DNA from: Alkalispirochaeta sp.
GTDB lineage: Bacteria > Spirochaetota > Spirochaetia > DSM-27196 > Alkalispirochaetaceae
Assembly: GCA_965601925.1 (NCBI GenBank)
Contig: OZ271854.1
Span: forward strand, 1,024,001-1,088,000
DNA: 64,000 bases
Reading direction: 5' to 3'
Of the stretch, positions 1 to 64,000 are shown piece by piece. Numbering within the stretch: the stretch's first letter is position 1; every line of letters starts with the position of its first letter. The notes below the pieces were generated by a model. The model was not told the origin of the DNA, ran no database searches, and worked only from the letters and a program-made list of their open reading frames with translations. A program made the translations under genes and the position numbers.

Positions 1-1355
1 ATCTCCTCATACGTCTTTCCCTGTTGTTCCACCCACGTGTAGTACTTGAGATTGTGAACGCGTTTGCGATCCTCGTAGCGTAACTCCAAAAGCGCGTCGG
101 TACCGATCCCGTGCAACATCTCGAAGTCCGCCACGGCGTTGTCCCGGGAGTACGCCCCGCGCTCGGCGGTCAGCTCCTGCAACCGAGAGGTGTACAACGC
201 CTCGGAGTCGGTAAAGACGGTCATCACCACGTCTTCCTCGGTGAGTTCGTAGTACTTTGCAAATTTAATGGCGGTAAGTACGTTACAGATACAGCTGATG
301 CCGAGCGTGTCCAAGGCGTCGACGACCGTCGCGTCGACGCCCCGCTCCTTAAGGTACGCCCGGCCCGCAGGCTCGTTGAAGAGCCGCAACAGTCGCATCG
401 TGTGCTCGTCGTCGACGGCTACCACCATATCGGTGTTCTTCACGTTGTGAATCCACGGCACGTGCTTATCACCGATTCCTTCGATTCGATGGCCGCCGAA
501 ACCGTTTGAGAGGAGCGTAGGACACTGGAGCGCTTCGCTCACCGCGAGCTTTGCATCGGGGTAGATCGTCTTGAGATACTCCCCCGAAGCGGTAGTACCG
601 GCGGAACCGGAGGAAACGCACGTTCCGGCGAAGCGGTCACGCGGCCCCATCACGCGTCGCAGGACCTTCTCCATGGCGTGTCCCGTTACCTCGTGGTGCC
701 ACAGGTGGTTCCCCAACTGGTCGAACTGGTTGAAGATGAAGATGCCCTCCCCGCGCTCGGCGTCCAGTTCGTGGCACTTGTCGAAGATCTCCTTCACGTT
801 ACTCTCACACCCCGGAGTGGCGATCGTCTCGTCGGCCATCTTCTCGAGCCACGCGAAGCGCTCCCGAGACATCTCCTCCGGCAGGATCGCGATCGATTTG
901 CACCCCAACAGGCGTGAGATGTAGGCGCCGCCGCGGCAGTAATTGCCGGTCGAGGGCCATACCGCCATGTTCCGCTCCGGGTCGAACTGGCCGGTCACCA
1001 GCGTCGGGGCCAAGCAGCTGTAGGCCGCGCCGACCTTGTGAGCGCCGGTGGGGAACCATTTTCCCACCAACGCGACGATGCGGGCCTGCACACCGGTAAG
1101 CTCTCGCGGCATCTCGAAATAGTTGACCCCGGCGTACGTACCACCGGACTCCACCGGCTCATTCTCCCACGAGACGCGAAAAAGGTTGCGAGAGTGCACG
1201 TCGTTGAGGCCGATCCCCTTGAGCTCATCCCGTATCGCTGCGGGAATCTCCTCCGGGTGGGCCATCTGCCGGTAGGTCGGGAGCACGATGCCCTGCTTGG
1301 CGCAGAGTTTTGCATTCTTCTCTATCTGGGCGTCATGTTTGGTAAGGTCGATCAT
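1..1355 (-). CDS. PLP-dependent fold-type II (PALP, cysteine-synthase-like) enzyme, large type; 3' end runs off the window
   Basis: Absent from the ORF track (no stop in window). Manual translation from ATG 1355: MIDLTKHDAQIEKNAK...GKWFPTGAHKVGAA (PLP Lys)...WPSTGNYCRGG...SSGSAGT...HRIEGIGDKHVPW. ATGA overlap with the upstream gene's stop. Confidence 0.85.
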   Translation of the reverse strand, partial: MIDLTKHDAQIEKNAKLCAKQGIVLPTYRQMAHPEEIPAAIRDELKGIGLNDVHSRNLFRVSWENEPVESGGTYAGVNYFEMPRELTGVQARIVALVGKWFPTGAHKVGAAYSCLAPTLVTGQFDPERNMAVWPSTGNYCRGGAYISRLLGCKSIAILPEEMSRERFAWLEKMADETIATPGCESNVKEIFDKCHELDAERGEGIFIFNQFDQLGNHLWHHEVTGHAMEKVLRRVMGPRDRFAGTCVSSGSAGTTASGEYLKTIYPDAKLAVSEALQCPTLLSNGFGGHRIEGIGDKHVPWIHNVKNTDMVVAVDDEHTMRLLRLFNEPAGRAYLKERGVDATVVDALDTLGISCICNVLTAIKFAKYYELTEEDVVMTVFTDSEALYTSRLQELTAERGAYSRDNAVADFEMLHGIGTDALLELRYEDRKRVHNLKYYTWVEQQGKTYEE

Positions 1356-2554
1356 GAATCATCTCCGTTCCCTTGCGAAGTCGAGATAGGGTCTGCTCCG
1401 CCCACGGGGAGAGAGACTCCCTTCTTGGCGGAATCGATATCCTTGAGGCCGCTGCCGGTGACGAGGAGCACTACGGTTGAATCCTGCGGCACCTCATCGC
1501 TGAGTTTCAACAGACCGGCGTAGGATGAGGCGGCGGCGGGTTCGCCGAAGAGACCGCACCGCGATGCGAGCTCACGCTGGGCCGTCAAAATCTCGCGGTC
1601 CGAGACGACCACGGTCCGCCCCCGGTGGCGTTGCAGCCGCCCCAAAGCGAACAGTCCGCCCCGCGGGACATCCACCGAGATCGAGTCCGCAATCGTTTTG
1701 GAAGGGACCGGCGGGCCGAATGAGCCTGTGGCCAGGGCGCGAGCGATGGCGGAGGAACCTTCGGCTTGAACGGCGACCACCGTCGGCATCGCGTCGGCCA
1801 GTCCAAAGGTCACCAAGTCTTCGAACCCCTTATAGACGCCGCTGATAATCACGCCGTCGCCGGTAGGGACGAAGACGTAGTCCGGCATGCGGTCTCCCAG
1901 TTGCTTGAAAATCTCCAGCGAGACGGTCTTTTTCCCCTCGATGGTAAGGGGATTGTAGGCGGTATTGCGCGAGAGCCCGCCGTGCCGCTCCGTGTACTCC
2001 AACGATGCGTCATAGGCGACGTCGTAGGTCCCGTCCACCCGGATGAGATCGGCGCCGTACTGCTCGGCCTGAACCATCTTTGCCGGTGGGGCCGAGGCCG
2101 GCAAGTAGAGGCGTACGGCGATGCCGGCTGCGGCGCCGATGCCGGCCATGGAGCTCCCGGCATTTCCCGTGGAGGCGACGACGATGCGGTCGATCCCCTC
2201 GCGCCGGGCGTACGCCGAGACGAGATAGCTTGCCCGATCCTTGAGCGAGCCGGTGGGATTACCCGTCTCGTCCTTGAGGAAGAGCCCGGGACGGCCCAAA
2301 GCCTCTCGCAGCCGCGCGGGTTCCCAAAGCGGCGTATTCCCCACCGGGACCGGGGGAAACCATGTGCGCTCGACCGGCAACAGATCGAAGGCCTCCCATT
2401 CTTTTTCCGGCACGCCGTCCGGCACGACTTCCAAGACGCCCATGAGGGGCCGGTCGGGGGTTTGTAATGCAGAACAGTCGTCGCAAAGCATTCGATCCGG
2501 GGTAATTGGATACTCCCGACCGCACCGGCTGCAGCGATACGAAAAGCGGATCAT
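1352..2554 (-). CDS. Threonine synthase-like PLP enzyme (fold-type II) with N-terminal CxxC..CxxC ribbon
   Basis: GNTPL, DETGNPTGSLKDRAS (PLP Lys), ASTGNAG, VPTGDG, EPAAA, LLVTGSGLKD. Start placed at ATG 2554, which overlaps the ygeY stop (ATGA). Confidence 0.85.
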   Translation of the reverse strand: MIRFSYRCSRCGREYPITPDRMLCDDCSALQTPDRPLMGVLEVVPDGVPEKEWEAFDLLPVERTWFPPVPVGNTPLWEPARLREALGRPGLFLKDETGNPTGSLKDRASYLVSAYARREGIDRIVVASTGNAGSSMAGIGAAAGIAVRLYLPASAPPAKMVQAEQYGADLIRVDGTYDVAYDASLEYTERHGGLSRNTAYNPLTIEGKKTVSLEIFKQLGDRMPDYVFVPTGDGVIISGVYKGFEDLVTFGLADAMPTVVAVQAEGSSAIARALATGSFGPPVPSKTIADSISVDVPRGGLFALGRLQRHRGRTVVVSDREILTAQRELASRCGLFGEPAAASSYAGLLKLSDEVPQDSTVVLLVTGSGLKDIDSAKKGVSLPVGGADPISTSQGNGDDS

Positions 2555-3777
2555 TGCTCCGGGGTATCCTCCAGTGCGTAGGGGAGCATCGCGTAGAAGG
2601 CGCTGCACTTCTCCAGATCGTCTACCCGAGTAATCTCGTTGGGTGCGTGGGCCTGGTCCTCGTCTCCCGGTCCGAATCCTATAGCGGGAATCTTGTGCCG
2701 CCCCGTTGTGGCGACGAGATTTGTGGAAAAGGTCCACTTATCGACCGTGGGTGGTGCGGACCATAGCGCTTCGTACGCACGTTTACCGGCTTGCACGATC
2801 CGGTGATCCTCGGGGATCTTCCACGTCGGGAAGTAGAGCTCTTGGGAGTAATCCGCCTCTTTCCACCCCCGTCGCGTGTAGTCCGGCATCGTTACCTCCA
2901 CCGCCGACTCGCTCTCGCCGATCGCCTCGGCAACGCACTCCTTTACCTGGCGAATCGCGAGGTCGGCATCCTCCCCCCAGGTGAGGCGGCGGTCCAAATA
3001 GAGCATCGCCTGGTCCGGGACGGCGCACTGCGACGGCCCCTTCACATCGATTTGGCTCACGACGATCGTGCCTTTCCCGAGAAAGTTGTCCTCGTCGGGC
3101 GCAAGTTCCGCGTTCAGTTTCTCCAACGCCAGGGCGGCTCGGGCGGCCTTGTACGCCGCGCTCTCTCCTCGCTCCGGTGCCGACCCGTGGGCCGAGACGC
3201 CGGTAAGACGCAGGACCATCTCCATGCGGCCCCGGTGTCCGCGGTAGAGGCGGCACGAGGTCGGCTCCGTCGAAACGACGAAATCGGGCTTGAGCCCCTC
3301 CTCCTCGATGAGGTACTTCCAACACATCCCGTCGCAATCCTCTTCCATAACGGTAAAGGTGAAGTACACCGAATACTCACCCGCATAGTCGAGGTCTTTG
3401 AGTATCCGCCCGGCGGTGATCATCGCCGCCGCACCGCCTTTTTGGTCGGAGGTGCCGCGACCGTGGACCAACCCGTCGGCGATCTCGCCCGAAAAGGGGT
3501 CCTTCTTCCATTGCGCCGGGTCGCCTACCTCTACGGTGTCGACGTGGCCGTCGAAGGCGAGCTTCTTCGGTCCCGATCCGATACGGGCGACGACGCTTCC
3601 CAAGCCGTCGATACGTACCTCGTCGAAGCCGTAGGACTCGCACATCTCCTTGATCCGCAGGCAGACGTCTTTTTCGGCGGCGCTGTAGGACTTGATACGT
3701 ACCAACTCGCTCAGTACACCGGCGGTCTCATCGCGATACTGCTGCGCCTTTTGTACAATGTCTTGTGCTTTACTCAT
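2551..3777 (-). CDS. ygeY: YgeY family M20 metallo-hydrolase
   Basis: FDGHVDTV, GRGTSDQKGG, VMEEDCDG, STEPT, GHRGRME, AHAPNE; sits next to ssnA and ygfK. Confidence 0.9.
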   Translation of the reverse strand: MSKAQDIVQKAQQYRDETAGVLSELVRIKSYSAAEKDVCLRIKEMCESYGFDEVRIDGLGSVVARIGSGPKKLAFDGHVDTVEVGDPAQWKKDPFSGEIADGLVHGRGTSDQKGGAAAMITAGRILKDLDYAGEYSVYFTFTVMEEDCDGMCWKYLIEEEGLKPDFVVSTEPTSCRLYRGHRGRMEMVLRLTGVSAHGSAPERGESAAYKAARAALALEKLNAELAPDEDNFLGKGTIVVSQIDVKGPSQCAVPDQAMLYLDRRLTWGEDADLAIRQVKECVAEAIGESESAVEVTMPDYTRRGWKEADYSQELYFPTWKIPEDHRIVQAGKRAYEALWSAPPTVDKWTFSTNLVATTGRHKIPAIGFGPGDEDQAHAPNEITRVDDLEKCSAFYAMLPYALEDTPEQ

Positions 3778-3825
3778 GGTGTTCCCTTTCCGTAGCGTCA
3801 GGCCTTTCGGGTTGTCGCGTCCGCG

Positions 3826-5151
3826 CTACGCCTCGATAGTCTTCATCCGTTCCCACAAGCGCACCGCTTGACCACGCGCCTCGCGGTAGATTGCCTCTGT
3901 ATCCGCGGAGAGTCGCCGGTCGCGCATTACGATACGCCCCTCGATCATCACCGTCTCCACGATCTCCGCCCCCATGCCGAAGACCATGTGCCCCGCGATG
4001 TTCTCCGCAACCAAGGGCGTCGGACTCGCGTAGGTCGCGACGACCAAATCCGCCGCATACTCAGGCTCCAAGCGCCCGAAAGAACGGCCGAATATGCGTC
4101 GCAGAATCTCGTTTCCCGACGCCAGGGCCTGCAAAAAATCTCCCGGTCCCAAGGAGCCGCCGGCGTCGCGATGTTTAAAATAGGCGCTCTTCAACTCGGT
4201 AAACATGTCGCCACCGATACCGTCGGTGCCGAGAGCGAAGTGTTTGAACTCCGGCAGACGGTGGTTGTACCCCACGTTGTTGTTCATGTTGGATCGACAG
4301 CTGTGCAGAAGAAAACCGTCGTGTCCGTTGAGAAGCTCGACTTCGGCGGCGCCCAGATGGGTGCCGTGGGCGACGAGACACTTCCCGTCTATGAGGTCGA
4401 AGTCCGCCAGGCGCGGAATCAAATCCTTACCGTAGGTGATATGCGAGTAGGAGGCGTCGTAAAGATCCTCCGCCACGTGTACATGGAATCCTCGCCCCGT
4501 CTCTTCGCACGCGTCGGCGACCATCTTCAGTCCGTTATCCGGCAGGGTCGCCGGTGCATGTCCACCGATGAGTGCCTCGGTGAGGCCCGACCAGGAGCCG
4601 GCGGTGCGCTCCTCGTCGATGCGCTTCGCAAAAGCGATGTTCTCCGCTACTCCCGCGCGCATCCCCGCCTCTCCGTGACGGTCGGTCACCTCGTAGCAGG
4701 TGACGCCCCGGAGACCCGCCTCCTCAAAGGCTCGTTGTATCGTCGCGAGGGATCCGGTAATGAAGTTAGGCGACGCGTTGTGGTCGACTACCGCCGTGGT
4801 ACCGCAGCGAATCGCGTCCAATGAGCAAACGAGGGCGGCGGAGTAGAGACTCTCCTCGTCCAGCGCGCGATCCATGCGCCACCATAGATTTTTTAGGATC
4901 GAAACGAAGTCCGGCGTGGGGCCGATCTCCACGAGCATCCCCCGGGCGAGGCCGGAGTAGTAGTGGTGGTGACTGCAGACGAGGCCGGGAAAAATCACCT
5001 TGCCGCCGGCGTCGACTACGGTCGCTCCGCCTTCGACCGAAATGTTCGCTCCGACCTCTTTGATCGCCGCCCCATCCACCAGAAGATCGTAACCCTCCCG
5101 TACTCGCGGCGGATCGAAGTCGACAAGGGTAGCGTTCTTAAAGAGAATCAT
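3826..5151 (-). CDS. ssnA: Putative aminohydrolase SsnA (amidohydrolase superfamily)
   Basis: SHHHYYSGLARG, LWWRMDRALD, HVHVAED, RSNMNNNVG, LGTDGIG; coupled to ygfK. Confidence 0.9.
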   Translation of the reverse strand: MILFKNATLVDFDPPRVREGYDLLVDGAAIKEVGANISVEGGATVVDAGGKVIFPGLVCSHHHYYSGLARGMLVEIGPTPDFVSILKNLWWRMDRALDEESLYSAALVCSLDAIRCGTTAVVDHNASPNFITGSLATIQRAFEEAGLRGVTCYEVTDRHGEAGMRAGVAENIAFAKRIDEERTAGSWSGLTEALIGGHAPATLPDNGLKMVADACEETGRGFHVHVAEDLYDASYSHITYGKDLIPRLADFDLIDGKCLVAHGTHLGAAEVELLNGHDGFLLHSCRSNMNNNVGYNHRLPEFKHFALGTDGIGGDMFTELKSAYFKHRDAGGSLGPGDFLQALASGNEILRRIFGRSFGRLEPEYAADLVVATYASPTPLVAENIAGHMVFGMGAEIVETVMIEGRIVMRDRRLSADTEAIYREARGQAVRLWERMKTIEA

Positions 5152-8100
5152 CGCGGCACTCCCGATATCGTCGGCTCCACGGGCCCGAACAGGTGAGGGC
5201 GACGCATACGCACCAACTCGAAGAGGCGAAAGAAGCGCGCCTCGTCGTCTTCACCCCGAGCCGCGGCGGCGACCTCGGCGGTGGTGAGGGTGCGCTCCGT
5301 TCCGGCGAAGCGCACCGTGACCGTGTCGCCCTTCAAGAGCCATCCCTGGTTGGTGCTCTGTGCGAAGTCCTCGGCAGTGCTGAACACCGTCGGCTTGTCG
5401 CGATACGGCAGCCCCTCCCACGGACAAAAGTGCCCGCAGTTGCCGCATTCGTTGCAGTACGCGTCGATGTGGACGATCTCGTACGGATTGTCGAAGAGCT
5501 CTTCATCGGCCACCGGCAGGGCGATATTGGCGCGATTGGGGCAGACGTCGACGCACTTATTGCAGACGAAGTCGCACTCCAGGCAGCGCGACCGCTCCAC
5601 GGCCCCGAAGCGGGCGGGCTCGTAATCGGAACGTGCGTCCGGCTTGGCAACGATCCGGCGCCGCTTGTCGGCGATGTGCGCCGCGCGCTCCTCGGCGTCG
5701 AGACGGGGCACGACTTCCGATCGCACCCAATCCGGCTCCACTCTGCGACAGATGGCGTCGGCGGCGCGGCGTCCCTCGGCGATGCAGTTGACGATGGTTG
5801 AGGCGCCGGTACGGCTGTCGCCGATGAGGAAGACGTTCTCAATCTCCGTCTCGCCGCCCTCCGACGTTGGGACGCCCCCCCGCTCGTCTGGGTGGAGGCC
5901 GAGATCTCGGAGCGAGACGACGTCCGGATCGTCGCCGATGGCGTAGACCACGCTGTCGGCACGAATCTCTTCGGTCGCGTCGGTGGGCACGGGACGACGG
6001 CGCCCCGAGGCGTCCGCCTCGCCCAAGGTCATGACGCGTACGGTAAGTGTTCCATCGTCGTTCAGCCGCTCAGGGCTGCGAAGCCAGCGAAACGCGACGT
6101 CGTCCTCCCGGGCAAACTCATACTCCTCACGGCTCGCCGGCATCTGTTCGAAAGCGCGACGGTAGACGATTGAGGCGCCCTCGACGCCGGGGCATCGTAG
6201 GGCCGCGCGGGCGCAATCCATCGCGGTGTCGCCGGCGCCGATCACGACGACCTCTTTACCCATCTCAAGCGTCGTCGCGTCGCGGTTGTACTGCAAAAGG
6301 AACGGGAGCGACGGATGGATGCGCGAGGAGTCCCCGCCGATCGGCAGATTCCTGGTTTGGTAGGTCCCCAGGCCCAGAACGACAAACTCGAAGCCCTTCT
6401 CTTTGAGTTCGTTCACGCTGATGCCGTGGGTGACGCCGAAGTGGAACTCGACGCCCATATCGCGGATAACTCCGACATCGCTATCGATCGCCTCACGGGC
6501 GATGCGAAAGTGCGGGACAACGTTGCGTACGACGCCTCCGGCGTCACGCTCCCGCTCAAAGACCGAGACGGCAAATCCCTCGCGGGCGAGAAAGTACGCC
6601 GCCGAGAGTCCCGCCGGACCGGCACCGACGACCGCCACCTTCTCGGACCGCACCGGGCCGGGGTGTCGTTGCGGACGATACGCGTCGATCCCTTTCAAGA
6701 CCGCCAGTCGCTTGACCTCACGGATGTTGAGGCAGCCTTCGTAGTCGAGGCGTGTGCAGACCAACTGACATTTATGGTCGCAGATATGGCCCGTGATCGA
6801 AGGGAGGGCGTTGCGTTCGTAGATGCACTCCAACGCCTCGTCGTAGCGCTCTTCCCCGACCAGGCGGATGTACTCCGGTATGTGCTGCCGAATCGCGCAG
6901 GCGGTGACGCACGGCGCCTCGTAGCAGTCGAACAGCGGTAGCGCTCCCGGAACGGCGACCTCGTCGGTGCCGCGAAACTCCTTGTGGAGGCTTCTCTCGG
7001 TATAGGAGCTCCGGGCGAGCGCGGCCAGCGCCGCAACGTCGATTCGACTCATCTCCCGGTCGTCGACGGCGTCCAACGCCTCGGCGATCTGCACTTGCCG
7101 GAGGTAGCCGCCGGGCTTCAACAGATCGGTGGCGAGCGTGACGGGGCGGATGCCGGTCTTGAAGACCGCTTGCGCGTTGTGAACGGTAATCCCTCCGGAG
7201 AAGGAGATCGGCAGCTCCCCGTCGAACGCCTCGGCGAGCCGGGAGGCGACGGTAATGGAGAGGGGAAAGAGTGCGCGCCCCGAAAGGTACATCTCGCCGC
7301 CGGGGAGCTCCGTGCGATTGTTCTTGGTCGCGAGGGTGTTGGTCAGCTTCACACCGAAACACCTACCGTGATCCGCCGCGACGGCTCGTAATCGTGCGAG
7401 GATCTCCAGAGCCTGTGGATACTGCAGGTCGTGCGCGAATCCCTCGGCGTCCAACGCGACGTAGCCGAAGCCGAGACCGGAAAGAATCGACGTCACGGTA
7501 TCGTAACCCAGAAGCGTAGGGTTAAGCTTTACATACGTGTCCAGCCCCTGATCGACGAGCATATGGGACGAGATCGCCTCGATCTCGTCCGGCGGACACC
7601 CGTGCATCGTCGAAAGAGTGACGGAGCGGCACATTCGCCCGGTCACGGTAAAAGCCTCGAATACCTTCGCTTTCTCCTCTAAACCGGTGCCGGCCAGGAG
7701 CGCCGGCATAACGGTGCGCACCTCACCGATCCACCGCGCAAAGAGCGCCTCTGCGGAAGAGTCCTTCATGCGGTTGATGTAGCGCTGCATCGCTTCGGTG
7801 CGTATCCCGGCCATGTCGTAGCCGACACTCATATTGAAGATGAAAGAACGCTCCAAGCCGGAAGCCTTCATATCGAAGAGCTCCTCGACGACGTGGAGCA
7901 GAATCCACGCCTTGGCGTACTCCCGCCACGCCTCCTCCAAGGAAAGCTCCGTGGACCACTCGGTGTTGTATCCCTCGTCGTAGGCGTCGATACACGGCTT
8001 CTCAATCTCAAGAGCGTCGAGGATCTGGACCGTTTTTAGTTCGATGAAGCGGCTACCGGTGAGATACGAGCACACGATATTGGACGCCAACTGCGTGTGT

Positions 8101-8282
8101 GGGCCGGCGGCCGGGCCTAAGGGTATCTCGCACGATTCGTTTAGAATGCGAACGGTGCGCGCGTCGGTTCGGCGGTACCAGGAGTCCTGAGGAATATCGA
8201 ATATCGACCGCTGTTCGCGATACTCCTCAAGCATGCGCCTCAGGAGTTCGCCTAACGGTACGAGCCTCATGTTGTCACCCAT
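5148..8282 (-). CDS. ygfK: YgfK-family Fe-S flavo-oxidoreductase ('putative selenate reductase subunit')
   Basis: GPAAGPHTQL, KPCID..DEGYNTEWSTEL, TLSTMHGCPPDEIE, GAGPAG and GAGDTAMD Rossmann motifs, C-terminal CxxCxxxCxxCVDVCPNRAN and CNECGNC clusters. Start ATG 8282 follows AAGGAG. Confidence 0.93.
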   Translation of the reverse strand: MGDNMRLVPLGELLRRMLEEYREQRSIFDIPQDSWYRRTDARTVRILNESCEIPLGPAAGPHTQLASNIVCSYLTGSRFIELKTVQILDALEIEKPCIDAYDEGYNTEWSTELSLEEAWREYAKAWILLHVVEELFDMKASGLERSFIFNMSVGYDMAGIRTEAMQRYINRMKDSSAEALFARWIGEVRTVMPALLAGTGLEEKAKVFEAFTVTGRMCRSVTLSTMHGCPPDEIEAISSHMLVDQGLDTYVKLNPTLLGYDTVTSILSGLGFGYVALDAEGFAHDLQYPQALEILARLRAVAADHGRCFGVKLTNTLATKNNRTELPGGEMYLSGRALFPLSITVASRLAEAFDGELPISFSGGITVHNAQAVFKTGIRPVTLATDLLKPGGYLRQVQIAEALDAVDDREMSRIDVAALAALARSSYTERSLHKEFRGTDEVAVPGALPLFDCYEAPCVTACAIRQHIPEYIRLVGEERYDEALECIYERNALPSITGHICDHKCQLVCTRLDYEGCLNIREVKRLAVLKGIDAYRPQRHPGPVRSEKVAVVGAGPAGLSAAYFLAREGFAVSVFERERDAGGVVRNVVPHFRIAREAIDSDVGVIRDMGVEFHFGVTHGISVNELKEKGFEFVVLGLGTYQTRNLPIGGDSSRIHPSLPFLLQYNRDATTLEMGKEVVVIGAGDTAMDCARAALRCPGVEGASIVYRRAFEQMPASREEYEFAREDDVAFRWLRSPERLNDDGTLTVRVMTLGEADASGRRRPVPTDATEEIRADSVVYAIGDDPDVVSLRDLGLHPDERGGVPTSEGGETEIENVFLIGDSRTGASTIVNCIAEGRRAADAICRRVEPDWVRSEVVPRLDAEERAAHIADKRRRIVAKPDARSDYEPARFGAVERSRCLECDFVCNKCVDVCPNRANIALPVADEELFDNPYEIVHIDAYCNECGNCGHFCPWEGLPYRDKPTVFSTAEDFAQSTNQGWLLKGDTVTVRFAGTERTLTTAEVAAAARGEDDEARFFRLFELVRMRRPHLFGPVEPTISGVPR

Positions 8283-8504
8283 CGAGCCACTCCTTGCCCG
8301 CGGCACCCCCGGGCAACGCTATCGCTTCCACGGGAACGACCGGACGGTCGGTCCATCGGCCGACAAAAAAAGAAAGGTTGAGTTTAGGTTAATATCAAAA
8401 GCCGTGCGCTCTCGCGTTTTGTAGCTTTGAGATTATCCTACGTCCACCGACGGCGGCCGTCAAGACGACCGTCGAGTGGATATTATCTCAGTCGCACACC
8501 TATT

Positions 8505-9797
8505 CTAACCGATGAAGAAGTGCAGCACGAACACCGCGGCCACCACATAGGTCGCGACCCCCACTTCCTTGGCCCTACCGCTCAAGACCTTCAGAATCAC
8601 GTAGGATGTCAGGCCCCACACAATGCCTTCGGCTATGCTGTAGGCCAAGGGCATCATCACCATGGCCAAAAAGGCCGGTACGGACTCGGTAATCTCCGAA
8701 AAGTCGATCTCCCGGACAGGGCTCATCATGAAAACGCCCACCAGAATCAACGCCGGAGCGGTCGCGGCGCCGGGAACGAGGAGAAAGAGGGGACTCAAAA
8801 AGAGAGCGAGAAGAAACATGCCCGCGGTAGTGAGGGATGTCAGGCCGGTGCGGCCGCCCTCCTCGACACCGGCGGCGCTCTCGACGTAGGTGGTAACCGT
8901 CGATGTGCCGAGCATGGCGCCGACGGTGGTTCCTACCGCATCGGCAAAGAGCGCCTGTTTTGCCCGAGGAATCGAACCGTCCTCACGCAGGATACCGGCC
9001 TTTGTGGAGACACCGATCAAAGTTCCTACGGTGTCGAACATGTCGACAAAGAGAAAGGTGAACAGGACGATCACCATGTCGATGGTGAATATTCGGCTGA
9101 ACTCGAACTGCAGAAAGATAGGTGCCAAAGAGGGCGGCGCCGCCACGAGTCGGAATCCGGTAAGGTTGGTGACTCCCATAGGAATACCGATGATCGTAGA
9201 CCCGAGGATTCCCCACAGAAGCGCGCCGCGAACCTTGAAGGCGATCATGACGCCGGTGATGATCAGGCCGATGACGGCCAGAAGGGCGTTCGGATTTCCC
9301 AACGAGCCGAGCCCCACCAGAGTCGCATCGTTATTCACGATGATTCCGGCGTTCTGCATGCCGATAAAGGCGATAAAGAGCCCGATACCGACGGAAATCG
9401 CGCGCTTGATATTCATCGGAATCAGATTGATGATCGCTTCACGAATATTGAAGAAGGTCAAAATGAGAAAGATGATACCTTCGAGAAACACTGCGGTGAG
9501 CGCAAACTGCCAGCTATAGCCCATGCCGAGGACGACGGCGAAGGCGAAGAACGCATTGAGTCCCATACCGGGAGCCAACGCAAAGGGAAGCTTGGCAACC
9601 AAGGCCATCACCACCGTGGCAATGAGGGAGGCCAGAGCCGTGGCCGTAAAGACCGAGTCCGCCGGCATCCCCGCAGCCGAGAGAATGCTCGGGTTGACCG
9701 CGAGAATGTAGGCCATAGTCAAAAAGGTGGTGATTCCGGCGATAACCTCGGTTCGAACCGACGTGTTATGCTCTTTGAGTTGAAAAAAACGTTCCAT
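8505..9797 (-). CDS. NCS2 family, AzgA/PbuG-type adenine/guanine/hypoxanthine permease
   Basis: TEVIAGITTFLTMAYILAVNP, LAPGMGLNAFF, DMFDTVGTL, TTYVESAAGV..GGRTGLT. Alternative in-frame GTG start at 9854 with AAGGAGG upstream. Confidence 0.9.
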   Translation of the reverse strand: MERFFQLKEHNTSVRTEVIAGITTFLTMAYILAVNPSILSAAGMPADSVFTATALASLIATVVMALVAKLPFALAPGMGLNAFFAFAVVLGMGYSWQFALTAVFLEGIIFLILTFFNIREAIINLIPMNIKRAISVGIGLFIAFIGMQNAGIIVNNDATLVGLGSLGNPNALLAVIGLIITGVMIAFKVRGALLWGILGSTIIGIPMGVTNLTGFRLVAAPPSLAPIFLQFEFSRIFTIDMVIVLFTFLFVDMFDTVGTLIGVSTKAGILREDGSIPRAKQALFADAVGTTVGAMLGTSTVTTYVESAAGVEEGGRTGLTSLTTAGMFLLALFLSPLFLLVPGAATAPALILVGVFMMSPVREIDFSEITESVPAFLAMVMMPLAYSIAEGIVWGLTSYVILKVLSGRAKEVGVATYVVAAVFVLHFFIG

Positions 9798-10006
9798 CTT
9801 TACTTCCCCTTGAGCTGAATAGTGATGACCCCCGCCCCGGGACGAACAGTTCACTCAGTGTAAACCTCCTTTTCTTTGGGCGCAACTTAAAACCTTCGCT
9901 CTTCAAATAAGCAAACGACGAAAATGGCGCCTCAAAAATGGGCATATTCAAACCTTTTCCTTGCTCGGTGATTCTCGCGGGGCTATTCTGAACGTGGGGG
10001 TACCGC

Positions 10007-11740
10007 GTGGAACGGAAACATCTGATCGACGTTGCGATGGGACGCAGTGATGCGGATCTCGTGCTGCGAAATGCGCGTGTTGTTAATGTGCGCACTCATG
10101 AAGTGGTAACGGGAGACCTCGCAGTGGCGGGCGGCGCCGTGGTGGGCATCGGCTCCTACGACGGGCGGGACGAAAAGGACGTGGGCGGCCGGTACGTAAT
10201 TCCCGGTTTCATCGACAGCCACGTCCATATCGAGTCGGCACTGGTCTCTCCCGAGCAGTTCGCTCGCCTCGTGGTGCCCCGGGGGACTACTACGGTGATA
10301 GCCGACCCCCACGAAATCGCCAACGTCGCGGGGATTGAGGGTATCCGCTACATGATCACCGCCGCCAAGGACATTCCCCTCGACGTTCTGTACATGTTGC
10401 CCTCCTGCGTTCCTGCGACCTCTTTTGAGAACGCCGGTGCAATCTTGGATGCCGAAGCGCTGGCGACATTGATCGACGAGGAGTCGGTGCTGGGGTTGGG
10501 AGAGGTGATGGACTATCCGGCGGTCGTCGCCGGCGACGCCGGAGTTCTGGCGAAGATCGCACTGGCCGCCGAACGAGACAAACCGGTCGACGGCCACAGC
10601 CCCATGCTCCGGGGACGCGGTCTCACGGCGTATCGCGCCGCGGGCATCGGCACCGACCATGAGTGCTCTACGGTAGAGGAGATGTCCGAGCGTCTCAGGG
10701 TGGGCATGCGGGTGCTCATTCGCGAGGGGTCGGCGGCGCGCAACCTCGAGGCCCTTGTCGAAGGAGTGAATCGCGACACCGCAAGGCGCTGCTCCTTTTG
10801 CACCGACGATAAGCAAGCCGAGGATATCCTGCGGGAGGGCCATATTGACCACATCGTACGCCGCGCGGTAGAGCACGGTCTCGATCCGCTCACGGCGATT
10901 CAGATGGCGACGATTAACGCCGCGGAGTGCTTCTCCCTCGACCGGAAAGGGAGTCTCGACCCCGGTTTCGCCGCAGACCTTGTCGTGGTAGACGATCTTG
11001 AACGCTTCCACGTTCGCGAGGTGTATAAGGGCGGGCAACTCGTTGCGGAGGACCATCGCGCCGCCTTTGCCGTACCCGGTGCCGACATCTCGTCGGTGAG
11101 CGGGAGCGTGCACGTCGCGGAGCTGGACGCCGAGAGTTTCCGCCTCCCACTGGCGGGCACATCCGTCAACGTAATTCGCCTCAACCCGGGAAGCCTCATC
11201 ACCGAAAAGGAGATCCGCACCGTGGCGGTCGACGACGAGGGTTATTACGCCGCCGATGAGACGTCCGCCGTCTCGAAGCTCGCGGTCGTTGAGCGGCACC
11301 GCGCGACGGGAAACATCGGTTTGGGGCTGGTCGAGGGGTACGGCGTCGCGGGAGGCGCCGTCGCAACGACGATCGCACACGACTCCCACAACCTGATCAT
11401 CATCGGCGACAACGATCGCGACATGTTCGAGGCGGCCGCCGAGCTCATACGGTGCAGCGGCGGTATGACCCTTGCCAAGGGGGGCCGTATTCTCGACACC
11501 CTCCCCCTCCCGATCGCCGGGCTGATGTCCGATGAGCCGGGGGAGAAGATAAGCGAACGGCTGGCCCACCTCAACCGGCTGGCACACGCTGAGCTTCGCG
11601 TGAACTCCGCGATAGACCCCTTTATGAGCCTCTCGTTTCTGGCGCTCCCGGTGATTCCCGCCATCAAGCTGACGGATATGGGACTCTTCGACGTAAGCCG
11701 TTTCGAATTTATGAACATCGAGGCGGTCGCCGACGCCTAA
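10007..11740 (+). CDS. ade: Adenine deaminase
   Basis: PGFIDSHVHIES, ADPHEIANV, GEVMDYP, DGHSP, TDHEC, REGSAARNL, FCTDD, AHDSHN, MSLSFLALPVIP. Confidence 0.93.
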   Translation: MERKHLIDVAMGRSDADLVLRNARVVNVRTHEVVTGDLAVAGGAVVGIGSYDGRDEKDVGGRYVIPGFIDSHVHIESALVSPEQFARLVVPRGTTTVIADPHEIANVAGIEGIRYMITAAKDIPLDVLYMLPSCVPATSFENAGAILDAEALATLIDEESVLGLGEVMDYPAVVAGDAGVLAKIALAAERDKPVDGHSPMLRGRGLTAYRAAGIGTDHECSTVEEMSERLRVGMRVLIREGSAARNLEALVEGVNRDTARRCSFCTDDKQAEDILREGHIDHIVRRAVEHGLDPLTAIQMATINAAECFSLDRKGSLDPGFAADLVVVDDLERFHVREVYKGGQLVAEDHRAAFAVPGADISSVSGSVHVAELDAESFRLPLAGTSVNVIRLNPGSLITEKEIRTVAVDDEGYYAADETSAVSKLAVVERHRATGNIGLGLVEGYGVAGGAVATTIAHDSHNLIIIGDNDRDMFEAAAELIRCSGGMTLAKGGRILDTLPLPIAGLMSDEPGEKISERLAHLNRLAHAELRVNSAIDPFMSLSFLALPVIPAIKLTDMGLFDVSRFEFMNIEAVADA

Positions 11741-11803
11741 AGAACGGGCCGTGCCCGCGTGCCGCCGACACGTTTCGACGACGCGCGGGTCACACATCCT
11801 CCG

Positions 11804-13219
11804 TTAGTTCACATCCTCATATCCCGACGAGGGCGTCCCGGAGACCTTTTCCTGACGCAACGACCGCGGCAGTACCAGATTGAGAAAGAGCGCCGTGAGC
11901 CCGCCGGTGGTGATTGCGGATCCGAAGATCTGCCGGAGAAGGGGCGGGAAGTTCTTGAGCACGTCGGGGACAAAGACGACGCCGAGACCGAGGCCGAAAC
12001 TGATCGCCATAATCAGAACACCACGCCGATCGATAGTACTGGAGGCGATAATTCTCACTCCCGCGGCGGCGACCGTTCCGAACATAATGATAGTGGCACC
12101 CCCCAACACCGGGGGAGGAATAATCGAGAAGAGCCCGCCGACGACGGGAAAGAGTCCTACCACGACCAAGAGACCGGATATCCAGTAGCCGACATACCGA
12201 CTCGCAATACCGGTCATCTGGATAACTCCGTTATTCTGGCTGAAGGTTGTGTTGGGAAAGCTGTTGAACACCGCTGCGATCGCCGAGTTGACGCCGTCGC
12301 CCAAGACACCGCCGGAGATGCGTTTCATGTAGACATCACCCTCGATCGGCTCGCCCGAGACCATCGACGTTGCAGTCAGGTCTCCGATCGATTCAACTGT
12401 GGTAATGAGATAGAGGAGCAAAAACGGGACGAGGCTCGCCCAGCTGAAACGGAAAAAACCGTAGCGGAAGGGAATCGGAGCTTGAATGACGTTGAGGTCC
12501 CGAAGAGCACCGAAGTTGACGCGGCCTAGTATCGCGGCGACGACGTATCCCACCAGTAAGCCGATGAAGATCGCGCCCATTCGAACGAACTTGTTCCGAC
12601 TGCGATTCAATACCACGATCGTGACGAGGACGATCGCGGCGAGCCCCAAGTTCTGCCACGTCGCAAAGGCGTCCGGCACGTTCGCCTGGACGTAGGCTCC
12701 GCCGGCGATATCGGTGATACCGACTCGAATCAGGGATAGACCGATCATCGTCACGACGATACCGCTGACCAAGGGAGTGATAATCTTGCGCAACAACGGA
12801 ATGAAGCGGCTGAAGATCATCTCGATAAATGAACCCAAAAAACAGACGCCGAACACCGTCGCCAGCGCCGCCTCCACGGTACCGCCTCCCGCCTTGACCG
12901 CGAGTCCGGTCGCAATGACGGATCCGAGAAAGGTGAAGCTGGTGCCTTGAATGCTGAGGAGACCGGATCCTATAGGGCCGATCTTTCGCACCTGAATGAA
13001 TGTACAGATTCCGCTGGCAAAGAGCGCCATACTGATGATGAAACTACTTTGCTGCACGTCCAACCCCAATGCACCGCTTATGATAATCGGCGGGGTAACG
13101 ATGCCGACAAAGATGGCCATGAGGTGCTGCAATGCGGCAAAGAAGGATTGGAGAGTCGTCGGTTTGTCATTGAGACCGTAAATCAGATCCGTTGCGGACA
13201 CACGATTGGAATCGGACAT
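11804..13219 (-). CDS. NCS2/NAT family xanthine (or uric acid) permease, XanP/XanQ-like
   Basis: ALQHLMAIF in TM1 and NAT signature TFSQNNGVIQMTG; start ATG 13219 follows AAAGGAG. Confidence 0.88.
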   Translation of the reverse strand: MSDSNRVSATDLIYGLNDKPTTLQSFFAALQHLMAIFVGIVTPPIIISGALGLDVQQSSFIISMALFASGICTFIQVRKIGPIGSGLLSIQGTSFTFLGSVIATGLAVKAGGGTVEAALATVFGVCFLGSFIEMIFSRFIPLLRKIITPLVSGIVVTMIGLSLIRVGITDIAGGAYVQANVPDAFATWQNLGLAAIVLVTIVVLNRSRNKFVRMGAIFIGLLVGYVVAAILGRVNFGALRDLNVIQAPIPFRYGFFRFSWASLVPFLLLYLITTVESIGDLTATSMVSGEPIEGDVYMKRISGGVLGDGVNSAIAAVFNSFPNTTFSQNNGVIQMTGIASRYVGYWISGLLVVVGLFPVVGGLFSIIPPPVLGGATIIMFGTVAAAGVRIIASSTIDRRGVLIMAISFGLGLGVVFVPDVLKNFPPLLRQIFGSAITTGGLTALFLNLVLPRSLRQEKVSGTPSSGYEDVN

Positions 13220-13364
13220 AGAGGCTGCTCCTTTTCTGTAAACGAGATGAAACAACTATTCTCACACCGCGCGTACTCCCGCGGTGAGAAGCGCCTATAT
13301 CTACCGGTACTCAGACGGTCGGCGCCACCATCGGTCGGCGCCGCCTATACTCCTGCGAGCGGCA

Positions 13365-14222
13365 TCATCCGCCGAGGGGCGTTAAAACATCATCGATAAA
13401 TGCGCCGACTAAGTTCAGCGCAACTTCCGTTCTGTAGTAAGCGGTGGATCGCTGATCGTCGATCGGAGAGACGAGCTCGCGATAGCCTTCGATAAGCTCG
13501 TCGCGGCGCCTGACGACCTCCTCGATCGATAAGCCCTTCATCGTCTCCTCGACTCTTTGAGACCGAACGACCGTGGGCGCAACGGCACCGAAAGCTATGG
13601 CGACATCGGCGATCACGCCGGCCTCGACTGCGGCGCAGGCGGCGACGGACAGCTTGGAAAGGGCGTTCGCACGGCGCGTCCCCACCTTTTTATAGAACCA
13701 AGCGTCGCCGGACCGGCCGGGTATCACAACGGTTGTGAGGAGTTCGTCGTCTCCGAGAGCGGTGCGCCCCGGTCCGGTGACGAACTCCTCGATTGGGAGT
13801 CGTCGCGTCCCGGCGGATGAGGAAAGCTCGACGTGAGCGTCCAAGGCGTACAACGGACACACCGCGTCCGCCGCGGGAGAGGCGTTGCAAATGTTGCCGG
13901 CAAGGGTACCGACGTTTCTGAGGCCCGGGGCGGCGATCTCGACGATGGCGGCGCGGAGCAGTTCCGGTGTCGCCGGATGCCGAAGCAGGTCGGTATAGGT
14001 TACCGCACCGCCGATGCGCAGCTCTCGATAGCGGCTCTCGATCCCCGTTAACTCTTCCAGATGGGCTATGTATACGATGGGTCCGTCAAACTCCGGCACC
14101 ATCCCGGCCGGCTTGCGGTACCGAACTAACAGGTCCGTGGCTCCGGCCATGGGGACCGCTCTCTCCCGGGCCCTGACGGCAAGCGCGTCGGCCAGGCTTG
14201 CGGGGCGATACCACGAACTCAT
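13365..14222 (-). CDS. Xanthine dehydrogenase-family FAD-binding subunit (XdhB/CoxM-like)
   Basis: MAGATDL, LRNVGTLAGNICNASPAAD, PIDDQRSTAYYR. Confidence 0.9.
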   Translation of the reverse strand: MSSWYRPASLADALAVRARERAVPMAGATDLLVRYRKPAGMVPEFDGPIVYIAHLEELTGIESRYRELRIGGAVTYTDLLRHPATPELLRAAIVEIAAPGLRNVGTLAGNICNASPAADAVCPLYALDAHVELSSSAGTRRLPIEEFVTGPGRTALGDDELLTTVVIPGRSGDAWFYKKVGTRRANALSKLSVAACAAVEAGVIADVAIAFGAVAPTVVRSQRVEETMKGLSIEEVVRRRDELIEGYRELVSPIDDQRSTAYYRTEVALNLVGAFIDDVLTPLGG

Positions 14223-14722
14223 GATGCCGCCTCGACGTCCCGCCCTTCCGCATCGGATACGAGCTCTTTGGAGGCGTTACTCACCGCCTGCACGATGGCG
14301 TCGTATCCCGTGCAACGGCACAGGTTGCCGGAGATTCCCTCTCGTATTTCGTGATCCGTGGGGCGGGGATTTTCTCGAAGGAGCGCGTCGGCGGCGACGA
14401 TCATACCCGGTATGCAAAACCCGCACTGCACCGAGCCGTCCGCGGCAAAACGTTCGACAAGACGCTTACCCCGCTCGGTATCGCGAACACCTTCTATCGT
14501 CTCGATCCGACTCCCTTCGACCGCCCCGACTGCGAGGATACACGAATCCACGAGGCGTTCGTCCAGAATAATGGAGCAGGCACCGCACTCGCCCTCGCCG
14601 CACCCCTCTTTTACCCCGAGTAATCCTAAATCGTCGCGGAGGACGTCAAGGAGCCGCTTGAGCGGGTTGACCGTGACCGATGCTTCTCGCCCATTTACCA
14701 GAAACCGTATCTCTTTTTCCAT
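14219..14722 (-). CDS. Xanthine dehydrogenase-family 2x[2Fe-2S] subunit (XdhC/CoxS-like)
   Basis: [34 protein letters not shown] 14722 follows GGAG. Confidence 0.92.
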   Translation of the reverse strand: MEKEIRFLVNGREASVTVNPLKRLLDVLRDDLGLLGVKEGCGEGECGACSIILDERLVDSCILAVGAVEGSRIETIEGVRDTERGKRLVERFAADGSVQCGFCIPGMIVAADALLRENPRPTDHEIREGISGNLCRCTGYDAIVQAVSNASKELVSDAEGRDVEAAS

Positions 14723-16850
14723 GTACAAGCTCCATTACGTATTCCGGCGTCACGGGAATGCGATGCACCGGGAGATCGAGCGCCTTTTGTATTGCCGCGG
14801 CGTAGGCCGGAGCCAGACCGTCAAACACTACCTCGCCGGCGCCCTTTGCACCGAAGGGACCGTACTCGTAGGGATTGTCGAACAGTTTGGAGGCTATCGG
14901 CGGGAAATCCAACGAGGTCGGTATCATATAGTCCGCCATGGTCGCCTGCCGGTACCGCCCGTCGACGAGCTCCAGCTTTTCGAGACTCGCATACCCGAGC
15001 CCTTGGCTCGCGCCCCCTTCGATCTGGCCGCGTACCACTTTGTCATCGATCGCGCGTCCCACGTCGTAAGCGGTCCACACTCCCCGGACCGTCACCTCGT
15101 AGGTATACCGATCTACCTCGACCTCCACGGCATTAACTCCCCAGGAATAGGAAGGGTATGCATCGCCCTGATAGGTCTCCGCATCCCACTCCAAACCGCT
15201 CGGATGGCGGTAGCCCTGGTGTACCTCGAACTCTCCCGGCTCGTCCAACCTACCTTTGAGCTTCTTCGCCGCCTCCTGCAGGAGATATCCGACGATTCCC
15301 ACCGATCGAGAAGCACAGGTGGGACCGGAGTCCGGTACTTTTGAGGTGTCCGATTCGTGATAGAGCACCTCGGAAACGGGTATCTCCAATACCTCCGCCA
15401 CGATCTTTCGCAGCGTGGTGAGGGCGCCCTGCCCGATCTCCACGATAGAGGCCTTGATTTCGGGACGGCCGTCGGCGCGCTTCTTGATGGTGACCCGAGA
15501 TTTGATGATGTCCCGCTCGCCGCTTCCGGTAAAGGCGCTCCCGTGCTTAAAGAGGGAGATACCGATACCGCGCCAGTTCCCTCGGCCGAACTCGCGGTCC
15601 TTGCGACGGTAATCGCTCTCGGTCATCACATGCTCCAACATTTCCGGAAGCTTCACCACCTCTCTGATGCGCCCGTTGGTGACGGTAACCGATCCCTCCT
15701 GCAGAAGCATACGACGTCGGAACTCGACCTCGTCGACGCCGAGATCTCGCGCGATGTGCGTCATGAGAGTCTCCGCGGCGAAGAGCGCTTGGGGCGCGCC
15801 GAAGCCGCGGAATGCGTCGTTCGGGACGGTGTTGGTGCACAACGCGCGCCCGCGAATGCGAACGTTCGGGATGTCGTATACGCCGGCTGCCGAAAACATC
15901 GCCCGCTGCAGAACCACCCCGGAGCCGCTCTGGTAGGCGCCGGCGTTGATCATGAGATCCGCGTCCAAGGCGACGACGCGATCGTTCCCGTCCACGGCGA
16001 CGCGGTAACGCGTCCTTGAGGGGTGTCGTTTCGTGGAGTATAGGAGATCTTCCCCACGCTCCATGATGAAACGCACCGGTGAGCGTACGACGAGCGACGC
16101 CACGGTCATCGCCGCCGCGAGGACATCGGGAAAGTGCTCCTTGCCGCCGAATCCGCCGCCGGTGACGCACTGCTTCACGGTGACCTCGTCCGGCGAGCAT
16201 CCCAAGGCACCGGCCACGCCCTTTCTCACGTAGAAGGGACATTGCGTGGATATATAAATGGTCGGCCGCCCGTTCTCGACGGTCGCAACGACCCCTTGGG
16301 GTTCCATGTAGACGTGCTCTTGGTACCCGGTCTGAAACTCGCTCTCAAAGACGCGCTCGGCGCGGGCAAACGCAGCGTCGGGATCGCCCTTGACGATCGT
16401 GTGATCCGAAAAGAGATTGTCGTCGCCGTGAATCGGTCCTCCGACACACGCCAGCGCGTCGAGATCGGTGAAAGCCGGCGTCTCCTCCTCTATGTCGAGG
16501 GAAAAAGAGTCCAGGAGCTCTTCGAGGTGGGTGGCATCGGGTCCCACGAGGAGCCCCACCGGCTCGCCGAGATATCGTACCGTGTCCTCGGCGAAGACCC
16601 GCCAGTCCGACGTTATCATGGGGACGACGTTCTTGCCGCCTTCCGGAATGTCGTCGGCCGTAACGAAAGTATACCCGCGGGGAAGGTCCGGGACGGTAAT
16701 CCGACGGATCGTTCCGCGAGGAACGGGAGATCGAAGGAAACGGGCGGACAGCGCACCGTCGAACCGATGGTCGGCAATGTACGCGGCCTCTCCCCGAGAT
16801 TTTGAACGGGCGTCTACCCGTTCTACCGAGCGGCTTATCGTGGAGCTCAT
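14646..16850 (-). CDS. Xanthine dehydrogenase-family molybdopterin-binding large subunit
   Basis: [57 protein letters not shown]; start ATG 16850 follows GGAGG. Confidence 0.9.
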   Translation of the reverse strand: MSSTISRSVERVDARSKSRGEAAYIADHRFDGALSARFLRSPVPRGTIRRITVPDLPRGYTFVTADDIPEGGKNVVPMITSDWRVFAEDTVRYLGEPVGLLVGPDATHLEELLDSFSLDIEEETPAFTDLDALACVGGPIHGDDNLFSDHTIVKGDPDAAFARAERVFESEFQTGYQEHVYMEPQGVVATVENGRPTIYISTQCPFYVRKGVAGALGCSPDEVTVKQCVTGGGFGGKEHFPDVLAAAMTVASLVVRSPVRFIMERGEDLLYSTKRHPSRTRYRVAVDGNDRVVALDADLMINAGAYQSGSGVVLQRAMFSAAGVYDIPNVRIRGRALCTNTVPNDAFRGFGAPQALFAAETLMTHIARDLGVDEVEFRRRMLLQEGSVTVTNGRIREVVKLPEMLEHVMTESDYRRKDREFGRGNWRGIGISLFKHGSAFTGSGERDIIKSRVTIKKRADGRPEIKASIVEIGQGALTTLRKIVAEVLEIPVSEVLYHESDTSKVPDSGPTCASRSVGIVGYLLQEAAKKLKGRLDEPGEFEVHQGYRHPSGLEWDAETYQGDAYPSYSWGVNAVEVEVDRYTYEVTVRGVWTAYDVGRAIDDKVVRGQIEGGASQGLGYASLEKLELVDGRYRQATMADYMIPTSLDFPPIASKLFDNPYEYGPFGAKGAGEVVFDGLAPAYAAAIQKALDLPVHRIPVTPEYVMELVHGKRDTVSGKWARSIGHGQPAQAAP

Positions 16851-16906
16851 AGGCGCCTCCTGTGCATATGCACCTATACTGACACTACTCCCGGTGATGT
16901 GCGCTG

Positions 16907-19744
16907 TCAACGCTCGATACCTATCGGGAGTCGCGAGGGATACGAACCGACCGCGTCGGCAATGGCATTCGCGACAGCGGGCGCCGTCGGATTCAGGGGA
17001 ACCTCTCCAAGGCCCTTCGCTCCCCGGGGACCGTCGACGTGATCGACCTCGACGATGTGGGACACAACCTCGGGCATATCGGTGATGCGAACGATTCCGA
17101 GCTGTCTCAGAGAGACCGGACCGATACCGCGGTCGTCGACGGCGTAGGACTCGTGGAGGGCGTATCCCAGGCCCATCATGACGCCGCCCTCGATCTGACC
17201 CAGTATGTTTTGTCGGTGGAGCGCCTTTCCGGCATCTTGAGCGGCGATGATGGAAAGCACCTCGACCGCCCCGGTCTCTACGTCCACCTCGACGATAGCG
17301 GCCTGAGAGGCGAAGCAGTAGCCGAAGTGTATCGCGAACTCCTCCTCACTGACACCGGCGCGGTGGTCGGCGTAGCGTTGTAACGGATAGGTCTTGGGCG
17401 CGTCGTACCAGAGCTCCTCTCGAATCGGACCGCCGGCTCGCTCTACGGTGGCCGCAAAGAGTGCTCGATCGACCACGGCATCGCCGGTGGGCGCACTCCC
17501 GCCGAAGACGCGGTTTTTGAGCGCCCGAGCCGCGGCGACGACGGCGTTCCCCGTTACGAAGGTCTGCCGGGAGGCGGTGGTCATACCGCCGTCGGGGCAG
17601 CGGGCCGTGTCCGAGGAGACGACGTGTACGATGTCGTATGCGCAGCCCAACTCGTCGGCGGCGAGCTGGGCGAATACGGTGTCCGATCCCTGCCCCATAT
17701 CGGTCGCACCGACATATATCGTTACCGCGCCGTCGGCGGCGATCTCCACGGTCGCCCCCGCGCCGTCGGGCACTCCTTTTCCGAGGCCGACGTTCTTGTA
17801 CGAGCTCGCCACTCCGACACCGAGGCGATATCGCCCGCCCGTCGCTCCGTCGGAAACGTCGGCCCGATCGGTGAACTCGGCGCCCCGAAGCGCTTTCCGT
17901 TCTCGGCGCACACGCGGCACCGTCTCCGCAAGCTCCCGCTCTACGGCGTCCAAGGTTTCGAGATAGCCGACGCCGGTTGATACGCGGTGGCCGAAGGCGT
18001 TGACTCGCCCGGGAGCAAGACCGTGGCGCCGACGGAGCTCTATGGGGTCCACTCCGGCGGCTCGGGCGATGCGATCCATTTGAATCTCGACGGCGTAGGT
18101 GACCTGGGTGCTCCCGAAGCCGCGAAAGGCGCCGGAGGGATTTTTGGTCGTGTACACGCCCCACGCTTCCGCGTGGACGTTGGGGATCTCGTAGGGGCCG
18201 GAGGCCATAACCGTGGCCCGAAAGACGACCGGCTGGGTGAGGGACATGTACGCCCCGGCGTCGCAAATCGCCTCGCTCTTACACGCAATAACCGTACCGT
18301 CCGCCTTGGCGCCGTGCTTCATACGGACCTTGGAGGCGTGACGCTTGGTACTGATGCGGATCGACTCCTCGCGGTTGAGGCGCATCTTGGCGGGACGTCC
18401 GGTTTTGAGCGCCGCCAAGGCGCAGTGGATCTGCACCGTCGGCTCTTCTTTGCCGCCGAACCCGCCGCCGCAGGGGGTGTAAACCACCCGAACACGATTC
18501 TCCGACACGTCAAGGCTCTTGGCGATCATCTCACGGAACCGGAAAGAGCCTTGGTTGTGAGTATAGACCGTAAGGCCCGCCGCCCCGGCGGTTCCGTCGT
18601 CAGGTACGGCCAGACACGCCTCGGGCTCCAGATATCCGTGCTCCACCGACGGCGTCTCGTACTCCCCCTCGATCACGATATCGGCTTCCCGAAACGCCTC
18701 ATCGGGGTCACCTTTGGTGAAGACGTAGTGCTCCGCCACGTTGCCGCCCTCGTGGAGCGTCTGGGCGTCCGCGGCCATATTCGCCTCCGCGTCCATGGCC
18801 GGCGCCAGGGTTTCCCAACGCGCCGAGATCGCCTCTGCGCCACGACGCGCCGCCTCTTCGCTTTCGGCAAAGACCGCGGCGACGACCTCGCCGCGATAGC
18901 GCACGATACCGTCGGCGAAGACCGGTTGGTGCGGCACCATGAGACCGAAACCGTTCCGTCCCGGTAGATCGGCGGCCGTCAGTACACATGCCACGCCGTC
19001 CATCGCACCGGCCGCGGAGGTATCGACGGAAAGAAGCCGGGCGTGTGGATGGTCGGCAAAGCGAAAGGCGCCGTAGAGCTGGCCCGGCGCGGCAAAATCG
19101 TCGGCAAAGATGCGTTCCCCCTGCACCTTCGCCGGCGCGTCCTTGCGAATCGGACTAAAGCCGGGGCGGGCGGCATCGGTAGAGAGATGATCTCCCCGCT
19201 CTATCGCGTGAGCGAGGTACGTTCCCTTCCCGGGAGGCGTAGCCGGTACCTCATCGACGCCTTTCCGCGCGCCTCGATCGGAGAGCGAATCCTCCGCCAA
19301 CTCCCTAACTGCACGAATAAAGGGTAGGTAGCCGGTGCAGCGACAGAGATTGCCCTTGAGCGCCTTTCGTATCGCGGCGTCGGAGGGTGACGGGTCGGAG
19401 TCGAGGAGCGCCTTGGTCGCCATAACCATACCGGGAGTGCAAAATCCGCACTGAATCGCCCCGTGACGAACAAACGCGTCTTGGATGGGGTGGAGCGATC
19501 CGCCGGCGGAAAGCCCTTCGATCGTCGTAACCGTTGCCCCGTGAAGCCGCGAAAGGAGCTGGGTACAGGCCCTACGGGCCTTGCCGTCCACGAGGACCGT
19601 ACAGGTGCCGCACTCTCCGGTGCCGCACCCGTTTTTTGTTCCAACCAGATCGAGATCGTGGCGCAGAAAGGCGAGGAGCGTTCGCTCACCCGGTCTCGCC
19701 ACGGTGTGTTCGGTTCCGTTTACCGTCAAAGTAACCTCTGCCAC
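16907..19744 (-). CDS. Fused [2Fe-2S] + molybdopterin hydroxylase, selenium-dependent xanthine dehydrogenase-like architecture
   Basis: N-terminal [18 protein letters not shown] and NLCRCTGY, then [57 protein letters not shown]. No FAD domain. Confidence 0.85.
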
Positions 19745-19778
19745 GTCTTACCTCGTCCTTTCGTGTCGTATGGTGCGT

Positions 19779-20044
19779 CTACCGTCTTGCACGTTGATGG
19801 TCCTCGGCTCGGGACGCGTGGTCCGAAGCATCGAAGGCGAGGTACCGCGACCGCGTCTCGCCGATCACCTCTTCGTAACCCGCGACCATCTGTGCCGCGC
19901 GCCCGCTCCGAGATGCACGATGTGGAGATCGCCGCTCACAATCGGCACCGTTTCGCGCGCCGTCATCACCGGGAGGACCTCCACCGACTCGGGTCGCGAC
20001 TCGTAAAACGTTCTCGGGTCGTCGCCCTCGCTCCGCATTATCAT
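19779..20044 (-). pseudogene. Possible degraded cupin-like gene
   Basis: MIMRSE...DLHIVHLGAGA in one frame, then GYEEVI...RYLAF in an adjacent frame; only a weak cupin-like pattern. Confidence 0.2.
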
Positions 20045-20192
20045 AAACAGCCGGCCCTCTGTTGTGGTGTTGCGCAATTATCAACCCGATTTCAACGCAA
20101 TGCAAGGAAAAGGTCACGCCGCACACTCCGTTCTGCAGGAGGCCCCGCACCATAAAAATCGTACCGTCGCGTCGAAATCCGCCGTACACCGG

Positions 20193-20819
20193 TCACCGCG
20201 GCACGTCGGCCTGCCGCGCATTGTAAATGGCGCCGCCCGTCTCCCGATACGCAAGCAGCACGCGTCGCCCCTCGTCGCGCAACAGGTCGCGCCGCACCGC
20301 TATACCGCGATCGGCGAGCTCGTGCGGCCATCGCTCCGGCTTGGGACCCTCATCAAAACCGATCTCCCGAGCGTCTTCGTCACGGGCGGAACAGACGAGG
20401 CGGCGGACGCCGGTCCAGAGCGTCGCGCCGAGACACATGGAGCACGGCTCGGTAGAGGTAAAGAGCTCGCACCGCGGCATCCCGTCACCGCCGAGATCGT
20501 GGGTTCCCATACGCTGTTGGGCGACGGCGAAGGCGACGATCTCGGCGTGGGCCCCGGACCATCGGCTCGGCACGACCATGTTAATCCCCGGGGCGATAAG
20601 GAGATTGCGGTCCGCGTCGAATACCGCAGCGCCGAACGGTCCGCCGCCGTTTCGACGAGTGTTCTCTTCGGCGAGTGTGAGCACCAAACGCATCTTTTCC
20701 TCGTCGGTGCGATAGACGTGGCCCTCCGGTGGAATGAGGTCGCAGACCCAATCCGGCAAGGCGATGGCGAGCTCCGGAAAACGTGGATCGGTCGTATCGG
20801 TGTGAGTAGTCTCTCTCAT
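20193..20819 (-). CDS. CDA-fold nucleoside/nucleobase deaminase (guanine deaminase-like)
   Basis: GGPFGAAVF, AHAEIVA, STEPCSMCLGA, IGFDEG zinc-deaminase motifs; adjacent to the purine cluster. Confidence 0.8.
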   Translation of the reverse strand: MRETTHTDTTDPRFPELAIALPDWVCDLIPPEGHVYRTDEEKMRLVLTLAEENTRRNGGGPFGAAVFDADRNLLIAPGINMVVPSRWSGAHAEIVAFAVAQQRMGTHDLGGDGMPRCELFTSTEPCSMCLGATLWTGVRRLVCSARDEDAREIGFDEGPKPERWPHELADRGIAVRRDLLRDEGRRVLLAYRETGGAIYNARQADVPR

Positions 20820-21045
20820 GCTCTGTCCTCGCTGTGGATAATATCCTAGTACCTTGCCGGAATACGCGCAAGTGAATGCGACGGATAGGCACGGTCGACC
20901 CAGATCGGTGTGTCGAGGAGGAGCATTGCGACAATACCTCGCCGTCACACCGTGGCGGATGTACTCGGAGCGAGGGGGAGGTGATCGGTCGTCTCCGACG
21001 GCTCACGCCGAGCGGTTACCGAACGACTGCGCGAACTGCGGCCGT

Positions 21046-21555
21046 TCAACCGCGATGTACCCACTCAAGCTCGTTACCGGTTTGCATCTGCACCCTCAGA
21101 CCCAACTGCGCGGCGTGGTGCTGAATATGGCGGGTAACGTACACGTACAGTTCGGCGCGGGTGAACTCCTTTCCCGCAAAGCCGGACGGACCGAAAAGCG
21201 TCTTTTCGGTATCGGAACCGATCACCGCCTCGGCCTTCTCGACGCAGAAATCGAGATAGCGGGCGCACAGCGCGCGGTCATATAGATTGACGGGGGCGTT
21301 CCACTCGAGTTCCTCGTAGTCTTGAAAGAGCGCGGGATGCGCCCGGTGAAAGGACTGTTCCTTGAATCCGGCACCATCCACCTGCAGATAGTAGTCGGTG
21401 AAGAAAAGCGTGTGAAACACCACTTGTGAAAACGGATAATCGCGGTGCGCCTCGTGCCAGTCTTCGCTCGGGCAGCCGACGATACATTGAGACATCGTTG
21501 CCAACGCGGCCTTCATTTGAGCGAGAATCAGAACCTTGTACTCGTCGACGATCAT
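21046..21555 (-). CDS. DinB-family protein
   Basis: QVVFHTLFFTDYYL and RHIQHHAAQL histidine pattern; 169 aa. Confidence 0.75.
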   Translation of the reverse strand: MIVDEYKVLILAQMKAALATMSQCIVGCPSEDWHEAHRDYPFSQVVFHTLFFTDYYLQVDGAGFKEQSFHRAHPALFQDYEELEWNAPVNLYDRALCARYLDFCVEKAEAVIGSDTEKTLFGPSGFAGKEFTRAELYVYVTRHIQHHAAQLGLRVQMQTGNELEWVHRG

Positions 21556-22249
21556 AGGTGTTTAGTGTACACCGACGGGAGTCGGACGGTGTGTTGTGGG
21601 GCGAGATATCCCATAACGGTGGATATTTTGAGCCCGGCGTCCCGCAACTTGTGCAGCACCTCGGTCTCCAACGTCGTTCGCGATACCGCCCTGGTCGCGC
21701 ACGCGACACTAATCGAGGCGACACACTGTGCATCGTGGTTGAGGATCGGTACGGCGACGGCGTGCATTCCCACGACGTGTTCCTGGAGATTCAAGGCGTA
21801 CCCCCGGCTCTTCACAACACGCAAATCGCGCGACAACGCCTCCTTATCGGTGATGGTATGCTCGGTAACGCGTCGCATCGAAAGACCCGTTACGATATGT
21901 TCGAGCGAGGCGTGATCGAGATGAGCCAAGAGTACGTTTCCCGCCGCGGTAGAATGGACATCGGTCTTCACGCCGACGAAGCATGAACATCGCACGGCAC
22001 GCCGAGATATGAGAGCCCGACTTCTACGAGGCCCAACCCGATATCGTACTTTCTGGTGTCCGCGTCCTTCTGGAGGAACTTCAGAGTCGTCAACGTCTTC
22101 ACGTGGTGGTATAGAGACGATTTATTGAAGCCCATCGCCTCCGCGATCTCTTTTATGCTCAAGGGGCGTTTCGCCCGCTGCATCGTCTGTACGATCTCGA
22201 CGGCTTTGCCGATCGTATTCAATTTCAGCGCTCGTTCCACGACGATCAT
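21552..22249 (-). pseudogene. IclR-family regulator with internal deletion and frameshift
   Basis: HTH half (IKEIAEAMGFNKSSLYHHVKTL...YDIGLGL) stops at 21968. The effector-domain half (VHSTAAGNVLLA...RGYALNLQEHVVGMHAVAVPI) continues in another frame from about 21995. Confidence 0.8.
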
Positions 22250-22347
22250 TCCATAGTGCAAAATGCGGATCGAGGGCAAGGACCACGCCGGCGCGTGCCG
22301 GCTGCGTACCGACGGATCGCGTTCACGGTGTGATATGCTTCCATACC

Positions 22348-22752
22348 ATGAAACGTCCGGTACTCGTCGTCGTGTCGATGCTGTGCTACGCAAATCTCGT
22401 GGCGACACCCGCGGATAGCGGTTGCACCTATACGTTTTTCTCCGACGGTGGAACGGCAAGCTCGCGCTGTACCGACGAGACCGGAGTCGAGGCTACGGTG
22501 CGCGTCTATAACCGAGACGGCGAGATCATCGGCGAATGGGGCTTGTTGCGCCGTCCGCGGGCCTCGAACATCGATATGGCGTTTCACCCCGACGGCATGG
22601 TCCGTCGCGTTCGATACACGTGGCAGCCCGACGGCGGGATTCAATGGTACCGCAGCACGACCATCTACGATTCAGACGGAACCATCATCGACTTTCAGGA
22701 GCAGTCGCACGATACGTTCGATCGAATCCGTGCGATCGATCCGTTCGGGTAG
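22348..22752 (+). CDS. Hypothetical secreted protein
   Basis: MKRPVLVVVSMLCYANLVA signal-like start, then beta-hairpin-like YNRDG/FHPDG/YDSDG repeats. Confidence 0.55.
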   Translation: MKRPVLVVVSMLCYANLVATPADSGCTYTFFSDGGTASSRCTDETGVEATVRVYNRDGEIIGEWGLLRRPRASNIDMAFHPDGMVRRVRYTWQPDGGIQWYRSTTIYDSDGTIIDFQEQSHDTFDRIRAIDPFG

Positions 22753-22865
22753 CACGGAGTCGGTACGGGATCCCTCCGCCTGCCGTATCACACGGCGAAT
22801 CGCGACCTCCAGCTTTTACTTGTCCGGACCGATCACTTTTTTTATCCTTTCGGTGGAAACGAACG

Positions 22866-23588
22866 ATGAATATACAAAACTTATTGAACCAATTCGTCGG
22901 CACGGGCGAGACGGGTTCACCATCATCCACGTCGGGCCGAAGTGTGCGCGACACGATCGGCAATGTAACGAGCCAGATTCCCGGCGGAGTCGCGGGCGGT
23001 GCGGCCGCCGGTGGTATTATGGCGCTCATCGTGGGCAACAAGTCGGCGCGTAAATTCGCCGGCAAAGCGGCGACGTACGGCGGTCTTGCCGTTCTGGGCG
23101 GTCTTGCATACAAAGGCTATCAAAACTGGAAGCACAATCAGACCGTCGAGAAGGCGCAAACCGCAACGGTGTCGGACATCGACGCACCCCACGAGGCGTA
23201 CATGCCCGACGCCGAAGCCGCGGGCCCGCCTCTCGAGCTTACCCTCATAAAGGCGATGATCGCCGCCGCTAAAGCGGACGGTCACATCGACGCGGACGAA
23301 CAGACGAGAATCTTCGATGCGGTGGAACGGATGAATCTGCCGGCGGATCAAAAGGGAATCGTCTTCGACTATCTTCGGAGCGACATCTCGGCCCGGGAGA
23401 TCGCCTCGGCGGTCACGAGCTTGGAGCACAAGTCCGAGGTCTACTTGGCATCGTGCTTGGCTATCGATCCCGACCACCCTCGGGAGCGCGCCTACCTGGA
23501 CGAGCTTGCCGCGGCACTCCATCTCCCCGAGGGGTTACAGGATCATCTGGAGGTTCAAGCGGCGAGAGGACTGTCCGGAATCGAATAG
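22866..23588 (+). CDS. DUF533/YebE-like (TerB-family) membrane protein
   Basis: GGLAVLGGLAYKGYQNW, LIKAMIAAAKADGHID, EVYLASCLAID...ERAYLDELA. Confidence 0.85.
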   Translation: MNIQNLLNQFVGTGETGSPSSTSGRSVRDTIGNVTSQIPGGVAGGAAAGGIMALIVGNKSARKFAGKAATYGGLAVLGGLAYKGYQNWKHNQTVEKAQTATVSDIDAPHEAYMPDAEAAGPPLELTLIKAMIAAAKADGHIDADEQTRIFDAVERMNLPADQKGIVFDYLRSDISAREIASAVTSLEHKSEVYLASCLAIDPDHPRERAYLDELAAALHLPEGLQDHLEVQAARGLSGIE

Positions 23589-23809
23589 ACGTGGCCGCAC
23601 CGGTTTCGGCCGGGACCATGGTCAAGAGCGGCTCGGTGTGTAGTGGATAACGGTACGCCGCACCGTCCGCCGAGCACACATCGCCCGACCTGTCTCCGAG
23701 TACGCGGACGGCGGTGACGGTCGAGACGAGCGGTCCGACGGTGGAGCAAACACTCCATGACGAAATAGCATTCTGACTCTTTAATAAATAAAAGATTATT
23801 GATAAAGAA

Positions 23810-23838
23810 TTGACAGCGGAATGGTCTCGGCATACCCT
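23810..23838 (+). promoter_or_regulatory. Sigma70-type promoter of the lipoprotein gene
   Basis: TTGACA (23810-15), 17-nt spacer, TACCCT (23833-38); preceded by an AT-rich UP-like tract at about 23778-23809. Confidence 0.6.
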
Positions 23839-23901
23839 GAAACATTGAAAGAGCCGGAATAGCCGGCACATACCTCACCACAATAGTAAGGAGTAGTCAC
23901 C

Positions 23902-24681
23902 ATGCGTACTTTTATGACCATCTTGGTGTCTGTCGTCGTCGTAGTAGCTCTCGCGAGTTGCGGAAGTGACGCCGCAGCACCGACCGGATTCGCTCCGGGC
24001 CAAAGTGTCGAGGCATATGCATACGTGCACGGCGGATACGTCGGCCAGGCCGTCGTTACCACCGATGCCGACGGCGCATTTGAGGTAACCGTCGACGAGG
24101 CGTTTCTTCCCCATTCATTAGCGATCGTCGACCTCGAGTCCGCCGATTGGAATGAGAATAACACTGTGAGCTATGTCGTACGCGGCGATACCGTGTACGT
24201 TGCGCGCCACATCGCCTACGCCGGTACCAATTATGTCGGCACGACGGTCGGCACGACGCTCGTGTACGTAGAGGCCGACGAGGCCGGTAATCCCGCGGGT
24301 AACACCGCACTGGAGATGATGATCATCCGTAATGAGGGGAACATGGCCGCGTGGTTTGCAAATGCCGCCGCGGGCGAATTTGAGATCTTTACCGAGTTCG
24401 GCGGCACCCCCATTCCCGTCACCACGACCCCGTACGGCGGAGTTACCAAACGAGGTTCGGAGTACTGGAACTTCGGCATCGGATGGCACGGCAACATCGA
24501 CGCAATCGGTGACGCGGCCGAGCAGTACGGCGTAGCGTTCACCGTCGATGAGATGACCCGCGGCGGCGACAACCAATGGCGCCTCGCAGACGCCACGACC
24601 GCCGCTACCGCGGTAGATTTCAGGGATTACTTCGGCCTTATTCAACGCGCCGTCGCGCGCTTAGAGATGACCACCGAGTGA
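23902..24681 (+). CDS. Lipoprotein with possible extracytoplasmic FMN-binding-like C-terminus
   Basis: SD TAAGGAG; lipobox VALASC; C-terminal WHGNIDAI...LADATTAATAVDFRDYFGL. Confidence 0.7.
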   Translation: MRTFMTILVSVVVVVALASCGSDAAAPTGFAPGQSVEAYAYVHGGYVGQAVVTTDADGAFEVTVDEAFLPHSLAIVDLESADWNENNTVSYVVRGDTVYVARHIAYAGTNYVGTTVGTTLVYVEADEAGNPAGNTALEMMIIRNEGNMAAWFANAAAGEFEIFTEFGGTPIPVTTTPYGGVTKRGSEYWNFGIGWHGNIDAIGDAAEQYGVAFTVDEMTRGGDNQWRLADATTAATAVDFRDYFGLIQRAVARLEMTTE

Positions 24682-24691
24682 ATCCAACGTT

Positions 24692-24758
24692 GTGCGATCG
24701 CTATCGCACGAAACCGACGCAGACATGACGAGCCGTCCGGTGATAAGCCGGGCGGCTC
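24692..24758. terminator. Two GC-rich hairpins between convergent genes (possible terminator)
   Basis: GTGCGAT/ATCGCAC (24692-24709) and GAGCCGTCCGG/CCGGGCGGCTC (24730-24758); no clear U-tract. Confidence 0.4.
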
Positions 24759-24774
24759 TATGCACGCCGCCGGC

Positions 24775-25404
24775 TCATCCCCCGTGCGCTTTCCACGAAG
24801 AGTCCGCAATCGTGTGACTATCGAAGCGTGCCTGAAACGATCCTCGGGTCGGGCTGCAGGCGTACACACCGAAGCGCACAGGTTTTTCCGGCGCCGCAGG
24901 AGGATCCTGCCTCCCCATATCGGCGGTTGTCTCGCCGAGAGCGTGGAGGTGGAAGATGCGCATCTGCGTATAGAGGACACCGTCCGGTGAAGACTCGACG
25001 AGAAAATCGGGACCGCGGCGGCTCACTCGGTACCACCGGACCGATACCGGCTCGATATCCGTCGTCGCCCAATCGGAATAGCCGAGGTTGGTTACTACGC
25101 TTCCCAAACGCCACGACGCATCACACTCGATGCCGACTTTGCACCAGTTTTCGCTGTCGATGTATACGATGACGCCGCACTGGTCAAAGAGATCCCCGTA
25201 CTCAAAGGATACCCGAGTGGTGAATGAAAAATTCGCATCGCTCTCCACGAGCAGCGCGGGCGCATTGTCGTTACGGAAACCGTAGTAACTGCGCTGCCAA
25301 AAGTCGGTACCCGGCTCGGTCGTAATGGTGATCGCATTGGAGGCGACTTCAAAGGTCTTGGGCCGGTGAATCCATTGCGCGTTCGAAAAATCCATTGTGC
25401 TCAT
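24775..25404 (-). CDS. DUF1349 family (ConA-like) protein
   Basis: TDFWQRSYYGFRNDNAP, FDQCG, GSVVTNLGYSDWAT, GVYACSP. Confidence 0.85.
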   Translation of the reverse strand: MSTMDFSNAQWIHRPKTFEVASNAITITTEPGTDFWQRSYYGFRNDNAPALLVESDANFSFTTRVSFEYGDLFDQCGVIVYIDSENWCKVGIECDASWRLGSVVTNLGYSDWATTDIEPVSVRWYRVSRRGPDFLVESSPDGVLYTQMRIFHLHALGETTADMGRQDPPAAPEKPVRFGVYACSPTRGSFQARFDSHTIADSSWKAHGG

Positions 25405-25487
25405 CGTTGCCCCCTTCGGTGTAGGCGTAACTCCGCGCCTCGTTCAGTGCGCTACTCCCGCGATACCACCTGTGATACCGTAATACC

Positions 25488-26417
25488 ATGAACCGTGTCG
25501 ATCGCCTCACCGCGATTCTACTGCATCTTCAAGAGCGGAAGCTCTCGGGTGACGCTCTGGCGCGGCGATTCGAGGTGTCTCGGCGTACCATCATGCGGGA
25601 CATCCAGGCGCTGTGCGAAATGGGTATACCCATCGTCGCGGAAGCGGGTCCGTCCGGCGGCTACTCACTCATCGACTTCACGTTGAAGCCCCTCGCCCTC
25701 AGCCTGCACGAGGCCTTTCTGCTCCAGTTGGCGCTGAATACCTTGGAGGCGTCGGCGCACCTCGCGCGTTCAGCAACACGGCAATCGGTGCAGGCAAAGA
25801 TACGGAGTCTCATGCCGGAGCCGATGAGAACTCGAGTCGATACGTTGATGGTCAACGTTGAGCAGCACGTCCCCGGTGGTGCAGCGGAGATTCCCCTCTT
25901 CGATCCCATTTTGACGGCGATACAAGAGGAACGGTGGATCCGCGTCGAGTATACCTCGATGGAACGCAACTCGATCCAGCTCCTCTATCCGCAAAAGCTC
26001 TCCGCTCGAGACGGGTTCTGGTACCTCAATGCGTATTCTCACGAACGCGGAGAGGAACGCACCTACCGCGTGGACCGTATATCGAGCATGAGCACGGCAC
26101 AACCGCCGACGGGAGGGCAGCGAAGTGTAAACCGACCTTCATACGGCGATCCATCCCTCCCGGAGGTCGTCATCGCCCTCACCCAACGGGGCGTTATGGA
26201 GGTGGAACGCACCTGCTCGTGGGCGATCGTACACAAGACGGAGACCGGCGGAGAACTACGTCTCCGGTGCCCCACGGAAGAGTATCGGTGGCTCAGTCGC
26301 GTCGTGCTCGGCCTAACCGGGGAGGCCGAGGTCCTCTCCCCACCCGAACTGGTCGGCATGGTGTGTCGGAGTGCTCACGAGGTCATTCGCATGTACGGGG
26401 CGACAAAAAACAAGTGA
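25488..26417 (+). CDS. YafY-family HTH-WYL-WCX transcriptional regulator
   Basis: MNRVDRLTAILLHL, LARRFEVSRRTIMRDI, GGYSL, FWYLNAY, RTYRVDRI; C-terminal WCX-like region. Confidence 0.9.
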   Translation: MNRVDRLTAILLHLQERKLSGDALARRFEVSRRTIMRDIQALCEMGIPIVAEAGPSGGYSLIDFTLKPLALSLHEAFLLQLALNTLEASAHLARSATRQSVQAKIRSLMPEPMRTRVDTLMVNVEQHVPGGAAEIPLFDPILTAIQEERWIRVEYTSMERNSIQLLYPQKLSARDGFWYLNAYSHERGEERTYRVDRISSMSTAQPPTGGQRSVNRPSYGDPSLPEVVIALTQRGVMEVERTCSWAIVHKTETGGELRLRCPTEEYRWLSRVVLGLTGEAEVLSPPELVGMVCRSAHEVIRMYGATKNK

Positions 26418-26448
26418 CATAGGGTTGTCACCGTCTCCGGTGTACGCT
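26414..26448 (+). promoter_or_regulatory. Candidate WYL operator/promoter
   Basis: GTGACA-TAGGGT-TGTCAC (26414-31), 11 nt, then TACGCT (26443-48). Confidence 0.65.
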
Positions 26449-26484
26449 TCCCATGTTCGCCCGAGCGGCGGGCAAGGAGGAAGA

Positions 26485-27435
26485 ATGAAACGATTATCGA
26501 AGGAACGATTCGGTGCCGCCGAACGATTTCTGCTGCATGAAGCGCGCGATGTAGAGCGAGCACTCTTCCGCTTCCAATTCGGCGGAGGACGACGAGACGA
26601 TGTTCTTACGGCGCTTGCGGAGTATCAGAACGACGACGGCGGCTTCGGACGAGCCATAGAGCCGGACGTGCGTGCGCCCGACTCCTCGCCGTACGCGACT
26701 GAGGTGGGCCTGGCAATCCTGGCGGACACGGGGTGCCCCGGAGATGAGTCCGCGGCGCGACGAGCCGTGCGATATCTGGCGACGCAGTACGATCCGGTCG
26801 AGCGCGGCTGGTCGATACTTCCATCCTCAGCCCAGGACCACCCTCGCGCTCCGTGGTGGGACGATCGGGGCGGTGACGGGCCGTTCGGGAACTTGAGGGA
26901 AACCTTCGACAACTTCGCAATCATCCCGCGTGTACACCTGGTGGATCTTCTCCACCGCTTCGACACCGAAGACTCGATCCCGGATGCCGCATCACTCGTC
27001 GAAAATGTTTTGCGATCAATCGTCGATGCCGACGCCGGGGGCCTTGGCGGGGGTGGAACGGCACTCAGGTCGAGTCTATCGCTGATCGACAATGAGCGCG
27101 TCGTACACCCAATCAAGGATCGCGCGATGGAGCATCTGGAGGGAATGATTCCTCGCGTGCTCTCCTTTGATCCGTCGGAGTGGAACACGTTCTGCGCTGC
27201 GCCGCTCAACGTCTTTCCCACCCCCTCTCCCCTTGTCCAAGGAGCGGTGGCCGAGGCGGTGGAGCGTCACCTCGATTTCGTGGTGGAGTCCCAGCGCGAA
27301 GAAGGGTACTGGGAGCCTACCTGGACCTGGATGGGGTGGTATCCCGACGCGTGGGAGGCGGCACACAAGGAGTGGCGAGGAGTCGTCACCCTGGAGAATC
27401 TACGGATACTCCACGCGTACGGTCGACTGGACTGA
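26485..27435 (+). CDS. Prenyltransferase/squalene-oxidase-repeat (alpha-alpha toroid) protein
   Basis: YQNDDGGFGRAIEPD and SQREEGYW QW-like repeats, HPRAPWW; SD AAGGAGG. Confidence 0.7.
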   Translation: MKRLSKERFGAAERFLLHEARDVERALFRFQFGGGRRDDVLTALAEYQNDDGGFGRAIEPDVRAPDSSPYATEVGLAILADTGCPGDESAARRAVRYLATQYDPVERGWSILPSSAQDHPRAPWWDDRGGDGPFGNLRETFDNFAIIPRVHLVDLLHRFDTEDSIPDAASLVENVLRSIVDADAGGLGGGGTALRSSLSLIDNERVVHPIKDRAMEHLEGMIPRVLSFDPSEWNTFCAAPLNVFPTPSPLVQGAVAEAVERHLDFVVESQREEGYWEPTWTWMGWYPDAWEAAHKEWRGVVTLENLRILHAYGRLD

Positions 27436-27560
27436 GCGAATCGCGCGTAGGAAATCCGGCGGCCGGCGTCCCGCCGGCCCCATGTGGGATCGACGGGGTA
27501 CGTCCCTACCGCGCCGCGCCGGATTGCCGTGCCGACTCCAGGGTGAACCACATCGCTTTA

Positions 27561-27917
27561 CTACTCGCCGTCGCTCACGAGATGTATAATCGACGAAGGA
27601 CTTGAAATCCAAAAGCCCCGTAGCGCATCGGGTAGCTTCTCTATCTCGTCACATCGGGCGATACCGGCGGCTTTGAAGTGGTCTGCCGCCGCCGACACAT
27701 CGTCGGTGACAAGCTCGAGCCAGAGTTCCGCCTGGCTGACCGTTTCTACTTTGTCGATCCACAGCTGGTTGTGACCGAACTGAAATACGACCTCCGGCGC
27801 GTTTTCGGTAATCTCGTCAAGGCCGAGAATATCCCGATAAAAACGCACCGTCGCCTCCCACTGGTGCGGCGGCACTTTGAGAGCGATGTTTCGGCCTCCG
27901 CGAAATGTTCCCGCCAT
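27561..27917 (-). CDS. VOC/glyoxalase-family protein
   Basis: GRNIALKVPPHQWEATVRFYRDILGL...FWISSPSSIIHLV; SD GGAGG. Confidence 0.75.
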   Translation of the reverse strand: MAGTFRGGRNIALKVPPHQWEATVRFYRDILGLDEITENAPEVVFQFGHNQLWIDKVETVSQAELWLELVTDDVSAAADHFKAAGIARCDEIEKLPDALRGFWISSPSSIIHLVSDGE

Positions 27918-27942
27918 CGTTCCTCCCCTTTCATTCATGTGG

Positions 27943-28296
27943 CTACTCTTCCTCAACCAACGCCTTAAGACGCGCGATTGCGTGTTCCCATTGCTTGGAT
28001 GCGCGATCGAGGTAATCACGGGCCTCCACGATCGCCCCGGGATCGAAGACGAATCGGCTCTCACGACCGACGCGCACGCTCATTACAATACCGGCCCGTT
28101 CCAGAATGCGGAGGTGCTTCGTCACTCCCTGCCGCGTAATACCGACGCCCTCGGTCAACTGGACGATGGAGCGCGGTTTCCCATCGCCGAGGCGTGAGAC
28201 GAGGGCAAGGCGCGTCGCATCGCCGAGGGCGGCGAACACCGGAGCGGGATCCGCAACGGCGGCCGAAGAACCGGCCCCGAACTCACGATTCGACAT
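27943..28296 (-). CDS. ArsR/SmtB-family regulator
   Basis: VFAALGDATRL, ITRQGVTKHLRILERAG, GRES. Confidence 0.85.
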   Translation of the reverse strand: MSNREFGAGSSAAVADPAPVFAALGDATRLALVSRLGDGKPRSIVQLTEGVGITRQGVTKHLRILERAGIVMSVRVGRESRFVFDPGAIVEARDYLDRASKQWEHAIARLKALVEEE

Positions 28297-28729
28297 AGGC
28301 GGCGATGTTCTTTGCCTGCTCATTCCACCCTTGCGTGTTCTCGCGAAGTAACTCGATACGGCGGGGATCGGGTACGGAGGCGAAGCCCGACTCGGTGATG
28401 GTAAGGCGCGTTCCATCGCCGGCGGCCTCGAGACGAAACTCCACCAGCATCCGTACGATCTTCGGATCGTCGATGGCCGACTCTATCTCCTCGGAGGGCC
28501 AGTAAAAGGAGAAGAGTCGTTCGTGGTCCATACGGTGGGTTATCGACTCCCACGGCATATCCTCGTAGCCCGGATAGGTCATGCGTCCCCGCGTAATCTC
28601 CCCCACTTTGAACGGTCCGTCGAGCTTCACGCGAAACCAGCGGCCGAACTCCTCGTAATCGGTCAGGGCCCGCCATACCCGCGATATCGGCGCGGCTAAG
28701 TGGACGATTTTTTCGATCTTGTCTTTCAT
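28283..28729 (-). CDS. SRPBCC/AHSA1-domain protein
   Basis: APISRVWRALTD..EFGRWF, GTRLTITESGF, NTQGW. Confidence 0.88.
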   Translation of the reverse strand: MKDKIEKIVHLAAPISRVWRALTDYEEFGRWFRVKLDGPFKVGEITRGRMTYPGYEDMPWESITHRMDHERLFSFYWPSEEIESAIDDPKIVRMLVEFRLEAAGDGTRLTITESGFASVPDPRRIELLRENTQGWNEQAKNIAAYVES

Positions 28730-28732
28730 AAA

Positions 28733-28796
28733 GCAACCTTTCAGTTGCGTTTATGATAACCCAATCGATCGCAAAAAGCAACTGTTTAGTTGCTTT
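28733..28796. promoter_or_regulatory. Two GCAAC-N6-GTTGC palindromes, likely ArsR operators
   Basis: GCAAC CTTTCA GTTGC (28733-48) and AAAGCAACT GTTT AGTTGCTTT (28775-96), directly upstream of the SRPBCC-ArsR-VOC operon. Confidence 0.7.
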
Positions 28797-28834
28797 ATGT
28801 GCGACACATTCACGTCGCACTACGCGGTCGGCCG

Positions 28835-29704
28835 CTACACTCCCGATAAAACCGCCCGAAGAACCTTGCGCCACTCCGGAATTAGGCACAGGTGTCCGAG
28901 TCCGTCAAAGACGCACAGATCGCCCTGCGGCAATCGGTCGCGGTAGTAGGCTCCGTGGTCCGGGGGAACGATGGTATCGCCCCGGGCGTAGAACAACCGA
29001 ACGGGCACTTTGATAGCGGCGAGATCGGGTCGCCACGGGGCGACGTGGGTCGCAATGATGTCGGCCGCCGTTCCACGGGCACCTTGTCGAAACGCCTCGC
29101 GCAACATGTCGACGACGCTTGACTTCGCCTCGAGATCGTCGAGCACCGCTTGGTCGCCGGGACCGCCGGCGATGGAGTACACCGCCTCGTCCGGTTGTGC
29201 GGCGAGCTCGGCGAGCATCGACGTGAGGGTGTGAAACGCCGACGAGGGTCGCCTGCGAAGCTCGCGAATCAACCCACGATGGTGATCGGTCAGCCACGGC
29301 ACCTCGTCGTCGGGCGCCGGAGAGGCGACGACGCCTACCGCCGAGACGAGATCGGGACGGCGAGAGGCGAGCGCCAAGGCACCGACACCGCCGGAGGACC
29401 ATCCGATAATCGGCAGCGGTCCGAGACTCGCCTGCTCCAACGCAACGCCGAGATCGTCGGCGAAGGCGTTCCAGCTCGGCACGACGCCGTCGGCATAGGA
29501 AGAGGAACGTCCGTATCCCGGACGATCGACGACCAAGAGCCTCACGCCGAGTTCGGCAGTTACCGGAGGGTTCGGGTCGAAGAGACGAGAGCCGGGGGCG
29601 GAGGGCAGAAAGAGCACCGGAGTGCCCGAATCGGATCCGAAATGCTCAACGGCGAGAGTCCGTCCGTCCGTCAGGGGCCATAAAAGGGTGTGTTGATCGT
29701 TCAT
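28835..29704 (-). CDS. Alpha/beta hydrolase
   Basis: VDRPGYGRS, GWSSGG nucleophile elbow, D..VP and GLGH catalytic Asp/His. Confidence 0.85.
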   Translation of the reverse strand: MNDQHTLLWPLTDGRTLAVEHFGSDSGTPVLFLPSAPGSRLFDPNPPVTAELGVRLLVVDRPGYGRSSSYADGVVPSWNAFADDLGVALEQASLGPLPIIGWSSGGVGALALASRRPDLVSAVGVVASPAPDDEVPWLTDHHRGLIRELRRRPSSAFHTLTSMLAELAAQPDEAVYSIAGGPGDQAVLDDLEAKSSVVDMLREAFRQGARGTAADIIATHVAPWRPDLAAIKVPVRLFYARGDTIVPPDHGAYYRDRLPQGDLCVFDGLGHLCLIPEWRKVLRAVLSGV

Positions 29705-29711
29705 ACCAAGG

Positions 29712-29747
29712 AGCGTACACGGCAATGGTGACACCATTACGTCACCA
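29712..29747 (-). promoter_or_regulatory. Candidate WYL operator/promoter for the hydrolase
   Basis: TGGTGAC-N8-GTCACCA (29726-47). On the minus strand: TGTCAC, 10 nt, TACGCT, 7 nt, ATG. Confidence 0.65.
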
Positions 29748-29766
29748 ATTGTGATACTTTTTTCGT

Positions 29767-30480
29767 ATGAATCGTACCGAGCGACTCTACGCGATCGTGG
29801 AAGAGCTGCGTAGAGCCGGCGAACGCCCCCGAACCGCCCGCGCCTTGGCCGACGAGTTCGAAGTCTCTACGCGCACGATCAAACGCGACATCGCCTCTCT
29901 TCAGGAGGCGGGTGTGCCGATCTGGTCGGAAAGCGGCCCGATAGGCGGATACGGCATGCTCAATCGCTCGGAGGTACTCCCGCCGATCGCCTTTACCACC
30001 GCGGAGGCGGTGGCGATCGCCTCCGCTCTGCACGCCGCGGGCCGACGCCCCTTTTCGGCGGAGGGCAACGCCGCGTTGTCCAAGATCGTGGGCGCCATGG
30101 AACGAAGCGACCGCGACGAGGCGAGGAAACTCGGCCGGCGCATATGGTTTCAAGAGAGGTCGGTGGACTCGGACGGAACGTTTCGCGCCCTGGGCGAGGC
30201 GATACGTCGATGCGTCGTGGTTCGCATCGACTACACCGACGCCGACGGTGCCGCGACGCGTGCGCGCCCCGTCGAGTCCCTCGCTCTCGCTCAGATAGAG
30301 AACCGCTGGTACCTTCTCGCGTGGTGCCGACTGCGCTGTGCGGGCCGGTGGTTTCGTCTCGATCGGATCGATGGGGTAACGGCGACGCGGGAGGTGTTCC
30401 GGCCGCGCGATGTCAGGCAGGTCTTCGGCGAGCCGCCCCCGGAGGCGTATACCCTCTCCCTTTCACCGGAGGAGACCTAA
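29767..30480 (+). CDS. YafY-family HTH-WYL regulator (short form, no WCX)
   Basis: MNRTERLYAIVEEL, FEVSTRTIKRDI, GGY, RWYLLAWCRLR, FRLDRI. Confidence 0.9.
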   Translation: MNRTERLYAIVEELRRAGERPRTARALADEFEVSTRTIKRDIASLQEAGVPIWSESGPIGGYGMLNRSEVLPPIAFTTAEAVAIASALHAAGRRPFSAEGNAALSKIVGAMERSDRDEARKLGRRIWFQERSVDSDGTFRALGEAIRRCVVVRIDYTDADGAATRARPVESLALAQIENRWYLLAWCRLRCAGRWFRLDRIDGVTATREVFRPRDVRQVFGEPPPEAYTLSLSPEET

Positions 30481-30642
30481 GATCGCTACCGCTATACACC
30501 TCGCGCCCTCGAGTGGGCATCCGCAGGTCGCCGGTCGCGGCGAAGACGATCCAAGAGCGCATGCCGACGATGTAACGTCACGTGCAGTCTCTCTTGACGT
30601 GACGCAGGTGACGTCGATATATTTTAGAACGATTGGTAACTT

Positions 30643-31215
30643 ATGGGACGACCACGGGGATACGATAGACGAGCTGCGGTCCTCGCCGCGAAGAATCTCT
30701 TCTGGGAGCGCGGCTACGTCGGGACCTCCGTGGGCGATCTTGTCGAGGCGATGATGATGCCGCGACGCAGCCTCTACACGGAGTTCGGAAGCAAGGACGG
30801 ACTCTTCGTCGAGGCGCTCCGACTCTACGCTCGAAATGAGGGCTCGGTGTACCGACGCCACCTGGGTGGATCCGACAAGGGGTGGCCGGCGATCGTCGGA
30901 TACTTCGATGCGATGGAGTTCGGACCGAGCTTCCGCGGATGCTTTCTCGTCAATAGTCTGGCCGAACGGGAGATCTTGCCGGACGAGGCGACTGAGACGG
31001 TGGATCGCTTCTTCGACGAGGTACGGCGGCTCTTTGAAGAGAACTTACAGGCGGCGCAGCATGCCGGCGAGCTTCGCGGCGATGTCGATCTCGGAGCACT
31101 CGCCGCGACGATTCTCTCCTTCGACAATGGACTTGCGATCGCGGGGAAACATCCCTCGACGCGGAAGGAGTTGGCCGATGCAGTGCCCCTGTTTCTCGAT
31201 ACCGTTCGCGAATAA
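30643..31215 (+). CDS. TetR/AcrR-family regulator (NemR/ComR-like)
   Basis: MGRPRGYD, FWERGYVGTS, SLYTEFGSKDGLF, GCFLVN. Confidence 0.88.
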   Translation: MGRPRGYDRRAAVLAAKNLFWERGYVGTSVGDLVEAMMMPRRSLYTEFGSKDGLFVEALRLYARNEGSVYRRHLGGSDKGWPAIVGYFDAMEFGPSFRGCFLVNSLAEREILPDEATETVDRFFDEVRRLFEENLQAAQHAGELRGDVDLGALAATILSFDNGLAIAGKHPSTRKELADAVPLFLDTVRE

Positions 31216-31229
31216 TTTTTTGTCGATTA

Positions 31230-31245
31230 TAGATCGATCATTCTA
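31230..31245. promoter_or_regulatory. Candidate TetR operator
   Basis: TAGA-TCGATCAT-TCTA in an AT-rich spacer; related TAGAACGATTGG lies just upstream of the TetR start. Confidence 0.45.
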
Positions 31246-31260
31246 ATAAGGAGGTTCACG

Positions 31261-31557
31261 ATGAAGATATTCGAACACGCGGTATTCAAGCTGAAAACGG
31301 ACAAGGAGGCGGCTTTCTTCCGCGAAATCGAACCGCGCATCAAAGAAGAGGCGCGAGAACGGTTTCCCTCTTTGCGCGAAACCGCCACCTATCGCGTAGT
31401 GGGCAAGGAGCGCACCTACGCCCACCTCTTTCTGTGGGACAGCCTGGAGGAGGCGCACGTCGCCATGAGCGAATTTCCCACGCTCCCGAGTGCCGCCGCC
31501 TTCATGGACTGTATAGAGGAGAGTGTGTCAATGGACCATCTGGAGGAGCTACGCTGA
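31261..31557 (+). CDS. Small dimeric alpha-beta barrel (ABM-like) protein
   Basis: SD AAGGAGG; EHAVFKLK...LWDSLEEA..A..F; 98 aa. Confidence 0.6.
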   Translation: MKIFEHAVFKLKTDKEAAFFREIEPRIKEEARERFPSLRETATYRVVGKERTYAHLFLWDSLEEAHVAMSEFPTLPSAAAFMDCIEESVSMDHLEELR

Positions 31558-31578
31558 AGCGGAAGGCGCTCCACTCCT

Positions 31579-32091
31579 TCAACCGACCGGCCGTGCTCCG
31601 ATTGCCCCTTCATACTCCGCCTGGAGCTCGGCCAGTACCGACCGCTCGGGCGGCGGTGAACCGAGGTGGAGCGCTCGAAGCTCCTCCATAAACGCCTCCC
31701 ACATCTCGGGTCCTCCCTTTTCCAACAACTCGGCGCGCACACTCAGTTCGTAACTCGCCGGTGTATGCCGCCTACCCCAAGCGCCCATGTGCGCCAAGAG
31801 CGGTACCAGCTGAATAGAACTCTCGGTCAGACTGTAGATAACTTTCTGCTTGTGGTCCGGGGCGGCGGACCGACTCAACAGCCCTAAGGCCACCAAACGC
31901 TTGAGACGGTCGGACAAAATGTTGGTGGCGATCCCCTCGATGGAATGCCGGGCCAGGGCGTTAAAGGTGCGTCGATTCCCGAACATCACGTCGCGAATAA
32001 CGATGAGGCTCCACCGGTCGCCGATCGCCTCCAGGGTGAGATTGATCGGACAGCCCGATCGATGGTTCTCCTTCGGTGAAAACGCATTCAT
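31579..32091 (-). CDS. HxlR-family winged-helix regulator
   Basis: RSGCPINLTLEAIGDRWSLIVIRD, EGIATNILSDRLKRL, YSLTE. Confidence 0.88.
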   Translation of the reverse strand: MNAFSPKENHRSGCPINLTLEAIGDRWSLIVIRDVMFGNRRTFNALARHSIEGIATNILSDRLKRLVALGLLSRSAAPDHKQKVIYSLTESSIQLVPLLAHMGAWGRRHTPASYELSVRAELLEKGGPEMWEAFMEELRALHLGSPPPERSVLAELQAEYEGAIGARPVG

Positions 32092-32134
32092 ATTCCACTT
32101 GCATGTTACCATCAGTCGTGATAGAGTTACAACC

Positions 32135-32151
32135 AGTTGCACTACGCAACT
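32135..32151. promoter_or_regulatory. Candidate HxlR operator
   Basis: AGTTGC-ACTAC-GCAACT palindrome in the divergent spacer. Confidence 0.5.
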
Positions 32152-32227
32152 AGATTCCGATCATCGGCAGCGATGCTGCGGAGGAACGGATGGGAACGCC
32201 GCGCGGTGCAGACGAGGGGTGCCACGT

Positions 32228-32977
32228 ATGAACATCCAAGACCGAGTCGCTATCGTTACCGGCGGGGCATCGGGCATCGGCCGCGCCACCGTAGTCGCCC
32301 TCGCTGCACGGGGCGCACAGGTTGTGCTCGTAGACGTCGACGCAGCGGGAGCGCGCCGAACGATGGAACTCGCAGGCGGTACTGTCGTGTTTCGACACTG
32401 CGACGTAGCGAACGGCGGTGAGTTAGCGGGAACCTTCGATTGGACCGTCGAACGCTTCGGGCGCGTCGATATCGTGGCGAACATCGCCGGCGTAGGTGGT
32501 GTCGATCTGTTAGCGGACAATGGAGGCGACTGGCGCCGCGTGATCGATATCGACCTCGCGGCGGTGATCGACTCGACGAGGCTGGCCGTGCGTCACATGA
32601 CGAGCAGCGGTCGTGGCGGCGTGATCGTAAACATGGCGTCGCAAATCGGGCTTTATCCGATGGCCGCCGCTCCGGTGTATGGCGCCGCCAAGGCAGGGGT
32701 CGTGCATTTCACCCGGTCGCTCGTTTACTTGGCGAACGATGCGAACGTTCGCGTCAACGCCATCTGCCCGGAACTGGTAGATACGCCGATGGCGGCGGTT
32801 TTGGGCGAAGATGTCATGGCCGAACTGCGAGACGCCGACAAGGTCCTTGTTCCCGCGGATATCGCGGATTGCGTGATCCAACTTATCGAAGATGATACGC
32901 GCGCCGGTGCCGTTCTCGAGATTTCCAAGACCACCGGCGCCACGTTTGTCCGACACACCATACACCAGGAGGAATGA
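32228..32977 (+). CDS. Short-chain dehydrogenase/reductase
   Basis: TGGASGIG, NIAG, YGAAK, VNAICP. Confidence 0.9.
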   Translation: MNIQDRVAIVTGGASGIGRATVVALAARGAQVVLVDVDAAGARRTMELAGGTVVFRHCDVANGGELAGTFDWTVERFGRVDIVANIAGVGGVDLLADNGGDWRRVIDIDLAAVIDSTRLAVRHMTSSGRGGVIVNMASQIGLYPMAAAPVYGAAKAGVVHFTRSLVYLANDANVRVNAICPELVDTPMAAVLGEDVMAELRDADKVLVPADIADCVIQLIEDDTRAGAVLEISKTTGATFVRHTIHQEE

Positions 32978-32983
32978 AACGCC

Positions 32984-33376
32984 ATGTCGTCACCAAACGC
33001 CGAAATCGTTCGCCGATGCTTCGAAGCCTACGTCAAACAGAAACCCGATCTGTGGCTGAGCTTGGTAGCCGAAAATTTTCGCTTCACCAGCCCGTACGAC
33101 AACCGGATCGACCGACGGGCTTTTCTGCGGCGCTGTTGGCCCGCCGGTCCCCGCATGGCCGAAATTCGCCTCAAGCGAATAGAAGCGGTCGGAAATACCG
33201 TGTTTGTCAACTATGTCGCGCGCGTGGGGTCGGGTGACGAGTTTACCAACGCTGAGATCTTTACCGTCCGCGACGGCCTGGTGCAAGAAGTCGAGGTGTA
33301 CTTCGGCTGGAGTCTTCCGCATCCCGCGGCGGTAGGGAGTTGGATCGACCAAAACGCGGGAGACGCCGATGGCTAA
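32984..33376 (+). CDS. SnoaL/NTF2-like protein
   Basis: FRFTSPYDNRIDRRAFLRRCWP, NAEIFTVRDG, VEVYFGW. Confidence 0.8.
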   Translation: MSSPNAEIVRRCFEAYVKQKPDLWLSLVAENFRFTSPYDNRIDRRAFLRRCWPAGPRMAEIRLKRIEAVGNTVFVNYVARVGSGDEFTNAEIFTVRDGLVQEVEVYFGWSLPHPAAVGSWIDQNAGDADG

Positions 33377-33968
33377 TGTGTTGTGGCACCTTACGATGTC
33401 ATTGGATGGGTTCATCGCCGGCGCGAATGACGACATGGGCTGGGTTCTTCCCTATGCGGCCCCGCATCCCGTCTCCGACGAGACCGTTGATGAGGTGATC
33501 GGACGGGTCGGTGCAATACTTTCCGGCAGGCGCGGGTACAACCTTGGGCGCAGGCCCGGGCTGGACCAGAAGTTCCGCAAGCCCTTCGGCGGCGCGTGGA
33601 CAGGACCGGAGTTCATCTTGACCCATCATCCTCCTGAAGACGAGGACGATCCCGACTACACTTTTCTCTCCGGCGATATCACGACCGCCGTCGATACCGC
33701 CCTGCGCGCCGCCAAGGGAAAGGAACTCCTTGTTCTCGGAGCCGACGTCGCGCGGCAGTGCATTGCGGCGGGACTGATCGATGAGATTCTCGCCCATGTC
33801 GCACCGATCCTACTGGGTACGGGGGTACGGTTCTTCGGTAGTGATTGGGTCAGGTCCGATGCCGATGTAATCTCCGATAGCCAGCGCTTTTCCACGACTG
33901 CCCTGGAGGCGGTAGAAGTGTTGGTCGCCGGGCAGGTATCGATTCTTCGTTACAGAGTCGTCAAATAG
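33369..33968 (+). CDS. RibD C-terminal/dihydrofolate reductase-family protein
   Basis: MSLDGFIAG, GRRGY, LGADVA, LIDEI, APILLGTG. Confidence 0.85.
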   Translation: MANVLWHLTMSLDGFIAGANDDMGWVLPYAAPHPVSDETVDEVIGRVGAILSGRRGYNLGRRPGLDQKFRKPFGGAWTGPEFILTHHPPEDEDDPDYTFLSGDITTAVDTALRAAKGKELLVLGADVARQCIAAGLIDEILAHVAPILLGTGVRFFGSDWVRSDADVISDSQRFSTTALEAVEVLVAGQVSILRYRVVK

Positions 33969-33991
33969 ATGGCACAGGTGGAGGAGACTGC

Positions 33992-34558
33992 ATGCGAAAA
34001 GTTGTTTTATCGATGTTTGTGAGTCTGGACGGGTATATCGAAGGGCCGAACAAGGAGTTTATCGCGCCACCGTGGTCGGCCGACATGGACCGGTGGACCG
34101 CGGAACTGCAGGACTCGGGCGATGCGCTGGTGTTCGGACGGGTCTGTTGGCAGGGCATGGTCGAGTATTGGCCGCGGGCCGAACGGGAGCCGAGCAGCGA
34201 TGCCGAGGCGAAGCTCGCCCGATACATGAACCGTGTTCCAAAGTACGTCTTCTCTCGGACCCTCGAATCGGCCGACGCGTGGTCCGCGAGCACGATCGTT
34301 CGAGAAGACCCGGCAACGGCGATCGCCGAGCTCCGGAAGCGGCCGGGCGGTGACATCGTCGTGTTAGGCGGCGCCGCGTTGGCAGGAGCATTCATGAGGC
34401 ACGACCTGTTCGACGAGTATCGCCTTTTGGTTGCGCCGCAACTCTACGGCGGCGGTACGCGACTCTTTGCCGACGACCGCCCGCGATCGCAGTTACAGCT
34501 TGTCGAACATCGGGTGATGGATACGGGGGCGGTACTCCTAAGGTATGGGAGAAGATAG
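33992..34558 (+). CDS. RibD C-terminal/dihydrofolate reductase-family protein
   Basis: VSLDGYIEGP, FGRV, KYVFSRTL, LGGAAL, FDEYRL, GGGTRLF. Confidence 0.88.
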   Translation: MRKVVLSMFVSLDGYIEGPNKEFIAPPWSADMDRWTAELQDSGDALVFGRVCWQGMVEYWPRAEREPSSDAEAKLARYMNRVPKYVFSRTLESADAWSASTIVREDPATAIAELRKRPGGDIVVLGGAALAGAFMRHDLFDEYRLLVAPQLYGGGTRLFADDRPRSQLQLVEHRVMDTGAVLLRYGRR

Positions 34559-34587
34559 TCGCGGAACGGGGAGAGAGGAGCGCTTAC

Positions 34588-35454
34588 ATGAACAGAACAC
34601 TTCGATTGAACGGCGTCGAGATCGCAACGGAATCGTTCGGGAGTCCGTCGGACCCCGCTGTACTTCTCATTATGGGTGCAATGGCGTCCATGCTGTGGTG
34701 GCCGGATGAATTTTGCAGACGCTTGAGTCATGCCAGCTTTTTCGTCATTCGCTATGATAATCGAGATACCGGCCTTTCTACGTGGTACGAGCCGGGCGAG
34801 TCGTCATACGGATTTGACGACATGGCCGCCGACGCGGTCGCCGTGCTTGATGAGTATGGTGTCCCAAAGGCCCATATCGTCGGCATGTCTTTGGGAGGCG
34901 GAATCGGTCAACTGACCGCTTTGCAGTATCCGGAAAAGGTCGCCTCGCTGACCGCCGTCAGCACTTCGCCGTTCGGCATCGATACCTCAGATGTGCCTCA
35001 AACTACGGAGGCTTACATGGCCCATGCCGCCGGCTTCTCCGCAATAGATTGGAATAACAGAGCACAGGTCATCGATTTTTTGGTGAAGGACGCTCGGATG
35101 CTCGCCGGTTCCGCCGGACCATTTGATGAGAGGGCCGTGCGCGCCTTTGTTGAGCGAGATTATGACCGAGCTCGAAACTATCCGAGCGTCACAAATCACT
35201 TTGCCTTGCAAGAGGGAGAGGCTTGGCACGGTCGGCTTCCCGAACTTCGCCCGCCTCTGTTGGTCATACATGGCACGGAGGACCCTATCTTTCCCATCGA
35301 TCATGGCCTTCTGTTGGCTCGGACCGTACCGGGGACTCCGTTTGTCCGGCTGGACGGGGGCGGCCACGAGCTTCACGACGTTCATTGGGACACGATTATC
35401 TCGTCCATCGCCGAGCACGGGAGAAACGCAGCAGCCGGTAGAGATGCAAGATAG
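34588..35454 (+). CDS. Alpha/beta hydrolase, RdmC/EstX/EstT-like esterase
   Basis: ESFG..DPAVLLIMGAMASMLWWPDEFC, IRYDNRDTGLST, GMSLGG, HGTEDP, GHELH. Confidence 0.8.
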   Translation: MNRTLRLNGVEIATESFGSPSDPAVLLIMGAMASMLWWPDEFCRRLSHASFFVIRYDNRDTGLSTWYEPGESSYGFDDMAADAVAVLDEYGVPKAHIVGMSLGGGIGQLTALQYPEKVASLTAVSTSPFGIDTSDVPQTTEAYMAHAAGFSAIDWNNRAQVIDFLVKDARMLAGSAGPFDERAVRAFVERDYDRARNYPSVTNHFALQEGEAWHGRLPELRPPLLVIHGTEDPIFPIDHGLLLARTVPGTPFVRLDGGGHELHDVHWDTIISSIAEHGRNAAAGRDAR

Positions 35455-35501
35455 GCCAGATACGATGCACGCGGTACGCGACAGCCAATGGAGGAATGCA
35501 T

Positions 35502-36159
35502 ATGACACGAGTTCGAGTGGAAGGGTTTTCCATCTCCCTCGACGGATACGGAGCAGGCCCGAATCAGGACATCGATAATCCACTCGGGGTCGGTGGGACG
35601 GACCTACATCCATGGCTCTATCCGACACGCACGTTCAGGCGGGCCCTGTTTGACAAAGACGGCGGCACGACGGGAGTCGACGATGATTTCGCCGCTCGTG
35701 GCTTTCAGAATATTGGAGCCTGGATTCTCGGAAGAAATATGTTCGGACCAATTCGCGGTCCTTGGCCGGAGGAGAACTGGAACGGCTGGTGGGGGGGACA
35801 GCCCGCCCTATCATGTCCCGGTCTTCGTCTTGACGCACCACGCGCGGCCGCCGGTCGAGATGAAGGGCAACACGACCTTTCATTTCGTCACCGGCGGCGT
35901 TCACGAGGCGCTTGACCGGGCACGCGAGGCGGCGGGCGGGATGGACGTACGCATCGGCGGTGGGCCCAACACGATCCGGCAGTATCTTTACGAGGGCCTG
36001 ATCGATGAGCTCCACATTGCCATTACGCCGGTTCTGTTGGGCGATGGAGAACGACTGTTTGAAGGGGTGGACGTGCGCGCATTGGGATACGAATGCGTTG
36101 AGTTTGTGGCGTCGGATAAGGCTACTCACGTCGTTCTGCGGAACCGACGGAGTGCATGA
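35502..36159 (+). pseudogene. RibD/DHFR-family gene frameshifted at a G7 tract (or a sequencing indel)
   Basis: SISLDGYGAGP...GRNMFGP...WNGWWG, then DSPPYHVPVFVLTH...GGPNTI...IDELH in the next frame; 7 G at 35791-97 where 6 would keep the frame. Confidence 0.8.
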
Positions 36160-36362
36160 TGCGCCCCCTTCGCTACTCGATCGACGTCACATGAGACGGG
36201 TGCTGCGATCATCGCGCGATTCCCGCGGACGAGGAGCTCCATCGTCACGCGCCGGAGACGCTCGCACAGGCCGATGCGCTCCTCTTCAGCCGGATAGTCT
36301 ACGAAATGATGGAGGCGGCGCGGCGGCCGCCCGCGCGCACGTTGTCCGAACGCCGAGTTTAG
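36156..36362 (+). pseudogene. Truncated RibD/DHFR-family remnant with in-frame stop
   Basis: Manual translation: MMRPLRYSIDVT*DGCCDHRAIPADEELHRHAPETLAQADALLFSRIVYEMMEAA...; TGA at 36192-94; ends after about 68 codons. Confidence 0.7.
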
Positions 36363-36411
36363 AGTCCCGGCACGCTGTTCGCGCATTGCCGACCGGGCCA
36401 AGGAGACGATC

Positions 36412-36759
36412 GTGGAAGTTCAGGAACTCTTTGCAGTCGCCTGCGTGTCGAATATGGAGCGCAGTGTCGAGTGGTACACCGGTCTGATCGGACGCGAGCC
36501 GGACGACAGACCGATGGACGGCCTCGTTCAATGGCGCAACCTCGGCGGCGCCGGACTGCAGTTGGTGCTGGATGCCGAGAGGGCGGGACGGAGCCTCGTC
36601 ACCATTGTGACGCCCAAGATGGATGATTCGCGGAGCGAGCTCTCGTCGCACAACCTGGAGCTTGGGCCGGATATCCGGGGCGACTATGCCGTTATCGCCC
36701 AAATACGTGATCCCGACGGCAACGAGATAACACTCACGGAACCACCGGAAGGAATGTGA
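36412..36759 (+). CDS. VOC/glyoxalase-family protein
   Basis: VSNMERSVEWYTGLIGREPD...IRDPDGNEITLTE; SD AAGGAG. Confidence 0.82.
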   Translation: MEVQELFAVACVSNMERSVEWYTGLIGREPDDRPMDGLVQWRNLGGAGLQLVLDAERAGRSLVTIVTPKMDDSRSELSSHNLELGPDIRGDYAVIAQIRDPDGNEITLTEPPEGM

Positions 36760-36815
36760 GAGCGGCAGACGGAACGCGGATGCCGCGGTGTGGGCGCGCA
36801 CCAAGATGGTACGAC

Positions 36816-38018
36816 TCAAGCTCTCTCCGAGGGCGTTCCCATCACGTCGTCGAGGCGATGGTCGTTGATATCGGTGGCAATTCCTCGATGATGCCAGTGA
36901 GCCCGACACCCGCAGTAGTCGAGGAAGACGCACTGCGAGGCGATGCCCAGACGCCTAAGCTCCAATCCTCCCGGCATGAGATGAAGGGGACAGGCGACCC
37001 CGACCACCCCAACACCTCGACCGACCGCCCAGGTCTTAAGCCAGGCGCTGAAATCGGAGGAGTGCGGCACGATACGCACCGCGAACCTCACTGCGCCGTC
37101 TTTGCCGCGCCGTCGGACGCGGTCCACGGCGCACGTCCGATCGCACCCTACGCATTCCAAGTAGTGTCCGTGGCGTTTCGCGTGACAGAGGCCGTCCGGT
37201 TTGCTCCTCATGCACGCAGGCAACAAGACGTGTTTCTCCACCGTCGATGCGAAGTCGTCCTTCATCGCCCGGTTCATGATCTGTGCGCCGACGAGACTGA
37301 GGGCGTAGTCACGCTCGAAGCGGGTACACAAAAGGTAGTCCTCACGCCATCTTCTCCGCGCACGCGCGCGCTCGGCGTAGCCGTCGACGTGGGCGGTGAA
37401 GGGCCCAAAAAACGACCGATATCCGCGAACGAAGAGGTCGGCGAGCTCCGCGATCGCGGCGTACACCCTGAGCCGCTCGGAGGGGCCGACTCGACCTATA
37501 TACCGAATTAGGAATGCAAGGCGCTTGGCGTCCTGGGAGAGATCGCCGCCGGCGCGCATCCAACGCCACAACGCCTCGAGAGATCGACGTCGAATAGGCG
37601 TCGCCGAGGCGCGGTCCTTTCTGAGCCAAAGGGTACCGAGAATGCCGCGAATCGGGTCGATCACTCTCTTTTTGAGTACCCTGTTGACCGTTCGCATCTC
37701 GTATACGGCGTGTAGTACCGCAGCCTCGATGCGGGAGAGACTTCCGGCTGCGCGCCCGTACTCCCGCCACAACACGCCGACGCTCATGAGGTCGAACAGG
37801 TACTCCTCGATGCTACGCGCCCGTTCCGCCCGTGTACTCACCACGAAATCGCGGTATCGCCGCACCGTCGTTCCCGTCTCCGCGGAGACCCGACGGAGCA
37901 ACGCGTCGACGAAGAGCGGCAGGCCGCGATAAAACGAGTCGGAGTTACCCGTACTCCCGCGAAGATCGTAGGTAACGGGCCTCGCGAGCGCTGTGGTCGT
38001 CCCGGGTGCGGTGATCAT
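36816..38018 (-). CDS. DUF116-domain protein (Cys-rich C-terminus)
   Basis: VLLPACMR, C..CVGCDRTC, GVVGVACPLHL..GG, VFLDYCGC. Start uncertain. Confidence 0.7.
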   Translation of the reverse strand: MITAPGTTTALARPVTYDLRGSTGNSDSFYRGLPLFVDALLRRVSAETGTTVRRYRDFVVSTRAERARSIEEYLFDLMSVGVLWREYGRAAGSLSRIEAAVLHAVYEMRTVNRVLKKRVIDPIRGILGTLWLRKDRASATPIRRRSLEALWRWMRAGGDLSQDAKRLAFLIRYIGRVGPSERLRVYAAIAELADLFVRGYRSFFGPFTAHVDGYAERARARRRWREDYLLCTRFERDYALSLVGAQIMNRAMKDDFASTVEKHVLLPACMRSKPDGLCHAKRHGHYLECVGCDRTCAVDRVRRRGKDGAVRFAVRIVPHSSDFSAWLKTWAVGRGVGVVGVACPLHLMPGGLELRRLGIASQCVFLDYCGCRAHWHHRGIATDINDHRLDDVMGTPSERA

Positions 38019-38159
38019 AGATACCGTAGATTGTATCACCGTTACGGAAACGGAGTGCGCCGGTATCCGCGAATACACGCCTCCGTGCTCACTGGAGTAA
38101 GGAACATCCCAGTCTTGTGAGGATTCGCGGTTTCGACACAGACCGTGAAATGGTACCGC

Positions 38160-38555
38160 CTATCGAGTTACTTGATACATTTGAATCAGGTTGCCGCACG
38201 TGTCGTCGAAAACGCTTACAACGGCATCGCCGGTATCGGTCGGCTCAACCGTAAACTCCACGCCCAAGGCCTTCAGCCGTTCGTACTCTCCGTGAATGTC
38301 GTCAACCTCGAAGGCGGTGAAGGGAATACCATCGGCAACGAGCGATTCCTTGAGCGCCTTCATCGCCGGGTACTCGGCGTTCGGCTCCAGCAGCAACTCG
38401 GTGCCGTGAGGTTCTTCCGGCGAAACGACGGTGATCCAGCGCGCATCGCCTCCGAGCGGAATGTCGTGTTTCTTCACGAACCCCAGTTTCTCCGTATAGA
38501 AGCGCAACGCCTTGTCGTAGTCATCGATCGATACACTGGTGAGTCGTATCTTCAT
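38160..38555 (-). CDS. VOC/glyoxalase-family protein
   Basis: SVSIDDYDKALRFYTEKLGF, RWITVVSP, LLLEP, FDDTCGNLIQ. Confidence 0.9.
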   Translation of the reverse strand: MKIRLTSVSIDDYDKALRFYTEKLGFVKKHDIPLGGDARWITVVSPEEPHGTELLLEPNAEYPAMKALKESLVADGIPFTAFEVDDIHGEYERLKALGVEFTVEPTDTGDAVVSVFDDTCGNLIQMYQVTR

Positions 38556-38941
38556 GCGGAGCTCCTCTCTTTCAGAATGTGCGTGGCCTCCCGACAATCG
38601 AGCTTTCGAAACGCGCCGGGACTGAGACCGAAATACCTCTTGAATGCCTTGCCGAAAGCGGCATGGGATGCATACCCGGCCGCCAACGCCACCTCGGTGA
38701 TGTCCACCGCGCCCATACGCAGTTTGTATCCCGCCCGCTTCAAGCGTACGCGACGAATGTAGTCCGCGGCGCTTTCGCCGGTGGCTGCAGTAAAGGTTCG
38801 GTGGAGGTGCGGTACGGAGTACCCGGTCAGTTTCGCAAGGACGCTCCGGTTGAGCGGCTCGTCAAGGTGATCACGTATATATCGCCGCGCCTCCGCAACG
38901 AGCGCTTGGCGTTCTTGAAGTCTCCGCATATTGGTCACCAC
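38552..38941 (-). CDS. Small stand-alone AraC-type HTH regulator (MarA/SoxS-like)
   Basis: YIRDHLDEPL, YSVPHLHRTF, RRVRLKRA, GYASHAAFGKAFKRYFGLSPG. GTG 38941 (or ATG 38929). Confidence 0.85.
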   Translation of the reverse strand: MVTNMRRLQERQALVAEARRYIRDHLDEPLNRSVLAKLTGYSVPHLHRTFTAATGESAADYIRRVRLKRAGYKLRMGAVDITEVALAAGYASHAAFGKAFKRYFGLSPGAFRKLDCREATHILKERSSA

Positions 38942-39043
38942 ATCGACAGTATATCCGTGCACCGGGCGATTCGCTATTCCAAGCGTATCATCGCACGCGC
39001 GCGGCGGCCGGGCGGCGGCGGTTCCGATCGCTATATTTGTCAC

Positions 39044-39701
39044 ATGAGCTGGTGGGATGCCGCGTATCGCAGCGGCGTGGTGAACTGGGATCCCGGCGAG
39101 TACGACCGTCACCTTCCGCGGGTGATACGGGAGTTCGACATTGCGCCGGGGCGCGTGTTGGATCTCGGATGCGGCACCGGAAAGAGTGCGATCTGGCTTG
39201 CCGAGCGCGGATTCGATGCAACCGGGATCGATCTATCTCCCGCGGCCATTCAACAAGCGCGACGGTCGGCGCAACGACGGGGCGTGGATGCGCGGTTCAT
39301 CGCGGGGCGCTTTCCGGAGGAGTTCACGCTCCCCTCCTCGGAGCCGAGGAATCGCGACAGACGCCCGGGGCCCGCCCACGAGCGGACTCTTGACGTGTAC
39401 GATACGGTGGTCGATCGCGCCTCGATCCAGCACATGGGACGCGGCGGCGAGCTGAAATCGATAATGACGGCCGTCGCCGCGCTTCTGCGCCCCGGCGGAC
39501 TCATCTACAGCCTCGTGATTGCGGGATTCGGCGTGCCCCGCGGATGGGGAATGGGTGTGTGGAACGAGTCGGCGATCCGTTCGCTCTTTGCCGCCCCATT
39601 CACGCCGCGTCATATCGAGCGAACGGTGTTCACCCCCGGGCGAGGCGGGCTCCGTACCGGCCTGGTTAGTTGTGGCGCAACGCCGGGATACCGGACCGTA
39701 G
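39044..39701 (+). CDS. Class I SAM-dependent methyltransferase, apparently frameshifted near the C-terminus
   Basis: WDAAY...NWD, VLDLGCGTG, GIDLSP, YDTVVDRA. A natural-looking end GEAGSVPAWLVVAQRR* lies in the +1 frame after CCCCCGGG (39633-40). Confidence 0.75.
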
Positions 39702-39723
39702 GCGGTGCCGCCGAAGGCCGTCT

Positions 39724-40476
39724 CTACGCCGTTTCGCCCTTTCTCATCGTTCGTCCGGCGCGCTTACAGATGCGGACCGTCTCCTTCGCCTCGCTTTCCC
39801 GCAGCCACCGTTCACACGTCTCGGCGACCCAATCGGCCCGCGTCTTTGACGCGTCGTTGAGCCAGTTGGCGACCGAATCCTGCACGTACTTTTCCGCATC
39901 GGCCTTCAACGGATCGAGAATAGGTAAGCCGAGTTCGGGGTACTCCTTCAAACGCTCGATGTGGGCGCACCAGACGCCGCGCGGTCGGGTGAGCTCACTC
40001 GCGAAGCGCCGTACATAGGCCGATTCGTCGTTCACCCAGGGAGCGAGGATAGCAATCGCTGCATCGATGTCGACGGCGACATCGTCTCTGAGGGCGAGCC
40101 ACGCCCACTCCCGCACACCGAAGTGATCGTCGTCCGCCAAGGAACGGATACGACGCAGCCGGTCGATGAGGGTCAAGTCGGGCAGGCGAGCGAGCACAAA
40201 GGCGGCGAGGCCCCGCATCGTATCGGATGCGTGCGTACGGAACCGCTCGAATGCGTCGACGCCGTAGGTCTCGTACAACGCGTCGGCGGACTTCGCAAAC
40301 TTCCGCGTGATGCCGTCTTTCGGATGAAACGCCAGGGCGTGGGAGTCGACCTCCGGCGCAACGGCACCCAAAAGTTTCACGAAATCGACGGAAAGCCCTT
40401 CGGCGAGATTGGCGGTCTGTCTTGTGCCGGCGTTGAGTTCGGCAACTATCTCCGGGGGAACGTCACGTGGTCTCAT
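39724..40476 (-). CDS. AlkC-like HEAT-repeat DNA alkylation repair protein
   Basis: HFGVREWAW, VRRFASELTRPRGVW, KYVQDSVANWLNDASK. Confidence 0.82.
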   Translation of the reverse strand: MRPRDVPPEIVAELNAGTRQTANLAEGLSVDFVKLLGAVAPEVDSHALAFHPKDGITRKFAKSADALYETYGVDAFERFRTHASDTMRGLAAFVLARLPDLTLIDRLRRIRSLADDDHFGVREWAWLALRDDVAVDIDAAIAILAPWVNDESAYVRRFASELTRPRGVWCAHIERLKEYPELGLPILDPLKADAEKYVQDSVANWLNDASKTRADWVAETCERWLRESEAKETVRICKRAGRTMRKGETA

Positions 40477-40612
40477 CTCGATACGAAGGTAGTCAATCCC
40501 GGCGGTGATGGGAAAGCGGACGGTGCTCGGTAGCCGCTCCCCGTCGCGACGAAGAGGCTCGCCCGGCGCCGGGCACGGACTCGTCGCTCCGTTCACGGGG
40601 CGTCGACGAGTC

Positions 40613-41029
40613 TCAACTCAAGACGAAGAGTATAGCAGCGACCAAAAGCGCACCGGTCACGTGGTAGGCGCCCGTCACGGCGCCGTAGAGCAAAGGCATG
40701 GGAGTCTTCGGGTTGATCGCGTTATTGAAGGAGATCGGAACGGAGTACCCGACGCCGACGATGAGCCCCAGAACCAGGGCTTCGGAGAACACCGCGATCT
40801 CAAGAGCATTGATGAGTATCGACGTGGCGAGCGTAACGACGAAACTACTCACACCGGGGCCGACATAGTATATCGGCGACCATCTATGCCCCTTCACCCT
40901 CTCGAAGCCGAGCGCCCGGTCATACATCGTCCCAAAGAGCGGGGTGAACCAGAGTGCTCCCAGTAAATAGTAGGCGAGAGTCGCAATCACGATCGCCATC
41001 CAGCTCAATCCGGCGAACACGGGATACAT
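40613..41029 (-). CDS. DUF1761-family membrane protein
   Basis: WMAIVIATLAYYLLGALWFTPLFG; four TM-like segments. Confidence 0.78.
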   Translation of the reverse strand: MYPVFAGLSWMAIVIATLAYYLLGALWFTPLFGTMYDRALGFERVKGHRWSPIYYVGPGVSSFVVTLATSILINALEIAVFSEALVLGLIVGVGYSVPISFNNAINPKTPMPLLYGAVTGAYHVTGALLVAAILFVLS

Positions 41030-41086
41030 ACGCTTCCTCCTTCGATCTCTACGGCAAAGACGATCGCCGACGGTATATTGTCTTCC

Positions 41087-41953
41087 ATGGGAGTCCGTAT
41101 CGCAAGAATCGAAGTCCCACGGGACGAGGATATCACGGCTATCGAAACGCTGGTGAGGCGGTGCAACGCGACCGACGGTACCGGCTATCAGTATCAGAAC
41201 GACGACGACTTCCGAAGAGACGGAGAGGCGAGCGCGTTCCTACTGCACACCGGAAGCGAACTTACGGCGGCGGCGACGATATTCGCGCCGCAACGAGACG
41301 AGGGCGAGGTGACCGCATATACCGCGCCTCATGCACGCCGACGCGGATACTTCGGAACGCTGGTGCGCGAAATCGATAGGGAGCTCGTTGCCAGGGGGAT
41401 CGGGAGCATCCTGTTCGTCAACGACCGACGGTCCGATGCCGGCAAGGCGGCGGTCGAGGCTCACGGTGCGCATCACGAGTTCGCCGAGTATGCGATGGAA
41501 TGGACCTCGTCGGCGGGCGCGAGCGAGAGCTCTTTACCGCCGCGTCTCACGGTGCGACCGACGGCGCCGGCGGACGTAGGACGGCTCGCTCTCGTGAACA
41601 ACGAGTCATTCGGCGAAGAGGGCGGGGCCGACTTCATCCGCGAGCTGCTGGCGTCGGAGACTCGCATTCCCTACACGATCGTCCTCGACGACTACGCGAT
41701 CGGGATGATAAGCGTCATTGATGAGGAGCGCCAATACTACATACACGGGTTTTGCATAGATCCGGCGTATCGAGGCAGGGGATATGGAGCTGCGGTGCTG
41801 CACGAGTTTGTCCGGCGACTTCACAACCGTTCGCCCGGGAAAACGATACGACTCGAGGTCGAAACGAACAATGAGTCGGCGCTGACACTCTACACTAAGC
41901 TCGGTTTCTCGGTCGTTACGGTCTTTGACTATTACCGTCGACCGCTTTTCTAA
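41087..41953 (+). CDS. Tandem GNAT acetyltransferase
   Basis: Two motif-A copies (PHARRRGYF; PAYRGRGYG), NESALTLYTKLGF. Confidence 0.85.
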   Translation: MGVRIARIEVPRDEDITAIETLVRRCNATDGTGYQYQNDDDFRRDGEASAFLLHTGSELTAAATIFAPQRDEGEVTAYTAPHARRRGYFGTLVREIDRELVARGIGSILFVNDRRSDAGKAAVEAHGAHHEFAEYAMEWTSSAGASESSLPPRLTVRPTAPADVGRLALVNNESFGEEGGADFIRELLASETRIPYTIVLDDYAIGMISVIDEERQYYIHGFCIDPAYRGRGYGAAVLHEFVRRLHNRSPGKTIRLEVETNNESALTLYTKLGFSVVTVFDYYRRPLF

Positions 41954-41961
41954 CGGGCCGG

Positions 41962-42031
41962 GGGGACTCGCGGGGTGTCCGAACGGTTCGACTTTTCGGA
42001 TCGGTTTTACCCGTTCGGTCACCGAGTCTCC
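41962..42031. repeat. Long imperfect inverted repeat between convergent genes
   Basis: GGGGACTCG..GTG.CCGAACGG pairs with CCGTTCGG.CAC.CGAGTCTCC. Confidence 0.55.
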
Positions 42032-42032
42032 A

Positions 42033-42305
42033 TTAGGCCGCGCCGAATCGTTTTGCCGCCCGAGCTTTGGCCTTGGCGGCCTCTTCCTCGCGATTGCGCG
42101 GACGCGCCGTCGTTACCAGCGAACGAATGAGCTCCCGAGAAATGTCGGTAATCGCATCAACCGCGCGCTCAAAGGCTTCCGCGTTTGCCTGAGACGGCTT
42201 GCCGAACCCACTGATTTTGCGAACGTACTGCTCCGCCGCCGATCGAACCTCGACGGGCGTCGCGGGCGGATCGAAGTTAAACAGCGGCTTGATATTTCTG
42301 CACAT
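42033..42305 (-). CDS. DUF2277-family protein
   Basis: MCRNIKPLFNFDPPAT...QYVRKISGF.KPS.AN; SD GGAGG. Confidence 0.85.
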   Translation of the reverse strand: MCRNIKPLFNFDPPATPVEVRSAAEQYVRKISGFGKPSQANAEAFERAVDAITDISRELIRSLVTTARPRNREEEAAKAKARAAKRFGAA

Positions 42306-42522
42306 GGCGCCTCCCGGATACCGAAGATACTCACTACAGTATAGCGCTGTTTGCCCGTCTATCATCGCACGGCCGAGATCTCCGAAAGACGCCGCAACCC
42401 ACCTCCCGGTAGAGGCGGCTCCCGGCACAACGGCGAGACTACGCCCGCGCGATGCAGCGCACGGCGATGGGGATCGATGCATGTGGACGAACATCCGGCT
42501 GCCGCACTATTCTGACCGAACC

Positions 42523-43137
42523 ATGAATAGCACAGTAAAAGCGATGTTGGCCGTCCTTTCAGTACTGGTCCTCGTTGTCGTTGCAGTGTTCTCTTTCTTC
42601 AGATTCAACTACAACCGCATGGTGGCGTTGGATGAGAGTGTAAACGCCGCGTGGGCACAGGTAGAGAATCAGTACCAGCGTCGCCTGGATCTGATACCGA
42701 ACCTCGTGGAAACGGTGAGAGGTTTTGCCGACCGGGAACAGGAGACGCTCACCGCAGTCACCGAGGCCCGCAGCCGCGCCGGTGGGGTCATGCAGATGGA
42801 CGAGTCGGTTATAGCGGATCCCGAGGCGTTTCGACGCTTTCAAGAGGCGCAACAGGGGCTCGGCTCGGCGCTGCAACGCCTGCTGGTAGTCACTGAGAAC
42901 TACCCCGAGTTACGCTCCAACCAGAACTTTCTCGTCCTGCAAGACCAACTGGAGGGCACGGAGAATCGCATCGCGGTAGAACGGCGCCGCTTCAATGAAA
43001 CGGCCCGGGGCTACAACACCTACATTCGACAATTTCCGCGCGTAATCATCGCCGGTATGGTCGGTTTTGAACCGCGCGAATACTTTGAATCGTCGGCGGG
43101 CGCGGAAAACGCCCCGCAGGTTGATTTTGGCGACTGA
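42523..43137 (+). CDS. lemA: LemA-family protein
   Basis: YNRMVALDE, WAQVENQYQRRLDLIPNLV, ENYPELRSNQNF, LEGTENRIAVERRRFN. Confidence 0.93.
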   Translation: MNSTVKAMLAVLSVLVLVVVAVFSFFRFNYNRMVALDESVNAAWAQVENQYQRRLDLIPNLVETVRGFADREQETLTAVTEARSRAGGVMQMDESVIADPEAFRRFQEAQQGLGSALQRLLVVTENYPELRSNQNFLVLQDQLEGTENRIAVERRRFNETARGYNTYIRQFPRVIIAGMVGFEPREYFESSAGAENAPQVDFGD

Positions 43138-43181
43138 GTCGCCGGCCTTGGTATCGTCGTTCGTGCCCGTGGGGAGGTCAT

Positions 43182-43856
43182 ATGCCGCTGTTAACTGAGG
43201 ATGAATCGCGTCGCATCGCCCGGGCGGTCGTCGAGGCGGAGCAAAAAAGCGGAGGCGAAATCACGACCGCGGTCATCGCCGAAAGCGACGACTACGGATT
43301 TCGGGAGCTCGTCTTTGCAATCATTGTGGGGGTCGTCGCATGGACGGGAGCGGTGGCGGCACAGACTCCCCTTACGGCCCTCCTTGAACGTCTCTTTTGG
43401 GGGTGGGAACCGTGGATGCTCTCGGGACTCCAGGGAGCGGTAGGGATGGTCGCCGGGCTTCTGGCCTACTATATCGCTCAGATTCCCGCCGTTGATCGGC
43501 TCATCGTGCCGCGGGCCGTCTTACAAGAGGCGGTCGCCCGACGTGCGCGACGGCACTTTGTAGAGTCCGGAACCTACGACACCGCAGACCAAACGGGGAT
43601 TCTTATCTTCGTCTCGATCTTGGAGCGCCGCGTTGAACTCATTGCCGACCGCGGCATCAACCGACAAGTCACCCCGGATACGTGGAACCGGATCGTACAA
43701 CGCCTGACCGGCGGAATTCGTGCCGGTCACATCGCCGACGCGCTGGTAGAGGCGGTAACGGCGTGTGGTGAGGTCCTCGAAGGACGCGTAGCGCGCCGAG
43801 ACGACGACACAAACGAACTCACCGATCACCCGGACCAACTGGAGAAAGGATCATGA
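43182..43856 (+). CDS. TPM-domain membrane protein
   Basis: IARAVVEAEQKSGGEI, GILIFVSILERRVELIADRGI, DDTNEL; lemA operon. Confidence 0.85.
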   Translation: MPLLTEDESRRIARAVVEAEQKSGGEITTAVIAESDDYGFRELVFAIIVGVVAWTGAVAAQTPLTALLERLFWGWEPWMLSGLQGAVGMVAGLLAYYIAQIPAVDRLIVPRAVLQEAVARRARRHFVESGTYDTADQTGILIFVSILERRVELIADRGINRQVTPDTWNRIVQRLTGGIRAGHIADALVEAVTACGEVLEGRVARRDDDTNELTDHPDQLEKGS

Positions 43857-44677
43857 AAGCAATCCGCGAACGGCTGATCCTCCTCGCAGCGATCACGGCC
43901 TTTGCAACGGCGGTGAACGGCCCGGTGACGCTCGCTGCGCTGGAGGTACCGCCCCTCACCGGGCGCGTAGTGGACAATGCCGGAATCATTTCCAGCGGGG
44001 CGGAGGGAGCTCTCAACGACTATTTCCGCCGGATCGAGGAAGCGGTGGGCGCTCAAATCGCCGTCCTCACGATTCCGTCTTTGGAAGGAGAGGTCCTTGA
44101 GCGGTACTCAATTCGAGTCGTGGAACGGTGGCGACTTGGTCGGGTCGGCGAGGATAACGGTGTACTACTTCTGATCGCGATGCAAGATCGAAGTGTACGT
44201 ATCGAAGTGGGCTACGGGCTGGAGGGACGCCTCACCGATGCCACCAGCGGCACTATTATTCGAGAGTATCTTCAACCGCACTTTCGCGCCGGTAACTACG
44301 ACGCCGGCGTACTCGCCGCCTCTCAGGCGATCGGCGGCGTCGTAGTCGACGGAGCCGACATCGCACCGCTCGGTGGAGCGGGCGCCGCCGGACCAACGAG
44401 AGAGACCGCGTCGCAATCAGGCACTCGCGGCATTCCTCTAAACCTCGGATTCTTTTTTATCGTCTTCTTCATCGGATCCCTCGGCCGTGTCGGCAGACGC
44501 CGCGGTTCCGGACTTCTCGGTGCTCTGTTCTGGGGCTCCATGGTGGGAGGCTCGGCGCGGCGGCACCATCGGGGTGGTTTCGGCGGTAGCGGATTCGGCG
44601 GCGGAGGGTTCGGCGGCGGCGGCTTTTCCGGCGGTGGAGGCGGTTTCGGCGGCGGCGGCGCCTCGGGCGGCTGGTAA
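43853..44677 (+). CDS. TPM-domain (YgcG-like) protein with Gly-rich tail
   Basis: GRVVDNAG, DNGVLLLIA, RIEVGYGLEG.LTD, GGGFSGGGGGFGGGGASGGW. Confidence 0.9.
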   Translation: MKAIRERLILLAAITAFATAVNGPVTLAALEVPPLTGRVVDNAGIISSGAEGALNDYFRRIEEAVGAQIAVLTIPSLEGEVLERYSIRVVERWRLGRVGEDNGVLLLIAMQDRSVRIEVGYGLEGRLTDATSGTIIREYLQPHFRAGNYDAGVLAASQAIGGVVVDGADIAPLGGAGAAGPTRETASQSGTRGIPLNLGFFFIVFFIGSLGRVGRRRGSGLLGALFWGSMVGGSARRHHRGGFGGSGFGGGGFGGGGFSGGGGGFGGGGASGGW

Positions 44678-44758
44678 CCGAGTTCGATGCGCCGAGCCAC
44701 GGGAGAAGAGAGACGGTCGGCATCAAGGGCTCCAGGCGTTACGCATCGAGAAACGATA

Positions 44759-45499
44759 ATGGAACGCGTATATCGAAGTATCGACATCGCCCGCTCGTGC
44801 GGCATTCACGTGAACACACTACGGTTCTACGAGCGCATCGGGCTGATCTCCCCGGTTCCACGAGAACGAAACAACTACCGTCGCTTCGACGTTCGGCACC
44901 TCCTTCAGGTGCGTGTGATTCGGCTCGTGTATCAAGAGCAGTGGCCCGGTCGCCCGATTCGACGCGCCGGCGAGGCGATTATCGAGGCACTGAAGCGGTG
45001 GCGACCGGCGGAGGCGGAAGCGGCGCTGGCGCGGTACCGGATCCTCATCGAACGAGAGCTCGAGAACGCATTAGCCGCGACAACGCTTCTGCGCGACTGG
45101 AATCGTATCGACGTTGACGACGGGACGGAGTATACGATGATCGAGGTCTCTCGGGCGTTGTCGGTGACCGCCGAAAGCATCCGAAACTGGGAGCGCAACG
45201 CGCTCATACGCATTCCCCGACGCGGTCCCAACGATCGGCGCTACCTCACGACGCGAGAGCTGAACCGTCTACGGATTATCGCGATGCTTCGGAAAGCGGG
45301 CCACAGTGTGGCGGTGATTCACTGCGCCCTCCGCCACCTTCGGGACGGCGGCATCGAGAAGGCGGTGAAGACCTTCCACGACCCGGGCGAGCTCGAGCTC
45401 CTGAGCGCCGGAGACCATTACATTGCGGTACTCCGCAGGACCGCCCATAGTGCGGCGGCAATCGCCCGTATACTCGCCGAAGCGCGCGGCGTTTCGTAG
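44759..45499 (+). CDS. MerR-family regulator with two MerR HTH domains
   Basis: HVNTLRFYERIGLI...NNYRRF and TAESIRNWERNALI...NDRRY. Confidence 0.82.
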   Translation: MERVYRSIDIARSCGIHVNTLRFYERIGLISPVPRERNNYRRFDVRHLLQVRVIRLVYQEQWPGRPIRRAGEAIIEALKRWRPAEAEAALARYRILIERELENALAATTLLRDWNRIDVDDGTEYTMIEVSRALSVTAESIRNWERNALIRIPRRGPNDRRYLTTRELNRLRIIAMLRKAGHSVAVIHCALRHLRDGGIEKAVKTFHDPGELELLSAGDHYIAVLRRTAHSAAAIARILAEARGVS

Positions 45500-45639
45500 C
45501 GAGTCCTCGACGCCGGCGATGGCCGTCGTAGTGTCTCACGATGGGTTGCGGCGCGTCCGGGGGTCCATACGGGTGCGCGGGAGCTCTCTCAAACCCTACT
45601 ATTGCACACCACCCCGCCGGGTTCCGATACCCTCACGAC

Positions 45640-46848
45640 ATGAGGCGAGTAGAAACCGTGATCCACACCGTGGCCGTCGATATCGGCGAAAGACCGGTCG
45701 GGACCGCGGCCAACCGAGCGGTCTGTCGTTATTTGGCCGACATCGCGAGGGATGGAGGCTACGAAGTGTCGGCACTGTCCTTCGATTGCCTGCGATGGGA
45801 ATGGTCGGCGTCGTCGCTTGACGCGGGGGGAAGCAAACGGACGATCCATCCCGGCCCCTTCTCTCCGGCGCTGGAAGGAACATTCGCCGTCGAATACGTC
45901 TCGACGATCGAGGAGCTGCGCAATGCCGAGTGCGCGGGAAAACTCCTCGTTATCCGGGGAGCTCTCGCGGCGGAGCCCCTCATGCCGAAGGGCTTTCCCT
46001 TTTACTTCCCCGACAGCCACAAAGAGATCATCGATCTCATTCAACGGAACATGCCTGCAGGGGTACTCGCGCTCACGGGAAAACACCCCATGTGCGGATG
46101 GGATCCCTTTCCGCTCTTTGAAGACGGGAACCTCGACATACCGAACGCTTTCGCTCCGGCCGCACGAGGATACGTTCCCGCGCTTCGCCTGCGGAACGCG
46201 TCCGAGAGGAGCGGAACGCCCGAGATATCGGTGGCACTCAGCTCATCGACCGTCCCGTCGACGGGGGAACAACTCATCTTCTCCCGTAACTCGGCAGCGG
46301 GAAGACGCGTTATCCTGTGCGCCCACATGGATACCAAATACGGTACGCCCGGGGCTTTGGACAACGGGGCGGGAGTCGCGACTCTTGTCGGTGTGATGGA
46401 GCGCCTCGCCGATGCGAACCTTCCCGTAGCACTAGACGTCGTGCCGTTCAACGGGGAGGAATACTTCGCCGTCCCGGGGCAACTCGCCTACCTCGACCAC
46501 CGAGAATCGAATGTTGAAACGACGAGACTCGTCATTAACATCGACGGCCTCGGCCACGTGGATTCGAAGAATGCCTTCTCGTACTATAACGTGTCGCCGG
46601 AGGAGACCGCCCGGATCGCCGGAGTCGTCGGGAAGAACGACGCCGTCACCGGGAAGCGGTGGATCGCCGGCGACCACACGATGTTCGCGTTCCGAGGGAT
46701 CCCGTGCATCGCCGTCACCTCGTCCAACCTCACCGAGGCGGTTGTCGACCTCACCCACACCGCCGCCGATACGGTGGACAACGTCGACGGTACACTGATC
46801 GAGAGCGCCGCCGACGCGATCGCCGAGATCATTCGCTCCGTGCGGTGA
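45640..46848 (+). CDS. M28-family metallopeptidase with PA-like insert
   Basis: CAHMDTK, PGALDNGAG, FNGEE, INIDG, GDH, THTAADT. Confidence 0.85.
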   Translation: MRRVETVIHTVAVDIGERPVGTAANRAVCRYLADIARDGGYEVSALSFDCLRWEWSASSLDAGGSKRTIHPGPFSPALEGTFAVEYVSTIEELRNAECAGKLLVIRGALAAEPLMPKGFPFYFPDSHKEIIDLIQRNMPAGVLALTGKHPMCGWDPFPLFEDGNLDIPNAFAPAARGYVPALRLRNASERSGTPEISVALSSSTVPSTGEQLIFSRNSAAGRRVILCAHMDTKYGTPGALDNGAGVATLVGVMERLADANLPVALDVVPFNGEEYFAVPGQLAYLDHRESNVETTRLVINIDGLGHVDSKNAFSYYNVSPEETARIAGVVGKNDAVTGKRWIAGDHTMFAFRGIPCIAVTSSNLTEAVVDLTHTAADTVDNVDGTLIESAADAIAEIIRSVR

Positions 46849-46903
46849 GTCTCGGGCGACGACGCGTCGCCTCGGCGAGGCACGGTGTAGCCGAGGTTCG
46901 AAT

Positions 46904-46942
46904 GTGACACATGTCACCCTCCCCACGTATGACACATTTCAC
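46904..46942 (+). promoter_or_regulatory. Tandem response-regulator boxes upstream of the ABC operon
   Basis: GTGACACATGTCAC (46904-17) and ATGACACATTTCAC (46929-42), 25 bp apart. Confidence 0.6.
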
Positions 46943-47001
46943 GGTGTTCGCCGATGCGGTTCGCTACTACTGTATGGGCATCCGGATACGAGGAGTAGCA
47001 A

Positions 47002-47934
47002 ATGGTCGTACACATGCAAGGAGTCGTGAAACGGTACAAGAACACCGTCGCCGTCGATAACGTCGACATCTCGATCGAACGCGGAGAAATCGTCGGTCTC
47101 CTGGGACCAAACGGTGCCGGAAAGACTACGACGATCAACGGCATACACGGGCTGACGCAATTCGACGCCGGCGAAGTCTCCCTCTTCGGTCGTTCGATGA
47201 ACGGTATCGACCGCGGGATCAAGCGAAAAATGGGCGTCGTTCCCCAAGACATTGCGGTATTCGACGATCTGACCGCCGAGGAGAACGTGTCGTACTTCGC
47301 CCGCCTCTACGGACTTTCGGGAGGATCGCTCGCGGAGGGGGTATCGTTTGCGTTGGAGTTCACCGGCCTTGCGGGTCGACGGACCGAAAAGCCGAAAACC
47401 TTTTCAGGAGGCATGAAACGCCGCCTCAATATCGCCTGTGCACTGGCCCATCGCCCGGAGTTGGTCATCTTCGACGAACCGACGGTGGGCATCGATCCCC
47501 AATCGCGCAACCATATCCTCGAGTCGGTTCGCCGCCTCAACGGAGACGGCGCGACGGTCATCTACACATCCCATTACATGGAGGAGGTGGAGGCGGTGTG
47601 CTCCCGAGTAATCGTGATGGACCACGGTCGTGTGATCGCCTCGGGAACCCAGAGCGATCTGAAGGCCCTGGTCTCCAACGAGGATACGATCGATATTGAG
47701 CTGGAACGAATGTCTCCGGGGATTATCGAGGCGGTGCGCGGCGTCGCCGGGGTGACGGATTGCGCGGCGGAAGGGGTTCACCTGAGAGTGACCGTCGAGC
47801 GCGACGGCGTACGCCTCGGCCGCGTGGTAGAGAAAGTGAGCAGCCTCGGCGCCGAGGTCCTTTCGGCGCACGTCGAGCGCCCGAGCCTCGAAAGTGTCTT
47901 TCTCTCCCTGACCGGTAGAACGCTTCGGGACTGA
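47002..47934 (+). CDS. ABC-2 exporter ATP-binding subunit (LnrL/DrrA-like)
   Basis: GPNGAGKTT, FSGGMKRR, IFDEPTVGIDPQSR, TSHYMEE. Confidence 0.92.
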   Translation: MVVHMQGVVKRYKNTVAVDNVDISIERGEIVGLLGPNGAGKTTTINGIHGLTQFDAGEVSLFGRSMNGIDRGIKRKMGVVPQDIAVFDDLTAEENVSYFARLYGLSGGSLAEGVSFALEFTGLAGRRTEKPKTFSGGMKRRLNIACALAHRPELVIFDEPTVGIDPQSRNHILESVRRLNGDGATVIYTSHYMEEVEAVCSRVIVMDHGRVIASGTQSDLKALVSNEDTIDIELERMSPGIIEAVRGVAGVTDCAAEGVHLRVTVERDGVRLGRVVEKVSSLGAEVLSAHVERPSLESVFLSLTGRTLRD

Positions 47935-47945
47935 AGGGGGGGACT

Positions 47946-49079
47946 ATGATGTACGTACTCATCGTATTGCGATACACGCTTCTCAGAAACGTTCGGGATG
48001 TCGCCGCTACGGCGGAGCAAATACTCATGCCCGTGGTGCTCATCTTCGTGCTCGGAACGGTGACCGGCGACGCCTCCCCGGCGCGCGATGTCGGTCCGAC
48101 GGCAGTGGCCTACGCGATCGAAGGCGACGGGCCCCAGGCGCGGGCCCTGCGAAGTTTTCTGGAGCGCGAGGAGATCGGACGCTACCTCTCGGTAACCGAA
48201 TCATCGACGCCGGAGGAGGCTCTCGGACTGCTCGAGGCGGAGCAGGCGGTTACGGCGATCATCCTCACCGCCGATGGTACGAGAAACTCGGGGGCGTCGC
48301 CGGTGACGCTCATCGAGCGCCCGGGAAACTCCCTCCGCACGGGGATCGTACGTTCGATCGTCGACGGCTTCGTGCGAAGCGCAAACGTCTCCGAGGCCGT
48401 CACCCATATCGGCCGCGATGAAATCATCCACGAGGTACCACCGACGACCTTCGACGAACAGGTGATCTCCAAAGTGGGACGCGCACCGAGCGCGCCGGAC
48501 TTCTACGCAGTATCCATGCTTGTGCTCTTTACGATGTACATTGCCGGATACGCGGTCGCCGGCTTGCGCGAAGATCTCCTGGAGTCAACCGGCGATCGGG
48601 TACGTTCGACGCCGATCAGAGGGTGGGAACACATCGCGGGGAAACTGGCCGCCCATGTGGTAACGGGCGTAATCCAAGGGGCAATTATCATTACGGTAAG
48701 TCTCGTCGCCTTCGGTACGAACTGGGGCTCCCGGCCCGTCGCGCTGGCCGCGCTCCTCGTCTCGTTGTGTATCTTTGCCGTCGCATTCGGCGGCCTCGTC
48801 TTGGCGATTACGAGGGACGGGCAGCAAGCGCAGTACATCACGAACTACGCGATTCTCGGATCGATGATCCTCTCCGGAGGCGCTTTCCGCTTCAACGTGG
48901 AGAGCTCATGGTTTCGGATCGCCCAACACCTCCTTCCCCATTATCAGGGGCAGCGGGCCGTACTTGCCATGGCCTACGGCGGCGAACCCGGCATTGTGCC
49001 GGGGGCGTTCATCTATTTTCTCGGCGGCGCGGCAGTCCTGTTTGCGCTAACGGTTGTGTTCTCACGGAGGCACGTATGA
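47946..49079 (+). CDS. ABC-2 exporter permease
   Basis: N-terminal TM, large extracytoplasmic loop, five C-terminal TMs; in ABC operon. Confidence 0.85.
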   Translation: MMYVLIVLRYTLLRNVRDVAATAEQILMPVVLIFVLGTVTGDASPARDVGPTAVAYAIEGDGPQARALRSFLEREEIGRYLSVTESSTPEEALGLLEAEQAVTAIILTADGTRNSGASPVTLIERPGNSLRTGIVRSIVDGFVRSANVSEAVTHIGRDEIIHEVPPTTFDEQVISKVGRAPSAPDFYAVSMLVLFTMYIAGYAVAGLREDLLESTGDRVRSTPIRGWEHIAGKLAAHVVTGVIQGAIIITVSLVAFGTNWGSRPVALAALLVSLCIFAVAFGGLVLAITRDGQQAQYITNYAILGSMILSGGAFRFNVESSWFRIAQHLLPHYQGQRAVLAMAYGGEPGIVPGAFIYFLGGAAVLFALTVVFSRRHV

Positions 49080-50191
49080 CGGTGTGTAGAACGTATTTGA
49101 AGCGTATATTCGCTCGTCGGTGGACGGTGGTACTTACCGTCGCCGTCCCGGTGCTCATCGCCCTCCTCGGCGGCACCGGCGACGACGATCGCATTCGGGT
49201 CGCTCTCTTCGATCGAGACGACAGTACTCTCTCGCGCATGGTGATCCGCGCTATAGAGCCCGTCGCGGTGCTCATCGACATTGAGTACGACCGGATCGAC
49301 GCCGGCCTCACGGACGGCCGAATCGAGTACGCCATGGTCATTCCCTCCGGTCTCGAAAATGGGGTCCTCCGCGGCGAACGGACGCGTATCGAGACCTACT
49401 CGATCCGAGGCGTCGAGACGACCGCCGCGATACGCAACGCCGCCGACAGCGCTCTCTCCGCTGCACGGGATGTGGCGCGCCGTGTAGGGGGCGATCGGGA
49501 CGCCTTTGCGGAGGCGTTGGGGCTCGTCCGGAGCGGGCCGTTTACGGTGGAGAGTGAACCCCTTCGATACGAGCGCGGAGCGTTACGCGGGCCGCAGGCC
49601 GACGGCGTTACACGACTGATCGGCATCCTGGCTCTTACGATGCTCTCCATGACGACGGTGACCTGCTTCATGTTTCTGCAGGACATCGAGGCCGGCACCC
49701 TCCACCGAAGCCTTGCAGGTCCCGTATCGGTAACGCGATACATGATCGAGACGAACCTGGCGTTCTTTCTTGTAACGTCGCTTCAAGGTATTGCGGCCGC
49801 GACGGTCGTCGGAATGGTCTTCCGCGATGTGTCGACGGGAGCGGTGTTTACGCTTCTGCTCATCCTCGCCACCTTCTCTTTGGTGGCGGTATCCCTCTCC
49901 CTCGCCGTCGCCAATATCGCGGGAACGGTTCGACGGACTCAGGTAACGATTAATTTCATCGTGATTCCGATGGCTATGCTCGGCGGGGTATTTTGGCCCG
50001 TTGAGATCATGCCCGAGTTCCTGCAACGGGTGAGTGATTTTACGCCGATTCGATGGGCTATCTCGGCGACCCAAGCCGCCCTTTCCGGCGCCGAGTTTAC
50101 CGAGGTCGCGCCGCACATCGGCATACTCGCGCTCTTCGCCGTTGTGTTCCAAGCGATGAGTGCCTGGAAAAAAGTCGACGTGACACGGTGA
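49076..50191 (+). CDS. ABC-2 exporter permease
   Basis: ATG overlaps previous stop; DRDDSTLS, MLGGVFWPVEIMPEFLQ..S.FTP.RWA. Confidence 0.85.
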   Translation: MTVCRTYLKRIFARRWTVVLTVAVPVLIALLGGTGDDDRIRVALFDRDDSTLSRMVIRAIEPVAVLIDIEYDRIDAGLTDGRIEYAMVIPSGLENGVLRGERTRIETYSIRGVETTAAIRNAADSALSAARDVARRVGGDRDAFAEALGLVRSGPFTVESEPLRYERGALRGPQADGVTRLIGILALTMLSMTTVTCFMFLQDIEAGTLHRSLAGPVSVTRYMIETNLAFFLVTSLQGIAAATVVGMVFRDVSTGAVFTLLLILATFSLVAVSLSLAVANIAGTVRRTQVTINFIVIPMAMLGGVFWPVEIMPEFLQRVSDFTPIRWAISATQAALSGAEFTEVAPHIGILALFAVVFQAMSAWKKVDVTR

Positions 50192-50209
50192 GCGGAGTAG
50201 AATCGGCCC

Positions 50210-51322
50210 GTGGAGCGCCCTGAGGTCAACACCATCCGTTGCATCATAAAAGCGACGATCTGGATCGCCATCGTCGCGACGCTCGTCTCCGAGACGAGGG
50301 TCTCGTCGGAGACCGTCGCGTTCGTTTTGGCCGGGCTCATCGCGGAGATTACAAACGCCCGCTTCGCGCGATCCCGTTCGGTAACGGTCGTCAAGTGCGC
50401 GTTCTTCGTACTCTGCGCCGCCTTGGACGACTCCTTCGCACTGCTCGCCGCATCGGCGGCCTTTGACTTGGCTCTCGGCGCGCCGGGAGCCTTCGCGACG
50501 GTTCCGGTCGTCGCGACCGTTGCCGTCACCCCGCCCGAACGGTGGGCGATTGTGGTTTTGTGTTCCGTTATCGCGGCCGCAGCGGGGTGGATTGCGCAAC
50601 GGCACGTCGCGGCGTGGCACGGCCATACCCTCGCCCTCGATCGCGAGCGACGACTGCGATACCGCGGGGAGGAGACTCGAAGGCGCTTGGAACGGACATC
50701 GCGGGAGCTGATTCGTGCGACCGAAGAGGCCGAACGCACGCGAATCGCTCATGCAATCCACGACGACGTGGGACACCGATTGACCGGTACCCTCATGCAG
50801 ATTCAGGCCGCACGCCGCCTCGTATCGTCCCACCCCGGCCGCGCGATGGACATGCTCGATACCGCAACCGGAGCGCTCACCACGGCGGTCGAATCGATTC
50901 GCGAGACCGTCTACGATTTGCGACCACGCGCCGAGTCGGACGCGGCGGCGATACGGAGGCTCTGCGCTGAGTTCCGCTTCTGTCCCGTCGAGGTATCCCT
51001 CGACGACGAAGCGTACTCGGCGCTGGCCGAACCGTATCGCGACGCCTGTCTCCTCACGATTCGCGAACTCCTGACGAACGCGGCGCGACACTCGAGGGCC
51101 GAGAGAATTCGAGTGCGTGTCGACCTGGGAGCGTACATGAGGCTCGTCTACGAGGACGACGGGATCGGCTCGACGACGGCGCGCGAAGGGATCGGTATCG
51201 AGGGTATCCGCAGCCGGACCGAGGCGCTCGGCGGTACCTTCGTTACCTCGGGGCACCGCGGCTTCGTCGTACGAATCGCGATACCCCTCGATAATCACGA
51301 TGCGAGGAGAGGATCGGGATGA
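50210..51322 (+). CDS. Membrane sensor histidine kinase, HisKA_3 (NarX/DesK type)
   Basis: ERTRIAHAIHDDVGH.LT, ELLTNAARHS, DDGIG, GIGIEGI. Confidence 0.9.
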   Translation: MERPEVNTIRCIIKATIWIAIVATLVSETRVSSETVAFVLAGLIAEITNARFARSRSVTVVKCAFFVLCAALDDSFALLAASAAFDLALGAPGAFATVPVVATVAVTPPERWAIVVLCSVIAAAAGWIAQRHVAAWHGHTLALDRERRLRYRGEETRRRLERTSRELIRATEEAERTRIAHAIHDDVGHRLTGTLMQIQAARRLVSSHPGRAMDMLDTATGALTTAVESIRETVYDLRPRAESDAAAIRRLCAEFRFCPVEVSLDDEAYSALAEPYRDACLLTIRELLTNAARHSRAERIRVRVDLGAYMRLVYEDDGIGSTTAREGIGIEGIRSRTEALGGTFVTSGHRGFVVRIAIPLDNHDARRGSG

Positions 51323-52005
51323 ACGTGATACGGGTGGCACTCGTCGACGACGACGGGCTCATTCGCGACGGTCTCGGCGCAATTCTCGAAATGTACGACG
51401 ATATCGAGTTCGTCGGCGCGGAGGAGGACGGCGAGGCGGGCGTGGCCCTTTGCGACCGCACACGCCCGGAGGTAGTCTTGATGGACATCCGCATGCCGGT
51501 TCTCGACGGAGTCGCCGCGGCGGCGCGAATCAAGGAGACGTGGCCCGATATGAAAGTCATTATGCTGACGACCTTCGGGGACGGCGCCTCCATTCGGAGC
51601 GCCATCGCCCTCGGGGCCGAGGGATACATCCTCAAGAGTTCATCGGCCGATACCATCGTGGAAAGTATTCGTGCCGTCCATCGGGGGACGACGGTGCTGC
51701 ACAACGATGTCGCGCGAACCTTGGGCTCGATACTGACCGACACGACCGTCGATTCGATATCGACGCGTGAGGCGGCCTCGCCGCACGCCCCCGTCGAACG
51801 TGGGCGATTGGAGGCGTTGGGGCTCAGCCCGCGAGAGCTCGACGTACTCACCCTTATCGCCCAAGGGCACTCAAACAAAGAGATCGCCGCGGAGCTCCGC
51901 CTATCCGACGGTACGGTACGTAACTACATCTCCGACATGCTTGCGAAGCTTGCGGTGCGCGATCGGACCCAACTCGCGATTCTCTACTATCGAAGCCTCG
52001 GCTGA
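51319..52005 (+). CDS. NarL/LuxR-family response regulator
   Basis: LVDDD, LMDIRMP.LDG, LTTF, YILK, LSPRELDVL, SNKEIA, TVRNY. Confidence 0.92.
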   Translation: MNVIRVALVDDDGLIRDGLGAILEMYDDIEFVGAEEDGEAGVALCDRTRPEVVLMDIRMPVLDGVAAAARIKETWPDMKVIMLTTFGDGASIRSAIALGAEGYILKSSSADTIVESIRAVHRGTTVLHNDVARTLGSILTDTTVDSISTREAASPHAPVERGRLEALGLSPRELDVLTLIAQGHSNKEIAAELRLSDGTVRNYISDMLAKLAVRDRTQLAILYYRSLG

Positions 52006-52054
52006 AACCGGCTCCCTTGGCGGAGACGCCGGGGGGTGAGTATCCTCGGTACCG

Positions 52055-53050
52055 ATGGAAGGCCCACCGATCGACCGATACGCGGACCGCAACGATTTCG
52101 ATCGCCTCGTGCATCGCCACCGGCGAGAACTCCTCTCGTACTGTTACAAGATACTCGGTTCGATCGATGATGCGGAGGATGCGCTCCAGGAGACCCTTCT
52201 CAAGGCGTGGCGGAGCATCGATACGTACCGCGGCGAAGGGAGCGTCCGAGCATGGCTGTACGGAATCGCGACCAACACCTGCCTCACCGAGGCGAAACGG
52301 AGAGCTCGCCGTCGGTCGTTGCCGTCGGAACTGTACGCCAAGTCGGAAGAGGTAGCCGCGATTCCCGACCCGGTGAGCGATCCGATATGGCTCGATCCCG
52401 CACCGTCGGCGTACTGCGCCGATCCCTCCGAGCGGTTCGAATTGCGCGAGAAGACCAAGATCGCCTTCCTGCTGCTCTATCAACTGTTGAATCCTCAGCA
52501 GCGCAGTATTCTAATACTCCGAGATATCTTGGCCTTCTCCGCGAGAGAGACCGCCGGCATCCTCGGTCTCTCGACCTCGTCGGTAAACAGCTCACTTCTG
52601 CGGGCGAGAAAGAGGGTGGAACGCGAGATTCAACGATATCCGGCAGATACGGTAGACCTCGCGGAGCGCAACGGTGCGGTAGAATCCCTGGTGGAATCGT
52701 TCATGCGCGTCTGGGAGCGATCGGACGTAGCAGGACTCGTCTCTCTCATGACGGAGGATTCGATCGTGTCCATGCCGCCGTTGCCGATATGGCTTCGCGG
52801 ACGCACGGCTATCGAGTCGTTCTTAACCCGACATGTGTTCTCAAAGCGGACACGACTGGTACGTACCGACGCGAATGGGCAGCTCGCCTTCGCCGGATAT
52901 CGTCTCGACGGTGAGCGGTACGTGCCGCATACGCTCTTAGTGCTCTCGATCGCCGCCGGCGCCGAAAATGCACGGATCACCTCCATGATATCGTTTCTGA
53001 ATCCGCGGTTGTTCTCGCCGTTCGGACTCCCCGCATCTCTCGGCCCGTGA
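52055..53050 (+). CDS. ECF sigma factor with C-terminal SnoaL-like domain (SigG/ECF56-like)
   Basis: CYKILGS..DAEDALQET, WLYGIATN, WLDP linker, SMPP...W..GR, ANGQLAF, LFSPFGLP. Confidence 0.85.
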   Translation: MEGPPIDRYADRNDFDRLVHRHRRELLSYCYKILGSIDDAEDALQETLLKAWRSIDTYRGEGSVRAWLYGIATNTCLTEAKRRARRRSLPSELYAKSEEVAAIPDPVSDPIWLDPAPSAYCADPSERFELREKTKIAFLLLYQLLNPQQRSILILRDILAFSARETAGILGLSTSSVNSSLLRARKRVEREIQRYPADTVDLAERNGAVESLVESFMRVWERSDVAGLVSLMTEDSIVSMPPLPIWLRGRTAIESFLTRHVFSKRTRLVRTDANGQLAFAGYRLDGERYVPHTLLVLSIAAGAENARITSMISFLNPRLFSPFGLPASLGP

Positions 53051-53145
53051 GCACCGCTCCACGAGAGACGTACGGCACCAACGACTTTTTTCCACCCCGC
53101 TTATTTTTCCGATCTCGAATGGTCGTACTACTCAGGAGGATTGCA

Positions 53146-53535
53146 ATGAATGTGTTGATACTTATCGCCGGGGTTCTGAGTCTGTTCACGACGGCGGGAC
53201 ACGTCGCCGCGGGCGGTACAATGTTCCTGAAACCCATTCTCGACTCGGACGCCCCGGAACTACCGAAAAAGGTGTTTCACGCCCTCTTTCATCTGATCAC
53301 CGTAAACTTTGCGCTGTTCACGGTAGTGCTTTTTTTGGCCGGCCTTTCCGTCGATATGGAACCGCGCCTTGCACCGTTGGTCCTTTTTTGCGGCGTAAGC
53401 TACGTGCTCTACGCCGCGGTCGAGGTGATCGTGGCACTTACCGCCCGCCTCCCCGGGGCGCTCAAGAAGATGTTCGTTTGGGTCTTCTTCCTGACCACCG
53501 GCGTCGTCGCGCTTCTCGGATATCTCGTTTCTTAA
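53146..53535 (+). CDS. Hypothetical four-TM membrane protein
   Basis: SD AGGAGG; hydrophobic segments with conserved-looking His (AGH, FH); downstream of the ECF gene. Confidence 0.65.
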   Translation: MNVLILIAGVLSLFTTAGHVAAGGTMFLKPILDSDAPELPKKVFHALFHLITVNFALFTVVLFLAGLSVDMEPRLAPLVLFCGVSYVLYAAVEVIVALTARLPGALKKMFVWVFFLTTGVVALLGYLVS

Positions 53536-53708
53536 CCGTCCGACGGCCTACCGCTCGTCGGATAGCTTGCTGAGTTTCACCGACACAGTCTCGCCGGCAC
53601 CGGTGCGGGGTTAGTCCGAGAGAGATGCCGCGGCGCGCTCCGTTGCGCGCTATGAGCCTTGCCGAGCACTCGCATTTCGCGAGATGCTTGCGGAATGAGG
53701 AGCAGCGT

Positions 53709-54908
53709 GTGCGCGGAGTAATCGGGTTGATCGTGTCGACGATCTTCGCTCTCACATCGGGCGCGAGCGGTGTCGTCGCACAGAACTACATCGGTGTGAT
53801 CCAAGCCGATCGCGGGGCGGACGGAAACCGTCTTGTACGTGCACCTCTTCCGCTTCCGCTCATGCGCAACGATCGGATCGAGACCGGTCGGAGCGCCGAG
53901 TGGGCCGCCGGATACGTTTTGGACGGTCGCCCGGCGTGGCTGGTCCGGCTCGACGACGGATCGTTCGTCCGCGTCCGCATTGAGGGGGACCGTCCGGTCC
54001 CGACACCGATCGAGGTCGCCGGGATCGACGACTCGACGGCGGACCGCGGTGAACACTCGGCGACGCTCACCCTCGCGTGGAATGCAGACACGCGGCGTTG
54101 GTTGCCGCTCCCCCTCGGCTCATACCCCGCCGGCTACCTCGATTCGTCCCTCCCCGCTCCGCTTCCCGACGGACACATCAGCGTAGGGTCGGACCAGGTC
54201 GTCGCCTATCTCTCACATCCGACCGACCGCTACGCCCACGGCGTGATCGGCGACACGATTGAAGCCGGCGCTCTCACGATCTTGTCTCACGCCCCGCCGC
54301 GAACGGTCGAGTTCGACGGGACGGTGGCCGAGGAACGGGGTGTCCTTCTCACGGACCTGCATCGCGACGGCTCCATCGAGATCGTCACGGTTCTCGCGCG
54401 AGCCCGACTCGGCGCGTGGCTTGCGGCCTTCAGTCTGAACGGACGGCTCGTCGCGGAAGGGGAAGCGATAGGAAGGGGATTCCGCTGGCGACATCTCATC
54501 GGTGCCGGCCCGCTGGGACCCGAGGGAGAAGAGCTCATTGCGGCGGTCCGCACTCCCCACATCGGCGGCGAGCTCGAATACTACAACGAGGAGCTCGAAG
54601 TGGTTGCCCGCGTGCCCGGTTATTCAAGCCACGGCTACGGTGCGCGGAGTCTGGGCGACGCGTGGATCGTGAACGTCGACGGCGACGATCGCTGGGAGGT
54701 CGTGCTTCCCACACAGCAGCGCACTCGCCTCGAGGCGGTCTCTCTCTCGCAGCGCGGTCCGGACGTCCTCTGGCACTACGACCTCGACGCGCCGCTCAGC
54801 TCAAACCTCGCTCCGGCCGATCCTCGCACCGATCAGGGAACCTCGACCGGCGGCGGCGGCGGCCTTCTTGTGGGCACGCGCGACGGCGCGCTCCACGTCT
54901 GGTGGTAG
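53709..54908 (+). CDS. Secreted protein with FG-GAP/VCBS-like repeats
   Basis: Signal-like N-terminus; PTDRYAHGVIGD.IEA, DLHRDGSIEIV, VRTPHIGG, NVDGDDRWEVV. Start uncertain. Confidence 0.6.
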   Translation: MRGVIGLIVSTIFALTSGASGVVAQNYIGVIQADRGADGNRLVRAPLPLPLMRNDRIETGRSAEWAAGYVLDGRPAWLVRLDDGSFVRVRIEGDRPVPTPIEVAGIDDSTADRGEHSATLTLAWNADTRRWLPLPLGSYPAGYLDSSLPAPLPDGHISVGSDQVVAYLSHPTDRYAHGVIGDTIEAGALTILSHAPPRTVEFDGTVAEERGVLLTDLHRDGSIEIVTVLARARLGAWLAAFSLNGRLVAEGEAIGRGFRWRHLIGAGPLGPEGEELIAAVRTPHIGGELEYYNEELEVVARVPGYSSHGYGARSLGDAWIVNVDGDDRWEVVLPTQQRTRLEAVSLSQRGPDVLWHYDLDAPLSSNLAPADPRTDQGTSTGGGGGLLVGTRDGALHVWW

Positions 54909-54923
54909 CTTCTCGCAATCCGG

Positions 54924-55511
54924 TCACTTCCGCCACTGGTTGGCGCGAATATTTTGCTCCGCAAGCTCCGCGGTTTCGCGTATGCGCTTTGCGCGAGTCT
55001 CCGCTCGTTTTGCGTGAGCGATCCACTCCAGAATGCCCCGCTTGGCCGACCGCGGAAAGGCCTCGAAGTGGCCTCCGGCCCGTGGGAAACGAGCGAGGGC
55101 GGCCGCTAAGTCGGCGGGAACCTCGAGTGCCTCGACGGCGTCCAAGGCGGTCCAGGAGCCGTCCCTCTTCGCCGCCTCGACCTTCGCAAGCCCCGCTTCG
55201 GTCATGAGTCCCCGAGTGATCATGCGCTCGACTCGCTCTTTGTTCGGCGCGGACCACCAGCTTCCGGCCTTTCGCGGGGCGAACCACAGCATGGACCGCT
55301 CGTCGTCGAGCTTGTTCGTCTTACTGTCGACCCATCCGAAACACAACGCTTCCTCGACCTGATCGTTGTACTCAATGCGGGGCTTACCGGTAGCTTTCTT
55401 GAAACCGACGAACCACACGCCTTCGTTCCGCGCGTGATGTTCGGCCAGCCAAGCTCGCCACTGTTCGCGGGAAAGGGGATGTACCGAGTTCTCGGGGGCT
55501 GGAACGGCCAC
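54924..55511 (-). CDS. YdeI/OmpD-associated (bacteriocin-protection) family protein
   Basis: WRAWLAEHH, EALCFGWVDS, PRK..SWWS..NK, GLMTEAG, AKRAETRAKRI. Confidence 0.88.
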   Translation of the reverse strand: MAVPAPENSVHPLSREQWRAWLAEHHARNEGVWFVGFKKATGKPRIEYNDQVEEALCFGWVDSKTNKLDDERSMLWFAPRKAGSWWSAPNKERVERMITRGLMTEAGLAKVEAAKRDGSWTALDAVEALEVPADLAAALARFPRAGGHFEAFPRSAKRGILEWIAHAKRAETRAKRIRETAELAEQNIRANQWRK

Positions 55512-55513
55512 GT

Positions 55514-55801
55514 CTACTCGCCCTTCGGCGCCGGTTCGAAGGTGGTCCGCACCGATTCGTCGTCCTCGACGGGAACGGCCGCGACCGGAACGTGACTCTC
55601 ACCCGGGTAGATCGTCCCGACGCCCTCTCGCGCGAGGCCGCCGTGCCGGCTCCGTTCGGCATGCGTCCACGAACGGACGAAGAGGCGGCGGTCGTAGACT
55701 ACCATCCAGCTCGGGAGAGGCGTATGTCCGCCCGTCCCGGCCGACAAGCCGATCTGCTCCGTCCCACCGGTGAGGCGGGGCATTGATTTCTCGAATCGCA
55801 T
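55514..55801 (-). CDS. DUF2255-like protein, probably truncated
   Basis: IGLSAG...WMVVYDRRLFVRSW; 95 aa; appears to lack the usual C-terminal helix. Confidence 0.4.
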   Translation of the reverse strand: MRFEKSMPRLTGGTEQIGLSAGTGGHTPLPSWMVVYDRRLFVRSWTHAERSRHGGLAREGVGTIYPGESHVPVAAVPVEDDESVRTTFEPAPKGE

Positions 55802-56029
55802 AGTGGAAAGATAGTCATCCCACAGCGCCTCACCAAGCCGGCGAGAGCGACGCGCTGCGGCGTACACCGGAAGGCTCTGCAAGCGCGACCGTGGGAACGG
55901 TGCGGTTGAGGTACTCAGCGTGTTCACTCTCGATGAACTCGTCCCCTTCGCCTCGAGCGATCGCGATCGGCACGGCGATTCCGGCCGACTCATCGGCCGA
56001 GTAGCCGGACTCCGTGTCGGTCGCGCCGC

Positions 56030-56758
56030 TCACTCCGAACGGCCCGCACTTTTGGCGCTACGCGTCATGTAGTGCCGTTTGGTTTCCTTGTCCAGTTTCT
56101 CGACGGCGTAGCGCAACGTGACTCGGGGCATGGTCGCGGCGTAGGTATCAAGGAAGTCGCGGAGTCGCCCTTCGTCTTTTTTTCCAACCTCGCGCAGGAA
56201 GGTGCCGACCGCCTTGTTGACGAGTTCGTGTCCGTCGTCGATGAGAATCTCGGCGATTGCGAGAGTATCGTCGAGCTCTCCCTTCTTGACAAAAAAGTAC
56301 GTCGCAACGACGGCCGTCCGCCGCTCCCACGGGTTGTCGGACTTCGCGAGGCGGTACAAAGGGTCGCGCGATTTGTCCACAAGATAACCACCGACGACAT
56401 GTGTCGCCGCACGATCCACGAAGTCCCAATTGTCGATGCGGTCGTGACGACGGAGGTAGAGATCGTAGAGCTTACGTTTGTGCTCCGGCGGCGTCTTTTT
56501 CGCCCGCGCCTGGAAGTCCATGATGCTCACCGCGCCCATACGTACCTCGTAGTAGTCGCTTTCGAGGAGCGTCTCTATCTCGACGAGGGGCATGGCTGTG
56601 TATCGCCGCGCCGTATCGAAAACGATCCCGAAGCGCACGCCGAGGGCCTCAGTTTGCCGATCGTCGCCCTTGTAGAAGCGTGCGAGTTTGTCCTTTTCTT
56701 TCTCGGTGATGTGGGGCGTGAGCGCGCGTACGAATGAACGCGCCGTCATGTCATCCAT
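56030..56758 (-). CDS. AlkD-like DNA alkylation repair protein
   Basis: YEVRMGAVSIM, IDNWDFVD, NPWERRTAVV, LVNKAVGTFLREVGK, MPRVTLRYAVEK. Confidence 0.87.
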   Translation of the reverse strand: MDDMTARSFVRALTPHITEKEKDKLARFYKGDDRQTEALGVRFGIVFDTARRYTAMPLVEIETLLESDYYEVRMGAVSIMDFQARAKKTPPEHKRKLYDLYLRRHDRIDNWDFVDRAATHVVGGYLVDKSRDPLYRLAKSDNPWERRTAVVATYFFVKKGELDDTLAIAEILIDDGHELVNKAVGTFLREVGKKDEGRLRDFLDTYAATMPRVTLRYAVEKLDKETKRHYMTRSAKSAGRSE

Positions 56759-56917
56759 TTAGTTCCTCCCGTTGATTTGCCGGACGGCCCACCCGTTACC
56801 ATCGGGATCCTTCAAAAAGACGAACCCGACGTGAAATCCAAGGCCGTTGGCATAAAAGCGCTTGGCCCGATCGAGGTCGGTTACCGGCACGCACACGAAC
56901 TCGAGCATCCGGTTCAT
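56759..56917 (-). pseudogene. 52-aa mini-VOC (in-frame internal deletion of a glyoxalase gene)
   Basis: Below the ORF-track cutoff. Manual translation: MNRMLEFVCVPVTDLDRAKRFYANGLGFHVGFVFLKDPDGNGWAVRQINGRN*. SD GGAGG and ATGA coupling to the upstream gene. Confidence 0.7.
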
Positions 56918-57426
56918 ACTGTCCCTCCCCGCAGGTCCGATCGTTCCGCGGTCGGTGCGCCGAGCGCTTCATCAAGGGCCCGATATGTAGCCTCCATACC
57001 GTCGGTCATGCCGGTCTCGAGCGCCCGGTCACGCGCCTCCCTCGACGAGTAACGGATCGTGGTCGCCACCGCGGTCCCGTCGCCGTCCTCTCGAAAGTGC
57101 GTCGTCACGAGCGTCTCGCCGCCGGTCCAGTCCGCGTCATAGAGCTCGGTCGTAACGAGCCGTGCGGGAGCGGCAATCTCACGATACTCGCCGCCCATGC
57201 CCATCGTCTCGCCCTCTGGACTCCGCCATTCATAGCGAAAACGGCCGCCGACGCGTAGGTCGATCTCGCATACCTCAAGACTCCACCCGTCGGGGCCGTT
57301 CAACCAGCGCTTCACGAGTTCGGGTCTCGTATACGCGGCAAAGACGTTCTTCGCCGAAGCCGAAAAGCGACGCGTGACGACAAGCTCTCGGTCGTTGGGC
57401 ATCGTTACCGTTGTCTTCGTGTTCAT
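56914..57426 (-). CDS. SRPBCC/AHSA1-domain protein
   Basis: DRELVVTRRF, VFAAYTRPELVKRW, CEIDLRVGGRFRY, EARD.AL.TGM..GM. Confidence 0.9.
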   Translation of the reverse strand: MNTKTTVTMPNDRELVVTRRFSASAKNVFAAYTRPELVKRWLNGPDGWSLEVCEIDLRVGGRFRYEWRSPEGETMGMGGEYREIAAPARLVTTELYDADWTGGETLVTTHFREDGDGTAVATTIRYSSREARDRALETGMTDGMEATYRALDEALGAPTAERSDLRGGTV

Positions 57427-57806
57427 AGCGTGTCTCCTTGTCCATTGCTTGTTGCTTCCAACTCATCGAGGACCGCATCCAATCGCGAGAAGTTTTCTTC
57501 CCAGATGCGCCGGTACGATTCGAGCCAGCCCAGGACCTCGCCGATCGTCTCGACGTTCACCGAGGCCGGTCGCCGCTGGGCGTCCCTACTCCGCGACACG
57601 AGGCGCGCCCGCTCCAATACCTTGAGGTGCTTGGTCACCGCCGGCTGGGACATGGAGAACGGTGCGGCCAACTCAGTAACGGTCGCCTCACCCTTAGCAA
57701 GGAGCATCACGAGCATCATTCGCCGGGTGGGGTCGGCAAGGGCTTGGAAAACGAAATCGAGACGAGGGTTGCGCGCCGCCTCGGTTAGATTCATTACCGC
57801 ACTCAT
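57423..57806 (-). CDS. ArsR/SmtB-family regulator
   Basis: VFQALADPTRR, MSQPAVTKHLKVLERA, RDAQRR. Confidence 0.9.
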   Translation of the reverse strand: MSAVMNLTEAARNPRLDFVFQALADPTRRMMLVMLLAKGEATVTELAAPFSMSQPAVTKHLKVLERARLVSRSRDAQRRPASVNVETIGEVLGWLESYRRIWEENFSRLDAVLDELEATSNGQGDTL

Positions 57807-58162
57807 GTCCGCTCCATTTTATATAACCGTTTCATTTTATAACCCTATGGTAATGTAATGTCAATAGATGATCCGGTCAACTCTCATTGCAACTTTTATT
57901 GACGAGCTCGGTACTCTCACATTGAACCGCTATATGGCGAGGGCCGATATCGGTACGGACACACCGCGAAAGATGATCGGTCCTTGCAAACCAGAGAGAG
58001 CCCATGAGAGAATTGTTACGATTCCGTGATTGATCGTCGATCCGGCGTGCATAGCGGTCTGAGCAACCCCACGTCGGACGCATGCGCGGAGTGCCGGCAC
58101 GTCGCGAACTCTCCGTAAACTGCCGATTCAGGTTCCGGCGAGGTCCACCGGAGGTAATAATA

Positions 58163-60676
58163 ATGGGAAGACAACCGATGTTGGGGATAGAGGAACGGCC
58201 GTCACTGTTCGAACGCATCGCGACAATGGGAAACGCGCCGGGCGATACTGAGGAGCTTCGCCTGCACAAACGGTTTCTCATTTATATGGCGGTGCTCATG
58301 AGCGGGGGTGGTATCCTGTGGGGCACGATCTGTTCGGTATTCGGTTTGTACGTTCCAGCAATAATCCCGTTTGGGTACACGGTACTGTCGATCATAAACT
58401 TGTCTTCGTTTGCGATTTGGAAGCGATTTCGACCGGTACGTTTTTTCCAAGTGCTCATCAGCCTGTTACTGCCCTTTCTCTTTCAATGGAGTTTGGGCGG
58501 CTTTGTCGTTACAGGAGCGGTCATGCTGTGGGCGTTGCTGGCGCTCATCGCGTCGATCTCTTTTCAGAACGTCACGCTCGCCGCGCGTTGGTTCGTCGCC
58601 TACATTATATTGACCGTCATTTCGGGTGTCGTTGATCCATGGCTTCCGTTTCGGATGCCCAGCACGGAGACGACGGTCGTCATGTTCTTCGTGACCAACG
58701 TGGTGGTCATATCTTCGATCGTCGGAGTGTTGGTACTCTACTTTGTCCACGCCAAAGAGGTGGCGAACGCGAAACTTCTCAGGCTCAAGGAGAGTCTCGA
58801 GTCGATGGTTGCGACGCGAACCCATGAACTCTCCGACGCCTTGGCACATCTTCGCGCGATCGTCGATAACATCGCCGACGGTTTGGTCGTGACCGACAAC
58901 GACGGCCTTATCACACATGCCAATCCGGCGCTGGAATCGATGTTTGCAGTCGACCGAGAGGGCGTAATCGGACGTTCCGCGAAGGAGCTCAGTTCGACGA
59001 TTTGGGAGCTGGTGCATCGCAGTTGCACGACTCGCACGATGTCCAACGCCGAGGTTCCTCTGGTAGGGAGACGAGTTGCCAAGGCGGTCACCAACACCAT
59101 TATCAAGGACGTCGATGAGAACGATAGCGCGACGCTCGAATGTCTCGGCTCGGTAACGGTTATACGCGATATCACGCGCGAGAAGGAGATCGACGCGATG
59201 AAGACCGATTTCATCTCCAACGTCTCACACGAACTGCGTACTCCCCTGACCTCCGTACTCGGATTTGCAAAGATGATCGGGAAGAAATTCGATGATACGC
59301 TCCTTCCGATGCTGGATGTCGACGATCGCAGGGTACAGCGCGCGATCGATCAGGTGCGTGGAAATCTTAATATCATCGTATCGGAAGGGGAGCGGCTCAC
59401 GTCGCTCATCAATGACGTACTCGATATCTCCAAGATGGAGGCGGGTAAAATTGAATGGAAGTTTCAACCGCATCGGTTGGACGAGGTCATCGACCGCGCG
59501 GTGGCCGCAACAAGCGGACTCTTTGCCGCCAACCCCCGTGTCGTACTTCGAACCGAGATAGAAGAGAACACGCCGGTACTCAACATGGATCGTGACCGTA
59601 TCATTCAAGTGTTGGTGAACCTTATCTCCAACGCGAACAAGTTCACTGCCGAGGGTAGCGTCACCGTACGTACCCGACTCAGTGGATCGGAAATGGTCGT
59701 CAGCGTCGTCGATACCGGAGCCGGTATTCCGGCGGAACACCGAACGCTGGTATTTGAAAAGTTCAAGCAGGTCGGGGATACCTTGACCGACAAGCCGATG
59801 GGCACCGGACTCGGGCTGCCGATCTGCAAGCAGATCGTGGAGCACCACGGTGGGCGCATCTGGGTGGAAAGCGGCGCCGAAGGCGGCAGCACCTTCGCTT
59901 TCAGTCTGCCGCTCGATGCTGCATCGAGCGACGATGCAAGTGTGCGAATGACAGATCTCGAGACACTCATCAAGAGTCTCAAGAGGAAAGCAACCGAAGG
60001 CCATGTAGACACCGATGCCGCCGCCGAAAAACGTGTTTTTATCGTCGATGACGACGAAAGCATCCGGACCCTTCTCCGTCAGGAACTCGAGGACGACGGC
60101 TACGTCGTAGACGAAGCGGTAAACGGTACGGAGGCCCTGGAATACCTTCGCACCAACCGGCCGGCGTTGATGATCCTCGACGTCATGATGCCGGGTATGA
60201 ACGGCTTCGACGTTGCCGCCATCGTGAGAAGCAACCCCGATACTATGGATATTCCGATCATCATTCACTCGATCATTGAGGACCGCGAGCGAGGCTATCG
60301 ACTCGGCGTAGATAGGTATCTGACCAAACCGATCAATACTCAACATCTCCTCCAGGAGATAGGCGCAGTCGTTGAGCAGGGAAGCAAATCGCGAAAAAAG
60401 GTTCTCGTGCTCGACGAGAACGAATCAACGGTGAAGTCTCTGATAGACGTGCTTTCGGCGCGCGGTTATCACGCGATCGGGGCATACAGCGGCACGGAGG
60501 GTCTGGAGCGGGCGCGGAACGAAAAACCGGACATGGTCATTGTAGACTCAATCCTGTCGGAACGGTACTCGATTATTCAGACGTTACGTTTTGAACGGGA
60601 AACCGAGAATCTGGTCTTTGTAGTACTCGGCGAGGAAAATCGGAATGAAGGCGATCAACCTAAAGCGCGTGATTAA
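58163..60676 (+). CDS. Hybrid sensor histidine kinase (6TM-PAS-HisKA-HATPase-REC-REC)
   Basis: Six TM segments; PAS (IVDNIADGLVVTD); FISNVSHELRTPL; NLISNA.KFT, DTGAGI, GTGLGL; REC1 IVDDD/LDVMMP; degenerate REC2. Confidence 0.9.
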   Translation: MGRQPMLGIEERPSLFERIATMGNAPGDTEELRLHKRFLIYMAVLMSGGGILWGTICSVFGLYVPAIIPFGYTVLSIINLSSFAIWKRFRPVRFFQVLISLLLPFLFQWSLGGFVVTGAVMLWALLALIASISFQNVTLAARWFVAYIILTVISGVVDPWLPFRMPSTETTVVMFFVTNVVVISSIVGVLVLYFVHAKEVANAKLLRLKESLESMVATRTHELSDALAHLRAIVDNIADGLVVTDNDGLITHANPALESMFAVDREGVIGRSAKELSSTIWELVHRSCTTRTMSNAEVPLVGRRVAKAVTNTIIKDVDENDSATLECLGSVTVIRDITREKEIDAMKTDFISNVSHELRTPLTSVLGFAKMIGKKFDDTLLPMLDVDDRRVQRAIDQVRGNLNIIVSEGERLTSLINDVLDISKMEAGKIEWKFQPHRLDEVIDRAVAATSGLFAANPRVVLRTEIEENTPVLNMDRDRIIQVLVNLISNANKFTAEGSVTVRTRLSGSEMVVSVVDTGAGIPAEHRTLVFEKFKQVGDTLTDKPMGTGLGLPICKQIVEHHGGRIWVESGAEGGSTFAFSLPLDAASSDDASVRMTDLETLIKSLKRKATEGHVDTDAAAEKRVFIVDDDESIRTLLRQELEDDGYVVDEAVNGTEALEYLRTNRPALMILDVMMPGMNGFDVAAIVRSNPDTMDIPIIIHSIIEDRERGYRLGVDRYLTKPINTQHLLQEIGAVVEQGSKSRKKVLVLDENESTVKSLIDVLSARGYHAIGAYSGTEGLERARNEKPDMVIVDSILSERYSIIQTLRFERETENLVFVVLGEENRNEGDQPKARD

Positions 60677-62069
60677 ACCCGCCGCGATTCGCAGACTTCT
60701 CAACGAGTTCGGAACCGAGATAGCGCCGGGTCTTACGATATGTGAGCCTGACGGGACGATTCTCTGGGGAAAACGGACGCGCGGCGACGCGGTCCCGATT
60801 GCGTATCAACAGACCGAGCTCGGCGTGGTCTACGCCGAACGAAACGCCGACCACGTCGCGGCGTGCCTCTCCTATATGGCGCAGCAGGAGGCGGAGAAGC
60901 GAACACTCGCAGCTGAGACATTGGACCGCTACAAGGAAGTTACCTTGATGTACCGACTCACCGAGAGGCTGGCGTCGAGCCTTGTAGTGACCGAACTGGC
61001 CGAGCTCGTGTTGGAAGAGGCCCTAAAAAACCTTCCCGGTGACGCCGCCTCAATCATGATTCTGGACGAAGAGAGCGGGCGCTTGGTAAAAACCGCGGCA
61101 ATCGGTACAGCGGGGTTGGAGACACACCGAGATACGAGCCCGGATGACGGGATCGTCGGAGCGGTGTTCTCCTCGGGGCAGGCGGAGATCGTCAACGATG
61201 TCGCGCAGGATCCTCGCTACGTGCCGGGCGAAGAGACCGTCAGTTCGATGATGTGCGCGCCGCTCAAGGCCAAAGGGAAATGTTTCGGCGTCGTGAAAAT
61301 CAGTAGCCGCGCGTCGCTCATCTACAACGCAAGCGACCTGAAACTGTTTAGCGCCGTCTGCCTCGAAGCGGCCTACGCAATTGACAACGCGAATCTACAT
61401 GTAAGTAAACTGAGGGAAGAACGTATTAAGGGTAACTTACAGCGCTATGTTTCCACTCAGTTGGTGGAGGCGATCATCGGTTCGCACGGGGAGTTGTCGC
61501 TCGAACCGCGAAGAATGAACATAACGATCCTCTTTTCGGATATCCGTGATTTTACGTCAAAGTGCGAAAACCTCGCGCCGGAGACGTTGGTCGGCCACCT
61601 CAATGACTATTTCACCCGCATGGTGAACGTGATCTTCGACAAACACGGCACGATCAATAAGTTTGTCGGCGATATGATCGTCGCTCTGTTCGGCGCGCCG
61701 TTGCCGGTGGATAACCACGAACGTAACGCGGTACGCGCGGCCATCGATATGCAGTTGGACCTCCGCCAATCAGCGGATCCTTGGATTCAAGAAAACTTCA
61801 ATACCGGGATAGGTATAAACAGCGGAGAGGTGATCGTCGGCAATATCGGATCTCATCATCACACCGACTACACCGCAATCGGTGATGAGGTCAATGTTGC
61901 TGCGCGCCTTCAAGCACGTGCCCGAGGGGGCCAGATATTCGTGACCGAGAGCGTGTACGGTTTAACGAAAGACGACTTCGAATACCGCAAAGTCGGTAGT
62001 GAATACTTGAAAGGAAAGCAGAGACCGGTCGACGTCTATGAGGTCGTCTATGACCACGAGGACACATAA
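60645..62069 (+). CDS. Class III adenylate cyclase with GAF domain
   Basis: GAF (GIVG.V..SG...IVNDV.QDPRY, SMMCAPL); LFSDIRDFT, KFVGD, GIGINSG, YTAIGDEVNVAARL. The Lys/Thr pair suggests ATP specificity. Confidence 0.9.
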   Translation: MKAINLKRVIKPAAIRRLLNEFGTEIAPGLTICEPDGTILWGKRTRGDAVPIAYQQTELGVVYAERNADHVAACLSYMAQQEAEKRTLAAETLDRYKEVTLMYRLTERLASSLVVTELAELVLEEALKNLPGDAASIMILDEESGRLVKTAAIGTAGLETHRDTSPDDGIVGAVFSSGQAEIVNDVAQDPRYVPGEETVSSMMCAPLKAKGKCFGVVKISSRASLIYNASDLKLFSAVCLEAAYAIDNANLHVSKLREERIKGNLQRYVSTQLVEAIIGSHGELSLEPRRMNITILFSDIRDFTSKCENLAPETLVGHLNDYFTRMVNVIFDKHGTINKFVGDMIVALFGAPLPVDNHERNAVRAAIDMQLDLRQSADPWIQENFNTGIGINSGEVIVGNIGSHHHTDYTAIGDEVNVAARLQARARGGQIFVTESVYGLTKDDFEYRKVGSEYLKGKQRPVDVYEVVYDHEDT

Positions 62070-62070
62070 C

Positions 62071-62454
62071 ATGAGCAACAAAATTTTGATCATCGACGAT
62101 GAAGCCCACATCCGCCTACTGCTCCAGCAGACCCTGGAGGATTTCGAAGATGAAGGCGTACAGATCATAACGGCGGACAACGGAAAGGACGGATATGAGC
62201 TGATCAAAAGCGAGGAGCCCGACCTCGTCTTCTTGGACGTGATGATGCCGCACATGAACGGATACGAGGTCTGCGAGTCGGTGAAGAGGGATCATGATCT
62301 AAAAAAAACGGTGATCGTTCTCCTAACGGCTAAGGGCCAGGAGGCGGATAAGAAGAAGGGTGACGAAGCGGGGGCCGACGCCTATATGACCAAACCATTC
62401 GATCCGGACCTTGTCGTCGCCAAGGCATCGGAGGTCTTGAGAATTGAGATCTGA
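62071..62454 (+). CDS. Single-domain response regulator (CheY-like)
   Basis: LIIDDE, FLDVMMP.MNG, LLTAKG, YMTKPF. Confidence 0.92.
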   Translation: MSNKILIIDDEAHIRLLLQQTLEDFEDEGVQIITADNGKDGYELIKSEEPDLVFLDVMMPHMNGYEVCESVKRDHDLKKTVIVLLTAKGQEADKKKGDEAGADAYMTKPFDPDLVVAKASEVLRIEI

Positions 62455-62459
62455 TATGT

Positions 62460-62675
62460 TCATACGATCTTGATAGTAGTTCACCATTAAGATCGTGCCG
62501 TGGACCTCTTGGCGAAAGCGCACCGTAGCGAGTGATTCGTCGCCGGTCCGGTCGGCGTCGTACAGCTCCGTGGTGACAAGCCGTGCCGGTTCCACAATCT
62601 CCCGGTACGTGCCGTCCATACCCGTCGTCTCACCGGAGGCAGGTCGCCACACGTAGCGAAGACAGCCGCGGACGT
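62460..62675 (-). pseudogene. SRPBCC gene fragment, paralogous to 56914-57426
   Basis: RYVWRPASGETTGMDGTYREIVEPARLVTTELYDADRTG matches RYEWRSPEGETMGMGGEYREIAAPARLVTTELYDADWTG; both termini missing. Confidence 0.75.
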
Positions 62676-62768
62676 GACGATACTGCAACGACGAGTCGTC
62701 GGGTACACGCCGGGACGCCGTTGATGTACCCGTGTCGAGGCCTGGTACCGGTAGAGATCGAGCGCAGG

Positions 62769-63374
62769 TTATCGAAGCTGCCGCACGTAGGCGGAAAGAC
62801 AGCGGGCCGCCTCCGATAGAAGCTCTTCCAACTCCGGCGTGCCTGCGTATGCGGGCAGGCGGAACAGCACCGACTCAATGACTCCGTAGATCACACGTCC
62901 CGCGGCCGGAGCCCTTGTCGGTTGATCGCGTAATCGGGTGGCGGCGAGTATCGTCGCTACCTCACCTTCGAGTTTGCGTTCGAACAGGGAGACGGTGGCG
63001 GCAACGTCGTCGTCGTGCACCGTGAGATCGTAGATGTCTCGAAATAGCGCTCCGAACGAGACGACGTACGCGGCGGCCTCGTCCAGCAGAGCGCGCATTC
63101 GTGCTTCATCGTCGTGCGTAGTCGGTCCCGAAAAGAAGCGCGCAATATCGAGGTCACCGAAGCCCTCCAAGAATGTATCGAGAATCTCTATGAAGGCGGC
63201 TCGTTTGTCGGGGAAGTACTCATAGAAAGTTCCGACCGCGACATCGGCCCCCCGCGCAATATCGCGGGCCTGGGTCTTCCGGTATCCGGTGGCGACAAAA
63301 CACGTCCGCGCCGCGTCTACGAGACGGTCGCGGGTGGCGCGGCTTCTGGTTTGTCGGGGAACTCGACGAGGCAT
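62769..63374 (-). CDS. TetR/AcrR-family regulator
   Basis: PRQTRSRATRDRLVDAA, IARGADVAVGTFYEYFPDK. Confidence 0.88.
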   Translation of the reverse strand: MPRRVPRQTRSRATRDRLVDAARTCFVATGYRKTQARDIARGADVAVGTFYEYFPDKRAAFIEILDTFLEGFGDLDIARFFSGPTTHDDEARMRALLDEAAAYVVSFGALFRDIYDLTVHDDDVAATVSLFERKLEGEVATILAATRLRDQPTRAPAAGRVIYGVIESVLFRLPAYAGTPELEELLSEAARCLSAYVRQLR

Positions 63375-63408
63375 ATGTCAAAGCATATACGAACATCATG
63401 ACAGATAA

Positions 63409-63479
63409 AAGTCGAAGTCAAGTTCAATTTCTCTTGACAGATCGTCGGACGATTTATAAATTGAAGTTGAGTTCAATTT
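63409..63479 (+). promoter_or_regulatory. Promoter flanked by two candidate TetR operators
   Basis: TTGACA (63434-39), 17 nt, TAAATT (63457-62). Perfect AAATTGAA-N6-TTCAATTT (63458-79) and degenerate AAGTCGAA-N6-TTCAATTT (63409-30). Confidence 0.7.
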
Positions 63480-63496
63480 CAATTAAGGAGATGCAT

Positions 63497-64000
63497 ATGA
63501 CAATTCAATCCATGGATAGGTCGACGTTCCCGCACGCGCGAGCCCTGGTAAATCGGGTATTTCCCGTTCAGACCCTCGTGGAACGATCATTCTTCTGGGC
63601 GTGGAAGCACCGCGACCGTCGGTGGATGCAACGGCTTCTTATTCTCGCGGGGGTCCACTCGTTGGACGACTTCTGGGTCGCGGTCGACGGAGACGGGACG
63701 GTCGTTGGAACGACGGGATTGCATGCCTATGCACGCGACCACGAGGAGGCGCGCTGGCTCAGTTGGTTTTGCGTCGCCCCGGAGGCGCGTGGAAGGGGAA
63801 TAGGCAGAGATCTCCTCGACTTTGCGATCCGTCAAGCTCGCGAACGAGGATTTCGCTACCTCCGCCTCTACACCGGCTCGGACCCCGACGAAGCGAAGGC
63901 GCAAGTGCTCTATGAGTCGCGGGGGTTACGCGAAGTTCGTCGGACGCCGAAACTGGGATTCGAGCGCATTGATCGCGAGTTGGAGCTGTCGAGCGTACGG
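63497..64000 (+). CDS. GNAT acetyltransferase, 3'-partial
   Basis: SD TAAGGAG. Manual translation: VVGTTGL...WFCVAPEARGRGIGRDLL...AQVLYESRGL; no stop before the window end. Confidence 0.85.
   Translation, partial: MTIQSMDRSTFPHARALVNRVFPVQTLVERSFFWAWKHRDRRWMQRLLILAGVHSLDDFWVAVDGDGTVVGTTGLHAYARDHEEARWLSWFCVAPEARGRGIGRDLLDFAIRQARERGFRYLRLYTGSDPDEAKAQVLYESRGLREVRRTPKLGFERIDRELELSSVR

Follow-up and report, generated by a model that had tools for sequence, protein, structure and literature searches.

Two PLP enzymes, PALP-A and PALP-B (hereafter A and B), are encoded between ygeY and ygeW in a purine gene cluster, where they probably, on balance of the sequence comparisons, replace YgeX and remove diaminopropionate (DAP). 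A would likely be an ammonia-lyase and B may serve the other enantiomer, the role of B being the weakest step. YgeW and YgeY would release 2,3-diaminopropionate, and A and B, in the place of YgeX, would together make up the last module of a variant of the reductive purine (2,8-dioxopurine) pathway. A is a putative threonine synthase (ThrC) derivative in which the pocket for the substrate phosphate would be gone and an aspartate would have appeared at that site. A would bind the 3-amino group of DAP and eliminate ammonia, giving aminoacrylate and then pyruvate and ammonia. B would keep the alpha-amino-acid site of CysK and handle what A cannot. It would most simply act on DAP of the opposite configuration, either as a further lyase or as a racemase, because YgeX takes either isomer and an (R) configuration is proposed for the pathway intermediates.

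The window is the whole stretch of 64,000 nucleotides analysed here, taken from a 5.05-Mb single-contig genome (96.7% complete); positions are numbered as in this stretch, except where a genome position (C1) is given. A check of the reading frames found ygeY, A and B on the minus strand, where the earlier note had placed them (Table 1). The products of ygfK, ssnA, ygeY and ygeW are all four above the NCBIfam cut-offs. The FAD, Fe-S and Mo genes match Xdh families below the cut-offs of those families; the fused Fe-S/Mo gene was found from the ORF listing and by tblastn with E. coli XdhA and XdhC. The start of A is at 2554 and not at the upstream GTG (2737), in agreement with the N-termini of 40 homologues.

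Table 1. Features of the purine gene cluster and its surroundings
Feature	Position	Strand	Characteristics
PALP-B, CysK/CBS-fold PLP enzyme, 487 aa	1..1355, 108 bases more beyond left window edge	-	PLP lysine K107; predicted partner lyase or racemase
PALP-A, ThrC-derived PLP enzyme, 400 aa	1352..2554	-	PLP lysine K105; below all ThrC cut-offs; predicted DAP ammonia-lyase
ygeY, M20 ureido-hydrolase, 408 aa	2551..3777	-	TIGR03526 485.8 bits (cut-off 321.5); 50% identity to E. coli YgeY
ssnA amidohydrolase	3826..5151	-	TIGR03314 549.4 bits (cut-off 455.5)
ygfK, 2,8-dioxopurine reductase homologue	5148..8282	-	TIGR03315 1299 bits (cut-off 835); 51% to E. coli YgfK
Membrane permease, GhxQ-like purine transporter	8505..9797	-	33% to E. 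coli GhxQ
Adenine deaminase	10007..11740	+	TIGR01178 621.7 bits (cut-off 472.5)
Xanthine permease (PbuX/XanQ type)	11804..13222	-	TIGR03173 442 bits (cut-off 414)
Xanthine-dehydrogenase-family genes	13365..19744	-	FAD 13365-14222; Fe-S 14219-14728; Mo 14646-16850; fused Fe-S/Mo 16907-19744
ygeW, outside window, after PALP-B	C1:1022470-1023660 of genome		TIGR03316 751.6 bits (cut-off 500)

The overlaps said to chain ygeY to A and A to B both read ATGA in the sequence. Such in-frame overlaps are ordinary and not beyond chance, because 191 of 1689 close co-directional pairs of long ORFs in the genome (crude ORF calls) share one. The translational coupling of A and B that had been proposed is not conserved: the two genes overlap in none of the 48 related loci holding both, and here, where they do, A ends in a C-terminal tail (residues 386-400) of low model confidence. 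A scan for promoters and terminators gave nothing usable inside the operon.

ygeX was searched for in the whole 5.05-Mb genome: the best TIGR01747 match reached 25 bits (cut-off 274) and E. coli YgeX gave zero tblastn matches at E<=1e-5. No copy lies just left of the window, the gene that follows there being ygeW. No hyuA hydantoinase orthologue was found, the best match of the genome (216.6 bits, cut-off 393) being the AllB allantoinase of a uricase operon. Carbamate kinase (TIGR00746, 370.5 bits, cut-off 358.25) is encoded at C1:2360807, 1.3 Mb from the cluster. Several Xdh-family genes are present, the best being about 30% identical to E. coli XdhD, for which close relatives carry 50-60% orthologues. 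The lack of HyuA and of a close XdhD and the distant carbamate kinase indicate that the purine pathway of this genome may itself be incomplete, so that a flux from urate to DAP is not assured. tblastn with the E. coli YqeB and YqeC proteins found no match in the genome; a link between B and selenium maturation, considered as yqeB adjoins some B loci, is thus unsupported. B as a stand-in for HyuA was also rejected, as hyuA is itself present in many B clusters (16 of the 80 B loci). Among the 48 Spirochaetota genomes with ygeY, the HyuA search covered 32, the other 16 all belonging to family f26.

A stays below the cut-off of every NCBIfam family shown and belongs to the Pfam family PALP. It reaches 149 bits with the ThrC model TIGR00260 (cut-off 167) and 206 with PRK08197 (cut-off 303). 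Its nearest matches in sequence and fold are short ThrCs (33-36% identity, TM 0.71-0.75); the ThrC fold and the PLP lysine are present. With short ThrCs (PDB 2zsj, 2d1f, 6cgq, 1uim) it has in common the SxKDR lysine motif, the STGN loop (T in 118 of 119 A members) and the pyridine-N Thr. In contrast, T88, R160, N188, Q164 and F134 of ThrC (T. thermophilus numbering, counted on the alignment) are replaced by A, T/L/M, D, K and Y. In the alignment profile of the 119 members, the first four correspond to A132, T/L/M204, D233 and K208; A132, D233 and a non-Arg residue at 204 are each found in 119/119. All three short ThrCs fetched retain T, R and N. T88, R160 and N188 are presumably ligands of the substrate phosphate, and three such positions are thus altered in A; the N154/S155 positions are partly retained. 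A also has Asp290 instead of the Thr of the ATAI motif, a new invariant R196 and an N-terminal Cys-rich motif (C8/C11/C24/C27).

B, too, stays below every NCBIfam cut-off of the families shown and is a PALP protein in Pfam. Its best NCBIfam match is cysK (89.5 bits, cut-off 351), with cysKM at 80 bits (cut-off 344). At least 8000 sequences match the family at E<=1e-30; source annotations are cysteine synthase or generic PLP enzyme. The B of Sediminispirochaeta smaragdinae has the accession WP_013252734.1. The model (pLDDT 90.9) keeps the CysK/CysM fold, the PLP lysine, the carboxylate loop and the pyridine-N serine. Structure comparison (VIA) gave Z 33.1 to Fn1220 and 22.2 to YgeX. The nearest folds are CysK, CBS, SbnA and CmnB (PDB 8sru, 5xem, 8if7, 5d84; Z 29-33), with which B shares the STGN loop, Q210-F211, the G-S-x-G-T phosphate loop and the pyridine-N S354. 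It is, however, only 16-26% identical to them, has HKVG where they have xKDR, and carries an invariant GDK motif (295-297) as well as N- and C-terminal extensions beyond the CysK-matched core. Two plasmid-borne homologues (43-45%) lie near tauE, and one of them also near ridA, neighbours that fit an eliminating lyase.

Neither protein is YgeX, as had been suspected: both are below the cut-off of the YgeX HMM and in clades of their own, and identity to E. coli YgeX is 23% over 130 residues for A and 28% over 46 residues for B. The A clade is monophyletic (SH-aLRT 100); the B clade (SH-aLRT 100) is sister to CysK/CysM. A quick IQ-TREE tree was computed from 20 of the 119 A rows and 12 of the 142 main-type B rows, together with all 50 remaining rows; the A and B of the window are not among them. 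Several rows of the outgroup are incomplete or sit on long branches, and no more than the monophyly of A, of B and of YgeX was used. The genome has its own over-cut-off cysteate synthase and OrtB, and both of these branch outside the A clade with long branches; A is 24% identical to cysteate synthase over 140 residues and reaches 60 bits with the OrtB model (cut-off 550). ESM Atlas matches were only PALP clusters with generic names. A recent duplication giving A and B was dismissed, since their profiles gave no significant match (E 0.27). YgeX/DpaL (TIGR01747; PDB 4d9g) is likewise a fold-type II PLP enzyme with the same place in the cluster and the same proposed substrate. Its catalytic D120 corresponds to Thr in both A and B, an equivalence read from the shared T/S-x-G-N motif. 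D120 is retained, within a TDGN loop, in 18/18 aligned YgeX, including those beside B; YgeX copies beside B that had lost D120, which had been considered, are therefore refuted, and nothing indicates that B compensates for a one-isomer YgeX.

The A/B pair tracks ygeY and the purine pathway across three phyla, a co-occurrence that the earlier note had proposed to test. Mutual exclusion with ygeX, for which it had likewise proposed a test, is only partial: 18 of 128 ygeY genomes (Bacillota and Spirochaetota) have ygeX, A and B, so that a strict form is refuted, and 126 of the 128 have ygeX or A/B. The Bacillota set contains 80 genomes with a strong ygeY (32 of 113 matches, weaker than E 1e-125, were left out, as was G598, the weakest of the 81 chosen). 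A and B are found in 72 of them and ygeX in 18: A+B without ygeX, 59; all three, 13; ygeX alone, 5; A only, 2; B only, 1; none, 0. Among the 62 without ygeX, A is found in 61. ygeX, A and B lie in one cluster in four Bacillota (G409, G675, G746, G769). Among 48 Spirochaetota with ygeY, 17 have A and B: A+B without ygeX, 12; ygeX alone, 24; all three, 5; ygeX+B, 2; A only, 3; none, 2. In the five with all three, ygeX is on another contig among non-purine genes. Outside family f26, the anticorrelation of A and ygeX in Spirochaetota is not significant (5/8 vs 15/17, Fisher p 0.28); the other co-occurrence p-values overstate, the genomes being related. In Anaerolineae, B is found in 83 of 101 genomes. 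A and ygeX were searched for in 80 of these genomes (62 of the 83 with B and the 18 without): A is found in 59 of the 62 and in 4 of the 18, ygeX in 1 of the 80. In 48 of 80 B loci, A lies no more than 10 kb away; 50 contain one or more purine-cluster genes and none contains YgeX. Five genomes in which B has no strong purine-pathway neighbour nevertheless have ygeY (5/5), ssnA over cut-off (4/5) and A (4/5). A and B persist with a knotted YgeW, with an OTC-like carbamoyltransferase, or with two carbamoyltransferases and no strong ygeY (G007), which points to DAP as the common end product.

Against replacement of YgeX, besides the non-significant anticorrelation outside family f26, the D120 retained in YgeX beside B and the gaps in the pathway of this genome, stand two further points: the presence of ygeX, A and B in one cluster would be needless if the replacement were pure, and the model of B is nearest to beta-replacement synthases (CysK, CBS, CmnB, SbnA), not to lyases. 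These two favour an unlikely but serious alternative, in which A and B would act on DAP by beta-replacement, yielding serine or cysteine for assimilation or one-carbon metabolism as a second exit beside YgeX and no like-for-like substitute. ThrC chemistry adds water, and of 20 Bacillota loci inspected, three (G450, G475, G713) have glyA next to A/B. Such neighbours are, however, rare: two of these loci have almost the same layout and glyA was not recognised among the recurrent neighbours of the 80 B loci. A catabolic, permease-fed cluster without ygeX also needs a high-flux exit, and A is nearly constant in Bacillota of this kind. It is somewhat less probable that A alone replaces YgeX and that B works on the preceding step, where it would remove urea from albizziin and give pyruvate directly. 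SbnA and CmnB, fold relatives of B, presumably make C3-N bonds. In two draft Spirochaetota genomes (G012, G179), ygeX is in the purine cluster, B is present and A was not found, but these are the only two with B and ygeX without A. YgeY would be redundant, yet ygeY is retained beside A and B. Albizziin (2-amino-3-ureidopropionate) is a proposed intermediate (PMC12507026), but the 2-ureido isomer proposed by another study (10.1101/2025.04.24.650524) has no free alpha-amine for PLP.

The tight co-occurrence of A and B (72/80 Bacillota, 59/62 B-positive Anaerolineae and 29/31 B-positive Spirochaetota) would also be expected of the subunits of a single obligate heteromeric lyase. This is improbable: both proteins have the PLP lysine and complete active-site loops, the genes are adjacent (<200 bp) in only 20 of the 48 loci and not within 10 kb of each other in several genomes, and some drafts have one gene and not the other, in either combination. 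An ordinary second threonine synthase (A) and an ordinary cysteine synthase (B), in the cluster by chance, would agree with their nearest solved relatives, ThrC and CysK, and with the name that sources give to B, but are very hard to credit. ThrC, CysK and CysM have over-cut-off copies elsewhere in the genome, A lacks the ThrC pocket residues, both proteins are below cut-offs in separate clades, and the linkage to purine genes spans phyla. A is not the sole ThrC, as a separate over-cut-off thrC lies beside an aspartokinase gene; its threonine-synthase label, already doubted in the earlier note, is thus very probably wrong.

Replacement of YgeX by A and B would matter beyond this genome. ygeX is missing from 62/80 ygeY-bearing Bacillota and from 79/80 Anaerolineae tested, so the last step of the pathway lacks an assigned enzyme there, and A and B each represent a large, conserved family yet to be studied. 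An assigned function would correct annotations (B as cysteine synthase or generic PLP enzyme, A best on threonine synthase models), alter the genome-based calling of urate-degrading bacteria and bear on the stereochemistry of the pathway (PMC12990295). A wider reading is put forward tentatively, again from sequence data: in environmental anaerobes and in many host-associated ones (Bacillota, Anaerolineae, free-living Spirochaetota), the reductive purine pathway might end most often with the A+B pair and not with YgeX, which would be new fold-type II PLP chemistry, a ThrC-derived DAP lyase and a cysteine-synthase-fold DAP racemase or DAP-to-serine/cysteine replacement enzyme. Surveys that score any PF00291 neighbour as YgeX would then have hidden this ending; one survey of urate degraders scored YgeX as PF00291 and another required dpaL. 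Neither A nor B was found described as part of a purine cluster in the literature searched, whose scope did not include most subscription papers or the supplement of PMC12507026, where a mention is possible.

The reductive urate (2,8-dioxopurine) pathway of E. coli and Clostridium sporogenes, solved in 2025, comprises XdhD or XdhAC, YgfK, SsnA, HyuA, YgeW, YqeA, YgeY and, as last step, YgeX (10.1101/2025.04.24.650524; PMC12507026). The cluster described here is similar in its ygfK, ssnA, ygeY and ygeW (50-64% identical to E. coli) and in the adjoining purine permeases, adenine deaminase and Xdh-family genes. It differs in having neither ygeX, hyuA, a close XdhD/YgfM nor yqeB/yqeC, in having carbamate kinase elsewhere, and in the two other PLP enzymes between ygeY and ygeW. 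In the C. difficile variant, UacX is found for YgfK and UacY for YgeW (PMC12507026). This variant is a precedent for non-orthologous swaps within the pathway, but its swaps concern other steps and YgeX is retained.

The purine cluster at the left edge of the window runs from ygfK, which has two purine permeases, adenine deaminase and Xdh-family genes upstream, to ygeW. Inspection left of the window found no ygeX after B. The earlier note proposed that A and B replace YgeX, which it saw as threatened by a ygeX just outside the window or by A being the only functional ThrC. YgeX was not found in the whole genome, either by profile (TIGR01747, best score at most 25 bits, cut-off 274; the one control genome, E. 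coli, passes) or by tblastn with E. coli YgeX. Seven of the nine PALP genes of this genome exceed family cut-offs (DsdA, CysK, TrpB, cysteate synthase, ThrC, CysM, OrtB), this separate ThrC standing after an aspartokinase-like gene (named from sequence appearance); only A and B lack a family assignment. The chaining of ygeY, A and B by two overlaps, both ATGA, is present, but such overlaps are frequent in this genome (191 of 1689 close ORF pairs), and not one of 48 related loci shows A and B overlapping.

Features of the cluster and of compared loci. Unprefixed positions refer to the window; L, locus compared; G000:C1, contig of the window.
Feature	Position	Strand	Remarks
ygfK	5148-8282	minus	
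ssnA	3826-5151	minus	
ygeY	2551-3777	minus	
PALP gene A	1352-2554	minus	400 aa
PALP gene B	start 1355, end 108 bases past the left edge of the window	minus	487 aa
ygeW	231 bases beyond the end of B, outside the window		over family cut-off
TetR-like gene (opposite strand), nucleoside/B6-type ABC transporter	L002:558-4414		left of the window, beyond ygeW
Second purine operon	G000:C1:2233646-2245110 (L012, L257)		uricase, AllB allantoinase, fused Xdh-family gene, guanine-deaminase-like amidohydrolase
Serine hydroxymethyltransferase	L243:16848-18086, L253:5563-6834, L256:11406-12686		directly next to A/B, three Bacillota clusters; third by sequence likeness only
Extra ORFs around A/B	e.g. L065:9028-9987, L052:11538-12104		about 18 of 80 B loci, several Anaerolineae
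Plasmid homologues of B (43-45%)	L268:14070-15404, L269:13917-15416		Bosea and Rhizobium
Allantoinase-like hydantoinase	L284:12671-14065, L285:2920-4275, L287:6308-7684, L142-L144		near ygfK, related spirochaete clusters
OTC-like carbamoyltransferase, about 330 aa	L253:11042-12094, many Bacillota/Anaerolineae loci		many A+B clusters, instead of knotted YgeW
8-oxoguanine-deaminase family gene	L015:6109-7470; equivalents in L017, L018, L020, L021		after B in related clusters; L015 gene over PRK08203 cut-off

A is no YgeX, in line with the earlier note, and lies under every ThrC family cut-off; its nearest relative by sequence and by fold (predicted model, pLDDT 92.7) is nonetheless short ThrC. 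In the fetched loci, members score at least 384 bits with the A profile versus at most 328 for other ThrC-like proteins; scores of 360-380 come from a few second copies in Anaerolineae genomes. Members sampled from three phyla group in a single clade. A was compared by alignment with T. thermophilus ThrC, whose T88, R160 and N188 are the substrate-phosphate ligands. These are kept in three fetched short ThrCs; in 119 of 119 A members they are Ala, Thr/Leu/Met and Asp. In A numbering, K208, R196, Y177 and D290 are near-invariant and new. Judged from sequence, the Asp in the former phosphate pocket would suit a cationic side chain, e.g. the 3-amino group of DAP. Deamination is also possible for ThrC enzymes (PMC12172450).

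B scores 89.5 bits against the cysK family (cut-off 351). Its predicted model (pLDDT 90.9) best matches CysK, CBS, CmnB and SbnA (Z 29-33), and YgeX more weakly (Z 22.2). The PLP lysine, the STGN carboxylate loop, Q210-F211 and S354 are retained; HKVG and GDK motifs and terminal extensions are peculiar to B. Three score classes (at least 690, 440-485 and about 290-334 bits) group together in a clade whose sister is CysK/CysM. Database proteins matching at E<=1e-30 number at least 8000; of these, the 120 listed are named PLP enzyme, cysteine synthase or not at all. Among the B loci, the nearest homologues come from spirochaete assemblies. The plasmid homologues have a non-purine setting (ridA, tauE, M20 hydrolase and transporter genes), and this distant subfamily may act on another substrate. 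In Bilophila wadsworthia, possible counterparts of B and A are E5Y7Z0, a PF00291 protein of 52 kDa that is unstudied, and E5Y294, a 'threonine synthase' lacking cysteate lyase activity (PMC11193023).

Of at least 595 B loci, the best 80 include 48 with A, 50 with a purine-cluster gene and none with YgeX. ABC genes similar to those beyond ygeW are found again close to B in 20-24 of 80 loci; in several Anaerolineae loci a glycosyltransferase-like ORF (named by sequence appearance) separates A from B, and an ORF of 188 aa comes after B. ygeY is found in 48 of 401 Spirochaetota genomes, with ygeX in 31 (23 from one family), A in 20 and B in 19; where all three occur (five genomes), ygeX is on a separate contig among unrelated genes. 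In two genomes (G012, G179) ygeX lies within the purine cluster and B is present, A not being found. The Bacillota sample (80 genomes whose ygeY is strong, chosen from 113 matches among 401) has A and B in 72 and ygeX in 18; the five genomes lacking both A and B all have ygeX. In Anaerolineae, B occurs in 83 of 101 genomes, ygeX in 1 of 80, and A in 59 of 62 B-positive versus 4 of 18 B-negative genomes. Where B stands away from pathway genes (five genomes), ygeY is present in five, ssnA in four and A in four. In all, ygeX or A/B is present in 126 of 128 ygeY genomes (exceptions: one draft at 89%, one with weak ygeY); the genomes are mostly drafts and, where related, not independent. Exclusion of ygeX failed in part: 13 Bacillota and 5 Spirochaetota have all three genes, in a single cluster in G409, G675, G746 and G769.

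YgfK, SsnA and HyuA lead to 2,3-diureidopropionate; YgeW and YgeY remove its ureido groups to give DAP, which YgeX converts to pyruvate (10.1101/2025.04.24.650524; PMC12507026; PMC12990295). A and B are kept in clusters that appear to strip ureido groups differently, so the shared product, DAP, would be their likeliest substrate. Since YgeX accepts both isomers equally well (PMC12507026) and an (R) configuration has been proposed for the intermediates (PMC12990295; 10.1101/2025.04.24.650524), two more specific enzymes could jointly cover its role. A racemase and lyase pair has a precedent in cysteate breakdown, although the racemase there is PLP-independent (PMC11193023). That A and B form a DAP-removing module is, on balance, probable; action of B on albizziin is rather improbable, and an obligate heteromer of A and B very much so. 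Ordinary ThrC and CysK are scarcely credible.

A role in a serine/cysteine route is unlikely. The structural relatives of B are synthases, and glyA adjoins A/B in 3 of 20 Bacillota loci, which would fit a serine-forming route. Both points also count against pure replacement of YgeX, as do the 18 genomes with all three genes, four of them in one cluster, and the retention of K77, D120 and D189 in 18 of 18 YgeX sequences aligned (K77 and D120 are named in PMC4000059). So does the state of the pathway in this genome: HyuA was not found, nothing resembles XdhD above about 30%, and carbamate kinase lies away from the cluster.

The allantoinase-like hydantoinases (43-62% identical among themselves, 26-33% to E. 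coli HyuA) are candidate non-orthologous HyuAs; none was found in this genome or in G354. Oxidative and reductive urate genes are both present here, and the cluster may be eroded or borrow AllB. It has no 8-oxoguanine-deaminase family gene. The OTC-like carbamoyltransferases are 33-37% identical to YgeW, the one scanned being under all cut-offs. Three loci (L285 of G007, L037, L094) have two different carbamoyltransferases and carbamate kinase beside A and B, which suggests phosphorolysis of both ureido groups.

A+B would be a variant ending of an otherwise known pathway. The literature search, the supplement of PMC12507026 lying outside it, found no description of A or B in purine clusters; the parts seen of 10.1101/2022.07.24.501321, 10.1101/2022.12.12.520169, PMC4016543 and PMC2276186 do not name such genes. 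For SsnA neighbourhoods, Li et al. used PF00291 as the mark of YgeX (PMC12507026). Since A and B match this family too, the pair may stand unnoticed in their Chloroflexota and Spirochaetota clusters. New here are the counts by genome in three phyla, the finding that exclusion partly fails, and the distinction of A from B.
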